Shown here one piece after another: positions 1 to 64,000 of a DNA stretch of 64,000 bases. A program made the translations under genes and the position numbers. Source of the stretch: Escherichia phage BME3; sequence record PP239276.1; one strand, written 5' to 3'. The notes under the pieces are model-generated. The model was not told where the DNA came from and did not search any database. It saw only the letters and a list, made by a program, of their open reading frames with translations. How positions within the stretch are numbered: the first letter of the stretch is position 1; the number at the start of each line of letters is the position of its first letter.

Positions 1-1039
1 CATACACAATAGTCTGGAATGTCATAGCTGGAGCATGTTCCTGATCGTGTAGTGTAGGGTTATCATAAATCTTAACCTTTGTCACGCCATCTGTCAGTAA
101 TAGAGCTTTAACAATAGCAGCACGAGTAGCAGCATTAGCTTCATCCATGTTATCATTGAAACGAGAACGGAATTCTGCATCTGTTTCAACATCTGTACCT
201 GGAGAGAACGGATAGAAGTTACCTGTATCTAAAAAGCCTGTAAACGTTGAAGAAATACCTGTAATACTTTCTGTACCTACTGGATTGTAGCCAACGTCTG
301 AACACGTAACTGGAATTTCACTCCATTTTGTACCAATTGCAATAGATGCATAAAATTTTACTGGTGTTACTAGACCTATTGGGTTAACATTATCTTCTGG
401 ATTATAACCCATGTAAACATTACTAGCATCATTCCATACTAAAGCACGATCTGTTGTTGATACGTTAGCTTTAATGAAATTCGTGAGATCTACAATAAAG
501 TTTGTATTGCTAGGACTTAGTGTTTTACTGTTAAGCCCACCATCAATAGCACTTTGAATGTAGAAAGTAATGGAAGTTTCACCAGAAGCTGTTGCGTTTG
601 CTTTAGAAATGGTATATGCTCCAATCTTAGCATTCAACATTGTCGGTGCACTGACATAATATGTCAAATCGTTATCGGCATTAAAATAAACATCTGTGCT
701 TAGTTCATAAGTCCAAGCTGCCTTATTGTTAGATTTAACATAAGCATAACCACTACCAGCAGAAGCAGCTTTACGATAAAAACCTCTTTTAGAGAAGATT
801 TCATCAAGGTAAATACCTTCTGCACCATCTAAGGTTTGGGTATTGTAAACACCTTGCATACCTTCCCAAAGGGTGTAATCTGTATATGCAATAATACGAA
901 ACAGTTGACCAAAGACAGTATCTTCAGATGTAGCTGTATCTGCACCGAAAGTGTTTTTCAATGCTGTCATATAATTATTTAAAATATCATCAAACGTTGG
1001 AATTACAAAACCAGCATCTGTTAAACCATAATCTGCCAT
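1..1039 (-). CDS. baseplate J-like protein, N-terminal part (gene continues beyond window start)
   Basis: Open minus-strand frame from ATG at 1037-1039 to the window edge (MADYGLTDAGFVIPTFDDILNNYMTAL...); TAATG 1-nt overlap with the upstream gene; absent from ORF track because truncated; N-terminal pattern resembles baseplate J/gp6-type proteins. Confidence 0.4.
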   Translation of the reverse strand, partial: MADYGLTDAGFVIPTFDDILNNYMTALKNTFGADTATSEDTVFGQLFRIIAYTDYTLWEGMQGVYNTQTLDGAEGIYLDEIFSKRGFYRKAASAGSGYAYVKSNNKAAWTYELSTDVYFNADNDLTYYVSAPTMLNAKIGAYTISKANATASGETSITFYIQSAIDGGLNSKTLSPSNTNFIVDLTNFIKANVSTTDRALVWNDASNVYMGYNPEDNVNPIGLVTPVKFYASIAIGTKWSEIPVTCSDVGYNPVGTESITGISSTFTGFLDTGNFYPFSPGTDVETDAEFRSRFNDNMDEANAATRAAIVKALLLTDGVTKVKIYDNPTLHDQEHAPAMTFQTIVY

Positions 1040-1284
1040 TAGTTATCCTCCTTATCAGGGGCAGGTGATCTGCCCCAACGTAAATCTATTAAATTCTTCA
1101 TTAGTCTGGATGGTGTGATCATAAAAACAAAAGCCCAGCCCATCCATTCAGGAATTTCTTTATCAATTCCCAAATAAATAAACATACTGGACATAACAAT
1201 CATACCAATAGCATTCCAAACTTTAGTAGAACTGACTTTATTATCAGGATATGTACAAAACATACCTATTAAAAATTTTCTCAT
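1039..1284 (-). CDS. small membrane protein (two hydrophobic helices)
   Basis: 81-aa ORF with segments AIGMIVMSSMFIYLGI and WMGWAFVFMI; translationally coupled to neighbours. Confidence 0.4.
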   Translation of the reverse strand: MRKFLIGMFCTYPDNKVSSTKVWNAIGMIVMSSMFIYLGIDKEIPEWMGWAFVFMITPSRLMKNLIDLRWGRSPAPDKEDN

Positions 1285-1589
1285 GGTGCGTTCTCATTAC
1301 TTTTTAAATCACGATATACAGCTAATTCCCCAAGGTCTACAGAACCCGCTGAATGCACAAGTACAGCAGCACTAAGACTAATGGCAGTAGTACCTGGGGC
1401 AATATCAGCAGGTAGGGAATACGCCCTTTGCGTCTCCTTGTCATAGATAACCTTATACCCACCCAAATCCACACCAACTGAGAAGTAAACAACCTCAGAT
1501 TGTTTAACTCCAAAGTGACGGGCTACTGCTTGTTTATTGGTTAAGATTCCGGTTGAACCTTTACCACCTTGGGAGAACATTTCGTTCAT
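1281..1589 (-). CDS. hypothetical protein
   Basis: 102-aa ORF, 4-nt overlap with downstream gene. Confidence 0.4.
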   Translation of the reverse strand: MNEMFSQGGKGSTGILTNKQAVARHFGVKQSEVVYFSVGVDLGGYKVIYDKETQRAYSLPADIAPGTTAISLSAAVLVHSAGSVDLGELAVYRDLKSNENAP

Positions 1590-1607
1590 AACAACCTGTT
1601 TATTTTT

Positions 1608-1632
1608 CTAAAAAACCCCGCCAAAGCGGGGG
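1608..1632 (-). terminator. rho-independent terminator after tailspike gene
   Basis: GC hairpin CCCCGC-caaa-GCGGGG followed on the minus strand by TTTTTT, directly after the stop at 1639. Confidence 0.5.
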
Positions 1633-1638
1633 TTAGTT

Positions 1639-3297
1639 TTACACGTAAGCACTCTCGAACTTACAGAACCAAGTCGTTCCTTCATCAGTTGTTGACAACC
1701 TAAAAACTTGTGTTCCAGCTGCTGTCAAAGATGGGGTACTGCTTGCTAATTTAACATTTTCACCAAATGTTATTGTTTTAGATGTTGTTGAATAGACAGC
1801 CAAAAGAACCTCAACATAACCAGTTAGTGTATTTGTTAATACTGCTGGAGTTATTGTTACATCCCCTGTAACTGTAGCTGCGATGTAAGATGCGTCTGAA
1901 AAGTCAGGCGCATAACTTGCTGTTGGCGTCTCGAACTTTGTACTTCTTACCAATACAGGAACTCCAACATTTTTCCTGAAAATTGTACTATTGCAAACCA
2001 TATCATACTCTATACCAACAAAATTCTTAGCTGCGAGTATGTTAGTAAATGTCTGATCCACAGAGTAAATATGAGTTATCAGCCTTGCCACCCATGCTGG
2101 TGAGTTTGAGTTTTCACACTCAATGAATGAGCAATTGCTACTGCCAACGGCGAATGGCATTAGTGATGCCGCATATGCAGATAACCCTGCGTCATTAAAC
2201 GCATTCATATTCACAAACGTCTGGCATTGAGAGAACGTATTACCGGTGGCTCCACCATCAATAAAAAAGCCAATCCCGCCGTTAATATAACCATCTAAAG
2301 CATCCAAATTTGCTTTCGTATAATCCCATTTTGACGGTGAATCAGCAAAGCACTGATTGAAGGAATTGTTTATTGAGTTCTGTACAACAAAGCAGCATTT
2401 CATCCTTGAGTTCTGGTCAGTGACTGTATCGTCATACATGCCCCAGTTGTGCACCTTACTAATTCTGTTATTGCCACCACCACGAACCCAGGTACCAAAT
2501 CGGAAATAACGACCTTCACCCATGCTAACCTGATGATCGCTACCTTCAACAATGTGGGCTGTGCAGAGCGGATTGGTTGGTTTTAATACACCAACAGCAT
2601 AAAACTTCAATAGGTGCACACCCATGCCGCCAGCAATATGGATGCCATGACCATCAACGTTGGCTACGTAAATGCCATCTAACTTGTTAGCATAGCCATC
2701 GGATATCTTAAACCCATTAACAGTTTTTGCACGGGCATCAATTAATAAGTTGCTGATATGCCCAGCGTATTGATTACCCATCCCTTTATCGCATTTAACA
2801 GCATAGCCAGAGGAGTCTGCGGCGAAGTCGTCGGTGAGGTACACCCCACCGAAACCAGCATCAATGCTAACATCTCCGTGAATGTGCAGTGTCGTACTGA
2901 TAGGATATTTCTTCCCATTCAGCCTGATAACTTTGCTTACAGTGTTAGGTTGTAGCCAGTCAGGATGGTTAGCAGCACTACTTGGTGCATGTTCTAAACC
3001 TGTTAAAGCTGCCGCAGCATCAATCGCATCCTGTAATGATGGATACATATCCGGGTTGACATTTATAATTTTCTTAAGCGCATTGCCAACAGTACCAGTT
3101 TCGTAATCAATTGACTTATCAAAACCTGAAAAACCTGCTCCATCTGTATCTTTCAACTGGGTGGCTAAAACCACCCCAGTGTCAGTAAGAAAGTTGGAAA
3201 CTGTGCTTTTAACAGTCTTATCAGGTTGGTCTAAAACCAGGTAATCAGAACCATTAACTTTTGATGTTTCGGGTAAATTAGTAATTGTAGTTGACAT
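1639..3297 (-). CDS. tailspike / tail fibre protein with beta-helix-like repeats (possible depolymerase)
   Basis: 552-aa ORF; Gly/Asn/Asp-rich repetitive middle region (HIHGDVSIDAGFGGVYL, GHGIHIAGGMGVH) typical of right-handed beta-helix tailspikes. Confidence 0.5.
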   Translation of the reverse strand: MSTTITNLPETSKVNGSDYLVLDQPDKTVKSTVSNFLTDTGVVLATQLKDTDGAGFSGFDKSIDYETGTVGNALKKIINVNPDMYPSLQDAIDAAAALTGLEHAPSSAANHPDWLQPNTVSKVIRLNGKKYPISTTLHIHGDVSIDAGFGGVYLTDDFAADSSGYAVKCDKGMGNQYAGHISNLLIDARAKTVNGFKISDGYANKLDGIYVANVDGHGIHIAGGMGVHLLKFYAVGVLKPTNPLCTAHIVEGSDHQVSMGEGRYFRFGTWVRGGGNNRISKVHNWGMYDDTVTDQNSRMKCCFVVQNSINNSFNQCFADSPSKWDYTKANLDALDGYINGGIGFFIDGGATGNTFSQCQTFVNMNAFNDAGLSAYAASLMPFAVGSSNCSFIECENSNSPAWVARLITHIYSVDQTFTNILAAKNFVGIEYDMVCNSTIFRKNVGVPVLVRSTKFETPTASYAPDFSDASYIAATVTGDVTITPAVLTNTLTGYVEVLLAVYSTTSKTITFGENVKLASSTPSLTAAGTQVFRLSTTDEGTTWFCKFESAYV

Positions 3298-3305
3298 TTT
3301 TACTC

Positions 3306-5465
3306 CTATATATAAAATTTTTGTGTTGTTACTAAATCTTCTCCAGATTTAGTGGCTAATGTAATTCCACTTATAGTGGCAATCTCAACATTTACCTGTT
3401 TAAGAGTGATATCTTGCAAGTAGCAATTCAAAGGCACATTACCCATATAAAACACTTGGGATTTTGAATTAAGAACAGTTATTGAATCATGCATTATTTG
3501 TGGGTAAGCCCATATGTATTGATATAAACCAACAAACTTCTGGTCATTCAATACAATATTGCCTATAATCATTTTCCACAAATATGTTCTATAGTTTGAT
3601 TCAGGATCAAAGCCATATAATGGTGCTAGAGTTGCATCTGGAACAAACCCTGCAAGATAATGTATCTTATCGTAACTAAAACCTAGTTGCTCATTAGGTA
3701 TTGTGATAGCGTCGAAAGATTTTTCCATCTTACCTTCCAACAACCAGTCATAACATTCTGAACAATAAAAGTCAAAGTTCTCTGGGATATAATAATCTTT
3801 AGGGAAGTTAACAAACTCCATCATACCATTACCCAAAATGGATGGCACAAATGGTAACAATGTAACTTTAGCTCCAGGATATGCTAATCTGGTATCTGTT
3901 GCAAATTTAGCAACACGCAGTCCTAATGTTTTAGATAGGAATGCATAATATTCATCATATGGTGTACCAGTTTTATAATTTTTAACTGTACCAACATCTT
4001 GTGCATACAATCCAGTTTCATTATTAAATGCAACTTTGGTTGCATAATCATAAATACACGGCAGATTGGTAGCTGTGTTATACCACCACCACGGTTCACC
4101 AACCTGAATAATAACCGGAAGATCATTAGCAGCGGATATAGAAGCTATCTTATTTATTACACCTTGTAAATAATTCATCCCTTCATCAATTGAAGGAGAT
4201 AAAACATAACTTGGTGGCTCATAACCTGTAGCAGCCAGATCATCATTCCAAGTATGTTGTACCCATTCCACAGGACACACTGTACTCATAATTTCAAAAC
4301 TTAAGGAGTTCATTACTGTGTAGCCCATAGCTTTTGCATTAGCGTGGAAATTATCAAACCAGGCTTCTGTTGCTGGGTTTAAATATTCTGTTCTGTTCAA
4401 AGCCCATTTATTAGAACCAGCATCCCAACTAAATTGATAATAGTGTGACATACCATTATAATGGTTAATCATATCCCTATAACCTAATCTATAGGTGTTG
4501 GAAATAACTCGCTCTGGGGTCAGGTTATACATATCATCATAAGATGTGCACATTCTTATGGTGTGTGCTGGAACATTTAAATTACCCATATTCATCATAC
4601 TGTAACCAGTATCAGGCTCTAGTATGGTAAACTTAAAGGAAAGATCCATATTGTCTACAGGTATAACATCTTCAATTTCTTGATACCTTGCGGAGATCAA
4701 GGAGAAGAACATGTTATCTATCTGTGTAGTGTCAACAACAATATCATTTTCTGGCCCAGATTTTAAATTTGAGAAATCTAATTTGATTATTGCTGTTTTA
4801 CCGTCCTCTGAAACTTCTTCTGCATAAAAGTTTAGAGATACATAATGAACTGTTTCATCCTTCAGTGTCACTGTTAAGGATGGCAATAATTTTTCTTCTT
4901 TTAATCCAGGAACACCTTGACTAAGTTCCATTTTAAACCAAAGTTTCTCTTTACTTAAGTCAGAATGTTCTTGGTAGCCTAATCCTTTGTGATCATATTT
5001 ATCGTAAGTTGACCAAATAATCCCAGCAAGACCAGCCACTGTCCTATTAACCATTCTTGCTGTGAAAGAATCACCATTAGAGATAATAGAACAACTTTCT
5101 GTTGCTTGAGAATCTATTGTCCAAAACTTAGGATCAAACATTCTAGACTTCACAACAGGCCAAGTTAGCGGGGTCGTATTCGATTGATTAGTCGTAATAA
5201 CACAACGAATTTCTTCATTGATCATCATGTTATTTTGACTTATGCTAGTAATCTCAAGAGTAAAATAAAGATCTAAAGAGTTTGCCGGACGTTCATATAC
5301 ATCAACCACTACAGTAGCAGAATCTGCATCAGAAGGGAACGTTACTGTTCCCTGTTTAGCTACATAATCTCTACCAGCGACCGCCGTTCCATCGACGGTC
5401 TTATAGCTGAATGAACTGGCATTTACTCTCGTATTTCGAGTTACAGTAAAAATAGCCTGTTTCAT
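3306..5465 (-). CDS. tail fibre / receptor-binding protein (putative)
   Basis: 719-aa ORF in the tail-fibre block, Trp/Tyr/Asn-rich. Confidence 0.4.
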   Translation of the reverse strand: MKQAIFTVTRNTRVNASSFSYKTVDGTAVAGRDYVAKQGTVTFPSDADSATVVVDVYERPANSLDLYFTLEITSISQNNMMINEEIRCVITTNQSNTTPLTWPVVKSRMFDPKFWTIDSQATESCSIISNGDSFTARMVNRTVAGLAGIIWSTYDKYDHKGLGYQEHSDLSKEKLWFKMELSQGVPGLKEEKLLPSLTVTLKDETVHYVSLNFYAEEVSEDGKTAIIKLDFSNLKSGPENDIVVDTTQIDNMFFSLISARYQEIEDVIPVDNMDLSFKFTILEPDTGYSMMNMGNLNVPAHTIRMCTSYDDMYNLTPERVISNTYRLGYRDMINHYNGMSHYYQFSWDAGSNKWALNRTEYLNPATEAWFDNFHANAKAMGYTVMNSLSFEIMSTVCPVEWVQHTWNDDLAATGYEPPSYVLSPSIDEGMNYLQGVINKIASISAANDLPVIIQVGEPWWWYNTATNLPCIYDYATKVAFNNETGLYAQDVGTVKNYKTGTPYDEYYAFLSKTLGLRVAKFATDTRLAYPGAKVTLLPFVPSILGNGMMEFVNFPKDYYIPENFDFYCSECYDWLLEGKMEKSFDAITIPNEQLGFSYDKIHYLAGFVPDATLAPLYGFDPESNYRTYLWKMIIGNIVLNDQKFVGLYQYIWAYPQIMHDSITVLNSKSQVFYMGNVPLNCYLQDITLKQVNVEIATISGITLATKSGEDLVTTQKFYI

Positions 5466-5473
5466 TATTTTCC

Positions 5474-8350
5474 TTATTTGGTTACATCAACACTAATATC
5501 ATTCATAGTTAGAACAGTTAGTGTTGGTATGTTACTATTATCCAAAATTGGTAAAGCGTTTTGAGGGTTTAGTTTACGATACAAGGCATATAAACCAAAA
5601 CCACGTAATAGTTCTCCAGCATGGAAACCAAAGAACATTCCGTTATCTGAATCTGGGCGTGGTGCAACACTCCAGGAACCATTCATCGGATGGTTAGGGG
5701 AGAGCACAATATAGTTTTGCTGAATCAGATCAAAACATCTGTCTGCTACAATACCAATGTTTGGAATTTGTGAATCATAACCTGCCAAACCCATGATTGA
5801 ACAACCAGCCATAAACAGTGCAGACATATGACTAGTAAAGTCATCTATAGGTGCAAGAACTGTACCATCTGGGTTAAAGATAGTTGGTGTTCTTCCGTCA
5901 TTATTGTCTTGGAACCATTTAAGATAGTTGATCCAATTTTTACAAACTGTTACTAGTTTTTCAGGAGGTGTTTCTCCTCTTTGTACAAGTTCGTATACAG
6001 CATGACAAGCACAGTAGAATGCACGAGCTTCATAACCATCCCACGCTTTTTCATTCCAGTGTTTCATAGTAAACGTATTAGGTTCACCGTATTTTCTTGC
6101 ATCCCAACGATCCCACACATATGCTTGTGCCATAGGCCCAGGCATCACAGGATCAAACGTGTTATAAAACCACATTTGAGCATCATACAAGAAATCAATA
6201 CTGTTGTTTAAACGTGTCCAATCAATATCCCTACCTGCGAAACAGTATAAGGAAGGATACTGGTATCCTGGGTATGGAATACCACGCCATCCATCGTATA
6301 ATGCAGTGTTTGGGTCACTGATATTAGAGAATGGAATTATTCCTGGTGTGTAATTAAGACTATTTAACTTATAGTCAATAATAGTACAATCACCTAACTT
6401 AGCAGTATGAGGACTTGAAGCCTGTACAGTAATACGGAAGTACATGGTATAATCATCACCAGAAGATGACGAATATCTTTCAGGTACATCGTTAATACAA
6501 TAGAAATCTATTGTTCCTGTTAAACCATTGACAGGAGCCGTATCAAGAACTAAATTTACCTGATCTACCGCAGTAAGATTTATGGCTGAAGGTTTAGGAT
6601 CTGTATCTGGATGATTAGGCTGGTAAGCACTTAACTTAAAATCAGAAGCTGATAAAGTCTTCGTGCTCCATGCCCCTTGCGTTTTAGGCAGCATAGCCCA
6701 CCATCTCCAACCTTGAGCATCCGTGATAGTCATGTTAAAGTCATCTTCATATGTTCTATATGTGATAGACTTAACATTAGCTTTTGATGTAGGAGTTAAC
6801 CAAAAACCAACAGTGATACCACCATCCGTATCCATTGATGCAGTAACAATCTGGTCATTATTAGTTCCAGCAATACCTGTTACATACTTATATTGTACCA
6901 CAGTATTGTCACCCCAGTCAACAATAATTCGCGGGTCTGCTATAATATATGTTCCACCATTCGGAGGGGTGCTTCTCATAAAGCTGGATAGTGGAATATC
7001 CATGCTTGTCATATTAGCTGTACCCAGTGGTAAGCCACAACGGTAAGTTACTGTGTTATTTTCATCTTTGGTCTTACTTAATTCCAACTCTGGACGGAAA
7101 AGAATACCATGTCCTGCGTCATCTACACCTTGAAACTGAACTCGTAACTTAGAGTTCTGATCAACTTTAAACCAAATGGCTTGCTGTTCTAATGTTGTTT
7201 GAGCAGCAACATCTTGTCTAATAACAATATAACCTAAAGTATCTCTTGAATATTTAGGTATTGCTGTAGATGGATACGAATAATCGTAAGAGATGCCATC
7301 TGTAAACGGAATAGTTGCATATGTAGATTTACGGAAGAATTTATCAAACATATCAATGTTTGAGTAATCTTGACACACTAACAGTGAAGACTGCCAGCAT
7401 AGCCAATATTTTCTTTCTCCTGTAATTTGGTACATCAGGTAATTAGCATCACACCACCAAGTTTCGGCATCTGACGCATTATCCTGAAAGCCCATTTCTA
7501 CCGGAACGTTAACTGGTCTGTTATGCCACATAGTGTTACGCTCCATTAAATAACCGCCGTGTTCAACAGGGTTACAAGTCGCGTAGTTAAATTTATATGT
7601 ACCGTTTACAGAAGTATTTTTTAGTTGAACTGTTCCGTATTGAGATGTTGGAAAACCTTCTTCTAAGATATTTCCATCCCAATCAACTTTACGTCCTAGA
7701 CGATCAATGATCCAATCAACGTCCCATTGATCTCCATTCTTAGACCAATCTGTTGTTCCATCTGCATTAACAGCATATACTGTAGCGTTTACAGAGTTCC
7801 ATCCTAGATTACCATTAAAAGCAAACCATGCTTTGTCAAGGTATTCTCCCCAATGAGGAGCACCATGAGGAATAACTGTTCTACCGTTAGTCCACGTCAT
7901 TAAGCTACCCTTAAAACCTCCGTGTGTAGGGTAGCCATCATCTGTAAGAGGATAGTGTGCAAGACGTGGTTCTTTACCGTTAATAATCCAGTTAGGGCGA
8001 TATTTTGCTGGCGGATCTGGGATAGGTTGACCACCAAAGAAGTAATCTATATAGGCTTGCCAATATTTTTTAGCAGAGTCTAAATACTTTGTATCGCCGG
8101 AAGCTAGGTATGCATAAGCGCAACCAAGAATAAGCACGGATTGACCTTCTGTTGTAGCATCCCCGTTTGGTTGCCCTTCTTGAGCAGTCCAGTTTATAAA
8201 GTGTCTGTTATTAGCTAGAACGTTTTGTGGGTTTAATACATAGTGTTGCACTGTAGGATCTACAGTTAAACCTGTATTACGATCTAAGAACTGAATATGT
8301 CCATCGATCAGTTGAAAAACATTGTCAATTCTGTGCTTAATTCTTGACAT
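5474..8350 (-). CDS. large tail-associated protein, possible glycoside-hydrolase-like domain
   Basis: 958-aa ORF, Trp-rich, N-terminal region GCAYAYLASGDTKYLDSAKKYW; adjacent to baseplate genes. Confidence 0.4.
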   Translation of the reverse strand: MSRIKHRIDNVFQLIDGHIQFLDRNTGLTVDPTVQHYVLNPQNVLANNRHFINWTAQEGQPNGDATTEGQSVLILGCAYAYLASGDTKYLDSAKKYWQAYIDYFFGGQPIPDPPAKYRPNWIINGKEPRLAHYPLTDDGYPTHGGFKGSLMTWTNGRTVIPHGAPHWGEYLDKAWFAFNGNLGWNSVNATVYAVNADGTTDWSKNGDQWDVDWIIDRLGRKVDWDGNILEEGFPTSQYGTVQLKNTSVNGTYKFNYATCNPVEHGGYLMERNTMWHNRPVNVPVEMGFQDNASDAETWWCDANYLMYQITGERKYWLCWQSSLLVCQDYSNIDMFDKFFRKSTYATIPFTDGISYDYSYPSTAIPKYSRDTLGYIVIRQDVAAQTTLEQQAIWFKVDQNSKLRVQFQGVDDAGHGILFRPELELSKTKDENNTVTYRCGLPLGTANMTSMDIPLSSFMRSTPPNGGTYIIADPRIIVDWGDNTVVQYKYVTGIAGTNNDQIVTASMDTDGGITVGFWLTPTSKANVKSITYRTYEDDFNMTITDAQGWRWWAMLPKTQGAWSTKTLSASDFKLSAYQPNHPDTDPKPSAINLTAVDQVNLVLDTAPVNGLTGTIDFYCINDVPERYSSSSGDDYTMYFRITVQASSPHTAKLGDCTIIDYKLNSLNYTPGIIPFSNISDPNTALYDGWRGIPYPGYQYPSLYCFAGRDIDWTRLNNSIDFLYDAQMWFYNTFDPVMPGPMAQAYVWDRWDARKYGEPNTFTMKHWNEKAWDGYEARAFYCACHAVYELVQRGETPPEKLVTVCKNWINYLKWFQDNNDGRTPTIFNPDGTVLAPIDDFTSHMSALFMAGCSIMGLAGYDSQIPNIGIVADRCFDLIQQNYIVLSPNHPMNGSWSVAPRPDSDNGMFFGFHAGELLRGFGLYALYRKLNPQNALPILDNSNIPTLTVLTMNDISVDVTK

Positions 8351-8823
8351 TAAATCACTCCTGCCATCACTAAACTACCTATCCAGGTAGCTCCATTATC
8401 ATAACTAACAAATTCAAAAATATCTGTAGCTCCCTGTTTATAACTCAAAACAGGAGCGCGACCAAAACTCCATTTAACAGATTGAGGCCACGTTACTTTA
8501 TTTGCTCCACTGCCTTGACGTAGGGATAGAGTAAAGTTTTGAACAATGTTAGTTGTAACTGGAACATTACTAAATGAAATACTGCAAGTTGGACTAGATA
8601 AAGTGGCAGAGAAATACTCTGCCGTGCTAATATCTAAAGCTAGGGTATTTGTAACAGTACCCCTTGCAGAAAGACGATTTCGTGTAACACCAGCACCCGC
8701 AAGAAGAACACGTAATGATGTTTTCTTAGTGATGCCTGATTGATCTGTTACAAAATAATCTGTGTCTGAAACAGATGTTGTTACAGGTAGATCAGACACC
8801 TTGATTGTAGTTAAATCAGCCAT
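8350..8823 (-). CDS. structural protein (tail/baseplate-associated)
   Basis: 157-aa ORF, overlaps neighbours by 1-8 nt. Confidence 0.35.
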   Translation of the reverse strand: MADLTTIKVSDLPVTTSVSDTDYFVTDQSGITKKTSLRVLLAGAGVTRNRLSARGTVTNTLALDISTAEYFSATLSSPTCSISFSNVPVTTNIVQNFTLSLRQGSGANKVTWPQSVKWSFGRAPVLSYKQGATDIFEFVSYDNGATWIGSLVMAGVI

Positions 8824-9451
8824 TATTATTTGTAGCTCCCATTGTTGCTGTTATAGCATAGTTGTAATTGGTTGCAAGACCTTTATTGGCTTCGTTAACA
8901 AGGTATTTTTCAAGCAATGCCTCGTTAGACCACTCATTCCACCAAGTAGAATAAGTATCTTTAGGAAGACCAACAATGTTAATAAAGCGATAGAGTCTAT
9001 TTGCAGATTCAACAATTTCAAATGCTTCACAAGTGATTGCTGCATTATCGTCACCAGCTTCTGGATAGATATATTCTTCAGACGGCTGTGTACTGAATAG
9101 AGCACTAACAACTTGTTCACCAACTGTAACAGTAACGTTCATTGAGTAATACCTATCATCTCTATCATAAGAGGATGTGTAGGAATTAATATTATCTATA
9201 TAAACATTACTTGCGATAGTTGATAAGAAAATGCGATCAACAATCTCTTTCTTCTTGGCAACACCAATAATCTCTTGCAGATATGGAACCCCAAAATTAG
9301 AATTGAGGAACCATTCTCCACGGAAAGTTCTAAGTGTTATTCCAAGCGTCTGTGCTGCAATTTCACTTTTAGTTGTGGTTAGTGTTAAATCACCATCCAC
9401 CATTACTAAATCGTTAGAACCATCAAGTTTTAAATCAAATGGTATTCCCAT
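8816..9451 (-). CDS. baseplate wedge protein, GpW/gp25-like N-terminal domain
   Basis: 211-aa ORF; TLRTFRGEWFLNSNFGVPY resembles the R-G-x-x-F...FG signature of gp25/GpW-type proteins. Confidence 0.4.
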   Translation of the reverse strand: MGIPFDLKLDGSNDLVMVDGDLTLTTTKSEIAAQTLGITLRTFRGEWFLNSNFGVPYLQEIIGVAKKKEIVDRIFLSTIASNVYIDNINSYTSSYDRDDRYYSMNVTVTVGEQVVSALFSTQPSEEYIYPEAGDDNAAITCEAFEIVESANRLYRFINIVGLPKDTYSTWWNEWSNEALLEKYLVNEANKGLATNYNYAITATMGATNNNG

Positions 9452-9454
9452 CTG

Positions 9455-10192
9455 TTAACCTCCATTTGGTTTGTCGGAAGTAACAGTGCTACCACCAGTT
9501 TCAACACCGCGTACAGGGTGTGTATGTGTGTGTAAACCAATGCCACCACTATCTTTCATACGACCGTCAGGTGTGATTGTTAAACCGTTTAAATTTACAG
9601 TACCACCTTTATATGTCATAGTCCCACCTTGTAGTGTAAGTTTTCCTCCTCCTGCATCAGTAAGAACGATACTGTTTGGTGTCATATCTATTTTCATACC
9701 TTGTGTGTTGTACACAGATATATTACCGTTAGGATCAAACGAAGCGTAAGTTTGCTTATTATTTGAGATAACAACTTTTTCAGAGTCTACTTCTTCAGAA
9801 GAATCTGTAGCTGTTGCTATCTTAGGAATAAAACAGGCTGGATACAAACCACAAGGTTGAATTAATGTTCCGCTGCTGGCTGTATCTCCGTCTGTCTGGA
9901 AAGCATTCGACGGATCTCTTTCTGAAAAGACAACAACACCAATATCTCCTGCTTTAATTGGAAATGAAATTCTACCTGTACCACCACCATTTACCATAAA
10001 AGGAACATCGTGGAATGTTGGGTAATCTATTTCATCTTCAGTAGATCTGGTGTTTTTTACAATAGATTCTAAAGTTACTGTCTTAGATCCATAATCTACA
10101 CCAATTACCCTTACAGGTAAAGATGTATGTACTTCCGCAACTTGCTCGTTGATTAATCCACGGATTGCTGTTACAAAATTTAAAGCATCCAT
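9455..10192 (-). CDS. baseplate central spike (gpV/gp5-like)
   Basis: 245-aa ORF; Gly-rich C-terminal repeats (GGTMTYKGGTVNLNG) ending in an HTHTHP motif as in metal-capped spike tips. Confidence 0.4.
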   Translation of the reverse strand: MDALNFVTAIRGLINEQVAEVHTSLPVRVIGVDYGSKTVTLESIVKNTRSTEDEIDYPTFHDVPFMVNGGGTGRISFPIKAGDIGVVVFSERDPSNAFQTDGDTASSGTLIQPCGLYPACFIPKIATATDSSEEVDSEKVVISNNKQTYASFDPNGNISVYNTQGMKIDMTPNSIVLTDAGGGKLTLQGGTMTYKGGTVNLNGLTITPDGRMKDSGGIGLHTHTHPVRGVETGGSTVTSDKPNGG

Positions 10193-10194
10193 TT

Positions 10195-36875: not shown

Positions 36876-37219
36876 TAGTGGCTAAAATTCTTTGGTTAGA
36901 CGATTTAAGAGATCCTAAAGATTATGGTTATGAGGATGCCATTTGGTTAAAATCTTTTGGGGATTGGTTATCTTTTGTTTCAGATGAAGATAATTTCAAT
37001 AATATCTCAGAGATACACTTCGATAATGATCTTGGAGAAGATCAGGAAGGATATCATGCATTCTTAGACGTAGAATGTATGTTGTATGCGGGTGAATGGG
37101 ATGCTCTTAAAACTATCTATGTCCATACATCAAACCCTTCTGCTGCTGGTAAATATATGTTAGCTAAGGAAAATTTTATTTCATCTTATGGTGTTGAAAT
37201 TAAGCGTGTTAACTATTAA
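36845..37219 (+). CDS. hypothetical protein with receiver-like motifs (start uncertain)
   Basis: KILWLDDLRDP and IHFDNDLGED resemble the paired acidic strands of CheY-like receiver folds; an alternative GTG start lies about 33 nt downstream. Confidence 0.3.
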   Translation: MERRETGRGLIVAKILWLDDLRDPKDYGYEDAIWLKSFGDWLSFVSDEDNFNNISEIHFDNDLGEDQEGYHAFLDVECMLYAGEWDALKTIYVHTSNPSAAGKYMLAKENFISSYGVEIKRVNY

Positions 37220-37377
37220 GTAGGTATTATGCATTACTCAGTTTGGTCAGAGCAAGAAGAGGATGAAGGGCGTTTTATCTATAAAGAGGAAGAAAACTGT
37301 AACGATACGAGTAATGATCTTTTACTTCCTGATTACAGTTTTTTCGCTGATAGATTAAAAGAGTACGGAGAAAATTG

Positions 37378-37737
37378 ATGTGCGCTACTAATCAACATGA
37401 TATTTGTTACCAACCTCTTACTTGGCTTGGTGAGGATCACTATGCTCAACGTGTTATAGTCTGCGCTGCGAATAAGTATATTCTCAATAATGGCGAAGAG
37501 TTAATTATTCCTTGTGTTAGGCATGCAAATCCTGTACTATCTGCACAACTTAATGTTTTAAAAGATGCAGGATTGATTGATAAACTGTTTTGCTTACCTG
37601 ATAATCAAGGGTTTATTGATCAGTATTATAACTGGTGGAGTCGCAAAGATGCTTATATCATTGCAGATAACGCCAAACAAATTAACTACGAAAGAAATGG
37701 TCACAACAGTGAACTATTCAGCGAGGGATTATACTAA
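37378..37737 (+). CDS. hypothetical protein
   Basis: About 119-aa ORF. Confidence 0.35.
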   Translation: MCATNQHDICYQPLTWLGEDHYAQRVIVCAANKYILNNGEELIIPCVRHANPVLSAQLNVLKDAGLIDKLFCLPDNQGFIDQYYNWWSRKDAYIIADNAKQINYERNGHNSELFSEGLY

Positions 37738-38288
37738 TGTTTATTACAAGTGATTTGCATTTTATGCACAAACGTATCCGAGAGTTTGCTCCTGAATATC
37801 GCCCGTGGGAAGATATGGAGCATATGACAGAAGCACTGATCGAAGCATGGAATAAATGTGCCACAACACCAGGAGTAAAGATGTACCATCTTGGGGACTT
37901 CTGTTTCGGGACTGAAGAAGATACCCGTAAGATTGCTTCCCGTCTCCAAGGAGATATTACTTACTGTGTTGGGAACCATGATTATAGTAAACACAGAAAA
38001 GTGCTTGCAGAGTATGGAGAAGTGGTTTATTATGACGAAGTGAAATATCAGAAGCTGTTCTTCGTCTTAAGTCATTACCCTATGGCTGCCTGGAATAAAC
38101 AAGGGCATGGATCAATCATGCTACACGGACACTCTCACGGATCATTCCCTGACCATTTGTATGGGAAGATGTTGGATGTTGGTTGGGATGCACACGGGAA
38201 AATCTTGCATTTTGACGAAATCATCTCTATTATGGATAAGCGTGATATTGTTGTTGTAGACCATCATAAGATAATCAAAGGAGATTAA
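37737..38288 (+). CDS. metallophosphoesterase (calcineurin-like; candidate RNA 3'-end phosphatase)
   Basis: 183-aa ORF with GDFCFG, GNHD and HGHSH motifs of the metallophosphoesterase fold. Confidence 0.6.
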   Translation: MFITSDLHFMHKRIREFAPEYRPWEDMEHMTEALIEAWNKCATTPGVKMYHLGDFCFGTEEDTRKIASRLQGDITYCVGNHDYSKHRKVLAEYGEVVYYDEVKYQKLFFVLSHYPMAAWNKQGHGSIMLHGHSHGSFPDHLYGKMLDVGWDAHGKILHFDEIISIMDKRDIVVVDHHKIIKGD

Positions 38289-38289
38289 G

Positions 38290-39222
38290 GTGGCTAAGTT
38301 CAATTGTGATGACCTGATTGCAAAAGGTTTAGTGCATAAAAAAGAAGTTAAATCTGGAGAGTATGCTGGTCTTGCTGTACTTAAATACAAAAACAATGTA
38401 TTCTGGGATAACTTGTGGAACGTTGACAAACGACTTTTAGATTGTCGTGGGTTGGTTGTTGATTCAGAAGACAATGTTGTTATTTGGCCTTTTACTAAAA
38501 TCTTTAATCGTTTTGAAAATGGTACAGATCTTCCAGCAGACGAAATTGTAGATGCTGTCCGTAAAGTAAACGGTTTTATGGCATCTGTAGGTGTGTACAA
38601 AGGGAAACTTGTTGTATCAACAACAGGGAGCCTAGAATCAGATTTCGCAATTATGGCAAAGAACCGTATTGTTTCCGAGTGTGACGACATAGAGTATTTC
38701 ATTAAGTGGACAGAAAGTGCAAAAGCAACTTTTCTTTTTGAAATCTGTGATCCTTCTGATCCACATATTGTCGAAGAAGAACCAGGCGCATACTTAATTG
38801 GAGCAAGAATTCAAAATCTTGATGGGACAAGTTTCATGTTACCTGAAGGTGTTCTTGATGGGATTGCATCTGTTACAAAATTTAAACGTCCTGAAGTTTA
38901 TCCGATGATTAAATTTTCAGATGTTGTTGAAATGTCTAAACATTGTAAACACGAAGGGTTTGTAGTTCGTGAAACAAACTACCCGTTTAACTTACTGTTA
39001 AAGATTAAGTCACCATACTATCTTGCTAAAAAATTCCTTATGCGTGGTGGCAATAAGAAGTGGGATATGATTTGGGACAACCCAAACAATGCTAAACAAA
39101 TTGTTGACGAAGAATATTATACTTTGCTAGAATGGCTTCGAAACAACTTTACGAAGGCTCAATGGGCTGCTCTCGATCCACAAGAGAGACGTAAAGAAAT
39201 AGAAAACTTCTTTGGAGGCTAA
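38290..39222 (+). CDS. RNA ligase, T4 Rnl1-like
   Basis: 310-aa ORF; DCRGLVVD and nucleotidyltransferase lysine motif KVNGF parallel T4 RnlA ECRGIMFE and KEDGSL. Confidence 0.5.
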   Translation: MAKFNCDDLIAKGLVHKKEVKSGEYAGLAVLKYKNNVFWDNLWNVDKRLLDCRGLVVDSEDNVVIWPFTKIFNRFENGTDLPADEIVDAVRKVNGFMASVGVYKGKLVVSTTGSLESDFAIMAKNRIVSECDDIEYFIKWTESAKATFLFEICDPSDPHIVEEEPGAYLIGARIQNLDGTSFMLPEGVLDGIASVTKFKRPEVYPMIKFSDVVEMSKHCKHEGFVVRETNYPFNLLLKIKSPYYLAKKFLMRGGNKKWDMIWDNPNNAKQIVDEEYYTLLEWLRNNFTKAQWAALDPQERRKEIENFFGG

Positions 39223-39627
39223 ATGAAACAACTTATCATTTTACGTGGTGTTTCAGGCGCAGGTAAATCTACAGTAGCAGAAATTATCTCTGAAAATCAT
39301 TGGCCTATTTGTGAGGCAGATCAATACCACTACACTGAAGATGGTGTGTATGAGTGGAAACAAGAGAATATCCATAAAGCACACCAATGGTGTCGTGTCA
39401 AAGTACAAAAATATATGCAGTATGGTGTTGAAAAGATTATTGTCTCTAACACTTCAACCACAGAGAAAGAACTTAAACCTTATTTAACTCTTGCTGAAGA
39501 GTTTGGTTATCAAGTTATCTCTTTAGTAGTTGAAAATAGGCACGGTAACGACTCAATTCATGAGGTTCCACAACATATTCGTGATCAGCAAGAGAAACGT
39601 CTTCGCAGTTCACTTAAACTACAATAA
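39223..39627 (+). CDS. P-loop kinase (polynucleotide 5'-kinase-like)
   Basis: 134-aa ORF with Walker A GVSGAGKST at the N-terminus, T4 Pnk kinase-domain-like. Confidence 0.5.
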   Translation: MKQLIILRGVSGAGKSTVAEIISENHWPICEADQYHYTEDGVYEWKQENIHKAHQWCRVKVQKYMQYGVEKIIVSNTSTTEKELKPYLTLAEEFGYQVISLVVENRHGNDSIHEVPQHIRDQQEKRLRSSLKLQ

Positions 39628-39636
39628 GGAGAGTGT

Positions 39637-39957
39637 ATGGAAATTTATTCTGGTGAAGGTAAGTATTTTACAGTAGTCGATAATGGTGAAATTATTATTT
39701 ATCGCTACGGAAGTGAGTGGAGGAACGAGACAGGAGACGGCTATATCTTATCTTTGCTCCGTTTGATTAATGATCTTACGGAAGAACTTGAAGAAACAAA
39801 ACGTTCATATGATGACCAAGTAGATTCATTAGAAAACATTATTTCAGATCTAAATGAAGAAGTTTGTTATTTGAGTGGACAAGTTTCAGAGTTAACACTG
39901 GAATGTGAAGATTTAGGTGATGTTATTGCAGATTTAAATGAACGTCTTAAGGATTAA
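39637..39957 (+). CDS. hypothetical coiled-coil protein
   Basis: 106-aa ORF with an acidic heptad-like C-terminal half. Confidence 0.35.
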   Translation: MEIYSGEGKYFTVVDNGEIIIYRYGSEWRNETGDGYILSLLRLINDLTEELEETKRSYDDQVDSLENIISDLNEEVCYLSGQVSELTLECEDLGDVIADLNERLKD

Positions 39958-39960
39958 TAT

Positions 39961-40185
39961 ATGAGTACAGCTATCTATGTTAAAGGTGTAAGCGAAGATC
40001 AACAAATGTTATTCTCATTTGGTGAGAATACTGAAATGGAAGATATGTTTAATGATATCCTTGATGCCCTTTCTTCTGAAGGGTTCACAATGATTACATA
40101 CTTTATGGCAACATCTTCTGAATATGTTGATACAGATCTTGAAGACTTGATGGAAGAAATTCAAACTCTTGTGTATAATTGGTAA
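39961..40185 (+). CDS. hypothetical acidic protein
   Basis: 74-aa ORF. Confidence 0.3.
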   Translation: MSTAIYVKGVSEDQQMLFSFGENTEMEDMFNDILDALSSEGFTMITYFMATSSEYVDTDLEDLMEEIQTLVYNW

Positions 40186-40382
40186 GGTTAACTATGACAT
40201 TTATTGAAGAACTAACGAGAATTGCAAACGCGCCTAACAGTAGTGAAGATCCTTACTTTATGGTGGATGATTACACTGGTGGTAATATTGATGATGCCTA
40301 TGAACTAGGCAGACTACACGGTGAAATTGAAATGGCTAAATGGGTTCTTTCGCAACTGGAGGTTAAAGATGAAACAAACTAA
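40179..40382 (+). CDS. hypothetical protein
   Basis: 67-aa ORF. Confidence 0.3.
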   Translation: MVRLTMTFIEELTRIANAPNSSEDPYFMVDDYTGGNIDDAYELGRLHGEIEMAKWVLSQLEVKDETN

Positions 40383-41484
40383 TCCTACATTGTATGGTAA
40401 AACTTCTACAGGTAAAATTAAACAGTGGTCAGTCTATACCGAAGGTAGTGTTGTAACTGTTGCTCATGGTCAATTAGGTGGAAAGATTACTAGCAAATCT
40501 TATACAGCAGAACCTAAAAATATTGGTCGCTCAAATGAAACAACAGCAGAAGAACAAGCTGAAATAGAAGCTCTTGCCAAATGGACAAAGCAACTTAAGA
40601 ATGGGTATTATAAAACAAAAGAGGAAGCTGAAAACCATGTTCCTTCTACACCCATGAAATGTCAGGATTATAAAGATTATGCTGATCGTGTTTTGTTCCC
40701 AGGTTATGCACAATATAAATTGAATGGTCTACGTTCAATGATTAACATGCAAGGTGAATGTTTATCTAAAGCTGGGGAGGTATATAAACTTCCACCTCAC
40801 TGGGAAGAAATTCCAACCTTCATTAAAGAAGTAGTTAGTCATCCTCTTGACGGTGAAGTTTTTGCTGGTTTGGGTGTCCTTAGCCTTCAACAAATTAATA
40901 GTGCGTGGAAAAAGCATAATGCTAACACTCCGCTTCTTAAATACTATGTATATGATGTTCCTGTGCCATCTGTACCATTTGAGAAGAGGGTTGAAGTTTT
41001 GGCTGCTCTAAAAGACGTTGTTGAAGATAAAGGTTTAGATGAACTTATTTGTGTAGTACATACAGAGTACATTGAAAACCAAGAGCAGTTTGATGAATTC
41101 TATGCAAAAGCTCTGCGTGAGAAAGCGGAAGGTGTTGTGTATCGTAATGCACAAGGTGTTTACGAGTTTGATAAACGTTCTTATGATGTTATTAAACGTA
41201 AACCACGGCAGACGCTGGAAGTTAAGGTGGTAAGTGCAAAACGTGATAAAAATGGTGACGGGGTATTGACAGGTGAGATGGAAAATGGTAAAGTAGTCGA
41301 ATTCCTGATGCGTAAGGATTCAGATGAAACCATTAACTATCGTAAAGAAGAAAATGCTTTGACACTTATTGGTCAATTTGTTGAAATAGAGTACGAAGAA
41401 TTTTCAGACGAAGGTATTCCTACCAAGCCTGTTGGGGTACGTGTACGTAAGATGATTCCAGGTACTTGGGAACCAGCAGAGTAA
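40369..41484 (+). CDS. ATP-dependent nucleic-acid ligase (DNA ligase or Rnl5-type RNA ligase)
   Basis: ATG after GGAGG RBS; covalent nucleotidyltransferase motifs KLNGLR, DGEVF, EGVVYRN and VIKRK in canonical order. Confidence 0.55.
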   Translation: MKQTNPTLYGKTSTGKIKQWSVYTEGSVVTVAHGQLGGKITSKSYTAEPKNIGRSNETTAEEQAEIEALAKWTKQLKNGYYKTKEEAENHVPSTPMKCQDYKDYADRVLFPGYAQYKLNGLRSMINMQGECLSKAGEVYKLPPHWEEIPTFIKEVVSHPLDGEVFAGLGVLSLQQINSAWKKHNANTPLLKYYVYDVPVPSVPFEKRVEVLAALKDVVEDKGLDELICVVHTEYIENQEQFDEFYAKALREKAEGVVYRNAQGVYEFDKRSYDVIKRKPRQTLEVKVVSAKRDKNGDGVLTGEMENGKVVEFLMRKDSDETINYRKEENALTLIGQFVEIEYEEFSDEGIPTKPVGVRVRKMIPGTWEPAE

Positions 41485-41672
41485 GAGGTAATATGGTATT
41501 AGTAACAGTTCTTATGATGTTAATTGCTATTGCAATTATAATGTTAGCCTCGTTTCCAGTGGATAAATGGTACTGCAATTTTTGTAGATTTGTTGTTTTC
41601 CTCTGTGCTGGGGCGTATATGGGCGAATCGGTAGTTCGCATTAGTGTTTTGTTAGAACAATATTTTAAATAA
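41466..41672 (+). CDS. small membrane protein with two transmembrane helices (holin-like candidate)
   Basis: 68-aa ORF with hydrophobic segments LVTVLMMLIAIAIIMLASF and FVVFLCAGAYMG. Confidence 0.3.
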   Translation: MGTSRVRGNMVLVTVLMMLIAIAIIMLASFPVDKWYCNFCRFVVFLCAGAYMGESVVRISVLLEQYFK

Positions 41673-41681
41673 GGAGAAACA

Positions 41682-42404
41682 ATGATCGAGAATTTTTTCA
41701 AACAAGTAAAAGTGGACAATAGCTTCTTTATCAAAGCTGCCGATCAAATTGTTGCTTGGAATGCTAAGGCACGCGGTGGAGTAACCCCAGAATTTACTCA
41801 AGAGATGTTTGAAGCTCAACTTTCTTTTGTACGAGAAGAACTTAAAGAGTTCCAAGCAGCAGCACAGGAAAATGATCACGTTGAATTACTTGATGCAGCA
41901 GCAGATATTTTTGTAGTAGCATCCTACCTGGCGTTTATGTTCTTTGGTAAAGAAGGTGTTGATAAAGCTCTGGAAATGCCGACAGGAGATGTTCTGGCAG
42001 AAAACATTTACGATGTTATCATCGAATTTGATAAAATGGTAGAAAATGACTTGCAATTTGCACTAATGTCTCTTACACTTACACGTATGGCACGAGATAC
42101 TTTGGTGCGTTCTGTTTATAACGAGAAGAAAGTTATGCGTGAAGTGTTGAATAGCAATGAGTCCAAGTATCCTACCAAAAAGCAACTCCTAGCTATTTGG
42201 GAAACTAAGGATATTATTGAAGCTCTTGAAAAAGAATGTGATGCTATCGAGATGCGAAGCAAAGATCGTGCAGAAGGTTCTTACACTGGAGTACATGCTG
42301 TATATAACGAAGTTCAAAAGGTGTACGTATTCTTTGATGACAAAGGTAAAATTATGAAACCATCTACCTTTGTTAAACCTAATATCGCAGCAATCATTGC
42401 TTAA
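41682..42404 (+). CDS. MazG-like nucleotide pyrophosphohydrolase domain protein
   Basis: 240-aa ORF; REELKEF...ENDHVELLDAAADIFVVASYLA matches the EExxE...E/DxxD helical motif of MazG-type NTP pyrophosphatases. Confidence 0.45.
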   Translation: MIENFFKQVKVDNSFFIKAADQIVAWNAKARGGVTPEFTQEMFEAQLSFVREELKEFQAAAQENDHVELLDAAADIFVVASYLAFMFFGKEGVDKALEMPTGDVLAENIYDVIIEFDKMVENDLQFALMSLTLTRMARDTLVRSVYNEKKVMREVLNSNESKYPTKKQLLAIWETKDIIEALEKECDAIEMRSKDRAEGSYTGVHAVYNEVQKVYVFFDDKGKIMKPSTFVKPNIAAIIA

Positions 42405-42410
42405 GAAATA

Positions 42411-42430
42411 AAGCCCCTTCGGGGGCTTAT
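42411..42430 (+). terminator. terminator-like hairpin after the MazG-like gene
   Basis: AGCCCC-ttcg-GGGGCT followed by TTATT; U-tract short. Confidence 0.3.
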
Positions 42431-42440
42431 TGGAGGTATT

Positions 42441-42719
42441 ATGTTAACAGCAGAAGATATCTTTAAACACGGTTTGCGTCAGGTAATCAAATCCTTGAAG
42501 AATGCAGGTATTGAAGATATCACACAGGAAATTGTTGGTTTAGAAAAAGAAGGTAAGAGAACAGAGTTTAAGTTTTACACAGAAGAACAGTGGTTGAGTA
42601 ATCCGCAAAATAAAGCTAATGAAGCTGTTAGTCTGTTTGGTAAATCTTATAAAGGATTTAAATATCCTGATCATATTGTCGAATATGATGGTGTAAAATA
42701 TTTTGTAGTTGTTATTTGA
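42441..42719 (+). CDS. hypothetical protein
   Basis: 92-aa ORF. Confidence 0.35.
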   Translation: MLTAEDIFKHGLRQVIKSLKNAGIEDITQEIVGLEKEGKRTEFKFYTEEQWLSNPQNKANEAVSLFGKSYKGFKYPDHIVEYDGVKYFVVVI

Positions 42720-42729
42720 GGAGAAAACT

Positions 42730-43614
42730 ATGTTTGCTAAAAATTTCAAATCTTGCGTAACCCTGATTTCTGGTGATGGTCTGTCTATTTCCGCACTGAA
42801 CACAGTAACAGATAAACCGCTGGATTTTGTTGTGGCACAGGGTCAACAAGCACATACCATTGGTCTTGTTCGTTTTGAAGATGATGGTTCCTATGTAAAA
42901 GTGTTCTCTGGTTTAGAGGTTATTAAAGTAGGGCAGTCTGTTAAGAAAGTTAACAAGAAGAAAGTTAAACGCATTCTTAATGAAAAACTCCAGGAGATGG
43001 AACAAGAGTTTATTGCTGCAAACCCTACTAAAGAATTCTTCCTGGACAAAGAAAGTAAAAAGGCAATTGAGGCTGATATCGTGTTTTCTCTGCTCCCAGA
43101 AACAGAGGCAGATGATTTCTATAACTATGTTGTTGTAGACACTGAAAACAGTATTACCTACGTTCTTAATGGTACTAAGAAAATTAGTGAAGATATTGCT
43201 GTGTTTCTTCGTGAGGTGTTGGGTACTTTCCCAGTCCTGCCGTTTAGTGTACACGAAGAAGCCATTATTAAAGGTTTTGATACCATCTTAGAAGAACATG
43301 AGGCTGAACGACTGACACTTGGTAATTATATTAAACTTGAAGATTCTGAAGGTGTGGTTGTATGGAGTAAAGAATCCCTTTATGAATCTCGTGCAGTAGA
43401 ACTTATGGAAGATGGTAAGCACGTTGTTGCCATTGGCCTGGAATATGACGGTTTCGTTAACTTTATTGTTGATAAAGAATTTAAGTTGAGTGGTATTAAA
43501 TTCCCTAAATACTTTAACGATGAAGAAGGATCTTTTGAAGCATCTGTTCTTCTGTGCTTTAATGAAATCCGTGGTATTATGCAAGACCTTATCAAGTCAA
43601 CTATTCAAAAATAA
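42730..43614 (+). CDS. hypothetical protein
   Basis: ATG (MFAKNFKS...) after GAGGAG RBS, about 294 aa. Confidence 0.4.
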   Translation: MFAKNFKSCVTLISGDGLSISALNTVTDKPLDFVVAQGQQAHTIGLVRFEDDGSYVKVFSGLEVIKVGQSVKKVNKKKVKRILNEKLQEMEQEFIAANPTKEFFLDKESKKAIEADIVFSLLPETEADDFYNYVVVDTENSITYVLNGTKKISEDIAVFLREVLGTFPVLPFSVHEEAIIKGFDTILEEHEAERLTLGNYIKLEDSEGVVVWSKESLYESRAVELMEDGKHVVAIGLEYDGFVNFIVDKEFKLSGIKFPKYFNDEEGSFEASVLLCFNEIRGIMQDLIKSTIQK

Positions 43615-43617
43615 TAC

Positions 43618-43647
43618 TTGACTTACTAATTTAATATGTGTTAATAT
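43618..43647 (+). promoter_or_regulatory. sigma70-like promoter with extended -10
   Basis: TTGACT, 18-nt spacer, TGtTAATAT; followed by a hairpin and the AAGGAGA RBS of the next gene. Confidence 0.45.
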
Positions 43648-43688
43648 GCCTACCTACTCAGTTAGGTGGGCTTTTAAGGAGACACACC

Positions 43689-43901
43689 ATGAAAAAACTT
43701 CTTGTCGGTTTACTTTTAGTAATCAGTTCTTATTCTTATGCTGGTCAAATAACTTTAATTAATTCTGGAGAACAAGTTTCTGGAAGTACAAAATACTGTT
43801 TTTACTCTAACGGTATGTACGACAAGGTTATAGAGGTTTCTGCAAGTCGTCAGTGTCCCTACACACGAACATTCTCAACAGAGAGTTCAGATGATGAATA
43901 G
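43689..43901 (+). CDS. small secreted protein with signal peptide
   Basis: MKKLLVGLLLVISSYSYAGQ... signal-peptide-like N-terminus; two Cys in the mature part. Confidence 0.45.
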   Translation: MKKLLVGLLLVISSYSYAGQITLINSGEQVSGSTKYCFYSNGMYDKVIEVSASRQCPYTRTFSTESSDDE

Positions 43902-43909
43902 GAGGTAAT

Positions 43910-45028
43910 ATTAGCGGTTACATTTTAATCCAACCGGAAGACCTGCACAAATATGTTGACGAGAACACAATTCTTGCAATAGACTACGATCAAGTGGCGT
44001 TCCAAGCGTCTTCAGCTTTAGAACAAAGAAAAATCCACGCTGTACACAAGGCTTCCGGTAATGTAAAAGAGTTTGAAACAAGAACAGATTTTTGGGGTAA
44101 ATCTTCAAAAAATATTGGAGGATGGTTAGGAGCACTTAACGCGCAACGCGAAGCTGCTGGTAAGAAGTTGTTCTCTAGAGAAGATTTTGAAATAAAAGAT
44201 GTTCAAATAGTCCCAGATAATATTTCTTTTACGTTTCAAGCTGCAAAGACAAAAATAACCCAGATGATGGATCACCTAAAACTTCAAAAGTATTGCGGTG
44301 TCATCGGGGTAGGAAAAACCTTCCGGCATTCTTTCAAAATGCCAAAAGAATATAAATCAGAACGATCAGATTTAAGACCAATCCATTTATCAGATACTAA
44401 AGATTATTTAGTTGAAAAACATAACGGTGACGTTGTTACTAGTATTGAGGCAGATGATGCTTTAGAAATCTATGGATATGCAGGGTATAAAGCCTACAAG
44501 GAAACTGGTAAGTTTTCTCATATTGTAGCATCTATCGACAAAGATAGCTTGCACACACCAAGTTTACTCTTTAACTTTTATAAAGAGGATGGTGTTTATA
44601 AAAATCCTTGTATTATTCTGATTGATGAATCTATCGGTGATATCTGGATCGTAGAAAAAGGTAAGAAAAAAGAAATTAAGGGTTGGGGTAGTTACTGGTT
44701 AGCTTATCAAATGCTAATGGGCGATAAGACAGATAGTATTCGACCTTACCAAGATTTCGATGTTAAGTTTGGAGATATTACTTGCTTTAATCTTATTTCC
44801 AAATGTAAAACACAGGCTGAACTTTTTCAGACAGTTAAAGATCAGTATTATGAATGGTTCCCAGATGGCGTTAAATTTACTTCTTGGGATGGTGAAGAAG
44901 TAGAAATGACAACTGATGAATGGATAGAGACAATTTTTCAGTTGGTATATATGAAACGTTGGGCGAATGATGAAACAACTTTTGAAAGTATGCTACAAGC
45001 GTATATTTCAGAGCAGGAGGAACATTGA
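43910..45028 (+). CDS. FEN-family 5'-3' exonuclease / RNase H (T4 RNase H-like); start codon uncertain
   Basis: TSIEADDALEIYGY and YQMLMGDKTDSI parallel T4 RNase H YEADDHIAVL and KILKGDKKDNV; conserved N-terminal ILAIDYDQVAF lies upstream of the first ATG/GTG, so initiation may be at a non-canonical codon after the GGAGG at about 43901. Confidence 0.5.
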   Translation: MSGYILIQPEDLHKYVDENTILAIDYDQVAFQASSALEQRKIHAVHKASGNVKEFETRTDFWGKSSKNIGGWLGALNAQREAAGKKLFSREDFEIKDVQIVPDNISFTFQAAKTKITQMMDHLKLQKYCGVIGVGKTFRHSFKMPKEYKSERSDLRPIHLSDTKDYLVEKHNGDVVTSIEADDALEIYGYAGYKAYKETGKFSHIVASIDKDSLHTPSLLFNFYKEDGVYKNPCIILIDESIGDIWIVEKGKKKEIKGWGSYWLAYQMLMGDKTDSIRPYQDFDVKFGDITCFNLISKCKTQAELFQTVKDQYYEWFPDGVKFTSWDGEEVEMTTDEWIETIFQLVYMKRWANDETTFESMLQAYISEQEEH

Positions 45029-45987
45029 GTAAATTAACAGACGAACAGAAAGCCTTGATTGTATCTATGAAAGCACAAGGTTATTCTTCGCGTAAGATTG
45101 CACAAGAGGTGTTGGGAAGTTCTACTAAGAAGAGCACAGTAAATGATTACTTAGCTCGTGTAAATTCACCACATCGCGGTGCTCCGCAAGATAAAGGTGG
45201 GCCAGTAATTAAAATTATTGACGTAGAGACAGCACCGGAGATTGTGTATAGCTTCTCACGTTTCAAAGCCTTTATTGCACCTGAACAAGTTATTCGTCGA
45301 GGTTACTTGCTTTCCTATTCATCTGCTGATTTAGAAACAGGAGAAGTAGAAGGTAAAAACCTTAGCAATTACCCTCTGTTTGACATAGATCATACAGATG
45401 ATTGGGAATTATGTCAAGATCTGTGGCACTTGCTTGACGATGCAGATATTGTGATCGCACACAACGGTATTAAGTTTGATAAGGCTTATATTAACCAACG
45501 TTTTGCTTTTCACGGTATGGAGCCACCATCGCACTATGTTGTAATTGATACACTCAAGGCAGCTAAGAAGCAGTTTGCACTACCTTCTAATGCGCTTAAA
45601 GAAATGTGTTTGTATTTTGATACAGAAAACTTTAAACTTGACAATGAAGGTTTTCCTTTGTGGAAAGCATGTTGTGAAGGAGACAGACACGCCTTCTTCC
45701 GTATGCAAACATACAACGATGGTGATGTTGTTTCTCTTAGAGATCTTTACATCAAACTTCGTGCGTGGATTCCACAACATCCTAACGTATCTGCATTCTA
45801 TGACGATGAAAAACTTCGTTGTCCTCGTTGCGGTAAAGAGCACCTTGAAGTTGTTCCTGGTAAGGTTTACACAACAGCGGTTAGTACATTCCAAGTACTA
45901 AGATGCACATCATGTAATAGCCTGTCTCGTGGACGTGTTAATTTGCGTAGCAAAGAGAAGCGTGTAAACACTGTTATTGGAATTTAA
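45025..45987 (+). CDS. DnaQ-like 3'-5' exonuclease with N-terminal helix-turn-helix and C-terminal zinc ribbon
   Basis: IKIIDVETAP (Exo I), IVIAHNGIKFD (Exo II), YNDGDV (Exo III); CPRCG...CTSCN pairs at the C-terminus; TTG start after AGGAGG. Confidence 0.55.
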   Translation: MSKLTDEQKALIVSMKAQGYSSRKIAQEVLGSSTKKSTVNDYLARVNSPHRGAPQDKGGPVIKIIDVETAPEIVYSFSRFKAFIAPEQVIRRGYLLSYSSADLETGEVEGKNLSNYPLFDIDHTDDWELCQDLWHLLDDADIVIAHNGIKFDKAYINQRFAFHGMEPPSHYVVIDTLKAAKKQFALPSNALKEMCLYFDTENFKLDNEGFPLWKACCEGDRHAFFRMQTYNDGDVVSLRDLYIKLRAWIPQHPNVSAFYDDEKLRCPRCGKEHLEVVPGKVYTTAVSTFQVLRCTSCNSLSRGRVNLRSKEKRVNTVIGI

Positions 45988-45991
45988 TAAA

Positions 45992-46016
45992 AAGGGGCGA
46001 AAGCCCCTTTATTTTT
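45992..46016 (+). terminator. rho-independent terminator
   Basis: AGGGGC-gaaa-GCCCCT followed by TTATTTTT. Confidence 0.55.
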
Positions 46017-46025
46017 GGAGGATTT

Positions 46026-46427
46026 ATGACTACAGCACTGGATATTCAAATTGATGGTGATCACTACAAACGTATGCGTATGCAACCTTTGGAACTTGCA
46101 TATCTAATTGGTGCAACTCCTTGTTTCACTAAGTTAGCTAAGTATGCTTGTCGAAACAAAGGTGATCGTGTGATCAACCTAAACAAAGCGATTCACGTTA
46201 TTCATATTGAAAAAGAATTGAGTGATAAGTATTACAATATGTTGTATGAAGCCTACCCTAATCTAAAAAACCCTGTAAAAATTGAGTTAGCTAATCAGCT
46301 AATTGATTTATACACAGACGATGATCTTGTTCGTAAGGCTTTAAAAGCAATGTATAAAGGTAAGTATATTGAAGCAGCAGATGCTATTGAACAATTGAAG
46401 GAGAGTGTAGATGGCTTCTCACGGTAA
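46026..46427 (+). CDS. hypothetical protein
   Basis: 133-aa ORF. Confidence 0.4.
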   Translation: MTTALDIQIDGDHYKRMRMQPLELAYLIGATPCFTKLAKYACRNKGDRVINLNKAIHVIHIEKELSDKYYNMLYEAYPNLKNPVKIELANQLIDLYTDDDLVRKALKAMYKGKYIEAADAIEQLKESVDGFSR

Positions 46428-46605
46428 ACAATACGGAGAGGGTGAAGTATATAAAATATACAATAAACGTGGAGATAAACTCCTATATACAATCACAATC
46501 CCAGAAAACATGTGTAAGGCTGGTTTAGACCGTATGCTTTTCTTTAAGTATAACATTCCACCTGGAGATTATGTAGCTAAAAAGGTGAGCACTATTGGAA
46601 AATAA
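46411..46605 (+). CDS. hypothetical protein
   Basis: 64-aa ORF. Confidence 0.3.
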   Translation: MASHGKQYGEGEVYKIYNKRGDKLLYTITIPENMCKAGLDRMLFFKYNIPPGDYVAKKVSTIGK

Positions 46606-47170
46606 AGAACCTAAAGTTATTTGGGGAGATGGAACACCTTGGAAAACTCAAGCAGCCTTTTATACATATTTAAGGGGTTGCTTAAGGAAAGCATGGGTGA
46701 GACACCCGAATAAGATAAAAAAGATCCAATCTGTACGATTTAAAGCCGATAGGTTGGACAAAGATGGCAATGTAGTTTTAGATAAGAAAACAGGCAAACC
46801 GAAACAGGTTTGGAATTGTAAATGTGAATTGTGTGGACATACAGGAGGTATGAAAGACTTTCAAGTAGACCATATTAATGCAGCAGGTACATTAACCTGT
46901 TATGAAGATATCCCAAGTTTTGTTTTACGCCTATTGTATGTAACAGAAGACGACCTGCGTGTAGTTTGTAAGCAGTGCAACGCTATCCTGGCTTATGCTG
47001 ACAAGCACGATATGACATTCAGGGAAGCAAAAGCGGAGAAAGAAGCGATAGCTTTATGCCAGTCTAAAAAGGATAAAAATTGGCTGACGAAGCGCGGAAT
47101 TTCACCAGAAAGTACAATAACTAAGCGAAGAAAACAGATAGTAAAAATTCTTCTTGACGAAGAGAAATAA
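46595..47170 (+). CDS. HNH endonuclease (free-standing, homing-endonuclease-like)
   Basis: CKCELCGH...QVDHINAAG...CKQCNA: CxxC / His-Asn / CxxC arrangement of the HNH motif. Confidence 0.5.
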   Translation: MENKEPKVIWGDGTPWKTQAAFYTYLRGCLRKAWVRHPNKIKKIQSVRFKADRLDKDGNVVLDKKTGKPKQVWNCKCELCGHTGGMKDFQVDHINAAGTLTCYEDIPSFVLRLLYVTEDDLRVVCKQCNAILAYADKHDMTFREAKAEKEAIALCQSKKDKNWLTKRGISPESTITKRRKQIVKILLDEEK

Positions 47171-47215
47171 TAAAGTATTATCGCTCCCACAAATGGGAGC
47201 GTTAGAGGAGAAAAT

Positions 47216-47779
47216 ATGGCTAAACTTTATTTCCGATATAGTCCAATGAACAGTGGTAAAAGCACACATCTGCTACAAACAGCTTGGAACTATAAAGAAA
47301 GAAATATGAAAGTTCTTCTTTTAACTTCAGCTTTAGATACCAGATCTGGTTGTGCTATTGCTTCTAGGATAGGTATTAAAGAGGAAGCAAAACCAGTTAA
47401 AACAAAAGAAGATATGCTGGAAATTTATACACAGCTTAAAGAAAATCCAGTAGATGCAGTATTTGTGGACGAATCACAATTCCTAACTAAAGATATGGTT
47501 GACATTCTTGGAGATGTGGTAGATAATTACGATATTCCTGTATTCTGCTATGGACTTAAAACAGATTTTGCTACAGAATTGTTTGAAGGTTCTGAACGGT
47601 TATTAGCCATAGCAGATTCAATTACGGAATTGAAAAGCATTTGTAAATGTGGAAGAAAAGCTATTTTCAATGCTAGACTTATCGACTCTAAAGAACAGAT
47701 TGTTATTGGGGGAGAAGACATTTACGAAACGATGTGTAGAAAATGTTATAACAGGAGAAATAATGCGTCTAGTATGTGA
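47216..47779 (+). CDS. tdk: thymidine kinase
   Basis: 187-aa ORF; MAKLYFRYSPMNSGKST P-loop and overall pattern closely parallel bacterial Tdk; C-terminal zinc ribbon CKCG...CRKC. Confidence 0.85.
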   Translation: MAKLYFRYSPMNSGKSTHLLQTAWNYKERNMKVLLLTSALDTRSGCAIASRIGIKEEAKPVKTKEDMLEIYTQLKENPVDAVFVDESQFLTKDMVDILGDVVDNYDIPVFCYGLKTDFATELFEGSERLLAIADSITELKSICKCGRKAIFNARLIDSKEQIVIGGEDIYETMCRKCYNRRNNASSM

Positions 47780-48353
47780 TTGGGATTTAGTAATAGCTCC
47801 TGCGGATATAGAATGGTTAAATTGGTTAAATGCGGTAAGTAGATCTAATATCGAATTTGATAAGACACATAAAACTGTGCATTATGATATTACGAAATAT
47901 TTCCCTGATTTTAAAAAGCAATTTGGTGTAGATCCTTACTCTTTTTGGGATAACCAACATCTATATGATACTATGGGAGTAGTACCTAATAGTACAGATG
48001 TTGTTCATCGTATAATTGCAAATGGAGCTAATATATCTATAGCAAGCCACACTAAGGGTGGACACCTTAGTTCTAAATATAGACACGTAACACGGTCTTT
48101 AGATAAAGTGGATTTTAGTAGAACATCTGGTAATGGTTTTTTCGCAACAAAAGAAAAATACTTATTGCCTTGCGACGTAACTATTGATGATAGGGCTGAA
48201 AATCTTGTCCTGTTTCCAGATGAAACATTGAAAATATATTTCAACACTATTTACGAAGATCCATACTTGGAAGAATTAAAGAAACTTCCTAATGTAATTA
48301 TCACTGGTTTAGATAATCAGTGGGAAGAAATTGAAAGTATTTTACTACCTTAA
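47763..48353 (+). CDS. 5'(3')-deoxyribonucleotidase-like HAD phosphatase
   Basis: Internal ATG; N-terminal LVCDWDLV (DxDxV HAD motif I) and C-terminal TIDDRAEN resemble the NT5C deoxynucleotidase family. Confidence 0.45.
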   Translation: MRLVCDWDLVIAPADIEWLNWLNAVSRSNIEFDKTHKTVHYDITKYFPDFKKQFGVDPYSFWDNQHLYDTMGVVPNSTDVVHRIIANGANISIASHTKGGHLSSKYRHVTRSLDKVDFSRTSGNGFFATKEKYLLPCDVTIDDRAENLVLFPDETLKIYFNTIYEDPYLEELKKLPNVIITGLDNQWEEIESILLP

Positions 48354-48362
48354 GGAGAAATA

Positions 48363-49334
48363 ATGACAGATTCTATTTCAGCAAAAATTATTGCACACTC
48401 TCAAACATCTGAAGGTAAGGATATTGTTACCTTTGAACTTGAATATCCTCGCATCATTCACTCTGAATTGATGACGCATCGTTTGTTTTCTCGTAATGCT
48501 GCATCAAGTCGAGCTATCCCTGTTAAAACTCTAATTGAAATGGTACGGCAATCTCCAGCACGTCCTTATCGTTTTGGTGCTAACCAACCAGGTATGCAAG
48601 ATAAAGGCACGGATCACGATGCCCTGATTGATGCAGGTTACACTGCAAAAGAATGGTGGGACTTGGCTGCGCTAAGTGCTGCACGTTTTGCAGAAGAGTT
48701 TGCCCTTGCTGGTTATCATAAACAGGTTGCAAACCGCCTACTAGAACCATTTCAGCGTATGAAGACTGTAGTAACCACTACAGAGTTAGAAAACTTCTTG
48801 TGGTTGCGCGTAGATGCTGATGCAGATCCTACTATTGAGGCTCTTGCTAAAGAAATTAAAAAACTGTATGAATCTTCTGAACCATATCTTCTTTTCCCAG
48901 GGGAATGGCATACACCTTACGTTAATCGTGATCGAGATCCAGAAACTGGTATGATCCGTTATTTCTTGGGTGAAACCTTCTCCAACGAGAAAATGTTGAC
49001 AGAAGACGAAGCAAAAGCTATTTCAGCTTCTTGTTGCGCTCAGGTAAGTTATCGTAAATTGAATGATACTAAAGATAAAGCATTAGATATCTATTCTCGT
49101 TTGCTGTCTGGACAAAAGGTACATGCATCTCCGTTTGAACACCAGGCAACGCCAATGAAAGAAATGGATCTGTCAGGATTAAAACAACAGAAAGATGGTA
49201 TTAATATGCCTCCGTTCCCTTCTTCTTGGGAGGAAGGTATTACACATATGGATCGTAAACATCGTTTGTGGAGTGGAAACTTCTGTGGTTGGATTCAACA
49301 TCGTCAACTTTTGACTAACCATACAAAATGGTGA
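48363..49334 (+). CDS. thyX: flavin-dependent thymidylate synthase ThyX
   Basis: 323-aa ORF containing the ThyX-type signature RHSELMTHRLFSRNAASSRAIP. Confidence 0.6.
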   Translation: MTDSISAKIIAHSQTSEGKDIVTFELEYPRIIHSELMTHRLFSRNAASSRAIPVKTLIEMVRQSPARPYRFGANQPGMQDKGTDHDALIDAGYTAKEWWDLAALSAARFAEEFALAGYHKQVANRLLEPFQRMKTVVTTTELENFLWLRVDADADPTIEALAKEIKKLYESSEPYLLFPGEWHTPYVNRDRDPETGMIRYFLGETFSNEKMLTEDEAKAISASCCAQVSYRKLNDTKDKALDIYSRLLSGQKVHASPFEHQATPMKEMDLSGLKQQKDGINMPPFPSSWEEGITHMDRKHRLWSGNFCGWIQHRQLLTNHTKW

Positions 49335-49431
49335 TCAACTTAAAATTATAGTTGACTTTTAATTGAGATTCGTGTAGTATAGGCTAACGTTAGGAGAGCT
49401 ATGCTCTCCTTAAAAGAGAGAAGGAGAATTT

Positions 49432-49842
49432 ATGTCACTAATTAATACAACCATTTGGGCGACCGTAAGTATGTCTACCATTAAGGCTACACCGATCTGG
49501 AAAGAAATGGCTAAAAAGCACGGAGGAAAAATTCCTCACGAGTATCATAACACTACATTGCGAGCAGCATTAGTAATGCTTGGTATGTCTACCGATGGAC
49601 ATTATACAGTAGAACGTGGTGTTAATATTCGTAGTAACAACAATCGACGTGTGGTGTTTGCAAATACTACATTGTATACTTTCCCAGTTCGACAAGACTA
49701 TAAATATAAGCGAATCTATCAGGGTGTAGATATTTTGCACTTTGGAGAAGAAGATTTTACAGGTTGGGGTAGCTCTCATATCAAAATGGAAGACTTCGGA
49801 AATGAACATGATCCATCACGAGATGATGATTCTGAATTCTAA
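49432..49842 (+). CDS. hypothetical protein
   Basis: 136-aa ORF with GGAGAA RBS. Confidence 0.4.
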   Translation: MSLINTTIWATVSMSTIKATPIWKEMAKKHGGKIPHEYHNTTLRAALVMLGMSTDGHYTVERGVNIRSNNNRRVVFANTTLYTFPVRQDYKYKRIYQGVDILHFGEEDFTGWGSSHIKMEDFGNEHDPSRDDDSEF

Positions 49843-50103
49843 TTGAGAGGCCAAATGACAGAAAGTAATAAATATGAAGGCTGTGAAATTGAAGTCTATT
49901 TTGATGAAACATTAGGTTGCAATGTAACAGTTATCCTTGATACATCTAAAAGATTATCCCCAAAAAGACAAGAAGCAGACCGCAAAGCAAAGGCAAAAGG
50001 TTTTGAAGGTATAGATCATTTTGAAGGTTTTCTATACGCAAATGGCTTATATAATGAGATGCGTGGCGGTTATGATGTAGATGTTCTAAACATGCACAAT
50101 TAA
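49843..50103 (+). CDS. hypothetical protein
   Basis: 86-aa ORF. Confidence 0.35.
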   Translation: MRGQMTESNKYEGCEIEVYFDETLGCNVTVILDTSKRLSPKRQEADRKAKAKGFEGIDHFEGFLYANGLYNEMRGGYDVDVLNMHN

Positions 50104-50114
50104 TAGGAGAGGAA

Positions 50115-52376
50115 GTGACTCAGTATCTAAGCAAATCTATCCGTTATGTAACAAAAACAAACGGCAAGAAAGAAGAATTTAATCCAGAAAAACTTCGTAA
50201 ATGGTCAGAGTTTGCTGCTGGTAAATTAAATTGGTCTGAAATTGAACTCGAAGCTGTTAAACGTTGTTACGACGGTGTGCCTACTCGTGATTTACATAAA
50301 GCTATGATAGCAGCATGTATTGATAAGAAAGATCAGGCATATAGTGATATGGCAGGTCGGTTACTTCTTGGTATGATCTATAAACAGGCTCATGGGGGAT
50401 ATCACAATATCCCCTCCCTCCTGGATTTCTACAATATGTCTGTAAGTAAAGGCTATTGGGGAAAAATGGATTATACAGAAGAAGAAATTATTGAGATTGG
50501 TAAAATTGTCAATCACGATAAAAACCTAACTTATGGTTATTCCGTACTGCGCCAGATGGTTGATAAGTATCTTGTGAAAGATGCGATCAATGATGTTGTT
50601 TTTGAATCACCACAGTTTTTATTCATTGGTGTAGCAATGAAGGTAATGGAAATTCAACCAAAAGATCGCAGAGTAGAAGACATTAAACGTCTATATACCT
50701 ACGTAAGTGATCTTAAGATTAATTTACCATCGCCTTATTTAACAACTTTGCGTACTAAGATTAAAGGTAGTGCTTCTTGTTGTCTGTTTAGAGCAGATGA
50801 TACAGCAGAATCTTTAGCAATTGCTAACTATCTTGCTCATGAATATACATTGAATAATGCAGGTATTGGTGTTAACCTACAAACCCGTGCTACAGGACAA
50901 GGTGTTAAGAACAACCGTATCGTTCACGGTGGGCTTTTACCATATCTGAAATGGATGGAAACAAGTGTTGGAGCATCAAAACAAGCAAGTCGTGGTGGAA
51001 GTGCAACAGTAACGTTCACAATATTAGAGCCTGACTTTGAAGATCTGGTACGTTTGAAAAACCCAACTACGGTTAGTGAAAAACGAGTAGATAAACTTGA
51101 TTACTCTATTGTAGTAAACAATGCTTTCCTGCGACGTGCAGCAAAAGGTAAAGATTGGATGTTAGTCAGTTATGACGAAGCACCAGAACTCTATGAGGCG
51201 CTTTATAAAAGCGAGGAAGAGTTTGAAGAAGTATATGAAAAAGTTAGTCGCAAACGAATTAAGAAGAAGTTTGTAAAAGCACGAGATCTTCTGGCAGAAA
51301 TTATTACACAAAGAGCAGAGACAGGACGTATTTATATGTTCTTTGCGGATAATGTTAATAAGCATACTCCGTTTAAGGATGTTATTTACCAGTCAAACTT
51401 GTGCCAAGAAATTTTCTTACCTACGAAAGCATTTCACAATATGACTGATCTTTTCACAGGTGAGAATACAGAAGATCAAGAATTGGCATTATGCTTCCTG
51501 TCTTCTATTGTAGCTGGTCGTGTTACACCAGAAGAATATGAAGATGTTGCATATTATACCGTTCTAACTATTGATAATGTTATTGAAACAATGCAGTATC
51601 CGTTTAAACATAACGAAATCACTGCTAAAGCACGTAGGTCTATCGGTGTAGGTATTACAAACCTTGCACATTATCTGGCAAGTAATTTTGTTACTTATTC
51701 AGATCCTTACGGCAAAAAACTAATTCACGAATTAGCAGAAAGACATTATTACTGGTTAGCAAGAGCTTCTCTTCGTTTGGCAAAAGAGAAAGGTAATGCA
51801 GAATGGATGCATAAAACCAAGTGGCCTGAAGGATGGTTGCCTATTGATACCTACGCTAAAGCTGTAGACGATATTGGCAATTTTAAACTTAAAATGGATT
51901 GGGAAGGTTTACGACAAGATATCATTGCACAAGGTGGTATCCGAAATAGCGTATTAGCAGCTATTGCTCCAAATGAGTCCAGTAGTCTTGTAAGTAATAC
52001 GACTAACTCTGTGTATCCTGTACGAGATACTATAGTTTATAAACAAAGCCAAAAAGGTAATGTTCTGTTTATTGTGCCAGATTACGATAAACTAAAAGAT
52101 ATTTACCAATCGGCTTGGGATACGCCAGATAAAGATATGGCTGAAGCATATGGTCTGTTGACTAAATTCTTAGATCAAGGTGCATCATGTGATAAGTGGA
52201 TTGACTACTCTAAGATGGAAGGTGGTCGTTTATCCATTAAATCAGAAATGCAATATATCCTTCAGTTTGCAAAACTTGGTGGTAAATCTTTGTACTATCT
52301 AAATAGTAGAACAAAATCGGCAACCTCACTCGCTCAAGAGGATGAAGAATCCGGTTGTGAGGCTTGTAAGATGTAA
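50115..52376 (+). CDS. nrdA: ribonucleotide reductase class Ia large subunit
   Basis: 753-aa ORF, GTG start after AGGAGAGG; N-terminal ATP-cone-like VTKTNGKKEEFNPEKL; normal length, so no intein. Confidence 0.85.
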   Translation: MTQYLSKSIRYVTKTNGKKEEFNPEKLRKWSEFAAGKLNWSEIELEAVKRCYDGVPTRDLHKAMIAACIDKKDQAYSDMAGRLLLGMIYKQAHGGYHNIPSLLDFYNMSVSKGYWGKMDYTEEEIIEIGKIVNHDKNLTYGYSVLRQMVDKYLVKDAINDVVFESPQFLFIGVAMKVMEIQPKDRRVEDIKRLYTYVSDLKINLPSPYLTTLRTKIKGSASCCLFRADDTAESLAIANYLAHEYTLNNAGIGVNLQTRATGQGVKNNRIVHGGLLPYLKWMETSVGASKQASRGGSATVTFTILEPDFEDLVRLKNPTTVSEKRVDKLDYSIVVNNAFLRRAAKGKDWMLVSYDEAPELYEALYKSEEEFEEVYEKVSRKRIKKKFVKARDLLAEIITQRAETGRIYMFFADNVNKHTPFKDVIYQSNLCQEIFLPTKAFHNMTDLFTGENTEDQELALCFLSSIVAGRVTPEEYEDVAYYTVLTIDNVIETMQYPFKHNEITAKARRSIGVGITNLAHYLASNFVTYSDPYGKKLIHELAERHYYWLARASLRLAKEKGNAEWMHKTKWPEGWLPIDTYAKAVDDIGNFKLKMDWEGLRQDIIAQGGIRNSVLAAIAPNESSSLVSNTTNSVYPVRDTIVYKQSQKGNVLFIVPDYDKLKDIYQSAWDTPDKDMAEAYGLLTKFLDQGASCDKWIDYSKMEGGRLSIKSEMQYILQFAKLGGKSLYYLNSRTKSATSLAQEDEESGCEACKM

Positions 52377-52382
52377 TGAAAC

Positions 52383-52405
52383 TAGGGGGCTTTGTCCCCC
52401 TTTCT
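52383..52405 (+). terminator. terminator/attenuator-like hairpin between nrdA and the next gene
   Basis: AGGGGG-ctttgt-CCCCCT followed by TTCTT. Confidence 0.35.
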
Positions 52406-52416
52406 TAAGGAGGAAT

Positions 52417-52752
52417 ATGCCTACATTAGTTGTATTACCTGGAGCAACACCACAAAGACGCTGGGGAAATTATACACTGGTAGATAGTAAAGATTTTACA
52501 TTCGATTGGTGTTGTCATTATATTGCAGGTTTTCAATTTTCCAGTGTTGAAATATGGGCTTCCAATGATCCCATAGCTACCTGGTATGCTTTAACCAGGG
52601 CAAGGTATGAGGGAGAGGTTACTGTACTACTCACAAAGAGTGTATGGGATGCATTAGAGAAGGCTTACATAGAGCATGGTATGGAGAGAGAACACATTGA
52701 TACAATAAAAGCAATGTGCGATATTGTGGAGGATTTAAATGGCAGCAATTAA
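52417..52752 (+). CDS. hypothetical protein between nrdA and nrdB
   Basis: Internal ATG after AGGAGGAA RBS (MPTLVVLPGATPQRRW...), about 111 aa. Confidence 0.4.
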   Translation: MPTLVVLPGATPQRRWGNYTLVDSKDFTFDWCCHYIAGFQFSSVEIWASNDPIATWYALTRARYEGEVTVLLTKSVWDALEKAYIEHGMEREHIDTIKAMCDIVEDLNGSN

Positions 52753-53824
52753 CTTATACAACGACACTTACAAAGAAGGTTTCTACCCTGTGTTTTTGGG
52801 AGAACAGTTAGGTATTTTTGATTCTATTAATGTAACATACCCAGAAATGCATCGTCTGTATAAACTACAAAAACAGCAAGATTGGGATGAAAACGAAGTA
52901 AACTTAGATCAGACACGAAAAGATTTCGTAGCTTGTTCTAAAAGCAACTATGATGTTATGATCAAAAACCTATCTTTCCAATGGGAAAATGATTCACTTG
53001 CTAAATCAATCATCACTTTGTTTGCACCATTTTTAAGCAACAACGAAGCATGTGCAATGATGATGAAGCAATCAGAAATGGAAGTTTTACACGCTTTGAC
53101 ATATTCTGAAATTATTCGTCAGTGTATCCCTAATCCAAATGAAGTTATCGATCAGATTATGGAGAACGAAAGAATCTTCCAGAGGATGGGTATAGTTGAA
53201 GAGATAATGAGTGATCTGGCAGAGGCAGGGCATAAGTATGCTCTAGGTCTGATTGAGAAGGATGATAACCTTCGTCTACTGATTCTGAAAGGAATGATTG
53301 CACTTATAGGTCTGGAAGGCATTCAATTCATATCATCTTTTGCTGCAACATTTGCCTTAGCAGAGCAGCAACTGTTTGTAGGTGCAGCTAAACTCATTCA
53401 AAAAATTATGTTGGATGAACTATTGCACGTTAAAATGGATTATGCTATTATTGATGCACTGCTGAAAGATCCTGTCTGGAGAAAAGTATACGAAGATAAT
53501 ATCGACGTTCTGACAGAAATTCTTGACACGGTAGTTGGACAAGAGGAAGATTGGTGTGACTATCTGTTTAGTGAAGGAAGGATTATCGTTGGTGGTAACG
53601 CAGAGCTGTTCAAACTTTGGGTTTACTTCAATGCTGCGCCTATCTATCGAAGACTGAAAATGAAACACAAATTCCGTGCACCGAAGAAAAGTCCACTGCC
53701 TTGGATGGATGTTTGGTTAAATCCAGATCAAATTCAAGCAGCAGCACAGGAGATCCAAATTACAGCTTACAAACTGAATTCAGCAAATAAAGATGTAAGT
53801 GATGACGAGGAGTTAGACTTTTAA
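52739..53824 (+). CDS. nrdB: ribonucleotide reductase small subunit
   Basis: 361-aa ORF; di-iron ligand spacing and size consistent with R2 (MEVLHALTYSEI, LAEQQLF). Confidence 0.8.
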   Translation: MAAINLYNDTYKEGFYPVFLGEQLGIFDSINVTYPEMHRLYKLQKQQDWDENEVNLDQTRKDFVACSKSNYDVMIKNLSFQWENDSLAKSIITLFAPFLSNNEACAMMMKQSEMEVLHALTYSEIIRQCIPNPNEVIDQIMENERIFQRMGIVEEIMSDLAEAGHKYALGLIEKDDNLRLLILKGMIALIGLEGIQFISSFAATFALAEQQLFVGAAKLIQKIMLDELLHVKMDYAIIDALLKDPVWRKVYEDNIDVLTEILDTVVGQEEDWCDYLFSEGRIIVGGNAELFKLWVYFNAAPIYRRLKMKHKFRAPKKSPLPWMDVWLNPDQIQAAAQEIQITAYKLNSANKDVSDDEELDF

Positions 53825-54042
53825 TGAAACTACTTTGTGTTGGATTAATTTCTGACTTCAAAGACGTTTTCGAAAAGGGAGCCTCTTACGAGGCTTCCGA
53901 ATTACAGAATGGCTTCTGTGATGTTTACGGTAAACGTTTAAAAAAGAATGGTGATCATTGGCTAGGAGTTATGTCTTGCGGTCACATTATAGTTAATGGT
54001 GTAGCCAAGTTTGAAATTATCAAAGGAGAAAAAGATGATTGA
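53824..54042 (+). CDS. hypothetical protein
   Basis: 72-aa ORF. Confidence 0.3.
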   Translation: MKLLCVGLISDFKDVFEKGASYEASELQNGFCDVYGKRLKKNGDHWLGVMSCGHIIVNGVAKFEIIKGEKDD

Positions 54043-54217
54043 TTTTGTTGATGTAGATATTAATTCTGACTTAACAGAAGATGAAGGTGGTGCTTTTGTG
54101 TGTTCAGATGGAGAAAAATGTTTTACTCTGATGGTAGAAACTTATGATGGTATCACAGAAATTCTGTTAACAGAGAATGAGTTAAAACAGATGTTAGAAA
54201 AGATTGAGGAGCTTTAA
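54035..54217 (+). CDS. hypothetical acidic protein
   Basis: Internal ATG, about 60 aa. Confidence 0.3.
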   Translation: MIDFVDVDINSDLTEDEGGAFVCSDGEKCFTLMVETYDGITEILLTENELKQMLEKIEEL

Positions 54218-54219
54218 TA

Positions 54220-54366
54220 ATGGATGATGTAAGTATTTGTCCTATCTGCGGTGGTACTGGGAATTTTATTGTTAGTATGGAACAATTTATTCCTTGTTGG
54301 AATTGTAACGGCTTAGGTTTCGTTCATACAGAAGAAAAAGAAGAGGAGGAAGATAGTGGGGGTTGA
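54220..54366 (+). CDS. small zinc-ribbon protein (48 aa)
   Basis: MDDVSICPICGGTG...CWNCNG: two CxxC pairs; below the ORF-track size cutoff. Confidence 0.35.
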   Translation: MDDVSICPICGGTGNFIVSMEQFIPCWNCNGLGFVHTEEKEEEEDSGG

Positions 54367-54682
54367 TATTGCATGGCGTATGTTACAGGGTGCACCTTTT
54401 AATAAATGGGAAGAGGCTGTAGGAGAAGATCCTAAAATTGAAGAAGAATTTGGTGGAGATTTGAACTGGTTCTTACAAGAAGGTCTTGATTTAAGTCGTA
54501 TCTCTCCTTTCTATGATGCTGATGAATCTTATTGCATATATGGCATTTATTTAGAAGGTGGCGAAGGAAGTATAGCTGTAGATCTTGAGCAACTAAATAA
54601 GAATGCAAAAGAAGCCTACGCACAACTTCTTGAAAAATATAACATTGAAACGGAAACTATTATTTCTCAACACGTTTGGTAA
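54356..54682 (+). CDS. hypothetical protein
   Basis: 108-aa ORF. Confidence 0.35.
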   Translation: MGVDIAWRMLQGAPFNKWEEAVGEDPKIEEEFGGDLNWFLQEGLDLSRISPFYDADESYCIYGIYLEGGEGSIAVDLEQLNKNAKEAYAQLLEKYNIETETIISQHVW

Positions 54683-54695
54683 GGAGGATAGTAGA

Positions 54696-54893
54696 ATGAT
54701 GCTAGATCGACTGATCAATGCTCCTCGCGTAACAGTAAGTCCAAAAACATTTGCATCACTTTTAGAAGATGCTAGAGAGGTTTATAACTTTACTGAAGAA
54801 GAGATTCCTGTTCCTGTTGAAAAAGGTTCCAGATGGTTGTTTTATGAAGGTATTATTTTTACTGAAGGGAATAATTGGAAGGAGACTAAATGA
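54696..54893 (+). CDS. hypothetical protein
   Basis: Internal ATG after AAGGAGGA RBS. Confidence 0.3.
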   Translation: MMLDRLINAPRVTVSPKTFASLLEDAREVYNFTEEEIPVPVEKGSRWLFYEGIIFTEGNNWKETK

Positions 54894-55879
54894 AATACTT
54901 AGTAACAGGTGGTTTAGGCTTTATTGGAAGTGCAGTAGTTCGTTTCCTGGCTAAAAATACTAAGAATGATATTTACGTTATAGATAAATGGGGTTACGCT
55001 TCAGACCCTAGAAATTTATCAGAAACACCTAATGTAAAGTTTTGTCGTGTTGACTTGACAAATGCTCAGTTAACTGCTAAGATTGTGGCAGATGTTAATC
55101 CAGATTATATAATGCATCTTGCAGCAGAAAGTCACGTAGATAATTCAATAGCATCACCGAGTGTTTTTATAAATTCAAATATTGTTGGAACATTTAATCT
55201 TCTAGAAGCTGTTCGTTTAATGGGAGATAAATCAAATCTTAAAATGTTTCATCATATTTCAACAGATGAAGTGTATGGTGATATGGAAGAAGGGGATTAT
55301 CCGTTTACAGAACAGAATCCTTATAAGCCAAGTAGTCCATATGCTGCATCTAAAGCTGCAAGCGATCATTTGGTAAGAGCGTGGCATCGTACTTATGGTA
55401 TTCCGACAGTTATAACAAATTGTTCAAATAATTTTGGAGCATATCATCATCCAGAAAAACTAATACCTAAAACGATAACAAATATCTTAATGCATAAACC
55501 AATCCCTGTTTATGGTAATGGTCTTCAAGTAAGAGACTGGTTATACGTTGACGATCACGCAGAGGCATTACACCTAGTAGTAACTAAAGGCAAATCTGGA
55601 GAAACATATAATATTGGGAGCAGAAACCCTAGAACTAATATTGATGTAATCTATATGATTTGTGATTATATGGATGCGGTATATCCATCTGAAACAGATG
55701 CTTGTAGCCTCATTGAGATGGTTACAGATAGGCCTGGGCATGATCTAAGATATGAAGTGAATCCTTATAAGATTGAAAAGGAATTAGGGTGGAAAGCTAA
55801 AGGCACATTTGAAGAAAAACTTTATTCAACCATTGATTGGTATGTAGATAACAAAGAGTGGTGGGAAAATAAAGTTTAA
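54890..55879 (+). CDS. rmlB: dTDP-glucose 4,6-dehydratase
   Basis: 329-aa ORF; Rossmann N-terminus [16 protein letters not shown] and ISTDEVYGD catalytic region. Confidence 0.8.
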
Positions 55880-55887
55880 GGAGGAGT

Positions 55888-56757
55888 ATGAAAGGTATTA
55901 TCTTAGCAGGTGGTAGTGGAACAAGACTTTACCCAGTTACTAAAGGGGTTAGTAAACAACTATTACCAATTTACGATAAACCTATGATTTATTATCCACT
56001 CTCTGTCCTAATGCTTTCTGGAATTAGGGAAATACTAATAATTACAACACCAGAAGATCAAATTAATTTTGTAAATCTTCTAGGTGATGGTTCTTCTTTT
56101 GGTATTTCCCTACAGTATGCAATACAGGATAGCCCAAAAGGTTTAGCAGAAGCGTTTATTATTGGTGAGAACTTTATTGGTGAAGATTCTGTAGCACTTG
56201 TGCTAGGTGATAATTTATTCTTTGGTCAGAGTTTTGGTAGCATTTTAGATTCTGCTAAAGAACATATTGAAAAGAATGGTGGAGCTAATATTTTTGGGTA
56301 TCACGTAAATGATCCTGAAAGATTTGGTGTTGTTGAGTTTGATTCTGAAGGTACAGTGGTGAGTATTGAAGAAAAACCAAAAGCACCAAAAAGCAACTAT
56401 GCAATTACAGGCTTGTACTTTTACGATAATTCTGTTATACAGAAAGCTAAGAGCGTTAAACCTTCTGCTAGAGGGGAGTTAGAGATTACAGATATAAATG
56501 AGATGTACTGGAAAGAAAAGACTTTACGTGTCTGTAAACTAGGAAGAGGTTTCACTTGGCTGGATACAGGAACACATGAAAGTCTTATGGAAGCATCTCA
56601 ATTTGTTCATGCGATAGAAAAGCAACAAGGTATGAAGGTTGCATGCCTAGAGGAGATTGCTTTTAAAAATGAATGGATTACTTTAGACTCTGTAAAAAGT
56701 TCTGGAGAGGTTTTAAGTAAAACAGACTACGGTAAGTATTTACTTAAATTAAAATAA
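55888..56757 (+). CDS. rmlA: glucose-1-phosphate thymidylyltransferase
   Basis: 289-aa ORF; [18 protein letters not shown]...[14 protein letters not shown] signature. Confidence 0.85.
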
Positions 56758-56769
56758 AGGGGGAATTAA

Positions 56770-57324
56770 ATGATTCAAGCAACAAAAATCGAAGATTTGT
56801 TGATCATTCAACCTGACGTTTACGGAGATGAACGTGGCTTTTTCTTAGAAAGTTTTAATCAGGCTTTATATGATCAATACATAGGTAAACAAAACTTTGT
56901 CCAGGATAACCACTCACGTTCTATTCGAGGAGTTCTACGTGGGCTTCATTTTCAAAAGAAAAACCCACAAGGGAAGTTAGTACGTTGTGTTCGTGGTGAA
57001 GTTTATGATGTTGCTGTAGATATTAGGGTTGGTAGTCCAACATTTGGAGAATGGGTAGGTGTTCTCTTATCTGAAAAGAATAAAACACAATTTTGGATTC
57101 CTCCTGGTTTCGCTCATGGCTTTGTTGTGATTAGCGACATTGCTGATTTTGAATATAAATGTACAGAATATTACGATCCGACTTCAGAGTGTAGTCTTGC
57201 GTGGAATGATCCAGATATCAATATAGATTGGGGTTTTGATTTAATCTTTAATGATATTAATTTTAAACCTATCTTGTCACAAAAAGATCAGCAAGCCAAA
57301 ACACTAAAGGAGATCATATTTTGA
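56770..57324 (+). CDS. rmlC: dTDP-4-dehydrorhamnose 3,5-epimerase
   Basis: 184-aa ORF; RGLHFQ and cupin-like pattern. Confidence 0.75.
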   Translation: MIQATKIEDLLIIQPDVYGDERGFFLESFNQALYDQYIGKQNFVQDNHSRSIRGVLRGLHFQKKNPQGKLVRCVRGEVYDVAVDIRVGSPTFGEWVGVLLSEKNKTQFWIPPGFAHGFVVISDIADFEYKCTEYYDPTSECSLAWNDPDINIDWGFDLIFNDINFKPILSQKDQQAKTLKEIIF

Positions 57325-58151
57325 CAAAATTTTTAATCTTTGGTTCAAAAGGTCAATTAGGACAGTCTTTGGCAAAAGTTGCGCCCGAAGATGTTATTTT
57401 GATTGAAGCAAGTGATGTAGACATTACCAACTTTAAAGATGTTATGAATAGTCTTGTACAGCATGTACCTGATGTTGTTGTGAATTGTGCGGCTTACACG
57501 GCAGTAGATAAAGCTGAAGAAGATGTTAACACCTGTATAAATGTTAATGCATACGGTGCAACAAACATTGCCAAAGCATGTAATGATTTACTGATACAGT
57601 TTGTACATATTTCAACAGACTATGTTTTTGATGGGCATGTCGCTGGCACAGAAGATAGTAAAACAAACCCCTTGAACACCTATGGTTACAGTAAACAATT
57701 AGGTGAAACTTTAGTACAAACAGTTTGTCCTACAGCACTTATTATCAGAACAGCTTCTGTTTATAGTGAGTTTGGACATAACTTTTTGAAAACTATGTTG
57801 GAACGCTACAACGGTGGTCAAAAAGAATTTAATGTAGTATGTGATCATTTATCATGTCCTACTTATGCACCTGATCTGGCAGAAACAATTTTTAAACTTG
57901 TAAAAGATGGTGTAAATAGTAAAATTGTACACTATGCAGGTGCAGATTATATTTCTTGGTATGATTTTGCACGAAAGATATTTCTTGTTATAGATTTATC
58001 TGTTACAGTTAATCCTGTATCTGCTTCAACCTATAATTCTAAAGCAGTCAGACCAGCAACATCTTATTTAAAAACAGATCCTACTTTAAATCCGCGAAGT
58101 GTTGATAGCGGTATTGTAAGAACTTTAACTATACTTTTAAACAAGGAGTGA
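57321..58151 (+). CDS. rmlD: dTDP-4-dehydrorhamnose reductase
   Basis: 276-aa ORF; Rossmann N-terminus MTKFLIFGSKGQLGQSL and ISTDYVFDG. Confidence 0.75.
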   Translation: MTKFLIFGSKGQLGQSLAKVAPEDVILIEASDVDITNFKDVMNSLVQHVPDVVVNCAAYTAVDKAEEDVNTCINVNAYGATNIAKACNDLLIQFVHISTDYVFDGHVAGTEDSKTNPLNTYGYSKQLGETLVQTVCPTALIIRTASVYSEFGHNFLKTMLERYNGGQKEFNVVCDHLSCPTYAPDLAETIFKLVKDGVNSKIVHYAGADYISWYDFARKIFLVIDLSVTVNPVSASTYNSKAVRPATSYLKTDPTLNPRSVDSGIVRTLTILLNKE

Positions 58152-58414
58152 AAATGAATTTTATTATCTACGGTAAACCAAATTGTCCTTTCTGCACTAA
58201 CGCTAAAATTCTGCTAGAACAGCGTGAACAGGATTTTAAATACCTTACCTTAGATGAAGACTATTCTTTAGATCAGATTCAGAATCTGGTTTTAGAGAAA
58301 ACAGGTGTTCTGCCACGTACCTTTCCTCAAATTTTTGTGGAAGATGGTGAACATCTAACCCACGTAGGAGGTTTTTCTGAACTACGTGAATTCATGGCTC
58401 AGATTGCGGAGTAA
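58148..58414 (+). CDS. glutaredoxin / NrdH-like redoxin
   Basis: 88-aa ORF with active site CPFC near the N-terminus. Confidence 0.6.
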   Translation: MKMNFIIYGKPNCPFCTNAKILLEQREQDFKYLTLDEDYSLDQIQNLVLEKTGVLPRTFPQIFVEDGEHLTHVGGFSELREFMAQIAE

Positions 58415-58427
58415 CAATATGAAAGGT

Positions 58428-58563
58428 AAACAGAAACGTAAGATCTTTTCTCGTGCTTTGGCAACAGAGCTTAAGTCCCAAACTAAAAAGACGAAGCCTA
58501 AACGTGAAATGTCTCCTGAACACCTACTGTTTCAAGAGCTAGATCATGGGGAGGGCGACTAAT
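58428..58563 (+). CDS. small basic protein (44 aa), uncertain
   Basis: Short ORF MKGKQKRKIFSRALATELK... directly upstream of the lysozyme gene; below the ORF-track cutoff. Confidence 0.2.
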
Positions 58564-58574
58564 ATAAGGAAAAC

Positions 58575-59075
58575 ATGGCTAAAGTAGTTGATGTGTTTGA
58601 TATGTTACGTTTTGATGAAGGACTAAAGCTAACTGTATATACTGATACCGAAGGGTATTGGACGGTTGGTATTGGACACCTTCTGACAAAACGCAAAGAT
58701 AAAGCAGAAGCTATACGCATTCTTGATAACTTAGTAGGTAGAAAAACCAATGGGGTTATTACTGAAGCGGAAGCTAGAAAAATCTTTGAGAGTGACGTAA
58801 AGAAAGCGATACAACAGATCCATTCAAGCACCATATTATCTCCTATTTACGATAAAGTAAGTCCTAATCGTAAAATGGCTATTATCAATATGGTATTTCA
58901 AATGGGATTGAAAGGTGCAGAATCTTTCAAAAATAGCTTGACTTTAGTGAGTAATTCATATTATACTCAAGCCTCTATAAATTTACGTAAAAGTAAATGG
59001 TATCGCCAAACGCCTAATCGCGCAGAGCGTGTAATTCAGGTACTTAAAACTGGAACATTAGACGCTTATAACTAA
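58575..59075 (+). CDS. endolysin, T4 e-type lysozyme (GH24)
   Basis: 166-aa ORF closely paralleling T4 lysozyme (DEGLKLTVYTDTEGYWTVGIGHLLTK, INMVFQMG, WYRQTPNRAERVI). Confidence 0.9.
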   Translation: MAKVVDVFDMLRFDEGLKLTVYTDTEGYWTVGIGHLLTKRKDKAEAIRILDNLVGRKTNGVITEAEARKIFESDVKKAIQQIHSSTILSPIYDKVSPNRKMAIINMVFQMGLKGAESFKNSLTLVSNSYYTQASINLRKSKWYRQTPNRAERVIQVLKTGTLDAYN

Positions 59076-59079
59076 ACAA

Positions 59080-59100
59080 AGGGGCGAAAGCCCCTTTTAT
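59080..59100 (+). terminator. rho-independent terminator
   Basis: AGGGGC-gaaa-GCCCCT followed by TTTTAT; same hairpin as at 45992. Confidence 0.5.
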
Positions 59101-59113
59101 AAGGAGTGCAAAC

Positions 59114-59866
59114 ATGGGAAATAAAACCGCAAAGGCTCGTCGTCAATCAGCAGCCAATGATGACAAACGTGCCAGTCGTTATGCGGCTAAAGCAGTAGGA
59201 AATGATGATTACCGTCTTGATGAATTTACCCCTGTTGGGAATCAAGAAGCTATTGTAAGAAGCATGGTTTGGAATGATTTAACCATTGTTAATGCCCCAG
59301 CAGGAACAGGAAAAACGACAACAGCACTGTGGAAAGCATTGCAAATGCTTAAAGCTGGTGATTTCAGAAAGTTGATTTTCCTTAAAAACCCGACAGAAGT
59401 AGGTGATGATCAAATTGGTTTCTTATCTGGAGATAAGACTGATAAACTGGCAGCACACTACGAATCAACTAAAAGAATTTTCCAACAGTTTATGACTGCA
59501 AATAAATTGGAAAACGATATTGCAAGTGGCAAAATTGAACTTAATATTCCAAACTATGCACTAGGTGCTACCTGGGATAACAGTATTATTCTTATTGATG
59601 AAGTTCAACTTATGTCACCAAATACAGTAAAACTTCTTCTTGAGCGAGCAGGTCTTAATACACGTATTGTCATTATGGGTGATGTTAATCAAACATATGC
59701 AATTAAACGAAGAGCTAACGGGTTAGGTGATTTGTTAGATCGTGTTGTTCCTATTAATGAAGAAGGAGAAAGGGAAGCTATTGTAGATTTTATTGGTTAT
59801 GTTGAAATGACAACTGCTGATAACCAACGTTCCCGTTTGTCTCAGTTCATCACGGAAGTATACTAA
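59114..59866 (+). CDS. phoH: PhoH-like ATPase
   Basis: 250-aa ORF with Walker A NAPAGTGKTT and LIDEVQ Walker B. Confidence 0.75.
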   Translation: MGNKTAKARRQSAANDDKRASRYAAKAVGNDDYRLDEFTPVGNQEAIVRSMVWNDLTIVNAPAGTGKTTTALWKALQMLKAGDFRKLIFLKNPTEVGDDQIGFLSGDKTDKLAAHYESTKRIFQQFMTANKLENDIASGKIELNIPNYALGATWDNSIILIDEVQLMSPNTVKLLLERAGLNTRIVIMGDVNQTYAIKRRANGLGDLLDRVVPINEEGEREAIVDFIGYVEMTTADNQRSRLSQFITEVY

Positions 59867-59902
59867 TAATTACAAGGCAAGGATGCCTGTTATGGAGGTT
59901 AA

Positions 59903-60397
59903 ATGACGCTAATTGAGATTGATCGCAATGGTATTGATGAATGCTATCAAGCTGGCTTAGTTAAGCCGAATGAGTTTAGACAGATTTATATTGACAAGAT
60001 TGAAAAAGAAATATCTCTTCGTTTAGAGAACATGACAACTTTGCAAAAAGTTCAGATGTTTTTTAGTTGGTTAAAAGGCGAGGATTGGCTAACTAAATAT
60101 TACCAGGAATTATCTGATAGTCAAGAAGGCTTGTTTGAGTGTATAATAAATATAGCTGGGTCTAATTCAGAATTACTCCTGATTGATGAAGAAGATTCTA
60201 AACTTCTTTTTCTTAGCAGTATCTTTCACAAGAAATCTATGTTAGTAAGAAATTGCAGTGATTTACTAAATCATCCACTAACAAGAACTAATAAAATTCT
60301 TGTGGATAAAGAAACACTAAGAGCTATTGATTACCTCCGTAAATATGTAAGCGGTGGTAAAGCAGTCCTTAAAACACTACAGGAGGAAGTACAATGA
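59903..60397 (+). CDS. hypothetical protein
   Basis: 164-aa ORF, ATGA overlap with the next gene. Confidence 0.35.
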   Translation: MTLIEIDRNGIDECYQAGLVKPNEFRQIYIDKIEKEISLRLENMTTLQKVQMFFSWLKGEDWLTKYYQELSDSQEGLFECIINIAGSNSELLLIDEEDSKLLFLSSIFHKKSMLVRNCSDLLNHPLTRTNKILVDKETLRAIDYLRKYVSGGKAVLKTLQEEVQ

Positions 60398-61047
60398 CAA
60401 CAATTATTGCAACACGTAACAAAATTCTGTCTGACGGTAAAGTAACAGTAGGTAGTCGTGTAGACACTTTAAATTTCAAGAAAGTGCGTAAAATTGGGGA
60501 TTACCTTGTTGGTGGTGCAGGACGTCTGTCTTCTATCCTGACTTTCTTTTCTTGGTTCGAACAAAACTTACAATGCCAAGCAGCACAAGAGACAATCCCA
60601 GGTTTGGTGATCCAGTCAGATCCTGACAAAGAAGATGAAGAGTTTGTGGCATTGGTTGTTCACCCAGACGGTAAAATTTATATGCACGAGGGTAATAATC
60701 CCACGCGAGCATATCCTTTAACTGAAGATTATTATGCTGTTGGTAGTGGGGCAGATTTTGCTTTAGCAGCTTTAGACGCTGGGGCATCCCCAGAAGAAGC
60801 GATGGAAGTTGCAAAACTGCGAGATGCTTTTTCAGGCGGTGAAACTTTTATCGAAGAGATCGAAGAACAACTGGAGTTAACAGCGGAAGATATTCTGAAC
60901 TTTAGCAAGGAGCAACTAATTAGTATGCTGTTGACTGGTGATCCTGATAGTGATGAAGCTGAAAGTATTTTAGCAGAAATGAAAGAATCACAAGAAAAAG
61001 TATTGACAGTCTCTGAAAAACTTGATAAAGTGTCCTCTGATAATTAA
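60394..61047 (+). CDS. HslV-like Ntn-hydrolase peptidase (proteasome beta-type)
   Basis: 217-aa ORF; MTTIIATRN...DGKVTVG...KKVRKIGDYLVGGAG and AVGSGADFALAALDAG parallel HslV (TTIVSVRR..., KKVRRL, AIGSGG); Thr2 would be the N-terminal nucleophile. Confidence 0.55.
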   Translation: MTTIIATRNKILSDGKVTVGSRVDTLNFKKVRKIGDYLVGGAGRLSSILTFFSWFEQNLQCQAAQETIPGLVIQSDPDKEDEEFVALVVHPDGKIYMHEGNNPTRAYPLTEDYYAVGSGADFALAALDAGASPEEAMEVAKLRDAFSGGETFIEEIEEQLELTAEDILNFSKEQLISMLLTGDPDSDEAESILAEMKESQEKVLTVSEKLDKVSSDN

Positions 61048-61056
61048 TCTAGTATA

Positions 61057-61078
61057 AACCCCCAGCAAGGGGGTTATT
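61057..61078 (+). terminator. terminator-like hairpin
   Basis: AACCCCC-agcaa-GGGGGTT followed by ATTAGG; U-tract weak. Confidence 0.3.
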
Positions 61079-61088
61079 AGGAGGAGAT

Positions 61089-61517
61089 ATGTTACCAGTA
61101 CCTGTAACCTTTGTAGAAAAAGCCTACTACTCTTTAGAACAAAACTGTAAAAGAGCTAAAAATTTTATTGAAAGTTTAGCAGAACAGCGTTACACTGTAT
61201 CTAAAAAGGGATGGTTCAGAACTTCACAATATTCAGTCAACCCTTTCGGAGAAGTTCGTGTGCTGTATGGCAACACAGAAAATATCTTAGAAAGAATGTT
61301 AGAACTAGATAGGATCTCCTCCTGTGATTATCAACTGTTGAAATTTTACGATTTGTCAGAAAACTTTAAAAACTTTCTTGACGATTTATGTAAACGAAAA
61401 ACAGAAGAAGATACAATACCAGTATCTATGGAAGAATTAACGTTCTTAAGAGATATTATGGTTTTTGAAGAAGACCCTGAAATCACAAAAGAGGAGATTT
61501 TAAGTAGTGGCAAATAA
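61089..61517 (+). CDS. hypothetical protein
   Basis: 142-aa ORF with GGAGGAG RBS. Confidence 0.4.
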   Translation: MLPVPVTFVEKAYYSLEQNCKRAKNFIESLAEQRYTVSKKGWFRTSQYSVNPFGEVRVLYGNTENILERMLELDRISSCDYQLLKFYDLSENFKNFLDDLCKRKTEEDTIPVSMEELTFLRDIMVFEEDPEITKEEILSSGK

Positions 61518-62016
61518 GTATGATCGTCCACCAACTGATTACTATCCTACTCCACAAAAATGTATAAATGCATTATTTAGTGTAATAGATTTTAATAACC
61601 TTAAAGAAGAAGGTTTTATTTTTGCAGAACCGTGTAAAGGCGCTGCTGCTGCAATTTATCAACATTTTCCAGAAGGATCAGAATATTGTGAGTTAGAAGA
61701 AGGGAAAGATTATTTTAACCATGAATGGCATACTAAGCCGGATATTATAATCACAAATCCCCCATTCAAACTTGCACTTGAGTTCTTGCAAAAGAGCTTA
61801 AAAGAAGCAGACGTTTGCATATACTTGTTGCGTCTTGGGTTCCTAGAGTCTATTAAACGAAGGGAATTCCATAAACAGAATCCACCAACAAATTTGATTG
61901 TTCTTTCTGAACGCCCATCTTTTGTTGCAGGTGGTACTGATAAGACAGCATATGCTTGGTACGTCTACGACCCAAAAAACAGGCTGGGTTTAACTCAACC
62001 TTTCTATTTTGTTTAA
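61507..62016 (+). CDS. DNA methyltransferase (amino-MTase, NPPF motif; orphan)
   Basis: 169-aa ORF; FAEPCKGAAAA (SAM-binding motif I-like) followed by IIITNPPFKL (motif IV), the gamma-class order as in M.TaqI. Confidence 0.5.
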   Translation: MANKYDRPPTDYYPTPQKCINALFSVIDFNNLKEEGFIFAEPCKGAAAAIYQHFPEGSEYCELEEGKDYFNHEWHTKPDIIITNPPFKLALEFLQKSLKEADVCIYLLRLGFLESIKRREFHKQNPPTNLIVLSERPSFVAGGTDKTAYAWYVYDPKNRLGLTQPFYFV

Positions 62017-62029
62017 GAGGAGCATTTTT

Positions 62030-62260
62030 ATGACCGAGAAATTTATTGTTACTATGGAACTCACCTTTGATGAAGAAGATTTTGATCTTCATGTATCAAC
62101 TAAAGCAGATAACATTCACACAACACAGAGTGTTGCAATCGCTATGTTCTTTAAACAAGCAATTGCAAAACAAGCTGAAGTATGTGCTGGTTTAGCTGTA
62201 GAGTATGCAGAAGTTGTCAAGGTTCTTGAAAGTGCTCGTAACGGCGATTGGGATGAATAA
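62030..62260 (+). CDS. hypothetical protein
   Basis: Internal ATG after AGAGGAG RBS. Confidence 0.3.
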   Translation: MTEKFIVTMELTFDEEDFDLHVSTKADNIHTTQSVAIAMFFKQAIAKQAEVCAGLAVEYAEVVKVLESARNGDWDE

Positions 62261-62463
62261 TGGCATACAATTACTATCTGGTATATTTTAACGAAACTAA
62301 GAAAAAAGACACAGGAACTAATGTTTATGCGGAATCCGAAGAACACGCAAAAGCTATTGGTTCAGTGCTTCTTTCTAGAATAGCAGGTGAAGAAATTCCT
62401 GTAGAGGCTATCTTTGCAGAAGTTGATCCTGATATTCAAGAAGATGATATTACCACTACTTAA
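62260..62463 (+). CDS. hypothetical protein
   Basis: 67-aa ORF. Confidence 0.3.
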   Translation: MAYNYYLVYFNETKKKDTGTNVYAESEEHAKAIGSVLLSRIAGEEIPVEAIFAEVDPDIQEDDITTT

Positions 62464-62520
62464 CTGTTGACTTTAACGTTAAGGTAGTGCATACTTCCTG
62501 TAACAGAACAGGAGGGTATT

Positions 62521-63183
62521 ATGAAGTTTGTACTGTATCATCGACTTTCTAAGAAGAAACAACAAGGCAACCAGTATGGTATAGAATCACAGGAAGCAGA
62601 TATCCAACGCTTCCTGGATTCACAAGAAAATTATACTATTGTAGGTAGCTTTGCAGAGTTTTATTCTGGTAAAGGCGATTGGAAGCAACGTAGAGAGCTT
62701 GTAAAAGCTGTTAATCTTTGCAAAGAAACAGGTGCTACACTTGTTGTTGCTAAGGTTGACCGTCTTGGACGTAACACAGCTTCTGTTGCAACCTTGTTAG
62801 AGATGATTAATGTACGAATAGCAACTATGCCCTCCGCTGAAAATATGATAATAAATATTTTAGCAGTTCTGGCAGAAGAAGAGGCTCGTGCAATATCTGA
62901 TCGTGTTAAGAAGAGCCTTAAAGTAGCAAAAGCGAAGGGAACGCTTCTTGGTGCAGCAAACCCTAAATACAAAAGAACAGATTATACGAAAACGGAAGAA
63001 GCAAAACGCTCAAAAGAGTTTGCGCTTTCTTTAAAAGATTCTTTAGTTGCATACAGAGCTTGTAAAACGCCATATATGACGATTGCAAAACATCTGAATG
63101 AATCAGGAAAGAGAACTATTCGTGGGAGTTTGTTCGATGCCAAAGCGGTACAACGTCTTTGTGCAAAATTGAATATTAAATAA
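62521..63183 (+). CDS. serine recombinase (resolvase/invertase family)
   Basis: 220-aa ORF; YHRLSKKKQ (catalytic Ser region), VAKVDRLGRN and EEEARAISDRVKKSL parallel resolvase catalytic-domain motifs; C-terminal helix-turn-helix-like segment. Confidence 0.55.
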   Translation: MKFVLYHRLSKKKQQGNQYGIESQEADIQRFLDSQENYTIVGSFAEFYSGKGDWKQRRELVKAVNLCKETGATLVVAKVDRLGRNTASVATLLEMINVRIATMPSAENMIINILAVLAEEEARAISDRVKKSLKVAKAKGTLLGAANPKYKRTDYTKTEEAKRSKEFALSLKDSLVAYRACKTPYMTIAKHLNESGKRTIRGSLFDAKAVQRLCAKLNIK

Positions 63184-63192
63184 GGAGGAAAC

Positions 63193-63396
63193 ATGGCAGT
63201 TCAATCTTTTGAGGAGACTGTTAAAAAACAATTCCTATCGAAGCGAGCGATGGTTGAATTTTTGCATTTTCTCGAAGTAGATAGGGTACTTATTGAGACT
63301 ACACCAGATGGTAACTGGCAAGTCTCGTATATTGCCACCAGGCATATCGTAGACAGTACGAAAGAAGAAAGTTCGGAAGTTACGGTTGCTAGTTAA
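63193..63396 (+). CDS. hypothetical protein
   Basis: 67-aa ORF. Confidence 0.3.
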   Translation: MAVQSFEETVKKQFLSKRAMVEFLHFLEVDRVLIETTPDGNWQVSYIATRHIVDSTKEESSEVTVAS

Positions 63397-63407
63397 AGGA
63401 GTTAAAT

Positions 63408-63980
63408 ATGCGTTTAGCTTTTAACGGGAAGATAAGCACAGCAAACATATTGTCAGCAGTAGGATTATTAGGTAAAAAATTCACACCTTTCAGTTTACCA
63501 GTTTGTGTAGATTTTGATCATGTGTTTGATATTAATAATCCTTCACGTTGTATTGCCAGAAGTAATATTGATAATCCAAGCGAAAATCTGTTTTATATTA
63601 CTAAACCATCCCAAGCAATTTTGAATCAATGGGAAGCAGGTCTGATTAAACCAGGTAAATATTTTGCATTACTACCTTGTAAATCATTGGCTATAGAGGA
63701 CAGTCTAAACTATGCAAACAATCTTGTTGTTACAGCATTCATTGTCTCAGAAAAAGAAGAAACTGCGGTACTTGCAAACACTGTTAAATCTTTGTATGAT
63801 GCTTTGGGTGTTACTTACACTACCTTCGTTTGTGAAGATATTCCACATTGCGTTGAATTCGTGGTGAATGGTGTAACTGTATGTCGTGTAGAAACAACTC
63901 AAGACGAAGACGTTTTTATTACTGTAGCCGATGTAATATCTGAACCTGTGTTTAGCTACGCAGTTTCATTAACACATTAA
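63408..63980 (+). CDS. hypothetical protein
   Basis: 190-aa ORF with AAGGAG RBS. Confidence 0.4.
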   Translation: MRLAFNGKISTANILSAVGLLGKKFTPFSLPVCVDFDHVFDINNPSRCIARSNIDNPSENLFYITKPSQAILNQWEAGLIKPGKYFALLPCKSLAIEDSLNYANNLVVTAFIVSEKEETAVLANTVKSLYDALGVTYTTFVCEDIPHCVEFVVNGVTVCRVETTQDEDVFITVADVISEPVFSYAVSLTH

Positions 63981-64000
63981 GGAGAAGGGGATGAAAATAA

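Follow-up and report, generated by a model that had tools for sequence, protein, structure and literature searches.

Gene order and kinship of the locus

Three very large genes standing one behind the other among the baseplate genes of Escherichia phage BME3 raise the question of how this phage recognises its hosts, and whether all three encode proteins of the tail-fibre or tailspike type, as a first-pass annotation had proposed. In the window analysed, a stretch of 64,000 nt (PP239276.1), they were found, as that annotation had it, as consecutive ORFs of 958 aa (5474-8350), 719 aa (3306-5465) and 552 aa (1639-3297), all on the minus strand. The three lie back-to-back with 8 nt between neighbours, each has an RBS-like AGGA/AGGAG upstream, and the 958-aa ORF shares 1 nt with the stop codon of the 157-aa ORF upstream. 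Their length at 38% GC means that they are not chance reading frames. Near-identical homologues of all three proteins occur in dozens of phage genomes, and exact database sequences were retrieved for all four proteins looked up, three of them named as phage BME3 proteins; each of the three large proteins has an identical counterpart in that published phage.

The locus is ~98% identical at the nucleotide level to Justusliebigvirus genomes and is collinear, gene by gene, with gp137-gp145 of phage phi92. The DNA carrying the homologues of gp141 (958 aa) and gp142 (719 aa) is 98.4% identical to that of phi92, whereas the gp143 slot, which in phi92 holds a 918-aa endosialidase with a chaperone domain, is occupied in BME3 by the 552-aa beta-helix spike. 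Schwarzer et al. in 2012 reportedly described a multivalent adsorption apparatus of phi92 that includes gp141-gp142-gp143. The three phi92 proteins are likewise counted as part of a "multivalent adsorption apparatus" in more recent work (PMC10269720, PMC13450770). The two phages also share the flanks of the block, with the gp137 hub, the central spike, the gp139 sheath initiator and gp140 upstream, and gp144 followed by the gp145 wedge, cut by the start of the window, downstream. The small genes adjoining the block are a homologue of gp140 (157 aa, 8350-8823, minus strand; small fibre-type, phrog_9017 and phrog_7760 tail fiber, phi92 synteny) and one of gp144 (81 aa, 1039-1284, minus strand; phrog_1322, synteny with phi92 and PaulScherrer), the latter upstream of the gp145 wedge gene. 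With the baseplate roles of the flanking genes taken from PMC13450770, the proposed position between baseplate genes is correct.

The block consists of one swappable tailspike, predicted to cut sugars, and two conserved enzyme-like tail proteins. That it forms the central part of a phi92-type multivalent adsorption apparatus, with the roles proposed below for all three proteins, is given a probability of about 0.75.

The 958-aa protein

Phi92 gp141 is 99.5% identical to the 958-aa protein, which has no Pfam, NCBIfam or PDB match by sequence; nor was a link to any CAZy family found at that level. In a confident AF2 model (mean pLDDT 85.8, pTM 0.81) the core is an alpha/alpha-toroid of the six-hairpin glycosidase-like kind, interrupted by a beta-rich insert (residues ~122-290) and by two CBM-like beta-sandwiches (residues ~354-660). 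Foldseek matched the model with a probability of 1.0 both to GH48 cellulases (1g9j/4xwn) and to CBM11 (1v0a/6r31), GH116 also being among the matches. As Trp makes up 3.4% of the protein, it is here that the Trp-rich hydrolase-like region noticed earlier was confirmed. The modelled helical-hairpin toroid and beta-sandwiches resemble those of GH48/GH8-type (alpha/alpha)6 glycosidases with CBM11-like modules, and gp141 carries 'xxTGDxKYLxxA' hairpin motifs typical of six-hairpin glycosidases. It differs from these enzymes in lying outside any GH family by sequence, in ~540 residues of beta-rich inserts that interrupt the toroid, and in whole-chain TM-scores that are low (0.18-0.38) because the inserts split the core.

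Many polar and aromatic residues of gp141 are invariant, including D64, E68, D294, E296, D333, D336, D750 and E913. The family is present in 531 phage records and extends across prophages of many genera, at 44-57% identity over ~96% of its length. Some members are fused to other tail modules: N-terminally to P2 gpI, or C-terminally either to a gp142-type module (in a podovirus contig) or to other distal domains. The gp141 and gp142 genes are not adjacent in Vequintavirus and gp142 was not detected in Seunavirus, which has gp141, so the two are not obligatory partners. A 2026 cryo-EM study of phi92 gave neither protein a position in the virion. The 958-aa protein is proposed to be the hub of the lateral apparatus, close to the wedge, and is a possible glycanase.

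The 719-aa protein and the NGR glycan

The gene of the 719-aa protein, on the minus strand, encodes a Calx-beta domain (aa 4-80; nt 5226-5456; Pfam E 1.7e-9), an NCTSP_N domain (aa 109-285; nt 4611-5141; E 7.9e-21) and a TIM-barrel_NCTSP domain (aa 299-660; nt 3486-4571; E 1.1e-81), the scores of the last two far exceeding the cut-offs. Its PDB matches are N4 gp64 (9lc0_M, 1.4e-27; 2.4e-87 by profile search) and N4 gp65. These two form the non-contractile tail sheath of N4 (PDB 9LC0, 9YF4), which has the same NCTSP_N (PF23844) and TIM-barrel (PF23845) families and shares the motifs GMSHY, GEPWWW and ExYDW. In N4-type phages the module encloses a short tail as a six-fold sheath, and the barrel model is split between two proteins, gp65 matching positions 4-46 and gp64 positions 60-347, whereas in BME3 the module is one contiguous chain, on the baseplate of a contractile tail and with Calx-beta in front. 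The 719-aa protein is therefore not a fibre; it is a single-chain counterpart of the N4 gp65/gp64 sheath module.

The GMSHY motif (aa 338-342; nt 4440-4454, minus strand), which is aligned in N4 gp65 too, was reported in a preprint as a perfectly conserved k-mer predicting NGR specificity, and the same work names gp142 as the NGR receptor-binding protein (bioRxiv 10.64898/2026.04.02.716166). Dependence on the NGR glycan is common to the N4 and phi92-type groups, relatives having been found to need wecB/nfrB and later NGR (PMC8669472, PMC11990801). The literature on which the assignment of gp142 to NGR is based (PMC8594841, PMC8669472, bioRxiv 10.64898/2026.04.02.716166) consists of genetics and comparative genomics, not biochemistry, and the 719-aa protein is a candidate binder of the glycan. 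Processing of the glycan is also plausible, since E457 (GEPWWW) and E570 (ExYDW) are invariant in homologues of 29-76% identity; both are conserved in N4 gp64. The protein is possibly a hydrolase of NGR.

A doubtful, though not negligible, reading is that gp141 and gp142 are catalytically dead scaffolds or lectins, binding glycans or tail proteins and leaving the tailspike as the sole enzyme. Reports of activity are absent for N4 gp64/gp65 and phi92 gp141/gp142, no characterised hydrolase was matched by sequence, and the homologous N4 module is a structural sheath and tail-gating receptor sensor. Yet the acidic and aromatic residues invariant in homologues only 29-57% identical (D64, E68, D294, E296, D750 and E913 in gp141; D310, D311, E391, E457, D473, D565 and E570 in gp142) exceed the needs of a scaffold. 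In the 348-position barrel model, E457 and E570 of gp142 come close to positions 159 and 272, approximately the acid/base and nucleophile sites of a 4/7-type glycosidase, both placements being position arithmetic and not superposition.

It is unlikely that all three proteins are independent trimeric fibres or tailspikes, each a depolymerase for a different capsule or LPS. Database entries do give all three the label 'lateral tail fiber' or 'tail fiber' and list glycosidase or deacetylase domains in them, and gp141 and gp142 are treated as tail fibres in the phi92 literature (PMC10269720). However, gp142 is a member of the sheath family of gp64/gp65, which in N4 form heterodimers and not trimeric spikes; gp141 is modelled as a globular toroid carrying beta-sandwiches, with no fibre or beta-helix region; and neither protein is listed in the fibre-shape screen of all predicted structures made by the authors of the phi92 cryo-EM study. 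Both are, moreover, highly conserved across hosts, which serotype-specific depolymerases are not. The folds found are not purely structural baseplate folds either. The initial description as fibre- or tailspike-type holds for the 552-aa protein and fails for the 719-aa (N4-sheath-type TIM barrel) and 958-aa (toroid with CBM-like domains) proteins, both globular; of the three, the 552-aa one alone is a true tailspike.

The exchangeable tailspike

In the 552-aa protein an anchor (aa 1-~53) is followed by a beta-helix body of the pectate-lyase-like type and, at the C-terminus, by a beta-sandwich (aa ~450-552), the plan of the P22, Sf6 and Det7-type beta-helix tailspikes (PF12708, PF13229). It has no direct Pfam or PDB sequence match, and the body is assigned to the pectate-lyase-like beta-helices by transitive homology: over the aligned region PF12708 was found in 15 of 32 remote homologues and PF13229 in three of the 32. 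G+N+D reach 15-17 per 50 residues and, in an AF2 model that is poor (pLDDT 51.7), short strands are regularly spaced over residues 121-268, with weak Foldseek matches to Sf6 TSP and the Pa223 spike. The beta-helix-like Gly/Asn/Asp repeats that had been remarked upon belong to this protein.

Comparison with relatives, suggested in the first-pass annotation as a check for module swapping, revealed a Justusliebigvirus anchor joined to a Kuttervirus-like body. Many Justusliebigvirus and Phapecoctavirus spikes share residues 1-54 at 100% identity, and residues 44-552 match the C-terminal part of a ~992-aa Ackermannviridae tailspike (TSP) at 95-96% identity. The horizontally acquired cassette (1611-3141, minus strand) comprises the receptor-binding body and 28 nt of 3' flank including the terminator; its 1531 nt are 98.7% identical to the tailspike gene of Kuttervirus vB_SalM-ps4 (Ackermannviridae) and 96.8% to Aglimvirinae phage YX22, while the flanks match Justusliebigvirus PaulScherrer at 96.5% (1-1538) and 98.4% (3131-9000). 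The crossovers coincide with the two recombination motifs described by Pas et al. 2023 (PMC10408124), whose 'motif three' corresponds to the intrinsic terminator-like hairpin just 3' of the tailspike stop codon (1616-1631, minus strand; CCCCGC-TTTG-GCGGGG then TTTTTT). Ackermannviridae tailspikes (Kuttervirus vB_SalM-ps4 WYA83778.1; CBA120 TSP complex) have the same linker motif and downstream terminator, but there the body makes up the C-terminal half of a protein of ~992 aa, and a branched TSP complex is built from the long N-terminal domains of that protein, whereas in BME3 it is joined directly to the 53-residue Justusliebigvirus anchor.

After the spike BME3 has a stand-alone ORF of 102 aa (1281-1589, minus strand), absent from phi92, which encodes only a tailspike N-terminal (anchor-type) domain. 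Its matches are to N-termini in numerous PHROG tailspike families (e.g. phrog_18484 positions 1-95/770, 5.5e-46), positions 1316-1641 of the window share 83% nucleotide identity with the 5' end of a different Kuttervirus TSP gene, and PD06, ZCKP1 and other phages carry identical copies. The 157-aa protein, with an N-terminal adaptor motif and a C-terminal beta-sandwich, resembles a tailspike without the beta-helix; its N-terminus is 37% identical to that of the 552-aa protein over 38 aa, and residues 457-544 of the latter align with its C-terminal domain.

It is very improbable that the 552-aa protein is a defective recombinant, unable to assemble without a TSP1/Gp66-type N-terminal domain and leaving the slot functionally empty, for although many spikes in the gp143 slot have such a domain, ESCO32 and ESCO9 have an empty or truncated slot, and the protein lacks PF18668 and is followed by a terminator and an orphan N-terminal domain ORF, the ORF is intact with a good RBS, its anchor is 100% identical to those of full-length spikes, the junction is in frame at the conserved motif of natural swaps, the P0163 and P0175 spikes (540-541 aa; 104-144 kb contigs), ~64% identical in the anchor, also lack PF18668, and the body has 95-96% protein identity to Ackermannviridae tailspikes of isolated phages.

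A probable multivalent adsorption apparatus

Under the preferred reading, a phi92-type adsorption apparatus, gp139-gp140-gp141-gp142-tailspike would be read as a single late operon with the terminator at its end. Gp141 would adjoin the baseplate wedge and bear the modules lying further out, and a widely conserved polysaccharide of the envelope is probably what it binds or cuts. Gp142 would recognise the NGR exopolysaccharide, the product of NfrA/NfrB/WecB, so that the phage could bypass the O-antigen. The 53-residue genus-specific anchor would dock an exchangeable beta-helix tailspike on the particle, its body probably acquired recently from a Kuttervirus tailspike through recombination at two sites, the conserved motif where the anchor ends and the terminator motif downstream. 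A single O-antigen or capsule type is presumably bound and cleaved by this tailspike, whose specificity would thus replace the K1/K92 endosialidase specificity of phi92.

The suggestion that several receptor-binding or polysaccharide-acting proteins confer broad host recognition is supported both by the likeness to the phi92 apparatus and by the broad lysis ranges of BME3 and its relatives Bas60-62 (PMC12210895, PMC11990801). The three genes are the already described host-recognition block of a phi92-like E. coli phage of the Justusliebigvirus, and the finding, in a block already known, is real but ordinary.

Organization of the locus

Three consecutive large ORFs had been listed in the first-pass annotation as tail-fibre or tailspike-type genes lying between baseplate genes, and all three were recovered on the minus strand at exactly those positions: a gp141 homologue of 958 aa (5474-8350), a gp142 homologue of 719 aa (3306-5465) and a tailspike of 552 aa (1639-3297). 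Exact-sequence look-up identified each of them as a protein of Escherichia phage BME3, for which a phi92-type "Swiss army knife" apparatus has been described by the BME3 authors (PMC12210895). The ORFs are separated by gaps of 8 nt, RBS-like sequences are present, and the 958-aa ORF overlaps the stop of the upstream 157-aa ORF by one base. At the other end the block is closed by a strong terminator-like hairpin (1631-1616, minus strand; CCCCGC-TTTG-GCGGGG-TTTTTT) directly after the stop codon of the 552-aa ORF. The three-gene region was free of tRNAs, Rfam families and tandem repeats, and its plus-strand ORFs are short and without support.

The first 12 kb of the window are ~98% identical to genomes of Justusliebigvirus (phi92-like, Stephanstirmvirinae), with the exception of ~1.5 kb. 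Gene-by-gene mapping to phi92 assigned the 336-aa product to the gp137 hub, that of 245 aa to the central spike, that of 211 aa to gp139, which is the sheath initiator (PMC13450770), and those of 157, 958 (99.5% identical) and 719 aa to gp140, gp141 and gp142, respectively; the 552-aa protein occupies the gp143 slot and is followed by gp144 (81 aa) and the gp145 wedge, the latter cut by the window start. By this mapping, the stated location between baseplate genes is correct. The synteny of the phi92-type locus (hub, central spike, gp139, gp140, gp141, gp142, variable spike, gp144, gp145 wedge) is kept, orthologues of the 719-aa protein in other Justusliebigvirus genomes share 97.5-99.0% identity with it, and the DNA carrying the gp141 and gp142 genes shows 98.4% nucleotide identity to phi92. 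With this synteny, gp141 and gp142 identities above 97% and a variable spike bearing the shared anchor, the locus belongs to the Justusliebigvirus (phi92-type) class of adsorption apparatus.

The tailspike is a chimera

The 552-aa protein shares its residues 1-54, at 100% identity, with spikes from many genomes of Justusliebigvirus and Phapecoctavirus (PD06, ZCKP1, KKE7M and others), where they likewise form the N-terminus, and spikes with this same anchor bear bodies as varied as pectate-lyase-like, endosialidase, GDSL esterase, phosphodiesterase and sialidase types, among others. Residues 44-552 match the C-terminal half of a ~992-aa tailspike of the Ackermannviridae (Kuttervirus vB_SalM-ps4, Aglimvirinae YX22) at 95-96% identity, and this body is found in turn behind P22-type head-binding domains, TSP1/Gp66-type N-domains and other anchors. 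Homologues at ~75% nucleotide identity were also found in prophages of nine E. coli genomes. The mosaic is sharp at the nucleotide level: window positions 1-1538 and 3131-9000 match PaulScherrer with 96.5% and 98.4% identity, and positions 1611-3141 match vB_SalM-ps4 with 98.7% identity over 1531 nt, with the downstream junction falling within the terminator. Pas et al. (2023, PMC10408124) described "motif one" and "motif three" as recombination hot spots of Kutter-, Justusliebig- and Gamaleyaviruses, and the junctions seen here are these two motifs. Comparison with relatives for module swapping, which the first-pass annotation had proposed, thus revealed an anchor shared with Justusliebigvirus spikes and a body from a Kuttervirus-type tailspike; the 552-aa protein is a chimeric tailspike and a clean, recent case of an already known recombination mechanism.

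The idea that the occupant of the gp143 slot is an endosialidase of the phi92 gp143/K1F type can be dismissed: Pfam detected neither the endosialidase beta-propeller, stalk nor C-terminal S74 chaperone (PF12217-19, PF13884) in the 552-aa protein, its likeness to the spikes of relatives stops at ~aa 54, and window positions 1280-3145, which cover its gene and an adjacent 102-aa ORF, have no match in the DNA of the phi92 locus. The BME3 paper likewise treats the 102-aa and 552-aa "tail spike" as a non-conserved receptor-binding protein without endosialidase homology (PMC12210895).

The fold of the spike body is less well established. No direct match to the 552-aa protein was obtained in Pfam, NCBIfam or PDB sequences, and AF2, given a shallow alignment, produced a poor model (pLDDT 51.7), with beta-helix-like rungs at residues 121-268 only and a confident C-terminal sandwich. 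Since the model is poor, the weak Foldseek matches to the Sf6 tailspike and the Pa223 spike are only weakly indicative, and hhalign comparison of the tailspike alignment with single beta-helix spike sequences was uninformative. An exhaustive phmmer search collected 41 relatives; among the remote ones PF12708 was present in 15 of 32 and PF13229 in three of the 32, in each case overlapping the aligned stretch. By this transitive homology a pectate-lyase-like right-handed beta-helix is accepted as the probable fold of the body.

Two small neighbours share features with the spike. The 157-aa gp140 homologue (8350-8823, minus strand) has an N-terminal adaptor motif and a C-terminal sandwich in common with the tailspike, and no beta-helix; it has the appearance of a spike lacking that central part, and the two proteins may use the same kind of docking site. 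On the other side, a 102-aa ORF (1281-1589, minus strand) encodes a stand-alone tailspike N-terminal anchor-type domain. It is absent from phi92, lies behind the terminator and has a weak RBS, and another Kuttervirus spike gene matches the stretch spanning it (1316-1641) with its 5' end, at 83% nucleotide identity. In the BME3 paper this ORF counts as the spike's "first segment" (PMC12210895); it is probably a hitch-hiker left over from an earlier cassette import.

The gp142 homologue carries an N4-sheath-type module

The 719-aa protein was not borne out as a tail fibre. Pfam assigned it a Calx-beta domain (aa 4-80), NCTSP_N (aa 109-285, 74.6 bits) and TIM-barrel_NCTSP (aa 299-660, 275 bits, E=1e-81), the last two well beyond their gathering cut-off of 27 bits, and its only PDB relatives are gp64 and gp65 of the podovirus N4, to which a profile search adds GTA distal tail proteins. 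It is therefore an N4-sheath-type module. In N4 the two proteins form a six-fold "non-contractile sheath" heterodimer that is also the receptor-binding protein (PMC13434306). The 'poly-GlcNAc deacetylase' label attached to gp142 was unsupported by any search, the PDB profile matches being confined to these same proteins. The N4 sheath surrounds a non-contractile tail tube, whereas the BME3 tail is contractile, and gp142 has no placement in the cryo-EM of the phi92 virion; for these reasons the name 'non-contractile tail sheath' should not be transferred to gp142.

A link between the two systems has been drawn before. Maffei et al. (2021) noted the homology to gp64 together with a shared wecB dependence, and for phi92-like phages a requirement for nfrB/wecB, and hence for the NGR glycan, an exopolysaccharide receptor, was shown by Sellner et al. 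(2021, PMC8669472). In Bas60-62, which are close relatives, and in further phi92-like phages, infection has been shown to depend on NGR (PMC11990801, PMC8669472, bioRxiv 10.64898/2026.04.02.716166). Most recently a preprint named phi92 gp142 as the NGR receptor-binding protein, with GMSHY as predictive motif, and proposed that its resemblance to N4 gp65/gp64 is due to convergence (bioRxiv 10.64898/2026.04.02.716166). The motif is present here at aa 338-342.

Against convergence stands the way in which the barrel is divided. In the N4-type phage AlfredRasser (1502-5650 and 5683-6936 of its locus) the barrel model was matched in two complementary pieces, model positions 4-46 in gp65 (residues 374-416) and 60-347 in gp64 (residues 109-407), whereas in the 719-aa protein it is contiguous (window 3486-4571). 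This complementarity suggests that homology spans the whole module and that a split or interrupted barrel may hold the N4 sheath heterodimer together, and it argues for common descent of gp142 and N4 gp65/gp64. Seven acidic residues are invariant among homologues down to 29% identity, namely D310, D311, E391, E457 (in QxGEPWWW), D473, D565 and E570 (in ExYDW), and E457 and E570 are also kept in N4 gp64. The spacing of these two would fit beta-4 and beta-7 of a 4/7-type glycosidase, judged from their positions.

The NCTSP module is widespread, occurring in Acinetobacter prophages, in E. coli prophages and in fusions to GTA-type distal tail proteins (comparison proteins P0330-P0401 and P0415-P0437 for the Acinetobacter prophages and the fusions). 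NCTSP_N plus TIM-barrel is very common in the Acinetobacter prophages, where it is annotated as 'phage capsid protein', probably a misnomer; the fusions to GTA-type distal tail proteins (PF09343) are found in alphaproteobacterial elements.

The gp141 homologue and its family

The Trp-rich member of the three, for which a hydrolase-like region had been suggested, is the 958-aa protein (3.4% W). It has no relative in Pfam, NCBIfam or PDB sequences, isolated sub-regions gave nothing in Pfam even at E<=10, and membership of a curated GH family was not found by sequence, the best PDB profile match being GH76 at E=0.068. Comparison by hhalign of the gp141 profile with N4-type gp65, which has an annotated 'mannase' domain, revealed no relation. 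The AF2 model built from 38 homologues is confident (pLDDT 85.8, pTM 0.81) and contains 10-11 long helices in hairpins at 67-104, 293-329 and 711-927, with beta-rich inserts between them; the hairpins are predicted to form an alpha/alpha toroid, accompanied by a CBM-like part. Foldseek returned GH48 cellulases and CBM11 at probability 1.0, as well as GH116 and C5-epimerase, with TM-scores (0.18-0.38) that are low because of the inserts. The matches among viral structures are unannotated "tail fiber" proteins.

Homologues from Enterobacter, E. coli, Pseudomonas, Gluconobacter and marine-bacterial prophages are 44-57% identical over ~96% of the length, and the family was found in 531 phage records that include myo-, sipho-, podo- and jumbo phages. 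It is unusually conserved for a host-recognition protein. Many acidic and aromatic residues are invariant; among them D64 and E68, where the first barrel helix begins, and D294, E296, D750 and E913 are candidates for the catalytic acid and base. The beta-sandwich region is internally duplicated in two members of the family (comparison proteins P0053 and P0120). In a lambda-like siphophage-type prophage of Enterobacter/E. coli (10001-12823 of its locus) a gp141 homologue directly follows the head genes and a 560-aa protein, and the tape-measure and tail-tip genes come only a good way downstream of it, a position that is unusual for a receptor-binding or tail-enzyme gene.

Possible placement of gp141 and gp142 in the virion

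Natural fusions (comparison loci L005, 6691-11364, and L008, 8001-11294; comparison proteins P0081 and P0095-P0108) bear on the position of gp141. In a P2-like prophage P2 gpI is fused to its N-terminus, elsewhere distal domains are fused to its C-terminus, lengthening it by 490-700 aa and in some cases including Gly_rich_2, and on a contig of an SU10-like podovirus a single 1557-aa chain combines a gp141-type part (44% identical) with a gp142-type part (51% identical), arranged as the two genes are in BME3. These fusions suggest a polarity running from wedge to gp141 to distal module. An obligatory pairing of gp141 and gp142 was rejected, as 14 kb separates their genes in Vequintavirus and no gp142 was detected in Seunavirus, which has gp141.

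In the 2026 phi92 cryo-EM paper neither "fiber II" nor the arm of "fiber I" is assigned, and gp141 and gp142 go unmentioned. A joint reading of both proteins would be that gp141 founds an unrecognized family of tail-borne alpha/alpha-toroid glycanases and is the wedge-proximal hub of branched adsorption apparatuses, linking a baseplate gpI-type wedge protein to a distal module as in the fusions; that the arm or 'fiber II' density of phi92 consists of gp141 together with gp142; and that gp142 and N4 gp65/gp64 are homologues of one module, contiguous in the former and split in the latter, by common descent or by transfer of an NGR-recognition device between myo- and podoviruses and not by convergence. 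Taken as a whole this reading is tentative, with a probability of roughly three in ten.

Other features of the window and of database records

An array of 16 tRNA genes is located at 28518-31395 (minus strand), with an additional tRNA-like Rfam match at 30944-31022; 16 tRNA genes have also been reported for BME3. GC skew turns from negative to positive at ~34000-36000, which fits a reversal of transcription between the structural module and the remainder of the genome. More than 20 'Campylobacter phage' records with C. jejuni as host (e.g. MG065650.1, MG065645.1 and MG065676.1) contain near-identical Justusliebigvirus/Vequintavirus tail genes, and their host labels look doubtful.

Implications

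The suggestion of a complex or broad host-recognition apparatus holds overall, with the correction that the 719-aa protein is no fibre. The phage, its apparatus and the recombination mechanism are all already published; additions made here for gp142 are the split as opposed to contiguous barrel, the invariant residues, the spread of the module and the finding that the deacetylase label is unsupported. The locus is a textbook case of a conserved 'universal' glycan binder, probably for NGR, combined with a plug-in, putatively serotype-specific tailspike in broad-host-range coliphages, a combination already published for BME3 and the genus and useful for the prediction and engineering of host range.

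What the first reader, a model, noticed from the sequence alone, without database searches (positions are those of the whole stretch)
37737..39627. Three-gene RNA healing-and-sealing cassette: metallophosphoesterase, Rnl1-like ligase, P-loop kinase
A calcineurin-type phosphoesterase (GNHD, HGHSH), a ligase with T4 Rnl1-like motifs (DCRGLVV, KVNGF) and a small Walker A kinase (GVSGAGKST) sit in tandem with near-zero spacing. Together they supply the 3'-phosphatase, 5'-kinase and ligase activities needed to repair tRNAs cut by anticodon nucleases. Unlike T4 Pnkp, the phosphatase and kinase are separate proteins and the phosphatase is a metallophosphoesterase rather than a HAD domain.
Basis: partly seen in the sequence, partly recalled or inferred. 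Interest (0 to 1): 0.65.

Follow-up and report, generated by a model that had tools for sequence, protein, structure and literature searches.

The report
Phage three-enzyme RNA repair cassette
Three back-to-back genes of a phi92-like E. coli phage encode a metal-dependent phosphoesterase, a T4 Rnl1/Trl1-type RNA ligase and a small polynucleotide kinase. They recur together in hundreds of phages and in some bacteria, and most likely re-join RNAs (probably tRNAs) cut by host defence nucleases. This is a split variant of known RNA repair systems that had been noticed computationally; I found no report that it has been tested.

Summary
The window is about 98% identical to Escherichia phage phi92, and ORFs 37737-38288, 38290-39222 and 39223-39627 (gp097, gp096, gp095) are translationally coupled.

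- **Identities.** The first ORF is a binuclear metallophosphoesterase (MPE) with all metal ligands invariant. The second is an Rnl1/Trl1-fold RNA ligase. The third has a polynucleotide-kinase fold.
- **Linkage.** In 80 viral contigs carrying this ligase (29-96% identity), the kinase lies within 10 kb in 73 and the MPE in 71, in several gene orders. In 53 dereplicated loci these two are by far the commonest neighbours. In 66 of 69 bacterial loci (Campylobacter, Moraxella, Neisseria) all three are present; in the eight ORFs inspected, kinase and ligase are fused, and in the two read fully the MPE follows directly.
- **Best reading.** A self-contained RNA healing-and-sealing module, analogous to T4 Pnkp+Rnl1 and bacterial Pnkp.

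Caveats:
- The MPE family also occurs in many phages without the ligase, and its closest solved relative has no known function.
- The ligase has Trl1-like features (KxNG; conserved Lys/Arg after motif V), so a 2'-phosphate pathway is not excluded.
- cREC and MazG genes nearby may belong to the system.
- Iyer et al. 2022 already described this neighbourhood in rV5-like phages.
- I found no biochemistry.

The parts
37737..38288 (+). Binuclear metallophosphoesterase (phi92 gp097), the proposed 2',3'-cyclic-phosphate/3'-phosphate end-healing enzyme
   Evidence: phrog_547 E 5e-55. The family profile hits PDB 1xm7 (aq_1665) at E 5e-24. D6, H8, D54, N80, H81, H113, H132 and H134 are invariant in 41 homologues, as are the family-specific H11, W119 and D151. 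The gene lies within 10 kb of the ligase in 71 of 80 viral loci and 66 of 69 bacterial loci.
38290..39222 (+). ATP-dependent RNA ligase of the Rnl1/Trl1 fold (phi92 gp096)
   Evidence: Pfam RNA_lig_T4_1 E 2e-14, above the gathering score. The profile hits T4 Rnl1 at E 4e-17. The AF2 model has pLDDT 91, and Foldseek matches T4 Rnl1 at E 1e-13 and Trl1-LIG at E 1e-12. R53, K70, K92, N94, G95, E151, E222, G223, K238, K240, Y244 and K248 are invariant in 53 homologues.
39223..39627 (+). Stand-alone 5'-OH polynucleotide kinase-like P-loop protein (phi92 gp095)
   Evidence: AAA_33 E 2e-10. The profile hits T4 Pnk at E 1e-7 and CthPnk at E 4e-6. The AF2 model has pLDDT 91.5, and the top 20 Foldseek matches are all CthPnk or T4 Pnk. 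K15, D33 and N76 are invariant and R106 nearly so. The domain is fused to this ligase family in bacteria and metagenomes.
36845..37219 (+). cREC (cyclic-phosphate-processing receiver-like) protein, phi92 gp100. Probable accessory component; not part of the widely conserved core.
   Evidence: Pfam cREC_REC E 1.4e-13, above the gathering score. Present next to the ligase only in the phi92, Phapecoctavirus and Vequintavirus groups: 12 of 85 sequences (80 viral loci, four reference loci and the window). Predicted to resolve cyclic phosphates (PMC7824862, PMC9503650).
41682..42404 (+). MazG-like nucleotide pyrophosphohydrolase. Last gene before a terminator-like hairpin and listed as part of the rV5-type neighbourhood by Iyer et al. 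Its membership in the system is uncertain.
   Evidence: Pfam PRA-PH E 3e-7 and phrog_671. A hairpin at 42411-42428 follows its stop. Co-occurs with the ligase only in the same 12 sequences as cREC. See PMC9503650 section 3.7.3.

Best explanation
The three genes form a self-contained RNA healing-and-sealing module.

Proposed mechanism:
1. An RNA is cut by a transesterifying ribonuclease, for example a host anticodon nuclease or toxin. [quoted passage not shown]
2. The metallophosphoesterase (gp097) uses a two-metal centre to open and remove the cyclic or 3'-phosphate.
3. The P-loop kinase (gp095) transfers a phosphate from NTP to the 5'-OH, with Asp33 as general base.
4. The ligase (gp096) is adenylylated on Lys92, transfers AMP to the 5'-phosphate and seals the break.

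The module is a split, three-polypeptide analogue of T4 Pnkp+Rnl1 and of bacterial kinase-MPE-ligase Pnkp.

Shown here: the folds, the conservation of catalytic residues, and the strong, order-independent genomic linkage, including kinase-ligase fusions.

Inferred: the enzymatic activities, the MPE as the 3'-end healer, tRNA as the substrate, and the counter-defence role. In phi92-like phages the nearby cREC protein may assist in opening cyclic phosphates.
For: Identity of the parts:
- Ligase: Pfam above the gathering score. T4 Rnl1 is the best solved relative (E 4e-17). Motif I, III, IV and V residues and the Rnl1-essential R54, K75 and Y246 equivalents are invariant. The model has the Rnl1/Trl1 fold.
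- Kinase: the best solved relatives are all polynucleotide or tRNA kinases. Foldseek's top 20 are CthPnk and T4 Pnk. Equivalents of T4 K15, S16, D35, D85/T86 and R126 are conserved.
- MPE: the complete binuclear metal-ligand set is invariant.

Linkage:
- In 80 IMG/VR loci with ligase identity of 29-96%, the kinase is present in 73 and the MPE in 71. Median gaps to the ligase are 11 nt and about 400 nt. Gene orders include MPE-LIG-KIN, KIN-LIG-MPE and LIG-KIN-MPE.
- The trio is present in Justusliebigvirus, Vequintavirus, Pakpunavirus and Demerecviridae.
- Unbiased clustering of neighbours in 53 dereplicated loci gave kinase in 45, MPE in 42, and the next family (dCMP deaminase) in 22.
- About 35 loci carry the trio with no cREC, Sir2, Macro or NAD genes within 10 kb.
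- In 66 of 69 bacterial loci all three are present in the order KIN-LIG-MPE. In the eight ORFs inspected, kinase and ligase are one ORF of 492-510 aa, except L090, which is unfused. In the two loci read fully (L097, L108) the MPE follows directly.
- Among the 150 best kinase relatives are ligase-kinase, kinase-ligase, HD-kinase and kinase-2H(CNPase) fusions. All of these partners are RNA end-processing enzymes.

Precedent:
- MPE domains perform 2',3'-cyclic phosphodiesterase plus phosphomonoesterase end healing in CthPnkp and lambda phosphatase (PMC2190708, PMC3675462).
- In other phages the same ligase family pairs with a T4-type Pnkp or a stand-alone Pnk inside tRNA arrays.
- A 16-tRNA array lies 6 kb upstream in the window.
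Against: - I found no biochemical or genetic test of any of the three proteins.
- The MPE family is about twice as widespread in phages as the ligase or kinase (1395 vs 755 and 625 records). It occurs without them in Kayvirus, mycobacteriophage L5 (next to a helicase) and many Vibrio phages. It therefore need not be RNA-specific.
- The MPE's closest solved relative (aq_1665) has no known function. The MPE profile gave no match at E<=1 to the lambda-phosphatase-type MPE of bacterial Pnkp.
- No MPE-kinase or MPE-ligase fusion was seen.
- The T4 Pnk acceptor-binding R38 is not conserved (H36 here). T4 Rnl1 K119 is Thr112 in all members.
- The C-terminal domain is about 65 aa and does not align with the tRNA-specificity domain of T4 Rnl1, so the RNA target is unknown.
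- In some lineages an HD phosphohydrolase or cREC sits nearby and could be the real 3'-end healer.
Confidence: 0.7

Rival explanations
1. The cassette is a fungal/plant-style repair pathway rather than a T4-style one. A phosphodiesterase (the MPE or cREC) opens the cyclic phosphate to give 3'-OH,2'-PO4. The ligase prefers or requires the 2'-phosphate. The resulting 2'-PO4 junction is then erased with NAD+ by a 2'-phosphotransferase: the Sir2 protein in rV5-like relatives, or host KptA in phi92.
For: - Motif I is KxNG in all 53 phage and 8 bacterial homologues. This matches Trl1 (PMC10946426) rather than the KEDG of T4 Rnl1.
- An invariant Lys248 and a nearly invariant Arg252 sit on the first helix after motif V, at +8 and +12 from K240. 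In Trl1, two arginines of the C-terminal domain (R295/R298 in S. cerevisiae) confer 2'-phosphate specificity (bioRxiv 10.1101/2024.06.06.597711). By my recollection of the Trl1 motif V numbering they lie at a similar spacing.
- Foldseek scores Trl1 ligase domains as highly as T4 Rnl1.
- Sister genera carry Sir2 and cREC beside the ligase. Iyer et al. proposed exactly this role for them (PMC9503650).
Against: - At sequence-profile level the family hits T4 Rnl1 (E 4e-17) but no Trl1 structure at E<=1.
- The window has no Sir2.
- Most lineages, and the bacterial operons, carry only the trio, with no 2'-phosphotransferase candidate nearby.
- The neighbouring PRS-like, NAMPT-like and Macro genes are explained independently as the NARP1/NARP1-AP anti-defence pathway (bioRxiv 10.64898/2026.01.28.702374).
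- The Lys/Arg correspondence to the Trl1 arginines was not verified by superposition.
Confidence: 0.2
2. Only the kinase and ligase form the repair pair. The MPE is a general phage phosphoesterase with another substrate (nucleotides, cyclic or ADP-ribose-derived signals, or DNA ends). It merely sits in the same early, nucleotide-metabolism or anti-defence gene block. The 3'-end healing is done by cREC, an HD protein or a host enzyme.
For: - MPE homologues at similar identity occur in about 640 more phage records than the ligase. These include genomes where the surrounding 4-5 kb hold no ligase or kinase.
- Kinase-ligase coupling is much tighter than MPE-ligase coupling: median gap 11 nt vs about 400 nt, and fusions exist only for kinase and ligase.
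- HD-kinase fusions exist, and an HD gene neighbours the module in 24 of the 85 sequences compared.
Against: - The MPE is the second most conserved neighbour of the ligase in 53 dereplicated loci, far ahead of any other family.
- It keeps its adjacency through several gene-order rearrangements and across four phage groups.
- It directly follows the Pnk-Rnl fusion gene in the two bacterial chromosomal loci read fully, among unrelated housekeeping genes. The other 64 loci show the same compact spacing by tblastn.
- A kinase plus a 3'-OH/5'-PO4 ligase cannot repair cyclic-phosphate breaks without a 3'-end healer, and most loci contain no other candidate.
Confidence: 0.2
3. The kinase and MPE heal DNA ends (5'-OH, 3'-phosphate) for the ATP-dependent DNA ligase encoded 700 bp downstream. 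Alternatively, the ligase acts as a tail-fibre attachment factor, like the second activity of T4 gp63.
For: - An ATP-dependent DNA ligase lies at 40321-41484. It is within 5 kb of the RNA ligase in 20 of 53 dereplicated loci.
- T4 Pnkp acts on DNA as well as RNA (PDB entries with ssDNA).
- PHROG and GenBank labels carry the 'tail fiber attachment catalyst' name.
Against: - The kinase is coupled and fused to the RNA ligase, not to the DNA ligase.
- The bacterial operons have no adjacent DNA ligase.
- The tail-fibre label is inherited from T4 gp63 by homology only. The gene sits among early, nucleotide-metabolism genes on the strand opposite the structural module.
Confidence: 0.05

Closest known systems
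Bacteriophage T4 Pnkp + Rnl1 tRNA repair pathway
   Same: Same three chemistries are expected: 5'-kinase, 2',3'/3'-phosphate removal and ATP-dependent sealing. The ligase is a detectable homologue of Rnl1 (E 4e-17) with the same fold and most essential residues. The kinase is a homologue of the Pnkp kinase domain, with the catalytic Lys, Ser, Asp and Arg conserved. Both are phage-encoded and sit near tRNA genes.
   Different: - The kinase is a stand-alone 134-aa protein with no HAD (DxDxT) phosphatase domain.
- The phosphatase is a separate binuclear metallophosphoesterase.
- Ligase motif I is KxNG, not KEDG.
- The Rnl1 K119 equivalent is Thr.
- The C-terminal domain is about 65 aa and is unrelated in sequence to the 120-aa tRNA-specificity domain of Rnl1.
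- The Pnk R38 equivalent is not conserved.
Bacterial Pnkp/Hen1 (Clostridium thermocellum Pnkp; Capnocytophaga Pnkp1-Rnl-Hen1)
   Same: It uses a P-loop polynucleotide kinase, a binuclear metallophosphoesterase and an ATP-dependent ligase. The kinase model is structurally closest to CthPnk (TM 0.76), and the kinase profile hits Pnkp1 (E 5e-6).
   Different: - There are three separate polypeptides instead of one. The bacterial relatives of this module fuse kinase to ligase and leave the MPE separate.
- The MPE belongs to the aq_1665-type family, not the lambda-phosphatase-like clade.
- The ligase is Rnl1/Trl1-type.
- No Hen1 methyltransferase was found among the neighbouring ORFs scanned.
Fungal/plant tRNA ligase Trl1 (LIG-KIN-CPD) with Tpt1
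   Same: The ligase fold matches equally well (Foldseek E 1e-12). Motif I is KxNG. Conserved basic residues lie on the first C-terminal-domain helix. Stand-alone ligase and kinase versions exist in Mucorales, and their kinase structures are among the best profile hits (E about 1e-7).
   Different: - There is no 2H cyclic phosphodiesterase domain; an MPE takes its place.
- No Tpt1/KptA is present, and there is no Sir2 in this window.
- No sequence-profile hit to Trl1 ligase domains at E<=1.
- A 2'-phosphate requirement is untested.
Sirtuin-centred RNA repair neighbourhood of rV5/Mydo-type phages (Iyer, Burroughs, Anantharaman, Aravind 2022, PMC9503650)
   Same: This is the same gene set in the same phage group: T4-like tRNA ligase, cREC, nucleotide kinase, MazG and calcineurin-like phosphoesterase.
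   Different: - The defining sirtuin is absent from this window and from phi92.
- That paper treats the phosphoesterase as occasional. Here the ligase-kinase-MPE trio is the widely conserved core, and the sirtuin, cREC and MazG genes are lineage-restricted add-ons.

Membership tests
Rnl1-type ATP-dependent RNA ligase (Pfam RNA_lig_T4_1) | Sequence match to the family model above the curated threshold | tested here: met
   54.3 bits against a gathering score of 28.3, E 2.3e-14. The family profile hits T4 Rnl1 structures at E 4e-17.
Rnl1-type ATP-dependent RNA ligase (Pfam RNA_lig_T4_1) | Covalent nucleotidyltransferase motifs: motif I Lys-x-x-Gly, motif III Glu, motif IV Glu-Gly, motif V Lys-x-Lys | tested here: met
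   K92-V-N-G95, E151, E222-G223 and K238-x-K240 are invariant in 53 homologues. They align to T4 K99, E159, E227-G228 and K240/K242.
Rnl1-type ATP-dependent RNA ligase (Pfam RNA_lig_T4_1) | Other residues essential in T4 Rnl1: R54, K75, F77, D101, G102, K119, Y246 (list recalled from Wang et al. 2003, not read here) | tested here: inconclusive
   R53, K70, G95 and Y244 are invariant and F72 is nearly invariant (>=90%). D101 corresponds to invariant N94, and K119 to invariant T112.
Rnl1-type ATP-dependent RNA ligase (Pfam RNA_lig_T4_1) | Adenylyltransferase fold | tested here: met
   AF2 model with pLDDT 91.0 and pTM 0.87. Foldseek top matches are 5tt6, 2c5u and 9do4 (T4 Rnl1), E 1e-13 to 3e-12, TMq 0.63-0.67.
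Rnl1-type ATP-dependent RNA ligase (Pfam RNA_lig_T4_1) | C-terminal all-helical tRNA-specificity domain of T4 Rnl1 (residues about 255-374) | tested here: not met
   The profile alignment to T4 Rnl1 stops at motif V (profile positions 26-239). The C-terminal region here is about 65 aa of short helices.
Rnl1-type ATP-dependent RNA ligase (Pfam RNA_lig_T4_1) | ATP-dependent sealing of 3'-OH/5'-PO4 RNA ends | not testable with these tools
   Requires enzymology.
Trl1-type (2'-phosphate-dependent) tRNA ligase | Motif I KxNG | tested here: met
   K92-V-N94-G95. N94 is invariant in phage and bacterial homologues. The definition is from PMC10946426.
Trl1-type (2'-phosphate-dependent) tRNA ligase | Two C-terminal-domain arginines that bind the terminal 2'-phosphate (Ct R334/R337) | tested here: inconclusive
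   K248 is invariant and R252 is conserved in >=90% of members, on the helix after motif V. Structural equivalence to R334/R337 could not be checked because no coordinates or superposition were available.
Trl1-type (2'-phosphate-dependent) tRNA ligase | Ligase linked to a kinase and a 2H cyclic phosphodiesterase, with a Tpt1 partner | tested here: not met
   The kinase is present, but no 2H or Tpt1/KptA domain was found in the ORFs scanned in 35-50 kb. No Sir2 is present in the 64-kb window.
5'-OH polynucleotide kinase clade of P-loop phosphotransferases (T4 Pnk, CthPnk) | Walker A GxxxxGK[ST], the general-base Asp (T4 D35), and the Arg contacting the NTP phosphates (T4 R126) | tested here: met
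   G9-T17 with K15/S16. D33 is invariant. R106 is nearly invariant and aligned to R126.
5'-OH polynucleotide kinase clade of P-loop phosphotransferases (T4 Pnk, CthPnk) | Acceptor-site residues (T4 R38 and D85/T86; roles recalled, not read here) | tested here: inconclusive
   N76/T77 align with D85/T86 and are conserved. The R38 position is H36 here and is variable in the family.
5'-OH polynucleotide kinase clade of P-loop phosphotransferases (T4 Pnk, CthPnk) | Fold closest to polynucleotide kinases rather than to (d)NMP or adenylate kinases | tested here: met
   AF2 model with pLDDT 91.5. Foldseek ranks 1-20 are all CthPnk or T4 Pnk(p), with best TMq per enzyme of 0.76-0.78. UMP-CMP kinase and adenylate kinase give TMq about 0.5.
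T4 Pnkp (bifunctional kinase-phosphatase) | C-terminal DxDxT (HAD) 3'-phosphatase domain | tested here: not met
   The protein is 134 aa and consists of the kinase domain only.
Binuclear metallophosphoesterase superfamily | Five motifs supplying the metal ligands: DxH, GD, GNH[DE], H, GHxH | tested here: met
   D6-x-H8, G53-D54, G79-N80-H81-D82, H113 and G131-H132-x-H134 are invariant in 41 homologues.
Binuclear metallophosphoesterase superfamily | Pfam Metallophos/Metallophos_2 match above the gathering score | tested here: not met
   The window protein scores 21.1 bits against a cut-off of 27. The Campylobacter orthologue passes Metallophos (25.7 vs 21.5). The family profile hits the MPE structure 1xm7 at E 5e-24.
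Bacterial Pnkp/Hen1 RNA repair system | Kinase, lambda-phosphatase-like MPE and ligase in one polypeptide, with a Hen1 methyltransferase partner | tested here: not met
   There are three separate ORFs. The MPE profile gave no Pnkp or lambda-phosphatase structure at E<=1. No methyltransferase domain was found in the neighbouring ORFs scanned.
Sirtuin-centred phage RNA repair neighbourhood (Iyer et al. 2022, type 2) | Sirtuin gene linked to the T4-like ligase, cREC, kinase and MazG | tested here: not met
   Ligase, cREC, kinase, MazG and MPE are all present. The Murica Sir2 protein finds no match in the 64-kb window, whereas it does in Phapecoctavirus and Vequintavirus loci.

The most novel reading that the evidence does not exclude
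The phi92-type ligase may be a prokaryotic/viral counterpart of fungal Trl1: a ligase that prefers 3'-OH,2'-phosphate ends and leaves a 2'-phosphate at the junction. The MPE (or cREC) would then act as a regiospecific cyclic phosphodiesterase. The 2'-phosphate would be erased by the phage Sir2 in rV5-like phages, or by host KptA/Tpt1 in phi92 and in the bacteria carrying the Pnk-Rnl fusion operon. That would give bacterial KptA/Tpt1, whose natural substrate is unknown (PMC6097658), a physiological source of 2'-phosphate RNA.
Probability: 0.2. Interest if true: 0.75.

Novelty: new variant of a known kind. Interest (0 to 1): 0.48.

Why it matters
RNA-cleaving defences such as anticodon nucleases, PARIS, retron effectors, Cas13 and toxins are now recognised as common. 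T4 Pnkp/Rnl1 is the only experimentally established phage RNA repair answer that I am aware of.

This module appears to be a second, much more widespread solution. It is present in hundreds of sequenced phages of Escherichia, Klebsiella, Pseudomonas, Vibrio, Acinetobacter and Aeromonas, including therapy candidates such as the PAK_P1 group. It also occurs as a chromosomal Pnk-Rnl fusion plus MPE operon in Campylobacter, Moraxella and Neisseria.

If confirmed, it would:
- assign a function to an uncharacterised MPE family (the aq_1665 type);
- define a minimal three-protein RNA repair kit;
- through the ligase's hybrid Rnl1/Trl1 features, make directly testable the question of whether 2'-phosphate junction chemistry exists in bacteria and phages.

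Tried and rejected
- **Single-sequence PDB search with the ligase** gave only chance hits. A family profile was needed.
- **Promoter scan** was at background level, 34 sites vs 31 expected, and was not used.
- **Search for the sirtuin** that defines the published rV5-type neighbourhood found none in the window. Pfam and PHROG scans of neighbouring ORFs and tblastn with Murica Sir2 were all negative.
- **gp085-like ORF 43994-45028** was considered as a hidden sirtuin. It is an exonuclease family.
- **A replacement phosphoesterase in the six viral loci that lack the MPE** was not found. The 168-aa ORFs upstream of the kinase are not MPEs, and Pfam shows only nucleotide-metabolism genes and a Macro domain.
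- **MPE-kinase or MPE-ligase fusions** were not found among the 150 best kinase relatives.
- **Macro/PRS/NAMPT adjacency as evidence for an NAD-dependent RNA repair step** was considered. I down-weighted it because these genes form the experimentally shown NARP1/NARP1-AP pathway.
- **Literature and tool limits.** Burroughs & Aravind 2016 (NAR) could not be read. The search for related loci with the 53-sequence alignment failed for lack of conserved blocks. No literature on aq_1665/COG4186 function was found.
- **Residue-level superposition** of the ligase model on Trl1-RNA structures was not possible with the tools.

Full report
**Source and observation**

The window is a phi92-like myovirus. 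Positions 37000-40400 are 98.4% identical to Escherichia phage phi92 (Justusliebigvirus) over their full length.

- 37737-38288 (183 aa; phi92 gp097, annotated 'phosphoesterase')
- 38290-39222 (310 aa, GTG start; gp096)
- 39223-39627 (134 aa; gp095, annotated 'ATPase')

The genes are separated by 1 and 0 nucleotides. Each has a Shine-Dalgarno sequence, and the preceding ORF overlaps the first start codon as TAATG.

**The ligase**

- Pfam RNA_lig_T4_1 matches above its gathering score (E 2e-14).
- A profile of 53 homologues from viral contigs hits T4 Rnl1 structures at E 4e-17, over the nucleotidyltransferase core only.
- The invariant residues R53, K70, K92, G95, E151, E222, G223, K238, K240 and Y244 align to T4 R54, K75, K99, G102, E159, E227, G228, K240, K242 and Y246.
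- Two positions differ systematically. T4 D101 is an invariant Asn, making motif I KxNG. T4 K119 is an invariant Thr.
- An AlphaFold2 model built on 43 sequences has pLDDT 91. Its best Foldseek matches are T4 Rnl1 (E 1e-13) and, essentially tied, fungal Trl1 ligase domains (E 1e-12). Rnl3, Rnl2 and Rnl5 follow.
- The region after motif V is a short helical domain of about 65 residues that does not align with the tRNA-specificity domain of T4 Rnl1.

**The kinase**

- AAA_33 matches at E 2e-10.
- A 45-sequence profile ranks T4 polynucleotide kinase first among solved structures (E 1e-7, full length). Next come Mucorales stand-alone RNA kinases, CthPnk, Pnkp1, PSTK and mammalian PNKP. Nucleotide kinases match only through the P-loop.
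- K15, D33 (equivalent to the T4 D35 general base) and N76 are invariant. R106 (equivalent to T4 R126) is nearly invariant. The T4 R38 position is not conserved.
- The AF2 model (pLDDT 91.5) has CthPnk and T4 Pnk as its top 20 Foldseek matches, with best TM 0.76-0.78. UMP-CMP kinase and adenylate kinase give TM about 0.5.

The second refutation criterion, a dNMP or adenylate kinase, is therefore also not met, as far as structure can tell.

**The phosphoesterase**

- The single-sequence Pfam hit (Metallophos_2) is below threshold. However, phrog_547 matches at E 5e-55.
- A 41-sequence profile hits the structural-genomics MPE aq_1665 (PDB 1xm7) at E 5e-24. The next hit is the phosphodiesterase GpdQ.
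- All canonical binuclear-site residues are invariant: D6, H8, D54, N80, H81, H113, H132, H134. So are the family-specific H11, W119 and D151.
- The family showed no detectable similarity to the lambda-phosphatase-like MPE domain of bacterial Pnkp. I found no paper on its function.

**Genomic linkage**

This is the strongest evidence.

- The ligase family is present in 755 phage records. The kinase is present in 625, with an almost identical host-genus breakdown.
- Annotated loci show the trio in four unrelated phage groups, with different gene orders and even different strands:
  - phi92
  - Vequintavirus Murica
  - Pakpunavirus PAK_P1
  - the T5-like Vibrio phage Achelous

- In 80 IMG/VR loci with ligase identity down to 29%, the kinase lies within 10 kb in 73 and the MPE in 71. 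The median distances to the ligase are 11 nt and about 400 nt.
- An unbiased clustering of all ORFs within 5 kb of the ligase in 53 dereplicated loci found the kinase in 45 and the MPE in 42. The next families were dCMP deaminase (22), DNA ligase (20) and NAMPT-like (16).
- About 35 loci carry the trio with none of the NAD-related or cREC genes nearby.

**Bacterial relatives and fusions**

- A scan of one genome per bacterial species found 69 loci in the Campylobacter concisus/gracilis group, Moraxella (including a complete chromosome), Neisseria flavescens, Cardiobacterium and others.
- In 66 of these, all three components are present in a compact KIN-LIG-MPE arrangement.
- In seven of the eight ORFs I extracted, kinase and ligase are fused into one protein of 492-510 aa; the eighth (L090) is unfused. 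In the two loci read fully (L097, L108) the MPE gene follows directly, among ordinary chromosomal genes.
- A profile search of 1.84 billion representative proteins with the kinase found 9474 clusters at E<=1e-10. Among the best 150 were ligase-kinase and kinase-ligase fusions, HD-kinase fusions, and a kinase-CNPase (2H) fusion. From memory, the HD-kinase type includes Runella HD-Pnk, which has been characterised.

Every fusion partner is an RNA end-processing enzyme. This supports the polynucleotide-kinase assignment and the functional unity of kinase and ligase.

**Most likely mechanism**

- The MPE removes the cyclic or 3'-phosphate. MPE domains do this in CthPnkp and lambda phosphatase (PMC2190708, PMC3675462).
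- The kinase phosphorylates the 5'-OH.
- The ligase seals the break through a Lys92-AMP intermediate.

The phage context includes a 16-tRNA array 6 kb away and early or anti-defence genes. It suggests a counter-defence role against tRNA- or RNA-cleaving host systems, as for T4 Pnkp/Rnl1. In other phages the same ligase family is paired with a T4-type Pnkp or with a stand-alone Pnk inside a tRNA array.

Folds, residue conservation and linkage are shown here. Activities, substrate and biological role are inferred.

**Caveats and rivals**

First, the MPE family is about twice as widespread as the ligase (1395 records). It occurs without a ligase or kinase in the surrounding 4-5 kb in Kayvirus, mycobacteriophage L5 and many Vibrio phages. 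No MPE fusion was seen. The MPE could therefore be a more general phosphoesterase. I give this rival 0.2.

Second, the ligase has Trl1-like traits.
- Motif I is KxNG (PMC10946426).
- Lys248 and Arg252 are conserved on the helix after motif V in phage and bacterial members.
- In Trl1, two C-terminal-domain arginines confer 2'-phosphate specificity, and T4 Rnl1 does not seal such ends (bioRxiv 10.1101/2024.06.06.597711).
- Sister genera carry Sir2 and cREC next to the ligase. Iyer et al. proposed an NAD-dependent 2'-phosphate removal step (PMC9503650).

Against this reading:
- The window lacks Sir2.
- Most lineages and the bacterial operons have only the trio.
- The profile similarity is to Rnl1, not to Trl1.
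- The nearby PRS-like, NAMPT-like and Macro genes are independently explained as NARP1/NARP1-AP.

I give this rival 0.2. DNA-end repair or tail-fibre attachment seem unlikely (0.05).

**Boundaries**

The cassette sits in a + strand gene block that starts at the strand switch near 34.9-35.2 kb. It ends at a terminator-like hairpin at 42411-42428, just after the MazG-like gene. If that hairpin is a real terminator, the block is one transcription unit.

A cREC gene (36845-37219, Pfam E 1.4e-13) lies two genes upstream. With MazG, it may be a lineage-specific accessory, because both accompany the ligase only in phi92-, Phapecoctavirus- and Vequintavirus-type loci.

**Comparison with what is known, and novelty**

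The system works like T4 Pnkp+Rnl1 and like bacterial Pnkp, but it is a member of neither architecture.
- There is no HAD domain.
- There is no single kinase-MPE-ligase polypeptide.
- There is no Hen1.
- The MPE clade is different.
- The ligase C-terminal domain is different.

The neighbourhood in rV5-type phages was already described computationally, with the phosphoesterase called 'occasional' and a sirtuin regarded as central (PMC9503650). A recent Pakpunavirus paper notes the phosphatase-less kinase plus RNA ligases (PMC12846349). Some GenBank records already label the genes 'RNA ligase', 'phosphoesterase' and 'polynucleotide kinase'. I found no biochemical or genetic study.

I therefore rate it a new variant of a known kind, of moderate interest. 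What this analysis adds:
- The ligase-kinase-MPE trio, not the sirtuin set, is the conserved core across phage families.
- The trio also exists as a Pnk-Rnl fusion plus MPE operon in several bacterial genera.
- The ligase combines Rnl1-like and Trl1-like features.

Noticed in passing
window 36845-37219 (+): ORF with a clear Pfam cREC_REC match (cyclic-phosphate-processing receiver domain, E 1.4e-13), two genes upstream of the cassette. The family is predicted, not tested, to open 2',3'-cyclic or ADP-ribose cyclic phosphates. It accompanies the ligase only in phi92-, Phapecoctavirus- and Vequintavirus-type loci.
   Followed up: partly
window 37375-37737 (+): A 120-aa ORF (phi92 gp098, phrog_839) whose stop overlaps the MPE start codon. 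Its relatives carry Pfam PF26092, and some records name them 'putative anti-restriction nuclease'. The local Pfam copy gave no hit. Homologues lie a few kb from the ligase in three other viral loci (L066, L071, L082). Function unknown.
   Followed up: partly
window 32143-33876 (-) and 33948-34841 (-): A NAMPT-like and PRPP-synthetase-like gene pair, divergently transcribed from the cassette block. It resembles the Namat/Adps pair of the NARP1 NAD+ reconstitution pathway. The same pair, often with a Macro-domain gene (Adpp-like), lies beside the ligase trio in Pakpunavirus and Vibrio T5-like phages. This looks like an anti-defence island arrangement.
   Followed up: partly
window 28518-31395 (-): Array of 16 tRNA genes (three Met; two each of Leu and Ser; one each of Ile, Phe, Pro, Gln, Gly, Thr, Asn, Tyr and Lys), about 6 kb upstream of the repair cassette on the opposite strand. 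Ligase-kinase genes also sit next to or inside tRNA arrays in phage Murica and Streptomyces phage Belfort.
   Followed up: no
window about 34000-35200: GC skew changes sign and the cumulative skew reaches its minimum here. This coincides with the divergent switch from - strand genes (tRNAs, NAMPT, PRS) to the + strand early gene block.
   Followed up: no
window 42411-42428: GC-rich hairpin (AAGCCCCCGAAGGGGCTT) with T-runs on both strands, immediately after the MazG-like gene. It is a likely bidirectional terminator closing the block that contains the cassette. Phage Murica has an annotated terminator at the equivalent place.
   Followed up: no
L002 9271-10032, and L007-L011, L013, L080: A Sir2-family gene (Pfam E 7e-28 for the Murica copy) lies beside the ligase, cREC and kinase genes in Vequintavirus and Phapecoctavirus. 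It is absent from phi92 and from this window, so the sirtuin is dispensable or was lost in Justusliebigvirus.
   Followed up: partly
L097 5416-7648 and L108 5356-7626 (bacterial chromosomes): The Campylobacter concisus group, Moraxella and Neisseria flavescens encode a Pnk-Rnl fusion protein of about 500 aa, followed directly by the MPE in the two loci read fully, among housekeeping genes. In C. concisus a barnase/RNase-T1-family ribonuclease gene (L097 3889-4395) and a 90-aa ORF lie about 1 kb upstream.
   Followed up: partly
L059, L060, L066, L071, L072: In these viral loci, which lack the MPE, a Macro-domain gene follows the ligase directly or after one short ORF. In three of them (L066, L071, L072) no NAMPT or PRS genes were found in the locus. 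It is unexplained whether this Macro protein replaces the MPE or is unrelated.
   Followed up: partly
window 40321-41484 (+), 47216-49334 (+): An ATP-dependent DNA ligase, thymidine kinase, NT5C-like nucleotidase and ThyX-like genes lie downstream. The cassette is embedded in the nucleotide-metabolism/replication early region.
   Followed up: no

Follow-up and report, generated by a model that had tools for sequence, protein, structure and literature searches.

Four PDB entries (6IMJ, 6IMK, 6IML, and 6IMN; Chen et al. [quoted passage not shown] Its N-terminal domain was termed "unique" and "completely novel," its active-site residues were also called "unique," and these features were the reason given for proposing the enzyme as a drug target (PMC6344480). 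The β7-α3 loop of the N-terminal domain fits into the DNA major groove, and Gln98 on helix α3 forms an H-bond with a DNA phosphate (PMC6344480). [quoted passage not shown] AsfvLIG with Asn153 ligates DNA, and an N153D reversion within multiple mutants lowered the activity (PMC6344480). In human LIG1, a salt bridge joins Asp570 and Arg871 at the equivalent positions (PMC6344480). Earlier work, as cited there, holds that this salt bridge and two Phe residues of LIG1 contribute to fidelity. Later reviews list AsfvLIG as a "single node" or as "unclassified" (PMC7470946, PMC12133292).

Three other groups of enzymes are relevant. Bacterial ATP-dependent DNA ligases that combine WGR, nucleotidyltransferase, and OB_2 domains were noted by Williamson and Leiros in 2020 (PMC7470946). 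The Chlorella virus PBCV-1 ligase and the bacterial Lig E share the catalytic core. Finally, a K-x-N-G motif I, with Asn in place of the usual Asp, has been reported in RNA ligases, namely, fungal Trl1 (PMC6379707) and archaeal MthRnl (PMC4797309). In the Chlorella virus DNA ligase, the motif I Asp was reported to be essential for DNA adenylylation (step 2), as cited in PMC4797309.

Among phages, PHROG 114 collects ligases such as phi92 gp091, PVP-SE1 gp110, and those of rV5-, Felix O1-, and PAK_P1-like myoviruses. Its annotations mention neither an Asn/Asp dimorphism in motif I nor a link to AsfvLIG, and we found no biochemical characterization of any phage member of the family in the literature. 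Here we analyze a ligase gene in a window of 64,000 nucleotides from Escherichia phage BME3 (PP239276.1), to which all positions refer. Its product is very probably the single ATP-dependent DNA ligase of the phage, composed of a WGR-like, an adenylation, and an OB domain.

The ligase gene and its phage relatives

The window comes from a phi92-like Escherichia phage and is 98% identical in nucleotide sequence to phi92 and its relatives. The ligase open reading frame runs from the ATG at 40369 to the TAA at 41482 to 41484 and encodes 371 residues (Table 1). A longer frame starting with GTG at 40321 was rejected as the gene start; the additional part lies inside the upstream gene, and the annotated start of phi92 gp091 corresponds to 40369. 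The protein is 98.4% identical to that of phi92 and 99.5% identical to that of phage VivaForever. Phi92 gp091 already carries the annotation "ATP-dependent DNA ligase," and the BME3 protein is a direct member of PHROG 114 with no structural difference from the phage ligases named above. As a gene, it is unremarkable and has been annotated before, and the call itself changes nothing.

Homologues are present in 815 phage records, and the family comprises 327 clusters at 50% identity (E < 1e-30). Close relatives are essentially confined to phages: the genomes of 185,579 species gave one match, on an 87-kb contig of a metagenome-assembled genome.

Table 1. Positions of the ligase gene, its predicted domains and motifs, and the neighboring RNA ligase-like gene in the BME3 window
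Feature	Position	Strand	Basis or remark
Rnl1-like gene	38290..39222		
Ribosome binding site GGAGG	40358..40362	+	6 nt before ATG; same site annotated as RBS of phi92 gene 091
ATP-dependent DNA ligase CDS, 371 aa + stop, phi92 gp091 orthologue	40369..41484	+	ORF, aa identity, PF01068, PHROG 114
N-terminal domain, aa 1-92, four β-strands + long helix; predicted DNA-binding	40369..40644	+	AF2, hhalign, Foldseek, profile
K-N-I-G-R-S-N-E-T-T insert, aa 50-59	40516..40545	+	aligned to AsfvLIG β7-α3 loop (K85-N86...K89-K90-N91); gap in WGR profile
Gln63 codon	40555..40557	+	invariant in 135 representatives; aligned to AsfvLIG Gln98
Nucleotidyltransferase (adenylation) domain, aa 96-278	40654..41202	+	PF01068, AF2 model
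Motif I K-L-N-G-L-R, aa 117-122	40717..40734	+	K117, predicted AMP-accepting lysine; K117 and G120 invariant
Asn119 codon, AAT	40723..40725	+	replaces canonical Asp
Motif Ia S-K-A-G, aa 133-136 (family consensus S-R-G-G)	40765..40776	+	column counts
Motif III L-D-G-E-V-F, aa 160-165	40846..40863	+	E163 invariant
Leu173 codon	40885..40887	+	aligned to AsfvLIG Leu211 (human LIG1 Phe635), nick-site residue; sLQdI versus AsfvLIG PLQWI
Motif IIIa Y-Y-V-Y-D-V, aa 192-197	40942..40959	+	column counts, read from sequence
Motif IV E-G-V-V-Y-R-N, aa 254-260	41128..41148	+	E254, G255 invariant
Motif V V-I-K-R-K, aa 274-278	41188..41202	+	K276, K278 invariant
C-terminal OB-fold domain, aa ~281-362	41209..41454	+	AF2 strands; alignment to AsfvLIG OB domain
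Motif VI region GIPTKPVGVRVR (G-I-P-T-K-P-V-G-V-R-V-R), aa 349-360	41413..41448	+	motif VI-like; alignment

A complete set of nucleotidyltransferase motifs

The protein matches the Pfam family DNA_ligase_A_M (PF01068) with 44 bits against a cutoff of 26.2 (E = 2.7e-11), as do 134 of 135 family representatives, and PHROG 114 ("ATP-dependent DNA ligase") matches residues 7 to 361 with an E value of 1.5e-74. Its NCBIfam matches, PRK09125 included, are DNA ligases without exception. The preliminary description had read the gene as a covalent nucleotidyltransferase with Asn for the motif I Asp, and these matches, far beyond chance, bear it out. The four motifs that it had listed in order (KLNGLR, DGEVF, EGVVYRN, and VIKRK) are all in place, and we additionally found motifs Ia and IIIa and a motif VI-like region. 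The seven invariant motif residues in Table 1 refer to the 135 representatives, which are about 30 to 50% identical to the BME3 ligase.

The OB region (residues 281 to 360) is β-rich in the AF2 model and superposes on the OB domains of ligases. The Pfam model for this domain, PF14743 (DNA_ligase_OB_2), matches the BME3 ligase weakly (E = 0.0062), yet it matches 96 of the 135 family members. Arg360, at the end of the motif VI-like region, is kept in 146 of 151 sequences. By alignment, Thr352 and Lys353 in the same region are the equivalents of Leu402 and Gln403 in AsfvLIG and of Arg871 and Phe872 in human LIG1.

Profiles and predicted fold place the protein with DNA ligases

The AF2 model of the full-length ligase has a pLDDT of 93.4. 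In a Foldseek search of the PDB, its best matches were the closed AsfvLIG-DNA complexes (E = 2e-24; TM scores of 0.77 and 0.71 over about 405 columns), and the open AsfvLIG complex gave a TM score of 0.48. All matches ranked 1 to 49 are DNA ligases. AsfvLIG is also the best relative of known structure by family profile (E = 9e-59, 202 bits), and the profile further matched the Chlorella virus ligase (E = 1e-41) and Lig E (E = 3e-37). The T7 ligase (1A0I) is more distant, with a profile E value of 3.7e-9 and Foldseek rank 29. [quoted passage not shown]

RNA ligase profiles gave a different result. Neither PF09511 nor PF09414 matched the BME3 ligase at an E value of ≤0.01, so the profile comparison proposed earlier came out for DNA_ligase_A_M; a secondary match to PF09414 ("RNA_ligase") is present in 34 of 135 family members. 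The family profile also matched chain 2vug with 24 bits (E = 9.4e-5). The depositor names only the ORF; we take this chain to be the RNA ligase PAB1020, the sole RNA ligase that we recognized in the profile search. Every profile and fold comparison agrees in assigning the predicted BME3 protein to the DNA ligases.

The Chlorella virus ligase and Lig E are the next-best relatives of the catalytic core. They share the OB_2-type OB domain with the BME3 ligase but lack an N-terminal DNA-binding domain; the Chlorella virus enzyme uses a latch, which Lig E does not have. The Chlorella virus ligase has Asp in motif I, as do Lig E (4D05) and the T4-type ligase of phage CR9, whereas the BME3 ligase has Asn. 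The α-helical N-terminal domain of T4-type ligases is absent from the AF2 models, which have a four-stranded sheet and a helix there instead, and the T4 ligase alignment covers the catalytic core only. Trl1-LIG and Methanobacterium MthRnl resemble the BME3 ligase in the Asn at the third position of motif I. They differ from it in domain architecture, lack a C-terminal OB domain and motif VI, and have no significant profile or fold similarity to it beyond the nucleotidyltransferase core.

One candidate for a characterized family member was rejected. The commercial DNA-to-RNA "R2D ligase" presumably stems from Cronobacter phage CR9, a member of the Vequintavirinae; phages of the rV5 and PVP-SE1 types belong to this subfamily too. 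The CR9 ligase, CR9_264, is of the T4 type (phmmer to 6DT1, 4e-36) and has no BLASTP similarity to the BME3 ligase. The published source of R2D ligase is given only as "Chronobacter phage" (PMC12121391).

A probably WGR-like N-terminal domain

The first 92 residues, modeled alone, reached a pLDDT of 94.8. An hhalign comparison of this domain with a WGR alignment gave 94.7% (E = 6e-8). Foldseek matched it to the WGR domain of 2RA8 (E = 0.016, TMq of 0.61), to a phage WGR protein (E = 0.0096), and to pithovirus and solivirus DNA ligases (TMq of 0.65 to 0.86). The Pfam WGR model (PF05406) stayed below threshold on N-terminal domains alone, with E values of at least 0.17 in 3 of 42, and on full-length proteins it gave an E value of 0.0071 in 1 of 135. 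The W-G-R triad reads H-G-Q in the BME3 ligase, and there is a 12-residue insert relative to the canonical domain. Taken as a predicted structure, residues 1 to 92 probably form a divergent WGR-like domain. In the bacterial WGR ligases (PMC7470946), too, a WGR-type domain is followed by adenylation and OB_2-type OB domains; unlike theirs, the BME3 domain falls below the Pfam WGR threshold and lacks the triad, and we liken the two by architecture.

The N-terminal-domain profile alone matched residues 71 to 113 of AsfvLIG (E = 2.4e-5). The two domains share a core, G-K-N-x-G-x-x-N-x-T-T...Q-A, that includes Gln98 of AsfvLIG and Gln63 of the BME3 ligase. In the phage family, Lys50, Asn51, Gly53, Asn56, and Thr58 of this core are at least 90% conserved. 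AsfvLIG was absent from the 50 top PDB matches in the Foldseek search with the N-terminal domain alone, and its first 60 or so residues (1 to 63) did not align in sequence with the BME3 domain, which is 92 residues long against 120 in AsfvLIG. The case for homology between the core of the BME3 domain and that of AsfvLIG is therefore built on the profile match and on superposing the full-length proteins, not on a domain-level fold search.

Over their full lengths, the two enzymes have the same domain order (a β-rich N-terminal DNA-binding domain, then the adenylation and OB domains) at only about 21% identity. Motif I of AsfvLIG is K151-R-N153-G, so that K-x-N-G is common to both and Asn153 corresponds to Asn119. 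Leu211 is likewise shared, as Leu173, and the motif VI pair differs (Thr352-Lys353 versus Leu402-Gln403). Two of the four "unique" nick-site residues of AsfvLIG are thus present in the BME3 ligase. By sequence comparison, the N-terminal core and the Asn and Leu nick-site residues appear to be widespread in phage ligases, which is a modest new point. AsfvLIG thereby gains an evolutionary context: our comparisons support a relationship with a very large phage family and a reading of its N-terminal domain as a derived WGR domain.

Asn and Asp alternate in motif I and covary with motif VI

Among 150 representatives plus the BME3 ligase, position 119 is Asp in 90, Asn in 59, and Glu in 1, with one gap; in the 120 closest clusters, it is Asn in 109 and Asp in 11. 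The two states switched at least 23 times on the tree, versus 43 times for shuffled states, and the change needs a single A/G transition in the AAT codon. Position 173 is mostly Leu (123 sequences, with Phe in 26). Asn119 therefore appears to be nothing special in this family, in which this nick-site position commonly carries either Asp or Asn. It should also be compatible with DNA ligation, because AsfvLIG also has Asn. Given the requirement for Asp in the Chlorella virus ligase, Asn could in principle lower the activity.

The motif VI pair follows the state of position 119. Arg352 occurs only with Asp119 (21 of 80, versus 0 of 54 with Asn; P = 1e-5) and Lys353 is enriched with Asn119 (32 of 54, versus 14 of 80 with Asp; P = 9e-7), in statistics that ignore kinship. 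The pair tends to be T/L-K alongside Asn and Q/R-F alongside Asp. This pattern suggests that the contact at which the adenylation and OB domains meet beneath the nick has been retuned, not that the substrate class has changed.

Genomic neighborhood and ligase complement

The Rnl1-like gene noted earlier as lying about 1 kb upstream ends 1,146 nt before the ligase start. By its sequence, its motif I is probably K-V-N-G; the gene product had no significant match to the PDB by sequence. It is part of an RNA-repair-like cassette (phosphoesterase, Rnl1-like ligase, and kinase) about 1.1 kb from the ligase gene, with five small ORFs in between. The ligase gene itself stands in a tight same-strand block with genes for a MazG-like pyrophosphohydrolase, an RdgC-like protein, exonucleases, a DNA polymerase exonuclease subunit, and a thymidine kinase. 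Promoter and terminator counts from 36.5 to 43 kb were not above the shuffled expectation, and therefore we claim no operon boundaries.

In the complete genome of a relative, phage alia, a single DNA ligase and a single RNA ligase are annotated, and tblastn with a T4-type ligase and with an E. coli LigA query not drawn from a sequence record found no further DNA ligase there. The preliminary description had offered either two RNA ligases or one RNA ligase and one DNA ligase. The latter is supported, because the alia genome has no other DNA ligase, and the DNA ligase profiles and folds speak for it as well; the former is not.

Function of the BME3 ligase and alternative readings

By homology with AsfvLIG, the three domains would encircle nicked duplex DNA as a closed ring. 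As in other members of the superfamily of such ligases, Lys117 would attack ATP to give ligase-AMP, the AMP would be transferred to the 5'-phosphate at the nick, and attack by the 3'-OH would seal the strand. We infer from this homology, and from the presence of a sole DNA ligase gene, that the enzyme uses ATP to seal duplex DNA at nicks with 3'-OH and 5'-PO4 ends. During phage replication, the enzyme may join Okazaki fragments and seal nicks in recombination and repair. With a nick-sealing ligase of its own, the phage would therefore not depend on the NAD-dependent LigA of the host. "Replicative" is a conclusion that we draw only from the sole DNA ligase gene, because the one characterized relative, AsfvLIG, is an unusual, error-prone ligase for base excision repair in a eukaryotic virus. 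The phage homologues come in natural Asp and Asn versions and are easily expressed, and they offer material for studying the effects of these residues on efficiency and fidelity.

A DNA ligase of relaxed specificity, resembling AsfvLIG, is an unlikely alternative, differing from the explanation above in substrate range only. With Asn119, Leu173, Thr352, and Lys353, the enzyme would tolerate nicks that have a 3' mismatch, damaged or modified bases, or ribonucleotides, and it would serve in repair or on hybrid substrates rather than as a strictly replicative ligase. The two residues shared with the crucial four of AsfvLIG point this way, as do the absence of the salt bridge (Asp-Arg) and of both Phe residues that human LIG1 has, the covariation of Asn with loss of Arg352 and Phe353, and the RNA-repair-like cassette nearby. 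However, the AsfvLIG mutants changed in efficiency only, not in fidelity (PMC6344480), Thr352 and Lys353 differ from the AsfvLIG pair, Leu173 is the majority state in Asp-type members too, and the only DNA ligase of a phage must at minimum seal ordinary nicks. In a wider form of this reading, which is equally unlikely, the ligases of the family would fall into two types at the nick site, canonical (Asp with Q/R-F) and AsfvLIG-like (Asn with T/L-K), and the Asn form, the BME3 enzyme included, would be a relaxed-specificity ligase. If so, Asn-form ligases would join strands at nicks next to mismatches, modified bases, or ribonucleotides, and there would be many new candidate ligases for biotechnology. 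"Error-prone" AsfvLIG would then be an offshoot of a large lineage of WGR-domain ligases of phages and giant viruses and not a unique invention.

It is very improbable that the protein is a second RNA ligase, a nick-sealing enzyme of the Rnl5 or Rnl2 kind that partners the nearby cassette in RNA repair and whose Asn reflects RNA ligase ancestry. The preliminary description rightly stated that a motif I Asn occurs in some RNA ligases, Trl1 and MthRnl being the cases in point, and the secondary PF09414 matches and the position of the cassette fit such a role. Its hint of an RNA ligase function is not supported, as Asp and Asn interchange freely within one DNA ligase family, the protein has the OB domain and motif VI of a DNA ligase, and the 49 best fold matches include no RNA ligase. 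The lack of an RNA ligase Pfam match at the threshold used, the 24 bits of 2vug, the presumed RNA ligase, against 202 for AsfvLIG, and the five ORFs before the cassette also argue against it, and the phage would be left without a DNA ligase. Even less probable is a catalytically crippled or nonenzymatic homologue in which the motif I Asp has been lost. The step 2 requirement in the Chlorella virus enzyme, as cited in PMC4797309, would favor it, but the other catalytic residues are all invariant across a family of thousands, and in AsfvLIG it is the Asn form that ligates DNA and the reversion to Asp, in multiple mutants, that lowered activity (PMC6344480). Moreover, the Asn form is retained at 63 to 99% identity in many phage genomes.

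Identity of the ligase

The gene at 40369 to 41484 is an intact ORF. A mechanically longer ORF from GTG-40321 runs into the preceding gene, and the annotated start of the phi92 orthologue corresponds to 40369. The four nucleotidyltransferase motifs claimed in the preliminary description were all found in the order given, and Asn119 indeed replaces the motif I Asp. Three further motifs (Ia, IIIa, and a VI-like motif) were recognized.

Features of the ligase and its surroundings (window positions, or residues of the ligase where marked aa)
Feature	Position	Strand	Remark
Metallophosphoesterase	37737-38288	+	PHROG 547
Rnl1-like RNA ligase	38290-39222	+	Pfam RNA_lig_T4_1, PHROG 562
Small P-loop AAA_33/polynucleotide-kinase-like protein	39223-39627	+	
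Ribosome-binding site GGAGG	40358-40362	+	6 nt upstream of ATG
Ligase ORF	40369-41484	+	371 codons + TAA
Motif I KLNGLR	aa 117-122		Asn119 codon AAT at 40723-40725
Motif Ia SKAG			
Motif III LDGEVF	aa 160-165		
Motif IIIa YYVYDV			
Motif IV EGVVYRN	aa 254-260		
Motif V VIKRK	aa 274-278		
Motif VI-like GIPTKPVGVRVR	aa 349-360		
MazG-like pyrophosphohydrolase	41682-42404	+	
344-aa ORF	43994-45028	+	
DNA polymerase exonuclease subunit	45025-45987	+	
RdgC-like protein		+	neighbor block
Exonuclease		+	neighbor block
Thymidine kinase		+	neighbor block

A 4.8-kb region spanning the gene shares 97 to 98% identity with Escherichia phage phi92 and about 50 other Justusliebigvirus genomes. RefSeq labels phi92 gp091, with which the protein shares 98.4% identity, "ATP-dependent DNA ligase." Therefore, the gene is already known and annotated. 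Pfam DNA_ligase_A_M matched aa 96 to 278 (44 bits; cutoff, 26.2), with a weak DNA_ligase_OB_2 match, and PHROG 114 "ATP-dependent DNA ligase" matched aa 7 to 361 (E = 1.5e-74). All seven NCBIfam matches are DNA ligases, led by the Lig E-like PRK09125. No RNA-ligase Pfam family matched at an E value of ≤0.01.

In a phmmer search of the PDB, aa 39 to 356 aligned with residues 74 to 406 of AsfvLIG, the African swine fever virus DNA ligase (PDB 6IMJ, 6IMK, 6IML, and 6IMN; Chen et al. 2019, PMC6344480). Some of the sequence preceding the catalytic domain is included in this alignment, which shows that motif I of AsfvLIG is K-R-N-G. With a profile of 135 family representatives, AsfvLIG again matched (E = 9e-59; 202 bits), as did the Chlorella virus ligase (1e-41), Lig E (3e-37), and 2vug PAB1020 (9.4e-5), which we take to be an RNA ligase. 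T7 ligase reached 3.7e-9 with this profile. The AlphaFold2 model of the protein (pLDDT 93.4; pTM 0.81) best matched closed AsfvLIG:DNA complexes (E = 2e-24; TM 0.77/0.71; about 405 columns), whereas the open complex gave a TM of 0.48. The predicted structure is therefore in the ring-closed state. The PDB fold matches at ranks 1 to 49 are DNA ligases throughout. We conclude that the window ligase is an ordinary phage ATP-dependent DNA ligase. As judged from family membership, it would carry out the three chemical steps of ligation.

Asn in motif I is common in the family

HMMER was run exhaustively against 1.84 billion representatives and returned 327 clusters (50% identity) with E values of <1e-30 and 3332 with E values of <1e-10. 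The best 150 clusters all cover the full protein, including the N-terminal domain. At the third position of motif I, their representatives plus the window ligase show 90 Asp, 59 Asn, 1 Glu, and 1 gap; K117 and G120 are invariant. Asn prevails among the 120 nearest clusters at 90% identity (109, against 11 with Asp). Asn at this position is thus not unusual within the family. Mapped by Fitch parsimony on a neighbor-joining tree of the 135 representatives, the D/N state changes at least 23 times; when the states are shuffled, the mean is 43 changes and the lowest value 35. Therefore, the state is phylogenetically clustered, yet it has switched many times, as may be expected where one A/G transition (AAT/GAT) suffices.

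About 6 of the 150 representatives are 706 to 785 aa long, owing to an interrupted motif I region (P0128, P0162, P0179, and P0196; by length, also P0175 and P0189). Pfam scans of four of them (P0128, P0162, P0179, and P0196) identified the insert as an intein that contains a LAGLIDADG homing endonuclease. The site lies at or just after motif I, and the query alignment breaks at about aa 119 to 133. The window gene has no intein.

KxNG has, as the preliminary description said, been reported for some RNA ligases, namely, fungal Trl1 (PMC6379707) and MthRnl (PMC4797309). However, the Asn is dispensable in both (PMC6379707; PMC4797309), and AsfvLIG, with Asn153, is a biochemically proven DNA ligase (PMC6344480). 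Hence, motif I Asn does not reveal the substrate class.

Two nick-site residues covary with motif I

Chen et al. called four nick-site residues of AsfvLIG unique (PMC6344480). Our profile alignment agrees with their residue numbers (K151, N153, L211, L402, and Q403), and the window ligase has two of the four (N119 and L173).

[quoted passage not shown]
AsfvLIG	Human LIG1	Window ligase	Family
Asn153	Asp570	N119	D 90, N 59
Leu211	Phe635	L173	Leu 123, Phe 26
Leu402	Arg871	T352	T/Q/L/R
Gln403	Phe872	K353	F 78, K 52

Arg352 occurs only beside motif I Asp (21/80, against 0/54 with Asn; Fisher P = 1e-5, kinship ignored), with at least 9 gains or losses on the 135-representative tree. Lys353 is commoner with Asn (32/54, against 14/80 with Asp; P = 9e-7, kinship ignored). 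We read this covariation as a putative coupled nick-site module, D with R/Q-F or N with T/L-K. Such a module is consistent with the Asp570-Arg871 salt bridge of human LIG1 (PMC6344480).

The N-terminal domain resembles WGR domains

Alone, aa 1 to 92 were predicted to form four strands and a long helix (pLDDT 94.8). The N-terminal-domain profile matched AsfvLIG residues 71 to 113 (E = 2.4e-5); next came 2RA8, a Bacteroides protein (E = 0.071) whose aligned segment is a genuine WGR domain by Pfam (67 bits). By Foldseek, 2RA8 was also the top PDB match for aa 1 to 92 (E = 0.016; prob 1.0; TMq 0.61), and AsfvLIG was absent from the top 50. The viral structure library returned pithovirus-like and solivirus giant-virus DNA ligases (TMq 0.65 to 0.86) and a phage "WGR domain-containing protein." The Pfam WGR model itself stayed below threshold on the family proteins and their N-terminal domains, and profile-profile comparison of these domains with a WGR alignment (hhalign) gave 94.7% probability (E = 6e-8; 60 columns).

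Relative to WGR, the ligase domain has a 12-residue insert, K-N-x-G-x-x-N-x-T-T, that aligns with the β7-α3 loop of AsfvLIG (K85...K89-K90-N91), which sits in the DNA major groove (PMC6344480). Gln63, an invariant residue, lines up with AsfvLIG Gln98, which hydrogen bonds a DNA phosphate (PMC6344480). Given these matches and aligned DNA contacts, aa 1 to 92 are best described as a derived WGR domain serving as a predicted DNA-binding domain.

The AsfvLIG N-terminal domain is longer (120 aa) and was published as a "completely novel" fold unlike other ligases (PMC6344480); its core appears to be common to the phage family and thereby tied to WGR domains. Reviews list AsfvLIG as "single node" or "unclassified" (PMC7470946; PMC12133292, from 2025), and Williamson and Leiros noted bacterial WGR-NT-OB_2 ligases as uncharacterized (PMC7470946). 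Modestly new is the comparative picture: a large family of phage ligases commonly has the Asn and Leu nick-site residues and apparently also this supposedly unique domain, which is probably WGR derived. The pithovirus-like and solivirus ligases bear the same domain. In 2009, Yutin and Koonin suggested, broadly, that the ASFV ligase came from phages or bacteria (PMC2806865). Our cellular-genome scan for family relatives found one MAG contig only.

Role in the phage and alternative readings

The complete 147-kb genome of the close relative alia is annotated with one DNA ligase, the orthologue of the window gene, and one RNA ligase. Queries with a T4-type ligase and E. coli LigA found no further DNA ligase in alia or the window by tblastn. 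The gene lies in a dense same-strand block with the genes for the MazG-like pyrophosphohydrolase, RdgC-like protein, exonuclease, DNA polymerase exonuclease subunit, and thymidine kinase. From these two observations, we infer that it encodes the general replication and repair DNA ligase of the phage. Promoter and terminator scans over 36.5 to 43 kb were uninformative, with counts not above shuffled expectation.

The preliminary description had proposed two RNA ligases, or one RNA and one DNA ligase. The alia annotation bears out the second option; the profiles, the fold, and the OB/motif VI architecture speak against the first. That the window protein is an RNA ligase, as KxNG had suggested, is thus very improbable, being contradicted also by the D/N interchange in the family and by the absence of another DNA ligase from alia and the window. 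A dead enzyme is likewise very improbable, because the catalytic residues are invariant and AsfvLIG sets a precedent for activity. A ligase of relaxed specificity, like AsfvLIG, is unlikely but is the most interesting residual possibility; against it, AsfvLIG mutagenesis linked the nick-site residues to efficiency, not fidelity (PMC6344480).

The 344-aa ORF, whose last 4 nt run into the DNA polymerase exonuclease subunit gene, has no Pfam match at an E value of ≤0.01. Its phi92 counterpart carries the remark "No RBS identified; weak Prodigal statistics," and alia labels it a putative exonuclease. Both phi92 (L001:445-3143) and alia (L006:36833-39531 and L006:1319-2131) encode nicotinamide phosphoribosyltransferase, ribose-phosphate pyrophosphokinase, and a Sir2-like protein for NAD salvage and use, and despite this their DNA ligase is ATP dependent, not NAD dependent. 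In alia (L004:43544-46720 and L006:13523-16783), four consecutive glycosyltransferase genes stand beside primase/helicase and DNA polymerase genes, with a full dTDP-rhamnose synthesis set. These genes may serve DNA hypermodification, possibly touching ligase substrate tolerance, or surface-sugar metabolism.

The R2D ligase, presumably from Cronobacter phage CR9, was rejected as a relative, since the CR9 ligase is T4 type and unrelated to the window ligase. CR9_264 (L003:39177-40553, minus strand) has a helical DNA-binding domain and matches T4 ligase 6DT1 (phmmer E = 4e-36). Its place in the genome matches that of the window ligase, adjoining a MazG-like gene and near the NAMPT and ribose-phosphate pyrophosphokinase genes. 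DNA ligase has apparently undergone nonorthologous displacement among large enterobacterial myophages.

Upstream of the ligase, three abutting ORFs (37737 to 39627, plus strand) resemble an RNA-repair cassette with end healing and sealing divided between proteins, much like T4 Pnkp plus Rnl1. Its Rnl1-like RNA ligase had no PDB match by sequence and has a probable motif I, K-V-N-G, at aa 92 to 95.

Follow-up and report, generated by a model that had tools for sequence, protein, structure and literature searches.

The window, the whole 64-kb stretch of DNA analysed here, belongs to a Justusliebigvirus, a phi92-like myovirus infecting E. coli. Its plus strand carries four consecutive genes for dTDP-L-rhamnose synthesis: rmlB, encoding dTDP-glucose 4,6-dehydratase (54890..55879; 329 aa); rmlA, encoding glucose-1-phosphate thymidylyltransferase (55888..56757; 289 aa); rmlC, encoding dTDP-4-dehydrorhamnose 3,5-epimerase (56770..57324; 184 aa); and rmlD, encoding dTDP-4-dehydrorhamnose reductase (57321..58151; 276 aa, TTG start). 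A glutaredoxin gene (grx; 58154..58414) follows on the same strand. The rml genes are closely packed, with 8 nt between rmlB and rmlA, 12 nt between rmlA and rmlC and a 4-nt overlap of rmlC with rmlD, and they are free of internal stops. The junction between rmlD and grx is a 4-nt overlap with a GTG start or a 2-nt gap with an ATG start; an AAGGAG ribosome-binding site precedes the ATG at 58154 but not the GTG at 58148. A Shine-Dalgarno-like sequence precedes each gene of the run. Upstream, and also on the plus strand, are nrdA (50115-52376) and nrdB (52739-53824), which specify a class Ia ribonucleotide reductase according to the annotation of the 99%-identical phage JLBYU50, and several small ORFs (53824..54893) between nrdB and rmlB. 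Those of the small ORFs that were tested matched no Pfam or NCBIfam model. The sequence-only reading had placed a complete rmlB-A-C-D operon with tight or overlapping junctions at 54890-58414, downstream of a tdk/thyX/nrdAB block; the coordinates, equivalog scores and motifs agree with the former, and the ORFs and the JLBYU50 annotation with the latter.

The four Rml products matched their NCBIfam equivalog models far beyond chance: RmlB scored 441.7 bits against TIGR01181 (cut-off 365.1), RmlA 472.4 bits against TIGR01207 (360.65), RmlC 260.4 bits against TIGR01221 (155.75) and RmlD 254 bits against TIGR01214 (224.05). RmlB matched the S. enterica RmlB structure 1g1a (E 1e-116), and the alignment showed the NAD-binding GLGFIG at residue 8, STDEVYG at 124 and YAASK at 151, with GxxGxxG, the catalytic Thr-Asp-Glu and YxxxK all kept. 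RmlA matched the S. enterica structure 1iim (E 5e-125), relative to which the GGSGTRL signature and LGDN, EKP and WLDTG are conserved. RmlC matched the S. enterica structure 1dzr (E 6e-64) and contains RGLH, QGKLV, EYKC and SQKD; its residues H60, K69, Y129 and D173 are invariant in all four phage orthologs compared and presumably correspond to H63, K73, Y133 and D170 of the S. enterica enzyme, D173 lying outside the 1dzr alignment shown. RmlD matched 3sc6 and 1vl0 (E about 1e-44) and carries GSKGQLG (GxxGxxG), STDYVF (Thr) and YGYSK (YxxxK). Inactivating substitutions in the Rml active sites, a check suggested by the sequence-only reading, were sought and none was found, all catalytic motifs being kept. 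As judged by these comparisons, which establish enzyme identity and active sites, rmlB-A-C-D is a complete and intact pathway set. The phage enzymes are of the same four families as bacterial RmlABCD (E. coli, Salmonella rfb/rml) and share their catalytic and cofactor motifs, whereas the phage set is borne by a lytic phage, has the order B-A-C-D and, instead of forming part of an O-antigen cluster, separates nrdB from grx. RmlD belongs to a phage clade extending down to about 50% identity; cellular homologs reach at most 46%, and the few named close ones are from Bacteroidota.

The rml genes are under purifying selection. They differ from those of JLBYU50 by 28 synonymous and 3 nonsynonymous changes and from those of phage PaulScherrer by 43 and 9, and within the genus their dN/dS of 0-0.12 resembles that of nrdB and phoH. 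Dozens of deposited genomes match the 3.5-kb rml region at 98.5-99% identity and give its genes the same product names, and the operons of phi92, phAPEC8 and other Stephanstirmvirinae occupy the same locus with no sequence-level difference. The phage rml operon is already known, since it is annotated in more than 100 phage genomes and has been discussed by Olsen 2020, who noted that phapecoctaviruses and phi92-like phages encode the whole dTDP-rhamnose pathway, and by Maffei 2021, who mentioned a putative dTDP glycosylation machinery; only the comparative inferences are added here. No established function for the phage rml or glycosyltransferase genes was found in the literature searched.

The earlier statement that the operon is followed by a glutaredoxin holds in that grx adjoins rmlD. 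Nevertheless, the glutaredoxin stands outside the sugar pathway and is probably the reductant of the phage NrdAB, because its ortholog in the outgroup rV5 lies 3 nt after nrdB and because it resembles T4 NrdC (1aaz) and E. coli Grx1 (1ego), both of which it matched. Its score against Pfam PF00462 is 47.3 bits (cut-off 22.9), it is below every NCBIfam equivalog cut-off, and its CxxC active site is CPFC at residue 13. In rV5, whose gp106 is 51% identical to NrdB, nothing lies between nrdB and grx, and in the phi92/phAPEC8 subfamily only the rml block and the small ORFs part them. The rml block is thus an insertion into an nrdAB-grx module.

The order nrdB, small ORFs, rml, grx, lysozyme or other endolysin gene, phoH was also observed in phAPEC8 and in 05F01, in which it is still kept with Rml proteins 40-70% identical. 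Small ORFs occupy the nrdB-rml position in phAPEC8, KP13-26, 05F01 and ESCO37. Across all lineage members examined, rmlC and rmlD are kept, while L025 is without rmlB alone, KP13-26 is without rmlA and rmlB, and the Phapecoctavirus ESCO37 has lost the same two genes independently of KP13-26, giving at least two losses of rmlA/rmlB in the lineage. Retention of rmlCD throughout, set against the repeated loss of rmlA and rmlB, suggests that dTDP-L-rhamnose is the selected product, for which host RffH/RffG or RmlA/RmlB could supply the intermediate.

No glycosyltransferase had been seen in the window, in agreement with the PaulScherrer map, in which the annotated glycosyltransferase genes lie about 20 kb beyond the left edge of the window. 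A search beyond the window, as had been proposed, identified four adjacent candidates there, GT-d, GT-c, GT-b and GT-a, beside the primase-helicase and adjoining the DNA polymerase as well; they are the only glycosyltransferase genes in the PaulScherrer annotation. The proteins matched PHROG glycosyltransferase families (E 1e-78 to 1e-149). An FDDD motif is invariant in GT-c, whose model is of the GT-A type (pLDDT 88.5), and the model of GT-a is GT-B/GT4-like (pLDDT 94.6). GT-d is assigned as a glycosyltransferase by PHROGs only. Fold searches with these proteins were generic, and the matches included lipid-, protein-, small-molecule- and DNA-acting enzymes.

The cluster accompanies rml in every case, and the outgroup rV5 has neither. 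RmlC, GT-c and GT-a were found in the same enterobacterial phage groups, 05F01 carries rmlBACD together with GT-d, GT-c and GT-b, and the minimal conserved set consists of rmlC, rmlD, GT-b and GT-d. On another phage contig, a member of the GT-a family adjoins phage-encoded NDP-sugar enzymes. The co-occurrence of rml with the cluster is largely taxon-level, and a Ter-like cluster and many other subfamily-specific genes share the pattern. Both blocks lie within nucleotide-metabolism/replication modules, like DNA-modification genes.

The best explanation is that rml is an auxiliary metabolic operon predicted to work during infection. Glucose-1-phosphate and dTTP would be converted to dTDP-L-rhamnose through RmlA, RmlB, RmlC and RmlD by the standard route, and the product may then serve as the donor for the phage module of GT-d, GT-c, GT-b and GT-a. 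We regard it as probable that the operon feeds this module. The expected output of the module is a short glycan that contains rhamnose, attached to something other than bulk DNA, and a role of the operon in feeding the phage enzymes for a non-DNA acceptor, most plausibly protein, is on balance favoured. When the acceptors are roughly divided among themselves, a protein (one of the virion, for example) comes first as a tentative choice; a lipid-linked envelope glycan follows as a doubtful one, DNA is unlikely, and a small molecule is very improbable.

Beyond the enterobacterial phages, homologs of GT-c are mainly right-end glycosyltransferases of Mycobacterium phages (60 of 194 phage-database records), to which it is distantly related at about 26% identity (E 1e-6 to 1e-8). 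These Mycobacterium phages we take to be cluster F1 relatives of Che8, and we know of no nucleotide-sugar pathway encoded by Che8-type cluster F1 phages. As far as Freeman et al. 2023 is represented in PMC11256854, the major capsid proteins of the cluster F1 phages Che8 and Rita bear glycans, and phage-encoded glycosyltransferases modify the capsid proteins of Che8-type phages. In an unrelated phage, a pair of GT-c and GT-a genes stands at the head of the terminase-portal-capsid operon. The mycobacteriophage homology of GT-c and this gene pair lean towards a protein acceptor. No glycosylated virion protein of phi92-like phages is known, and a search for a conserved Ser/Thr-rich acceptor tail in these phages found none. 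The sole Ser-rich terminal tail found is on the sheath and is absent in Phapecoctavirus; it is the one candidate acceptor feature seen. Mimivirus and the chloroviruses also use rhamnose for virion glycans, in eukaryotic hosts and through a UDP-L-rhamnose route with different enzymes, and the likeness of their rhamnose pathways to phage rml is functional only.

Transfer of rhamnose by the phage glycosyltransferases to a modified base of the phage DNA, in the style of T4 glucosyl-hmC or RB69/DLP3 arabinosyl-5-hydroxycytosine, was the reading proposed by Olsen 2020. The placement of rml within the tdk/ThyX/nrdAB block, and of the cluster directly beside replication genes, is consistent with it. 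A close parallel is the 5-hydroxycytosine system of RB69, DLP3 and RL38J1 (Lee et al., NAR 2026, PMC13326640), in which phage NDP-sugar synthesis and GT-B enzymes glycosylate DNA: as here, these phages have their own nucleotide-sugar synthesis and several GT-B enzymes, the glycosyltransferase genes are found among nucleotide-metabolism genes, and the proven DNA arabinosyltransferases share structural neighbours with GT-a (BshA, 6kih, 7qsg and 7fg9). In addition, GT-c showed weak matches to the beta-glucosyl-HMC alpha-glucosyltransferase PHROG and to Pfam TAGT (23.3 bits, cut-off 27.5), a Dcm-like C5-methyltransferase gene is present in the genome, and in L148 a glycosyltransferase pair with a GT-a homolog adjoins Mom-family and ParB_N genes.

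Nevertheless, RB69, DLP3 and RL38J1 need a ThyA-homolog 5-hydroxy-dCMP synthase, their cytidine is fully replaced and their DNA is highly restriction-resistant (PMC13326640), whereas the phi92-like phages, in which no ThyA homolog was found, are restriction-sensitive and HincII-cleavable. Neither a ThyA-type hydroxylase or hydroxymethylase nor a TET/JBP dioxygenase was found in the curated PaulScherrer annotation and, by Pfam, in about 30 larger proteins, a screen that took in the small proteins less than exhaustively. The sole thymidylate-synthase homolog is divergent and ThyX-like, and it is also present in rV5, which has no GT cluster. Known glycosylated-DNA phages are highly resistant to restriction, but Maffei 2021 reported exceptional sensitivity to restriction-modification in the phi92-like group. 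Moreover, in the APEC collection the DNA of the Justusliebigvirus and Phapecoctavirus isolates was digested by HincII, and resistance was confined to three other phages, of which at least two belong to the Tevenvirinae. Glycosylation of the DNA in bulk is unlikely, given that this screen found no base hydroxylase or hydroxymethylase, that restriction acts on the phages in vivo and that HincII cleaves DNA of related isolates. DNA glycosylation, offered by the sequence-only reading as a possible role, is likewise disfavoured by the published restriction data and the base-hydroxylating enzyme not found; that reading of the rml locus as a whole is partly supported. Owing to the restriction data, any glycosylation of the DNA must be sparse or limited to sequence motifs. 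Such sparse or motif-specific rhamnosylation by the cluster, through chemistry independent of a ThyA-type hydroxylase or TET, would be missed both by HincII digestion and by plating assays with the usual restriction systems; we consider it improbable. If true, it would be without precedent both as a rhamnosylated DNA base and as a DNA modification that depends on a dTDP-sugar.

Similarly improbable is a role at the host surface, in which the phage would raise or create a dTDP-rhamnose pool from which host rhamnosyltransferases alter O-antigen, capsule or other envelope glycans, the phage enzymes being uninvolved; an equally doubtful suggestion for its purpose would be, for example, to block superinfection or to keep progeny off debris. 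Rhamnose occurs typically in O-antigens and capsules, host range in the phi92-like group is set by surface glycans and many tailspikes, and the phage pathway would give dTDP-rhamnose to hosts without rmlC/rmlD. However, hosts without rmlCD are generally without a rhamnosyltransferase too, and the sugar would therefore have no user, while in K-12, the laboratory host, rml genes are already present and wbbL is disrupted. The phages are strictly lytic, leaving little time for envelope turnover, and the co-distributed glycosyltransferase cluster would go unexplained. No rhamnosyltransferase, flippase or polymerase gene adjoins the rml operon; seroconversion genes (Gtr-type such as GtrABC, O-acetyltransferase/acyltransferase, flippase) and polymerase genes are not annotated in PaulScherrer, and a hydropathy screen showed no transmembrane-like segments in the GT proteins or the small ORFs flanking rml.

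Diversion is the least probable of the readings, and highly doubtful: RmlC and RmlD would drain host dTDP-4-keto-6-deoxyglucose, shutting down surface glycans or shifting the dTTP pool, with dTDP-rhamnose a by-product that has no acceptor. This compound is the shared precursor of ECA Fuc4NAc and some O-antigen sugars, the invariant rmlC/rmlD pair acts on exactly the host RffH/RffG product and the operon is embedded among dNTP-metabolism genes, but most members keep rmlA and rmlB, which raise the precursor rather than drain it, under purifying selection, the GT cluster is again unexplained, and the main rationale is gone since Bas60-62 are now considered to use the NGR glycan, not ECA, as primary receptor.

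The phi92-like and phAPEC8-like phages are broad-host-range coliphages that are widely isolated for therapy, and they spend about 3.3 kb on a sugar-nucleotide pathway and about 3.2 kb on glycosyltransferases. ESCO37 and KP13-26, which have no rmlAB, are predicted to depend on host rffG/rffH or rmlA/rmlB. The comparative results make the question of the acceptor experimentally tractable. If the DNA were decorated, a new kind of base modification would be involved. If virion proteins were decorated, this would be, to our knowledge, the first case in which a phage of Gram-negative bacteria encodes the glycosylation of its virion, and it would have consequences for immune recognition and for the behaviour of these phages in the gut.

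The four genes of dTDP-L-rhamnose synthesis, rmlB-rmlA-rmlC-rmlD (window 54890-58151, plus strand), lie exactly where the sequence-only reading had placed them. Each protein scores above the cut-off of its NCBIfam equivalog model (RmlB, 441.7 versus 365.1; RmlA, 472.4 versus 360.65; RmlC, 260.4 versus 155.75; RmlD, 254 versus 224.05), with Pfam in agreement. Salmonella enterica crystal structures align over nearly the full length of RmlB (E = 1e-116), RmlA (5e-125) and RmlC (6e-64), and the best structure matches of RmlD are the Bacillus and Clostridium enzymes (about 1e-44). All of the cofactor and catalytic motifs checked were found: GLGFIG, STDEVYG and YAASK in RmlB; GGSGTRL, LGDN, EKP and WLDTG in RmlA; RGLH, QGKLV, EYKC and SQKD in RmlC; GSKGQLG, STDYVF and YGYSK in RmlD. 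The successive gene junctions are gaps of 8 and 12 nt and a 4-nt overlap, a Shine-Dalgarno-like sequence precedes each gene, and no internal stops were found in the rml genes. Taken together, the four genes differ from those of phage JLBYU50 at 28 synonymous and 3 nonsynonymous positions and from those of phage PaulScherrer (Bas60, MZ501100) at 43 and 9, respectively. Within the genus dN/dS ranges from 0 to 0.12, much as in the adjoining nrdB and phoH. With the motifs intact, stops absent and dN/dS low, the pathway is therefore complete, as had been proposed, and free of inactivating active-site substitutions. On the evidence of their sequences, the Rml enzymes are almost certainly active. At 34.8%, the G+C content of the operon differs little from the 37.4% of the window. 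A promoter and terminator scan gave no enrichment over shuffled sequence; GC-rich palindromic hairpins followed by T-runs were observed at window 52384-52401, directly past nrdA, and 59078-59097, between the lysozyme gene and phoH.

Dozens of phi92-like E. coli myoviruses match the window at 98.5-99% identity over the region reported on, and the first 25 kb of the window is occupied by structural genes of such phages. The lineage is the genus Justusliebigvirus of the subfamily Stephanstirmvirinae, with JLBYU50 as the top match. The operon is previously annotated and discussed in the literature, and matching records already name the five products as dTDP-glucose 4,6-dehydratase, glucose-1-phosphate thymidylyltransferase, dTDP-4-dehydrorhamnose 3,5-epimerase, dTDP-4-dehydrorhamnose reductase and glutaredoxin. 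Four 'Campylobacter phage' records of about 146 kb (A150, A145, C3 and A110a; GenBank MG065639, MG065645, MG065656 and MG065689) match E. coli Justusliebigvirus over the operon at about 98.6% identity and also encode near-identical glycosyltransferase and sheath proteins; their host label looks doubtful. Elsewhere in the window, 16 tRNA genes are clustered at 28518-31395 (minus strand), and three of these have a CAT anticodon. Two large ORFs at 32143-34841 (minus) were matched by position alone to the PaulScherrer nicotinamide phosphoribosyltransferase and phosphoribosylpyrophosphate synthetase, and are likely a putative NAD salvage pair.

The gene order nrdA, nrdB, small ORFs, rml, glutaredoxin (grx), small ORF, lysozyme or other endolysin gene, phoH is conserved. 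It is kept around rml in phAPEC8 (Phapecoctavirus), with Rml proteins of 54-72% identity, and in Klebsiella phage 05F01, with Rml identities of only 40-70%. Downstream of phoH are plus-strand ORFs matching genes whose annotation in close relatives is a nucleophile aminohydrolase or HslV-type peptidase (window 60394-61047), a small DNA N6-adenine methyltransferase (61507-62016) and, unusually for a strictly lytic phage, a recombinase/resolvase family protein (62521-63183). A search of 5.8 billion proteins returned RmlD homologs in a series whose identity falls without a break from 99% to about 50%; many of them lie on contigs of phage-genome size (about 113-157 kb). Below this series there is a sharp gap, with cellular homologs at 46% or less, the few named ones being from Bacteroidota. 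By the shared synteny and the RmlD series with its gap, the operon is an old resident of the phage lineage rather than a recent capture from an enterobacterial host. Among RmlC relatives in IMG/VR, the full four-gene set in an nrdB/grx/phoH context occurred only in this lineage; on the remaining viral contigs RmlC either stood alone or was accompanied by a dehydratase.

Natural losses affect the upstream steps. One IMG/VR genome (L025) lacks rmlB only, and Klebsiella phage KP13-26 lacks rmlA and rmlB. Both genes are also missing from Phapecoctavirus ESCO37, as had already been noted in the literature and was confirmed here, and are present in its siblings (about 97% identical). All lineage members examined keep rmlC and rmlD. 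Enterobacterales all make dTDP-4-keto-6-deoxyglucose through RffH/RffG for enterobacterial common antigen (ECA), so that RmlC and RmlD suffice for dTDP-L-rhamnose in these hosts. The constant retention of rmlC and rmlD, set beside the repeated loss of the upstream steps, indicates that the end product is the target of selection, with rmlA and rmlB chiefly supplying extra flux or host independence.

The glutaredoxin gene, which ends at 58414, follows the operon as first described but is not part of the sugar pathway. In the outgroup phage rV5 (Vequintavirinae) grx starts 3 nt past the end of nrdB. rV5 carries NrdB (51% identity) and Grx (39%), and tblastn (E up to 1e-3) detected no RmlA-D there. 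The protein has a CPFC motif, passes the Pfam Glutaredoxin model and counts T4 NrdC and E. coli Grx1 among its structural relatives. The simplest reading is that nrdA-nrdB-grx form one ribonucleotide reductase module into which small ORFs and rml were inserted, between nrdB and grx, in the Stephanstirmvirinae. The start of grx is probably the ATG at 58154, because a proper ribosome-binding site is found there, unlike at the GTG at 58148.

The sequence-only reading, which saw no glycosyltransferase in the window, had left the acceptor open and proposed a search of the remaining genome. Four adjacent candidate genes (GT-a to GT-d) were located about 20 kb past the left edge of the window, directly after the DNA polymerase and primase-helicase genes (PaulScherrer MZ501100 47,580-50,756; 10581-13757 in the L005 frame; minus strand), where curated annotation calls them disaccharide synthases and glycosyltransferases. 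All four match PHROG glycosyltransferase families (E = 1e-78 to 1e-149). GT-a and GT-b are GT-B/GT4-like paralogs (41% identical) near or under the Pfam GT-1-type cut-offs, only the Glyco_trans_1_2 match of GT-a passing (26.8 versus 25). The predicted model of GT-a has a GT-B/GT4-like fold (pLDDT 94.6), and that of GT-c, which has an invariant FDDD motif, a GT-A/GT2-like fold (pLDDT 88.5). For GT-d (187 aa, conserved RDxDT motif), searches with Pfam, NCBIfam, PDB sequences and profile-profile comparison detected no relatives; it is a putative glycosyltransferase whose label comes from PHROGs alone. No membrane-like segments were found in the four proteins or the surrounding small ORFs. Beside them lies a tellurite-resistance-like set (TerD, vWA-TerF-like, TelA and TerC; L005 15763-25104, minus strand), together with an annotated macrodomain protein, a phosphoribosyltransferase and a HAD-like protein; portions of it also occur in KP13-26, ESCO37 and 05F01.

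The operon would provide dTDP-L-rhamnose to this glycosyltransferase module. RmlC, GT-c and GT-a are found in one and the same set of enterobacterial groups in the phage database, each with about 54 Justusliebigvirus and 71-77 Phapecoctavirus-level records. The deep-branching 05F01 combines rmlBACD with GT-d, GT-c and one GT-b-type gene adjoining the primase-helicase gene, KP13-26 has rmlC and rmlD with GT-b and GT-d, and rV5 has neither the rml genes nor the glycosyltransferase set. This co-distribution is consistent with a link but not strong, because other subfamily-specific genes, such as the Ter-like cluster, show the same pattern. Correlated loss was also considered: KP13-26 lost rmlA/B together with GT-a and GT-c, but ESCO37, which also lost rmlA/B, retains all four glycosyltransferases, and the losses are therefore uncoupled. 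A metagenomic phage contig carries a GT-a homolog with other glycosyltransferases, an NDP-sugar epimerase/dehydratase, a radical-SAM enzyme and a DegT aminotransferase, which lends independent support to the broader notion of a phage sugar pathway feeding the GT-a family. No rml genes lie beside a GT-a homolog from Burkholderia.

DNA as the acceptor has already been proposed (Olsen 2020). Phages RB69, DLP3 and RL38J1 offer a strong recent precedent, combining their own NDP-sugar synthesis with GT-B enzymes that glycosylate 5-hydroxycytosine, and their DNA glycosyltransferases share structural neighbours with GT-a. That system requires a ThyA-homolog hydroxylase and yields restriction-resistant DNA; phi92-like phages differ. 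No ThyA homolog, hydroxymethylase or TET/JBP enzyme turned up in the curated annotation or when about 30 larger proteins were scanned with Pfam. The sole thymidylate-synthase homolog is a divergent ThyX homolog (window 48363-49334, plus strand; TIGR02170 35.8 bits versus a cut-off of 87.9; Pfam Thy1 36.9 bits), which has THRLFSRNAASSR at the expected place of the canonical RHR signature, and is also present in rV5 (annotated as gp102), which lacks the glycosyltransferases. Phi92-like phages are exceptionally susceptible to restriction-modification systems (Maffei 2021). In an APEC phage collection HincII cleaved the DNA of Justusliebigvirus and Phapecoctavirus isolates; only three further isolates resisted, including at least two Tevenvirinae. 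Given that no hydroxylating enzyme was found in these scans, the restriction sensitivity and the HincII cleavage, bulk DNA glycosylation is unlikely, and DNA glycosylation overall is judged improbable; sparse or motif-specific modification may occur. A region of the environmental phage contig L148 (IMGVR_UViG_3300044613_000162, 3949-11367) encodes, in sequence, a PAPS-reductase-like protein, a hexapeptide acetyltransferase, a GT2 enzyme, a GT-a homolog, a GIY-YIG endonuclease, ParB_N, a Mom-family protein (153.9 bits) and the large terminase; glycosyltransferases may here form part of a DNA-modification island.

An envelope glycan was also considered as acceptor. GT4 and GT2 enzymes often act on intermediates linked to lipids, and the fold-search hits include WaaG, PglA and PimA. 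Nevertheless, no export or polymerase genes are annotated, and phi92-like phages are strictly lytic. Use of dTDP-rhamnose by host transferases is given a small chance. Precursor diversion is less probable still: the proposal that RmlC/RmlD drain the Fuc4NAc precursor to remove an ECA receptor is weakened because the receptor of Bas60-62 was reassigned to the NGR glycan (Humolli 2025) and rmlA/rmlB are usually kept.

Two candidate pointers to virion proteins were set aside. A glycosyltransferase pair upstream of the terminase in phage contigs L016 and L019 had suggested a virion function, but the pair in L148 stands beside Mom and ParB_N, so this position is ambiguous. The tail sheath has a Ser/Thr/Asn-rich C-terminus (window 15817-15870, minus strand; ...NRTANSQNSNSSTVSS) that might serve as a glycosylation site in Justusliebigvirus; the Phapecoctavirus sheath ends ...NVLTNRTAN and that of rV5 differs, and the tail is therefore genus-specific and unlinked to the presence of the glycosyltransferases. 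A literature search turned up no paper that reports a function for these phages or analyses their DNA or virions.

To the previously annotated operon the present analysis adds the assignment of grx to the reductase module, an invariant rmlC/rmlD core, a co-distributed glycosyltransferase cluster and a set of natural variants. On balance, it seems somewhat probable that the phage's own glycosyltransferases receive their dTDP-L-rhamnose from the operon and would act on a non-DNA acceptor, most plausibly protein.

Follow-up and report, generated by a model that had tools for sequence, protein, structure and literature searches.

The peptidase encoded by the Phi92_gp058 homologue of Escherichia phage BME3 is almost certainly a proteasome-like Ntn hydrolase with an intact active site, and belongs to a phage family that is already known. 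Its identity and fold follow from matches to PHROG 1040, to the Pfam Proteasome family and to HslV proteins in the PDB, from an AlphaFold2 model and from Foldseek searches with that model. The gene lies at 60394..61047 on the plus strand of the window, by which we mean the whole 64,000-nt stretch analysed (PP239276.1), and this window shares 99% identity with Escherichia phage phi92. It encodes 217 aa plus a stop codon, starting MTTIIATRN, and the product is best described as a proteasome-like (PPH-type) N-terminal-threonine peptidase. The open reading frame has 99.1% DNA identity to its phi92 counterpart, which carries the label 'peptidase HslV family'; identical or near-identical proteins in GenBank and RefSeq are called 'peptidase HslV family', 'putative 20S proteasome' or 'putative nucleophile aminohydrolase'. 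We are therefore dealing with a known gene, catalogued before in the PHROG 1040 family, and not with a new kind of element. New details are a 60-residue acidic C-terminal extension with a conserved motif, the companion gene gp059, two unrelated AAA ATPases elsewhere in phi92 and a deletion at this locus in phage VEcB.

Fold, active site and C-terminal extension

The PHROG 1040 'peptidase HslV family' HMM matches residues 1-212 of gp058 with E=1.9e-61 and 209 bits. A search with the proteasome profile, as proposed in the earlier note, gives 24.8 bits for PF00227 at a gathering cut-off of 22.4, with residues 11-63 as the only aligned part; a Vibrio phage homologue aligns to the same family over its full length (E=8.7e-10). 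In a phmmer search of the PDB the top matches are all HslV, with E=6.5e-8 for the Thermotoga maritima protein (1m4y) and about 1e-5 for E. coli HslV, to which gp058 has about 27% identity over 127 residues. These alignments pair MTTI in both proteins, FKKVRKI with VKKVRRL and AVGSGA with AIGSGG. The AlphaFold2 model (pLDDT 82) has the alpha-beta-beta-alpha Ntn fold of proteasome subunits, and Foldseek matches it to HslV/ClpQ, 20S beta subunits and the beta-proteobacterial proteasome homologue BPH with probability 1.00 and E about 1e-9. Against the PDB the model has 961 matches at E<=0.001, and the best 50 of these 961 are all HslV/ClpQ, 20S subunits or BPH. The Ntn fold and the catalytic Thr, Lys and Gly residues, on which the earlier note had staked its claim, are both present, the former in the model and the latter in our alignments.

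We read the conservation of the active site from two alignments, one of 24 family members and one of a 59-sequence close clade. Residues T2, T3, D14, K30, G41, G43 and G117-S118-G119 show no variation among the 24 family members, and the catalytic set is kept across relatives down to 32% identity. The predicted nucleophile is Thr2 (codon 60397..60399, like all codons given here on the plus strand), which would become Thr1 after loss of Met1; there is no propeptide, and the residue is found in all 55 close-clade sequences that have one at this column. An MTT start is shared by 126 of the 146 top library matches and by E. coli HslV. Asp14 (60433..60435) corresponds to Asp17 of HslV and the proteasome and aligns opposite GDG of HslV; like G41 and G43, it is invariant in the close clade as well. 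Lys30 (60481..60483), within FKKVRKI, corresponds to the catalytic Lys33 and is invariant in both alignments. The oxyanion-hole glycine segment G40-G41-A42-G43 (60511..60522) lies opposite AGFAGG of HslV, with G40 being nearly invariant. In the GSG loop (60742..60750) both glycines are invariant in the two alignments, and the close clade has Ser at position 118 in 57/59 sequences and Thr in 2/59. The Thr nucleophile context, the KKVR lysine region and the GSG loop, which had been recognised as HslV-like from the sequence alone, are thus confirmed by alignment.

The model departs from HslV at helix H2. DSSP assigns a single helix to residues 45-67, followed by coil up to residue 83, and residues 68-84, IPGLVIQSDPDKEDEEF (60595..60645, plus strand), form an acidic coil in place of HslV helix H2. 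Within this loop D81, E82 and F84 are conserved in both alignments. The deletion of H2 is common to gp058 and the relatives of about 140 aa, and the helix is retained in HslV and in relatives of about 177 aa.

The C-terminal extension comprises residues 158-217 (60865..61044, plus strand), of which 16 are acidic and 5 basic. It is predicted to be helical, with AlphaFold2 helices at 164-169, 172-181 and 188-215, and pLDDT drops from 79 to 52 along it. Neither HslV nor the ~140-aa relatives have the extension, and the C-terminal domains of relatives are variable in the 24-member alignment. The motif L-T-x-E-x5-[ST]-K-E-[EQ]-L-[LI]-x2-[LI]-[FL]-G, found at residues 162-182 (60877..60939, plus strand), recurs in almost every one of the 57 closest clusters at 50% identity. 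A profile built from 45 C-terminal segments matched no Pfam family, and we dropped a HeH/SAP/Rho-N-like reading of the motif as no such family came up there. In the PDB the profile gave only a short match to residues 213-227 of E. coli RpoB (11.4 bits domain score), which is probably fortuitous. The conserved helix, LTxE...SKEELLxxLFG, also loosely resembles the HslU tail ...EDLSRFIL.

Gene neighbourhood and the upstream gene gp059

Directly 5' of the peptidase gene is a 164-aa open reading frame (59903..60397, plus strand), the homologue of Phi92_gp059; the earlier note had placed both reading frames correctly. Its product is an all-alpha protein and a candidate partner of the peptidase, and no structural match was found for its predicted fold. 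The gp059 stop and the gp058 start overlap as ATGA (60394-60397), and the AGGAGG ribosome-binding site of the peptidase gene (60381..60386, plus strand) can be read inside the 3' end of gp059; a ribosome-binding site is also annotated in phi92. We find gp059 in 133 phage records, a number equal to the count for close gp058 relatives, and it stays next to the peptidase in relatives at 27-38% identity while the other neighbours change. Far from being irrelevant, gp059 is a co-conserved, translationally coupled companion of gp058. It was not found in the Vibrio, Shewanella and Aeromonas relatives of the peptidase, which rules it out as a universal partner. Where a whole block is broadly syntenic, conserved adjacency is moreover weak evidence that the two proteins interact.

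Two genes upstream of the peptidase lies a PhoH-like P-loop ATPase (59114..59866, plus strand; PF02562, E=1.4e-35), which is not an AAA+ protein. The order PhoH, gp059-like gene, peptidase is seen across diverged myoviruses, with conserved synteny of PhoH and peptidase. Since synteny also spans the whole stretch from RNR to resolvase, the order by itself shows no functional link. For this reason, and as PhoH is no AAA+ unfoldase, we rejected it as a functional partner.

Just past the peptidase stop a pattern scan picks up a GC-rich hairpin, CCCCC-agcaa-GGGGG (61059..61072, no strand assigned; RNA fold -15.2 kcal/mol, z=-2.0). This is weak evidence, and the hairpin might serve as a terminator or stabilise the RNA; the promoter and terminator pattern scans gave counts not above those of shuffled sequence. 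PADLOC models did not match gp058, gp059 or gp057, and a defence or anti-defence assignment of the locus was dropped on these grounds.

A tblastn search with E. coli HslU reaches a best E=1.9 in the window, and the remainder of the phi92 genome has no match at E<=1. Neither gene adjoining gp058 encodes an ATPase, judging from Pfam and from the structure prediction of gp059. These results agree with the earlier statement that the upstream reading frame is not an AAA+ HslU and that none is nearby. The 'orphan' state does not set this locus apart; it has been the published norm for phage homologues since 2021 (PMC8665760).

Possible modes of action

In our view the best explanation, to which we give an even chance, is that gp058 is an accessory, non-structural peptidase of the proteasome family, with a PPH-like core and a C-terminal extension. 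We are slightly less inclined to accept, at a little under even, that it works by an ATPase-independent mechanism assisted by gp059; ring assembly and ATP-independence are suggested by analogy. The host methionine aminopeptidase would strip Met1 and expose Thr1, as in E. coli HslV, and the subunits would assemble into a single or double ring with the active sites inside. In the infected cell the enzyme might then cut peptides, unfolded proteins or specifically recruited proteins without a dedicated unfoldase, a behaviour that has been proposed for BPH and other partnerless homologues. The acidic loop replacing H2 would line the ring entrance, and the outward-facing acidic extension with its motif, together with the co-translated gp059, could serve as regulator, adaptor or assembly factor. 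As HslV by itself cleaves peptides very poorly, gp058 may yet require an activator.

An accessory role is in keeping with the position of the gene, which in the phi92 annotation sits in a nucleotide-metabolism block on the strand opposite the head module. Phage VEcB, as deposited (MT932211.1), shows a clean deletion of 1,121 bp at a 9-bp microhomology, corresponding to window positions 59458-60578. It takes away the C-terminus of PhoH, gp059 in full and peptidase residues 1-62. Because of this deletion the gp059-gp058 pair looks dispensable for plaque formation. An artefact of assembly, or selection of a mutant in the laboratory, could also account for it, and another record with the VEcB name has the full gene.

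An unlikely but still credible alternative is that gp058 docks onto the host HslU hexamer and forms an alternative ATP-dependent protease of the HslUV type, redirecting the host unfoldase; use of host HslU had been suggested in the earlier note, beside a part in host takeover. Proteobacteria hosts generally carry hslVU, the phage is without its own HslU, and among proteins of solved structure those nearest in sequence are HslV. Members of the family, like the ~140-aa relatives, indeed come from phages of Proteobacteria (PMC8665760 Table 1). Against docking, the sequence is only about 27% identical to E. coli HslV and scores far under the equivalog cut-offs. The absence of H2 from the apical face further means that the surface which meets HslU in HslV is remodelled. 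Opposite HslV Lys28, which we take to be the residue binding the C-terminal carboxylate of HslU, gp058 has Thr25 in a variable column. The HslV beta-hairpin that forms the groove for the HslU tail (PMC7468587) also differs in the gp058 sequence.

A little less probable again, and something we would not expect, is that gp059 and gp058 make up a new two-component, unfoldase-independent phage protease. Here the C-terminal helix would fold into the groove between subunits and switch the ring on in cis in place of HslU, or would, together with gp059, draw in one particular target of the host, for instance a protein of defence or stress response.

It is improbable, in our opinion, that gp058, as an Ntn hydrolase or transferase, has a non-degradative role or a non-protein substrate, for instance as a site-specific processing enzyme or ligase of the connectase kind, or as an amidase for small molecules or protein modifications. 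The proteasome-like family does include the monomeric ligase connectase, and its predicted quaternary structures are diverse (PMC8665760). The lack of an unfoldase partner would fit such a role, and the variable C-terminal domains of the relatives suggest specific recruitment. The core of gp058 is nevertheless nearest to HslV and BPH, group I enzymes that form rings, and it lacks the S3/S4 insertion above the active site by which connectase is defined.

Classical AAA proteins pair with proteasomes in other systems, which raises the question whether phi92 gp190 and/or gp221, encoded outside the window, are the unfoldase partners of gp058. Both are AAA ATPases above the PF00004 gathering cut-off of 21.2 (27.2 and 38.9 bits), with the Walker A motif GTKGSGKT and the Walker B motif DEFD. 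We consider this very unlikely. The genes lie about 95-112 kb from the peptidase gene; the C-termini ...GARSY and ...LASVF show no HbYX-like or HslU-like end, and reading the sequences by eye revealed no obvious aromatic-hydrophobic-Gly pore loop. What led us to reject them is that their distribution does not track that of the peptidase. The homologues of gp190 and gp221 come from 302-379 phage records, mainly of Enterococcus, Bacillus, Staphylococcus, Lactococcus, crAss-like and jumbo phages, with no Vibrio or Shewanella record among the matches listed, whereas the phages carrying gp058 homologues are assigned only to Gram-negative hosts and include Vibrio and Shewanella phages.

Equally slight are the chances that gp058 is a decoy or poison subunit without a role as an enzyme, which co-assembles with HslV or titrates HslU of the host. 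Its likeness to HslV, its place among non-structural metabolic genes and its apparent dispensability would suit such a function. A pure decoy would not need catalytic residues, however, and all of them are strictly conserved over deep divergence; the interface regions have also diverged, as for docking onto host HslU.

A role as capsid (prohead) maturation protease, which the absence of a prohead protease from the RefSeq annotation of the phi92 head module might suggest, is effectively refuted. We rejected it as the head module already has such an enzyme: the reading frame at 22391-22882 on the minus strand, between the portal and scaffold genes, matches Peptidase_S78_2 with 44.1 bits (cut-off 24) and is a prohead protease of the Peptidase_S78_2/XkdF type mis-named 'DNA methyltransferase'. 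The gene for gp058 lies outside the head module and on the other strand, and VEcB, going by its deposited genome, is viable without the catalytic N-terminus. The paper on the cryo-EM structure of the phi92 virion does not mention gp58.

We know of no phage proteasome homologue with a known substrate, partner or phenotype. Such homologues are widespread: the gp058 clade is represented in 166 phage records in our database search (phi92 and about 165 others), the 138-155-aa relatives in at least 596, many of them siphoviruses of about 42 kb, and an exhaustive profile search returned 2,105 protein clusters at E<=1e-10. Phages of the phi92 and phAPEC8 types infect E. coli K-12 and are easily manipulated, which makes them a convenient system for studying a proteasome-like ring without an unfoldase and the benefit of such a protein to the phage. 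What gp058 offers is a clearly delimited test case, for which gp059 as candidate partner, the motif conserved near the C-terminus and the natural VEcB deletion are points of departure.

Comparison with HslV, BPH, PPH and RPC

With HslV (ClpQ) the phage peptidase shares the MTT start, Asp17, Lys33 in its KKVR context, the oxyanion glycines, the GSG loop and the fold. It differs in the missing H2, in the shortened first hairpin and H3/H4 linker, in the extra C-terminal extension and in the lack of hslU in the genome. H1 and H2 form the apical ring face and H3 and H4 the ring-ring contacts (PMC8665760). The NCBIfam HslV equivalogs NF003964 and TIGR03692 score only 33.9 bits (cut-off 137) and 31.3 bits (cut-off 157.75). 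As these scores fall far under the cut-offs and H2 is missing on the side that faces HslU, gp058 is not an HslV orthologue. Of the earlier description as an 'HslV-like peptidase', the proteasome/HslV-like fold and active site therefore stand and orthology does not. The database label 'peptidase HslV family' is imprecise for the same reason, since it implies an orthology that the tests do not support.

BPH (5ovs/5ovt) is likewise a partnerless group I homologue, matched by Foldseek with probability 1.00, and has an acidic segment after H1 at the 'pore loop' position, as gp058 does (PMC8665760). Its structural likeness to gp058 is lower than that of HslV (TM 0.52 vs 0.64-0.69). BPH keeps H2, is a cellular protein and is without a C-terminal extension of the gp058 kind.

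The closest counterparts in architecture are PPH and RPC, proteasome homologues of phages and bacteria that lack helix H2 and a co-occurring AAA+ partner (Fuchs, Alva & Lupas 2021, PMC8665760). PPH are proteins of about 140 aa from Caudovirales phages of Proteobacteria, and RPC, which have a C-terminal extension, were reported from bacteria (PMC8665760). We assign gp058 to the PPH type rather than to RPC, an assignment made by architecture only, with WP_042125023.1 (PPH) and WP_140207863 (RPC) as the published references. The C-terminal extension is a feature in common with RPC. The core of gp058 aligns throughout with the 138-155-aa phage relatives and has every deletion that these have relative to HslV, namely H2, four residues in the first hairpin and a short H3/H4 linker, along with a common SGG motif. 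When one ~140-aa phage protein was used as query, it matched phAPEC8 and phi92-type genes at 32-34% identity. Like PPH, gp058 has a compact group I core, no propeptide, no H2 and no AAA+ partner, and comes from a tailed phage of Proteobacteria. It differs from PPH in its longer core, 157 versus about 140 residues owing to the acidic loop 68-84, and in the 60-residue extension with its own conserved motif.

An annotated peptidase gene of the proteasome family

The earlier note had described a 217-aa ORF with the N-terminus MTTIIATRN (60394-61047, plus strand) and a 164-aa ORF upstream (59903-60397, plus strand), and both are present. They are homologues of phi92 gp058 and gp059. The gp059 stop and gp058 start codons overlap as ATGA, and a ribosome-binding site AGGAGG (60381-60386, plus strand) lies within the 3' end of the gp059 ORF. 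Over 59000-62100 the DNA shares 99.1-99.3% identity with Escherichia phage phi92 and its Justusliebigvirus relatives, and RefSeq labels Phi92_gp058 'peptidase HslV family; putative 20S proteasome' and Phi92_gp059 hypothetical. The gene was annotated before, and the family, including the absence of an ATPase partner, is already known; the paper describing the new proteasome homologues reports no AAA+ interactor co-occurring with any of them (PMC8665760), and HslV genes without HslU have been remarked on in phage genome papers (PMC7823757). The original observation on gp058 is correct and robust.

The resemblance to HslV is real. PHROG 1040 ('peptidase HslV family') matches gp058 with E=1.9e-61, the Pfam Proteasome profile scores 24.8 bits, slightly above its gathering cut-off of 22.4, and the most similar solved structures are all HslV (T. 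maritima E=6.5e-8, E. coli about 1e-5). Aligned gp058/HslV pairs include MTTI/MTTI, FKKVRKI/VKKVRRL, GGAG/GFAG and AVGSGA/AIGSGG. T2, T3, D14, K30, G41, G43 and G117-S118-G119, which include the proposed Thr nucleophile, a lysine of the KKVR region and the GSG loop, do not vary among 24 homologues with identities down to 32%, and the catalytic residues are kept in the closest-clade alignment of 59 sequences. The AlphaFold2 model (pLDDT 82.3) has a proteasome-type fold, for which Foldseek returns ClpQ/HslV, archaeal and eukaryotic 20S beta subunits and BPH, the beta-proteobacterial proteasome homologue (probability 1.00, E about 1e-9 to 1e-10). The Ntn fold on which the earlier note had staked its claim is predicted and the catalytic residues are intact; by sequence and model, gp058 has a proteasome-family fold with a complete active site and no propeptide, and catalysis is predicted.

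Relationship to HslV and to compact homologues

The name 'HslV' nevertheless overstates this relationship. The resemblance in fold and residues stands, but gp058 is not HslV itself: the NCBIfam HslV equivalogs give 33.9 and 31.3 bits, far below their cut-offs of 137 and 157.75, and the second apical helix of HslV, H2, is absent. In the predicted structure, a single long helix (residues 45-67) leads instead into an acidic coil of 16 residues at the H2 position.

In an exhaustive profile search, 8,289 clusters reached E<=1e-3, of which 2,105 reached E<=1e-10 and 57 reached E<=1e-30; matches from it were aligned with gp058 and E. coli HslV. In this alignment, gp058 resembles a large set of 138-155-aa proteins in lacking H2 and four residues of the first hairpin, in its shortened H3/H4 linker and in an 'SGG' motif. 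One relative of ~140 aa matches 596 phage records by tblastn, among them Salmonella ~42-kb siphoviruses and Vibrio, Rhizobium, Caulobacter and Erwinia phages; phAPEC8 and phi92-type genes, which are 32-34% identical to it, are also in this set. Placement of gp058 with the phage (PPH) or with the C-terminally extended bacterial (RPC) compact homologues of Fuchs et al. 2021 (PMC8665760) is made on architecture.

Residues 158-217 are acidic (16 D/E versus 5 K/R) and predicted to be helical, with confidence falling along the segment. After an acidic linker, almost all the 57 closest clusters have the motif L-T-x-E-x5-[ST]-K-E-[EQ]-L-[LI]-x2-[LI]-[FL]-G; downstream of it the sequences diverge, some relatives having tails enlarged into extra Cys-rich domains. 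A profile of the C-terminal segment found nothing beyond chance in Pfam and PDB. C-termini in this family are noted to point away from the presumed ring, where they might serve for interactions (PMC8665760), and the relatives' sequences suggest modular C-terminal recruitment domains. Among the long-tailed relatives (P0061, P0062, P0065, P0069 and P0071 in alignment A1, columns 250-410), P0061 and P0069 contain a zinc-ribbon-like Cys/His-rich segment (C-x-H ... C-x2-C), and a conserved W-[RK]-L motif ends most of these tails.

Candidate ATPase partners

As the earlier note had stated, the upstream gp059 is not an AAA+ HslU, being all-alpha without a P-loop, and no HslU partner is nearby: tblastn with E. 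coli HslU gave no match in the window (best E=1.9) and none at E<=1 in the loci spanning phi92 576-148,612. HslU-like genes exist in other phages, chiefly Erwinia jumbo phages. gp058 is without a cognate unfoldase gene.

The earlier note had suggested that gp058 could work with the host HslU. HslV Lys28, presumably the residue binding the HslU C-terminal carboxylate, has as its counterpart in gp058 a Thr at a variable position. The hairpin building the HslU-tail groove of HslV (PMC7468587) is not conserved in gp058 either, and the missing H2 is part of the apical ring face, formed by H1/H2 while H3/H4 make the ring-ring contacts (PMC8665760). The confinement of the gp058-type family to phages of Proteobacteria (tblastn records; PMC8665760 Table 1) would suit such a use, as would the general presence of hslVU in those hosts, but we regard it as disfavoured.

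Outside the window, phi92 encodes two AAA ATPases (PF00004), gp190 (phi92 record 117149-118309; L011:1750-2910 in the locus compared, minus strand) and gp221 (133606-134733; L011:18207-19334, plus strand). They are paralogous, with 47% identity over the N-terminal 250 residues and unrelated, beta-rich C-terminal halves, and their C-termini are neither HbYX-like nor HslU-like. Homologues occur in 302-379 phage records, mostly Enterococcus, Bacillus, Staphylococcus, Lactococcus, crAss-like and jumbo; those of the peptidase are confined to phages with assigned Gram-negative hosts. The AAA matches listed include no Vibrio or Shewanella phages, yet these carry the peptidase. A dedicated partnership with gp058 is unlikely. 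The AAA family occurs across widely differing phages, Herelleviridae-like, crAss-like and jumbo phages among them.

The PhoH-like P-loop ATPase encoded two genes upstream of gp058 is no AAA+ unfoldase and was rejected as a functional partner.

Gene neighbourhood, accessory role and proposed action

gp058 lies in a nucleotide-metabolism block, which in phi92 runs on one strand as RNR, glutaredoxin, dTDP-sugar enzymes, lysozyme, PhoH, gp059, gp058, gp057, methyltransferase and resolvase. The order RNR, glutaredoxin, lysozyme, PhoH, gp059-like gene, peptidase, then resolvase recurs in Phapecoctavirus and in three metagenomic myovirus contigs (peptidases 43-53% identical); Vibrio and Shewanella phages keep it, but without gp059. 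With the dTDP-sugar genes optional and a serine resolvase/invertase at its end, this order (window about 57300-59900; L002, L004-L008) is common to Stephanstirmvirinae, Vibrio and Shewanella myoviruses and uncultured relatives. In metagenomic contigs, gp059 homologues only 27-38% identical are still directly upstream of the peptidase while other neighbours vary, and in the phage collection 133 records have gp059, the same number as have a peptidase of at least 60% identity.

In Aeromonas phage 4L372D (L003), the gp059 position is occupied by a second, very divergent proteasome-like ORF (3432-3983; 183 aa, start (M)TCIIALRD, with GD, K and GCG at catalytic positions; Pfam Proteasome E=0.013 over its full length), directly upstream of the gp058 homologue (4001-4885), and the two may form a tandem pair of proteasome homologues. 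Short GC-rich hairpins at 59078-59097, 59875-59888 and 61059-61072 fall in the lysozyme/PhoH, PhoH/gp059 and gp058/gp057 gaps and so bracket the gp059-gp058 pair; a pattern scan scored them on the minus strand, in numbers no higher than in shuffled sequence. Four records labelled 'Campylobacter phage' (MG065645, MG065639, MG065656 and MG065650; A145, A150, C3 and B15) are 99% identical (B15: 71%) to E. coli phages of the phi92 or phAPEC8 type; probably the host was mislabelled or the sequences are contaminants.

gp058 is non-structural and accessory. Flanked by the portal and scaffold genes, a Peptidase_S78_2/XkdF-type ORF (22391-22882, minus strand; Pfam 44.1 bits, cut-off 24; also PHROG 'head maturation protease' matches) gives the phage its own head-maturation protease, and a head role for gp058 was rejected. 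This ORF is identical to phi92 gp121 (L012:16593-17072), whose RefSeq name 'DNA methyltransferase', following the PHROG 1530 label, is likely a mis-annotation. gp58 goes unmentioned in the recent cryo-EM paper on the phi92 virion. In its deposited genome, phage VEcB (MT932211.1) has lost 1,121 bp, equivalent to window 59458-60578, in a clean deletion at a 9-bp microhomology (AGCAGCACA). The result is an in-frame fusion of the first ~115 PhoH codons to peptidase residue 63 (L013 1465-2268), with loss of gp059 and the catalytic Thr1, Asp17, Lys33 and Gly. Unless the deletion is an artefact of assembly, the phage can propagate without the PhoH-gp059-gp058 trio. Another VEcB-named record, OZ035773, has a full-length peptidase gene.

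The gp059 companion, the C-terminal motif, the AAA paralogues elsewhere and the VEcB deletion are new details, which are leads for experiments and not discoveries in themselves. We suggest that gp058 would lose Met1, as E. coli HslV does, and assemble into a ring or double ring. Inside the infected cell it would act without a dedicated ATPase, on peptides, on unfolded proteins or on proteins recruited specifically. A part in regulation or recruitment might fall to gp059 and the C-terminal motif. The acidic loop in place of H2 would line the ring entrance, and in this it parallels BPH, which is likewise partnerless and has a long acidic pore loop (PMC8665760).

Follow-up and report, generated by a model that had tools for sequence, protein, structure and literature searches.

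The open reading frame at 61507-62016 (plus strand) of a 64,000-nucleotide stretch of the Escherichia phage BME3 genome (PP239276.1; the whole stretch is referred to as the window) encodes, in what is a Justusliebigvirus genome, a 169-residue orthologue of phi92 gp056 that has the fold and the sequence motifs of an amino-methyltransferase. This protein is probably a stand-alone, SAM-dependent N6-adenine DNA methyltransferase that consists of a trimmed gamma-class (M.TaqI-like) catalytic domain. Its nearest relatives of solved structure are adenine-N6 enzymes, of which M.TaqI is the best match by sequence, and DNA is the likely substrate.

The gp056 gene is real, strongly conserved and under purifying selection. 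DNA that is at least 95% identical is present in 55 phage records, in many of which the gene is labelled a DNA methyltransferase or an N6-adenine methyltransferase, and comparison with the phAPEC8 and KP13-26 orthologues gives dN/dS values of 0.055-0.066. The position of the start is kept among these orthologues despite differing codons (GTG, ATG and TTG); an in-frame TAA lies upstream of the GTG at 61507, at 61501-61503, and the phi92 record annotates a ribosome-binding site at the place equivalent to the GAGGAG of the window (Table 1). The GC content of the gene equals that of the genome, and a scan for promoters and terminators gave counts not above the shuffled expectation. The gene itself is not new, as the DNA methyltransferase annotation is found already in phi92, in many other records and in PHROG 799, which matches residues 2-163 and whose name is an annotation only; moreover, phi92 has two methyltransferases besides gp056, gp043 and gp155. 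The 142-residue "members" of the 90% identity cluster, considered as products of alternative starts, turned out to be the upstream protein gp057, a clustering artefact.

Table 1. Features of the gp056 locus in the window; "invariant" and percentage conservation refer to an alignment of 43 family sequences.
Feature	Position	Strand	Remarks
Shine-Dalgarno-like GAGGAG	61491..61496	+	10 nt 5' of the GTG; inside the 3' end of gp057
Minimal methyltransferase gene (Phi92_gp056 orthologue)	61507..62016	+	GTG start, TAA stop; phrog_799 E=7.8e-57; dN/dS ~0.06
Motif X-like DYYPTP, residues 11-16	61537..61554	+	T15 invariant; D11, Y13, P16 at least 90% conserved
Motif I FAEPCKGAAAA, residues 39-49, putative SAM-binding loop	61621..61653	+	Aligns with M.TaqI LEPACAHG
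Motif II E62 (in CELEE) and motif III D68-Y69 (in KDYF)	61687..61716	+	E62, D68 at least 90% conserved; Y69 invariant
Catalytic motif IV DIIITNPPF, residues 79-87	61741..61767	+	I81, T83, N84, P85, P86 invariant
RPSF, residues 136-139	61912..61923	+	R136, P137, F139 invariant
Variable loop VAGGTDKTA, residues 140-148	61924..61950	+	Lower pLDDT here (76)
C-terminal strand YAWYVYD	61951..61971	+	Y149, W151 at least 90% conserved; D155 invariant

The motifs are arranged collinearly, in the order DYYPTP (X), FAEPCKGAAAA (I), E62 (II), DY (III), DIIITNPPF (IV) and RPSF (VIII-like). The very small amino-methyltransferase originally predicted from motif I and NPPF is borne out as an enzyme of the (D/N)PP(Y/F) class, both motifs being located and conserved within a class I fold; DYYPTP, E62, D68-Y69 and RPSF had been missed in that first reading. 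In the alignments, DYYPTP is matched by the TP at residues 22-23 of M.TaqI and by HsdM's YFTP, and the DY of motif III by the DF of M.TaqI motif III. Around motif I, the family consensus is F-x-E-P-C-K-G-x-G, with F39, E41, P42, C43 and G45 at least 90% conserved in the 43-sequence alignment. The NPPF tetrapeptide (residues 84-87, 61756-61767) is the sole [DNS]PP[YFW] in the window when stop-free segments of at least 100 amino acids are considered in all six frames, and the region around it gives local matches to EcoRI_methylase, N6_Mtase, Eco57I and PADLOC MTase_II, the last at E=9e-5. By analogy with M.TaqI, we propose that RPSF is the counterpart of motif VIII, whose aromatic residue would stack on the flipped base.

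The motif IV tetrapeptide is NPPF in 206 of the 266 retrieved family members and NPPY in 59. The (D/N)PP(Y/F) motif is common to protein methyltransferases of the PrmC type, so the same chemistry could belong to an enzyme that modifies glutamine or lysine in proteins, or else to an N4-cytosine DNA methyltransferase, given that NPPY-bearing HsdM subunits are able to make m4C (PMC5100572). Either activity is very improbable for gp056: the window protein has NPPF, which goes with m6A in HsdM M1 subunits (PMC5100572), and neither PrmC nor any known m4C enzyme is among the significant PDB matches obtained with Foldseek or with the broadened family profile A3.

The AlphaFold model (pLDDT 90.2, pTM 0.87) has a trimmed, Rossmann-like class I methyltransferase fold, in which EPCKG (residues 41-45) comes after strand 39-41 and NPPF after strand 80-83. 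The top Foldseek matches in the PDB are all class I methyltransferases, and nearly all are adenine-N6 enzymes: 2f8l, M.TaqI, Dim1/KsgA/Erm, PH1948, METTL5, TrmM, EcoKI HsdM and M.BseCI. These matches are weak (TM 0.5-0.62) and include rRNA and tRNA adenine methyltransferases, with E-values for Dim1, KsgA, Erm38, PH1948, METTL5 and TrmM close to that of M.TaqI; the highest TM belongs to PH1948, a putative RNA enzyme (TMq 0.62). The fold is compatible with an RNA adenine-N6 methyltransferase that, like Erm/KsgA, METTL5/PH1948 or TrmM, would have rRNA, tRNA or mRNA of the host or the phage as its target and would tune translation during infection instead of modifying DNA. Such an activity would suit the small size of the protein, which resembles that of METTL5 and PH1948 (~200 aa). 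The protein is also slightly acidic (pI 5.8), which is unusual for a DNA-binding protein and counts against the DNA methyltransferase reading.

Sequence comparison points toward DNA. When profile A3 was compared with PDB sequences, M.TaqI was the best match (E=1e-7, collinear over TP, LEPACAHG, DFL and NPPY), followed by the DNA adenine methyltransferase 7vru (2.5e-7) and, further down, HsdM subunits (3e-5 to 1e-4); ErmAM (3.7e-6) scored only about 40-fold worse than M.TaqI, ErmC' reached 6e-4, and METTL5 (E=0.39-0.40) and PH1948 (E=0.28) were not significant. No Pfam or NCBIfam model is passed by the window protein or its relatives. Of the gamma-class models PF07669, PF02384 and PF13651, the window protein matches only PF13651 (EcoRI_methylase), at E=0.041 and with 13.6 bits where 26.4 are required, and relatives likewise stay below threshold; these sub-threshold matches fall mostly in DNA adenine methyltransferase families, although an MTS domain, which would favour an RNA target, gives sub-threshold matches in 21 of the 43 members. 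Enzymes of the Erm/KsgA type have a C-terminal RNA-binding domain, which gp056 lacks, and in the replication modules of phages members of the family are grouped with genes for DNA methyltransferases. On balance, an RNA substrate appears improbable. The likeness to RNA methyltransferases that the original prediction had set against its reading exists at the level of the fold (Erm/KsgA, PH1948, METTL5) and, for ErmAM and ErmC', in the profile comparison, which is led by M.TaqI. Of the predicted DNA methyltransferase, the kinship with adenine-N6 enzymes stands; that DNA is the substrate we infer, as rRNA enzymes of the Erm/KsgA type also match.

The family, which corresponds to PHROG 799, is confined to phages and prophages and comprises 13,812 representatives at 50% identity, nearly all of 160-220 aa. 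Its members lie in early and replication modules, often next to other DNA methyltransferase genes: at one locus (L006), PF02086 and PF05869 DNA methyltransferase genes are found within 4 kb of the family member, and a C5-cytosine DNA methyltransferase gene adjoins it in 8 of 57 bacterial loci. In the flanking reading frames of the window, PHROGs, Pfam and PADLOC gave no sign of a nuclease or a specificity subunit, nor did a nuclease recur across the 57 bacterial loci, in agreement with the predicted orphan status of the enzyme. Literature searches turned up neither biochemical nor methylome data on any member of the family, and nothing specific on the methylation or restriction digestion of DNA from phi92, rV5 or PVP-SE1 or on methyltransferases that are small or devoid of a target-recognition domain (TRD).

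That so short a chain leaves little room for a TRD is corroborated by the model and by the narrow size range of the family. The protein ends at residue 169, straight after the last core strands, and the Rossmann core itself is trimmed in the AlphaFold model, with a very short beta2-beta4 segment. Some homologues are longer (the L041 and L050 reading frames; P0123, P0137 and P0265), and no Pfam domain was detected in their C-terminal extensions. A catalytic subunit of 169 aa without a TRD might be inactive or unspecific by itself and acquire target recognition from a second copy in a homodimer, from another phage protein such as gp057, or from a host factor. Among the relatives by profile, HsdM is dependent on HsdS; one family protein (P0226) carries two copies of the domain in tandem in a single chain; and the end of gp057 shares 11 nt with the start of gp056, an arrangement kept in phAPEC8 and KP13-26. 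As a family-wide specificity partner, however, gp057 was rejected: it has no Pfam or PADLOC match, the reading frames upstream of the L002, L003 and L006 homologues are unrelated to it, and the upstream gene in rV5-like phages, Mydovirus and Certrevirus is of the ClpP/HslV type, with no similarity to gp057. Across the 57 bacterial loci, too, neighbour families recurred only within groups of closely related prophages. The tandem protein is one out of thousands, and its single-sequence AlphaFold model, tried as a model of the dimer, is unusable (pLDDT 31). Dependence on a partner therefore seems improbable, to about the same degree as an RNA substrate.

The original prediction had further suggested anti-restriction self-methylation, possibly with relaxed specificity. 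The lack of a TRD would fit a non-specific enzyme of the Hia5 or M.EcoGII type that would give the phage genome broad cover from restriction. Small phage Dam enzymes of PF05869, such as T1 Dam, are GATC-specific, so small size does not imply relaxed specificity. The EcoRI, EcoRV and EcoP1 systems are all blocked by adenine methylation inside their sites. Non-specific adenine methyltransferases derived from phages do exist (Hia5, Hin1523 and Nme1821; PMC3299994), but they belong to a different family. In the BASEL study, phi92-like phages were described as "exceptionally" sensitive to restriction-modification (PMC8594841). One of them, EmilieFrey (Bas61), encodes an orthologue 98.8% identical to the window protein, and its row in the raw data of that study holds the no-plaque placeholder for the EcoRI, EcoRV and EcoP1 hosts and a reduction of about 9-fold for EcoKI (PMC8594841). 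To the extent of that data row, the plating results largely refute relaxed specificity, which we regard as very improbable, and broad anti-restriction protection by gp056 is disfavoured. The high sensitivity of phi92-like phages means that a protective role is seen for no tested system; an RNA target for gp056 would account for a phage that is unprotected from restriction.

Under the preferred reading, that of an N6-adenine DNA methyltransferase without a TRD, homology of the motifs suggests that SAM would be bound by motifs X (DYYPTP), I (FAEPCKG), II (E62) and III (DY), and that the flipped-out adenine would be held by NPPF together with F139, an invariant residue of RPSF. Loops of the catalytic domain itself would select the target sequence; candidates are the N-terminal arm, which is conserved (R7, D11), and the variable loop that follows F139, with dimerisation as a possible further contributor. 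We propose this loop (residues 140-148) as a candidate minimal target-recognition loop; at its position, 33 of 247 relatives carry a lysine-rich Cys4 insert of about 30 aa. The gene would be expressed together with early and DNA-metabolism genes, and replicating phage DNA would be methylated at a short, specific motif. The outcome may be that phage DNA is protected from certain host restriction systems only, or that it is marked for another purpose; general protection would not be provided.

A bolder reading, which we consider unlikely, though a little less so than an RNA substrate or an obligate partner taken singly, is that the family represents the smallest known self-sufficient adenine methyltransferase of nucleic acids, reading DNA through loops or a homodimer or else targeting RNA. 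In its DNA version, a motif could be read by loops of the catalytic domain or by homodimerisation alone, and the loop after RPSF could be a plug-in mini-TRD that has grown into a Cys4 zinc ribbon in ~13% of members. In its RNA version, the family could be a widespread phage-encoded m6A writer that acts on host rRNA or tRNA.

Orphan methyltransferases are common in phages and this gene was already annotated, so that the finding as such is ordinary. Its value lies in a very large phage and prophage family that has no Pfam model and whose members, at ~170 aa, approach the minimum size of a nucleic-acid methyltransferase. A minimal enzyme of this kind could reveal how sequences are recognized without a TRD and could serve as a compact methylation tool. 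The high restriction sensitivity of the phages that carry it also calls for caution in annotation: the label "DNA methyltransferase" should not be taken to denote an anti-restriction function.

Compared with known systems, gp056 differs from a restriction-modification system in having no adjoining endonuclease or specificity gene. Hia5, Hin1523 and Nme1821 resemble it as phage-derived orphan adenine methyltransferases for which an anti-restriction role has been proposed (PMC3299994), but they are alpha-class enzymes of ~281 aa with DPPY and a divergent TRD, whereas gp056 has 169 aa, NPPF and no TRD, and Hia5 and Hin1523 were rejected as relatives. Near-complete adenine methylation by the Hia5 group shields DNA from many enzymes, whereas EmilieFrey, judging by its data row, is fully restricted by EcoRI, EcoRV and EcoP1. 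The phage Dam family (PF05869), of which T1 Dam is a confirmed member, is also made up of small, phage-borne orphan enzymes, its profile of ~169 positions with motif IV near position 70 is similar to gp056, and the two families share phage modules, as at the L006 locus, which carries both. Membership of gp056 in PF05869 was nevertheless rejected: the window protein has no match at E up to 10, 12 of the 43 relatives give sub-threshold matches local to motif IV (best E=0.006), and in an hhalign comparison of profile A1 with T1 Dam, motif IV alone is aligned (probability 1.4%).

Small RNA m6A methyltransferases (PH1948/METTL5, Erm/KsgA, TrmM) share NPPF with gp056, and PH1948 and METTL5 (COG2263) are similar to it in size; the likeness of these two to gp056 is structural only, and the company that the gp056 gene keeps is that of DNA methyltransferase and replication genes. 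The closest parallel is with gamma-class enzymes, both the Eco57I/TaqI-like (PF07669) and the N6_Mtase (PF02384) families, the latter including HsdM. Unlike HsdM, gp056 has no HsdS-binding regions, and its core is trimmed; it stays below the cut-offs of both Pfam models. M.TaqI has 421 aa, made up of a catalytic domain of ~240 aa and a TRD, and it is this C-terminal TRD that gp056 lacks. Within the catalytic domain, M.TaqI residues 22-115 align collinearly with the TP, (L/F)EP(A/C)xG, D(F/Y) and NPP(Y/F) of the gp056 family, the M.TaqI fold matches the gp056 model at a Foldseek E of 2e-4, and the motifs have the same unpermuted order, X, I, II, III, IV and VIII.

Between 60000 and 63500 the sequence has 99% identity with Escherichia phage phi92 and with some 55 further genomes of Justusliebigvirus (Stephanstirmvirinae), and the methyltransferase ORF is the counterpart of Phi92_gp056 (YP_009012387), which the RefSeq phi92 record names "DNA methyltransferase", with an identical start and an annotated ribosome-binding site. 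Other records call it "DNA N-6-adenine methyltransferase", "putative N6 adenine methyltransferase" or "hypothetical protein"; the gene is real and already annotated in public records. GTG 61507, two codons after an in-frame TAA (61501-61503), is the sole possible start, and the start position is identical in the orthologues of phAPEC8 (ATG) and Klebsiella phage KP13-26 (TTG), against which dN/dS is 0.055-0.066 with saturated dS. The GC content of the gene (0.365) is close to that of the window (0.374). As the original prediction had it, the ORF carries FAEPCKGAAAA (residues 39-49) followed by NPPF (residues 84-87), the latter being the only [DNS]PP[YFW] among stop-free segments of at least 100 aa in the six frames of the whole window; this motif IV is confirmed not to be a chance occurrence. 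At least two further methyltransferase genes of phi92, gp043 and gp155, both appear to lie beyond the window limits, since no further [DNS]PP[YFW] ORF occurs in the window and gp043 maps past coordinate 64000. Four records labelled "Campylobacter phage" (MG065639, MG065661, MG065653, MG065672), with 98% identity to E. coli phi92-like phages or with rV5-like orthologues, are probably mislabelled or contaminant assemblies.

Features of the methyltransferase gene and its surroundings (nucleotide positions in the window; residues numbered in the 169-aa protein, with conservation in A1, the family alignment of 43 sequences)
Feature	Position	Strand	Remarks
dTDP-sugar genes (thymidylyltransferase, 3,5-epimerase, reductase)	~56000-58150	+	phi92 record; placed by correspondence with positions 1-2152 of locus L001
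HslV/20S-proteasome-like peptidase gene	60394-61047	+	phrog_1040, E=2e-61; Pfam Proteasome, E=2e-5; two genes upstream of the methyltransferase
gp057	61089-61517	+	142 aa; no known domain; phrog_15078; shares 11 nt (61507-61517) with the start of the methyltransferase gene
GAGGAG	61491-61496	+	upstream of the GTG start at 61507
Methyltransferase ORF	61507-62016	+	169 aa
N-terminal arm	R7		>=90%
Motif X	D11-x-Y13-x-T15-P16		T15 invariant; D11, Y13, P16 >=90%
Motif I	F39-x-E41-P42-C43-x-G45		all >=90%
Motif II	E62		>=90%
Motif III	D68-Y69		Y69 invariant; D68 >=90%
Motif IV	D79-x-I81-x-T83-N84-P85-P86-F87		I81, T83, N84, P85, P86 invariant; D79, F87 >=90%
Basic residues	K96, R109, R118		R118 invariant; K96, R109 >=90%
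VIII-like	R136-P137-x-F139		R136, P137, F139 invariant
C-terminal strand	D145, Y149-x-W151, D155		D145, D155 invariant; Y149, W151 >=90%
Equivalent of the Cys4 insert site	61924-61950		between RPxF and YxW
Serine recombinase/DNA invertase gene	62521-63183	+	Pfam Resolvase, E=8e-22; phrog_125
190-aa ORF	63408-63980	+	"histidyl tRNA synthetase" in phrog_4806, phi92 and phAPEC8 records

The motif order in A1 (X, I, II, III, IV, then VIII) is the unpermuted order of the gamma class. A search of 5.8 billion proteins found 225 relatives, those listed being mostly 150-200 aa long and bearing no precomputed Pfam domain, while an HMM search run exhaustively over 1.84 billion representatives gave 13,812 proteins at E<=1e-3 and 7,035 at E<=1e-10, with lengths of 160-220 aa for nearly all of the best 150 of the 13,812. 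Among the 266 retrieved proteins that have a motif IV, it reads NPPF in 206, NPPY in 59 and NPPH in one, and [YFWH]x[TS]P occurs near the N-terminus in 251 retrieved proteins. Of 247 members, 185 have a loop of 9-10 aa from RPxF to YxW, and that of the window protein is of the short form (VAGGTDKTA, 9 aa); precisely here, between these invariant elements, 33 of the 247 have an insert of the Lys-rich Cys4 type, about 30 aa long and probably a zinc ribbon, and the loop may hint at how the target is read. One 560-aa relative, P0226, has a tandem pair of small methyltransferase domains, the first with NPPH and the second with NPPY, which follow a low-complexity N-terminus resembling a signal peptide; its single-sequence AlphaFold model reached a pLDDT of only 31. 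Like the loop, the tandem copies may bear on how the target is read, and they hint at possible action of the domain as a dimer.

Modelled by AlphaFold2 with A1, the window protein adopts a compact Rossmann fold (pLDDT 90.2, pTM 0.87), in which about 18 residues separate the second strand from the NPPF strand. The predicted chain stops directly past the last core strands and leaves no room for a target-recognition domain (TRD), in agreement with the scarcity of space originally noted. Foldseek matches in the PDB (E ~2e-4 to 5e-3, TM 0.4-0.62) comprise DNA adenine methyltransferases (M.TaqI, EcoKI HsdM, M.BseCI), RNA adenine methyltransferases (Dim1/KsgA, Erm38, METTL5, TrmM and PH1948, with the best TMq, 0.62) and the uncharacterised 2f8l, deposited merely as a putative class I SAM-dependent methyltransferase; neighbours in the viral library are small phage proteins labelled methyltransferase or uncharacterised. 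As modelled, the fold establishes a predicted amino-methyltransferase of the adenine-N6 type and does not settle its substrate.

Sequence profiles were used to weigh DNA against RNA. Pfam and NCBIfam gave only marginal matches local to motif IV (EcoRI_methylase, E=0.041; met_A_Alw26, E=0.27), PHROGs returned phrog_799, "DNA methyltransferase" (E=7.8e-57), and the best PDB sequence match with A1 alone was an HsdM subunit (E=0.013). When A1 was broadened with full-length bacterial homologues of like size (~165-230 aa) to give profile A3, M.TaqI came out on top (E=1e-7), in a collinear alignment through TP, LEPACAHG (motif I), DFL (motif III) and NPPY (motif IV), followed by the DNA adenine methyltransferase 7vru (2.5e-7), ErmAM (3.7e-6), three HsdM subunits (3e-5 to 1e-4), ErmC' (6e-4) and M.BseCI (7e-4); PH1948 and METTL5 reached only 0.28-0.40. 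On this central question, for which the original prediction had named homology to RNA or protein methyltransferases as counter-evidence, a DNA enzyme ranks best, and the RNA enzymes ErmAM and ErmC' also match. Sub-threshold Pfam matches of family members are chiefly to DNA adenine methyltransferase families (EcoRI_methylase in 39 of the 43 A1 sequences, N6_Mtase in 12, Dam in 12, Eco57I in 10), with the generic small domain MTS in 21, and PADLOC gave a weak Type II methyltransferase match (E=9e-5). In HsdM pairs, NPPF subunits yield m6A and NPPY subunits m4C (PMC5100572). Homologues are located in phage early and replication modules; in the metagenomic phage contig L006 the family gene keeps company with two PF02086 genes and a DNA methyltransferase gene of PF05869, adjoining DnaB and ThyX, and 8 of the 57 bacterial (prophage) loci analysed have a C5-cytosine DNA methyltransferase gene directly beside the family gene. 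This company points to a DNA substrate, in the same direction as the profiles. On the basis of the A3 ranking, the sub-threshold Pfam and PADLOC matches, the NPPF-m6A correspondence and the genomic company, DNA adenine is therefore the probable substrate, and an RNA substrate of the kind suggested by ErmAM and the Foldseek neighbours is unlikely.

Published phenotypes bear on its specificity. In the BASEL study (PMC8594841), phi92-like phages are described as 'exceptionally' sensitive to restriction-modification. EmilieFrey (Bas61 of the BASEL collection) is one of them, and its orthologue matches the window protein at 98.8% identity. Its raw plating data (BASEL supplement file 7, experiment 1; genome site counts from the S5 table) give 2.7e7 pfu per spot on the vector host (sites not applicable) and on EcoCFT_I (7 sites), 8e6 on EcoCFT_II (212 sites) and 3e6 on EcoKI (12 sites); EcoRI (70 sites), EcoRV (100) and EcoPI (114) carry the placeholder 1e-06, which we take to mean no plaques. 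BASEL stocks were raised on K-12 without restriction systems (PMC8594841). Progeny DNA from such a host would still have been exposed to a phage-encoded methyltransferase. EcoRI, EcoRV, EcoKI and EcoP1 each have a cognate methylase that acts on adenine. A non-specific adenine methyltransferase like Hia5 (PMC3299994) would therefore have protected the phage, and the no-plaque rows, obtained with so similar an orthologue, disfavour relaxed specificity. The suggestion of anti-restriction self-methylation with relaxed specificity is thus contradicted in this near-identical phage; a narrow specificity against other systems, or a non-defensive role, is possible. The literature searched yielded no data from methylomes, digestions or biochemistry for any member of the family.

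No recurrent nuclease or specificity subunit emerged from clustering of all flanking ORFs in the 57 bacterial loci, and no nuclease signature was detected in the window's ORFs flanking the gene. The upstream ORFs of distant homologues are related neither to gp057 nor to one another, and the upstream gene in rV5-like, Mydovirus and Certrevirus phages encodes an unrelated ClpP/HslV-type protein. With no conserved partner in the homologue loci or the window, the methyltransferase is thus an orphan, apparently working by itself or with its own copies; the description of a very small orphan amino-methyltransferase was correct. Several neighbouring features merit mention. The four L006 methyltransferase genes fall within about 5 kb (1251-6538), the PF02086 ones being D12-class, and the ORF directly upstream of the small methyltransferase looks macro-domain-like by eye. 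gp057 sequences share a 90% identity protein cluster with the unrelated methyltransferase, probably an artefact, perhaps of read-through or fused gene calls across the overlap. In Vequintavirinae, the gene abutting the methyltransferase encodes a protein annotated ClpP/HslV that is longer than the window's HslV-like peptidase and unrelated to it. The DNA invertase gene, a candidate target of which would be an invertible tail-fibre segment, sits in a myovirus regarded as virulent. The histidyl tRNA synthetase name looks doubtful, since the ORF has no Pfam match and 190 aa is far too short for HisRS. The dTDP-sugar genes were described as putative dTDP glycosylation machinery, yet without restriction protection (PMC8594841).

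Among known families, gp056 is like the phage Dam enzymes of PF05869 in its small size, its layout and its place in the genome; T1 Dam matches PF05869 at E=1.7e-70, and membership of the window protein was rejected by Pfam and by comparison with T1 Dam. By sequence and model, gp056 resembles gamma-class adenine methyltransferases of the M.TaqI type in their catalytic domain, to which it is distantly related and whose way of working it probably shares. Unlike them, it lacks the TRD, the defining feature of that family, and it falls below Pfam thresholds; for both reasons it is not filed under PF07669, PF02384 or PF13651. Judged by its sequence match, it is clearly a member of PHROG 799, the name of which is an annotation.
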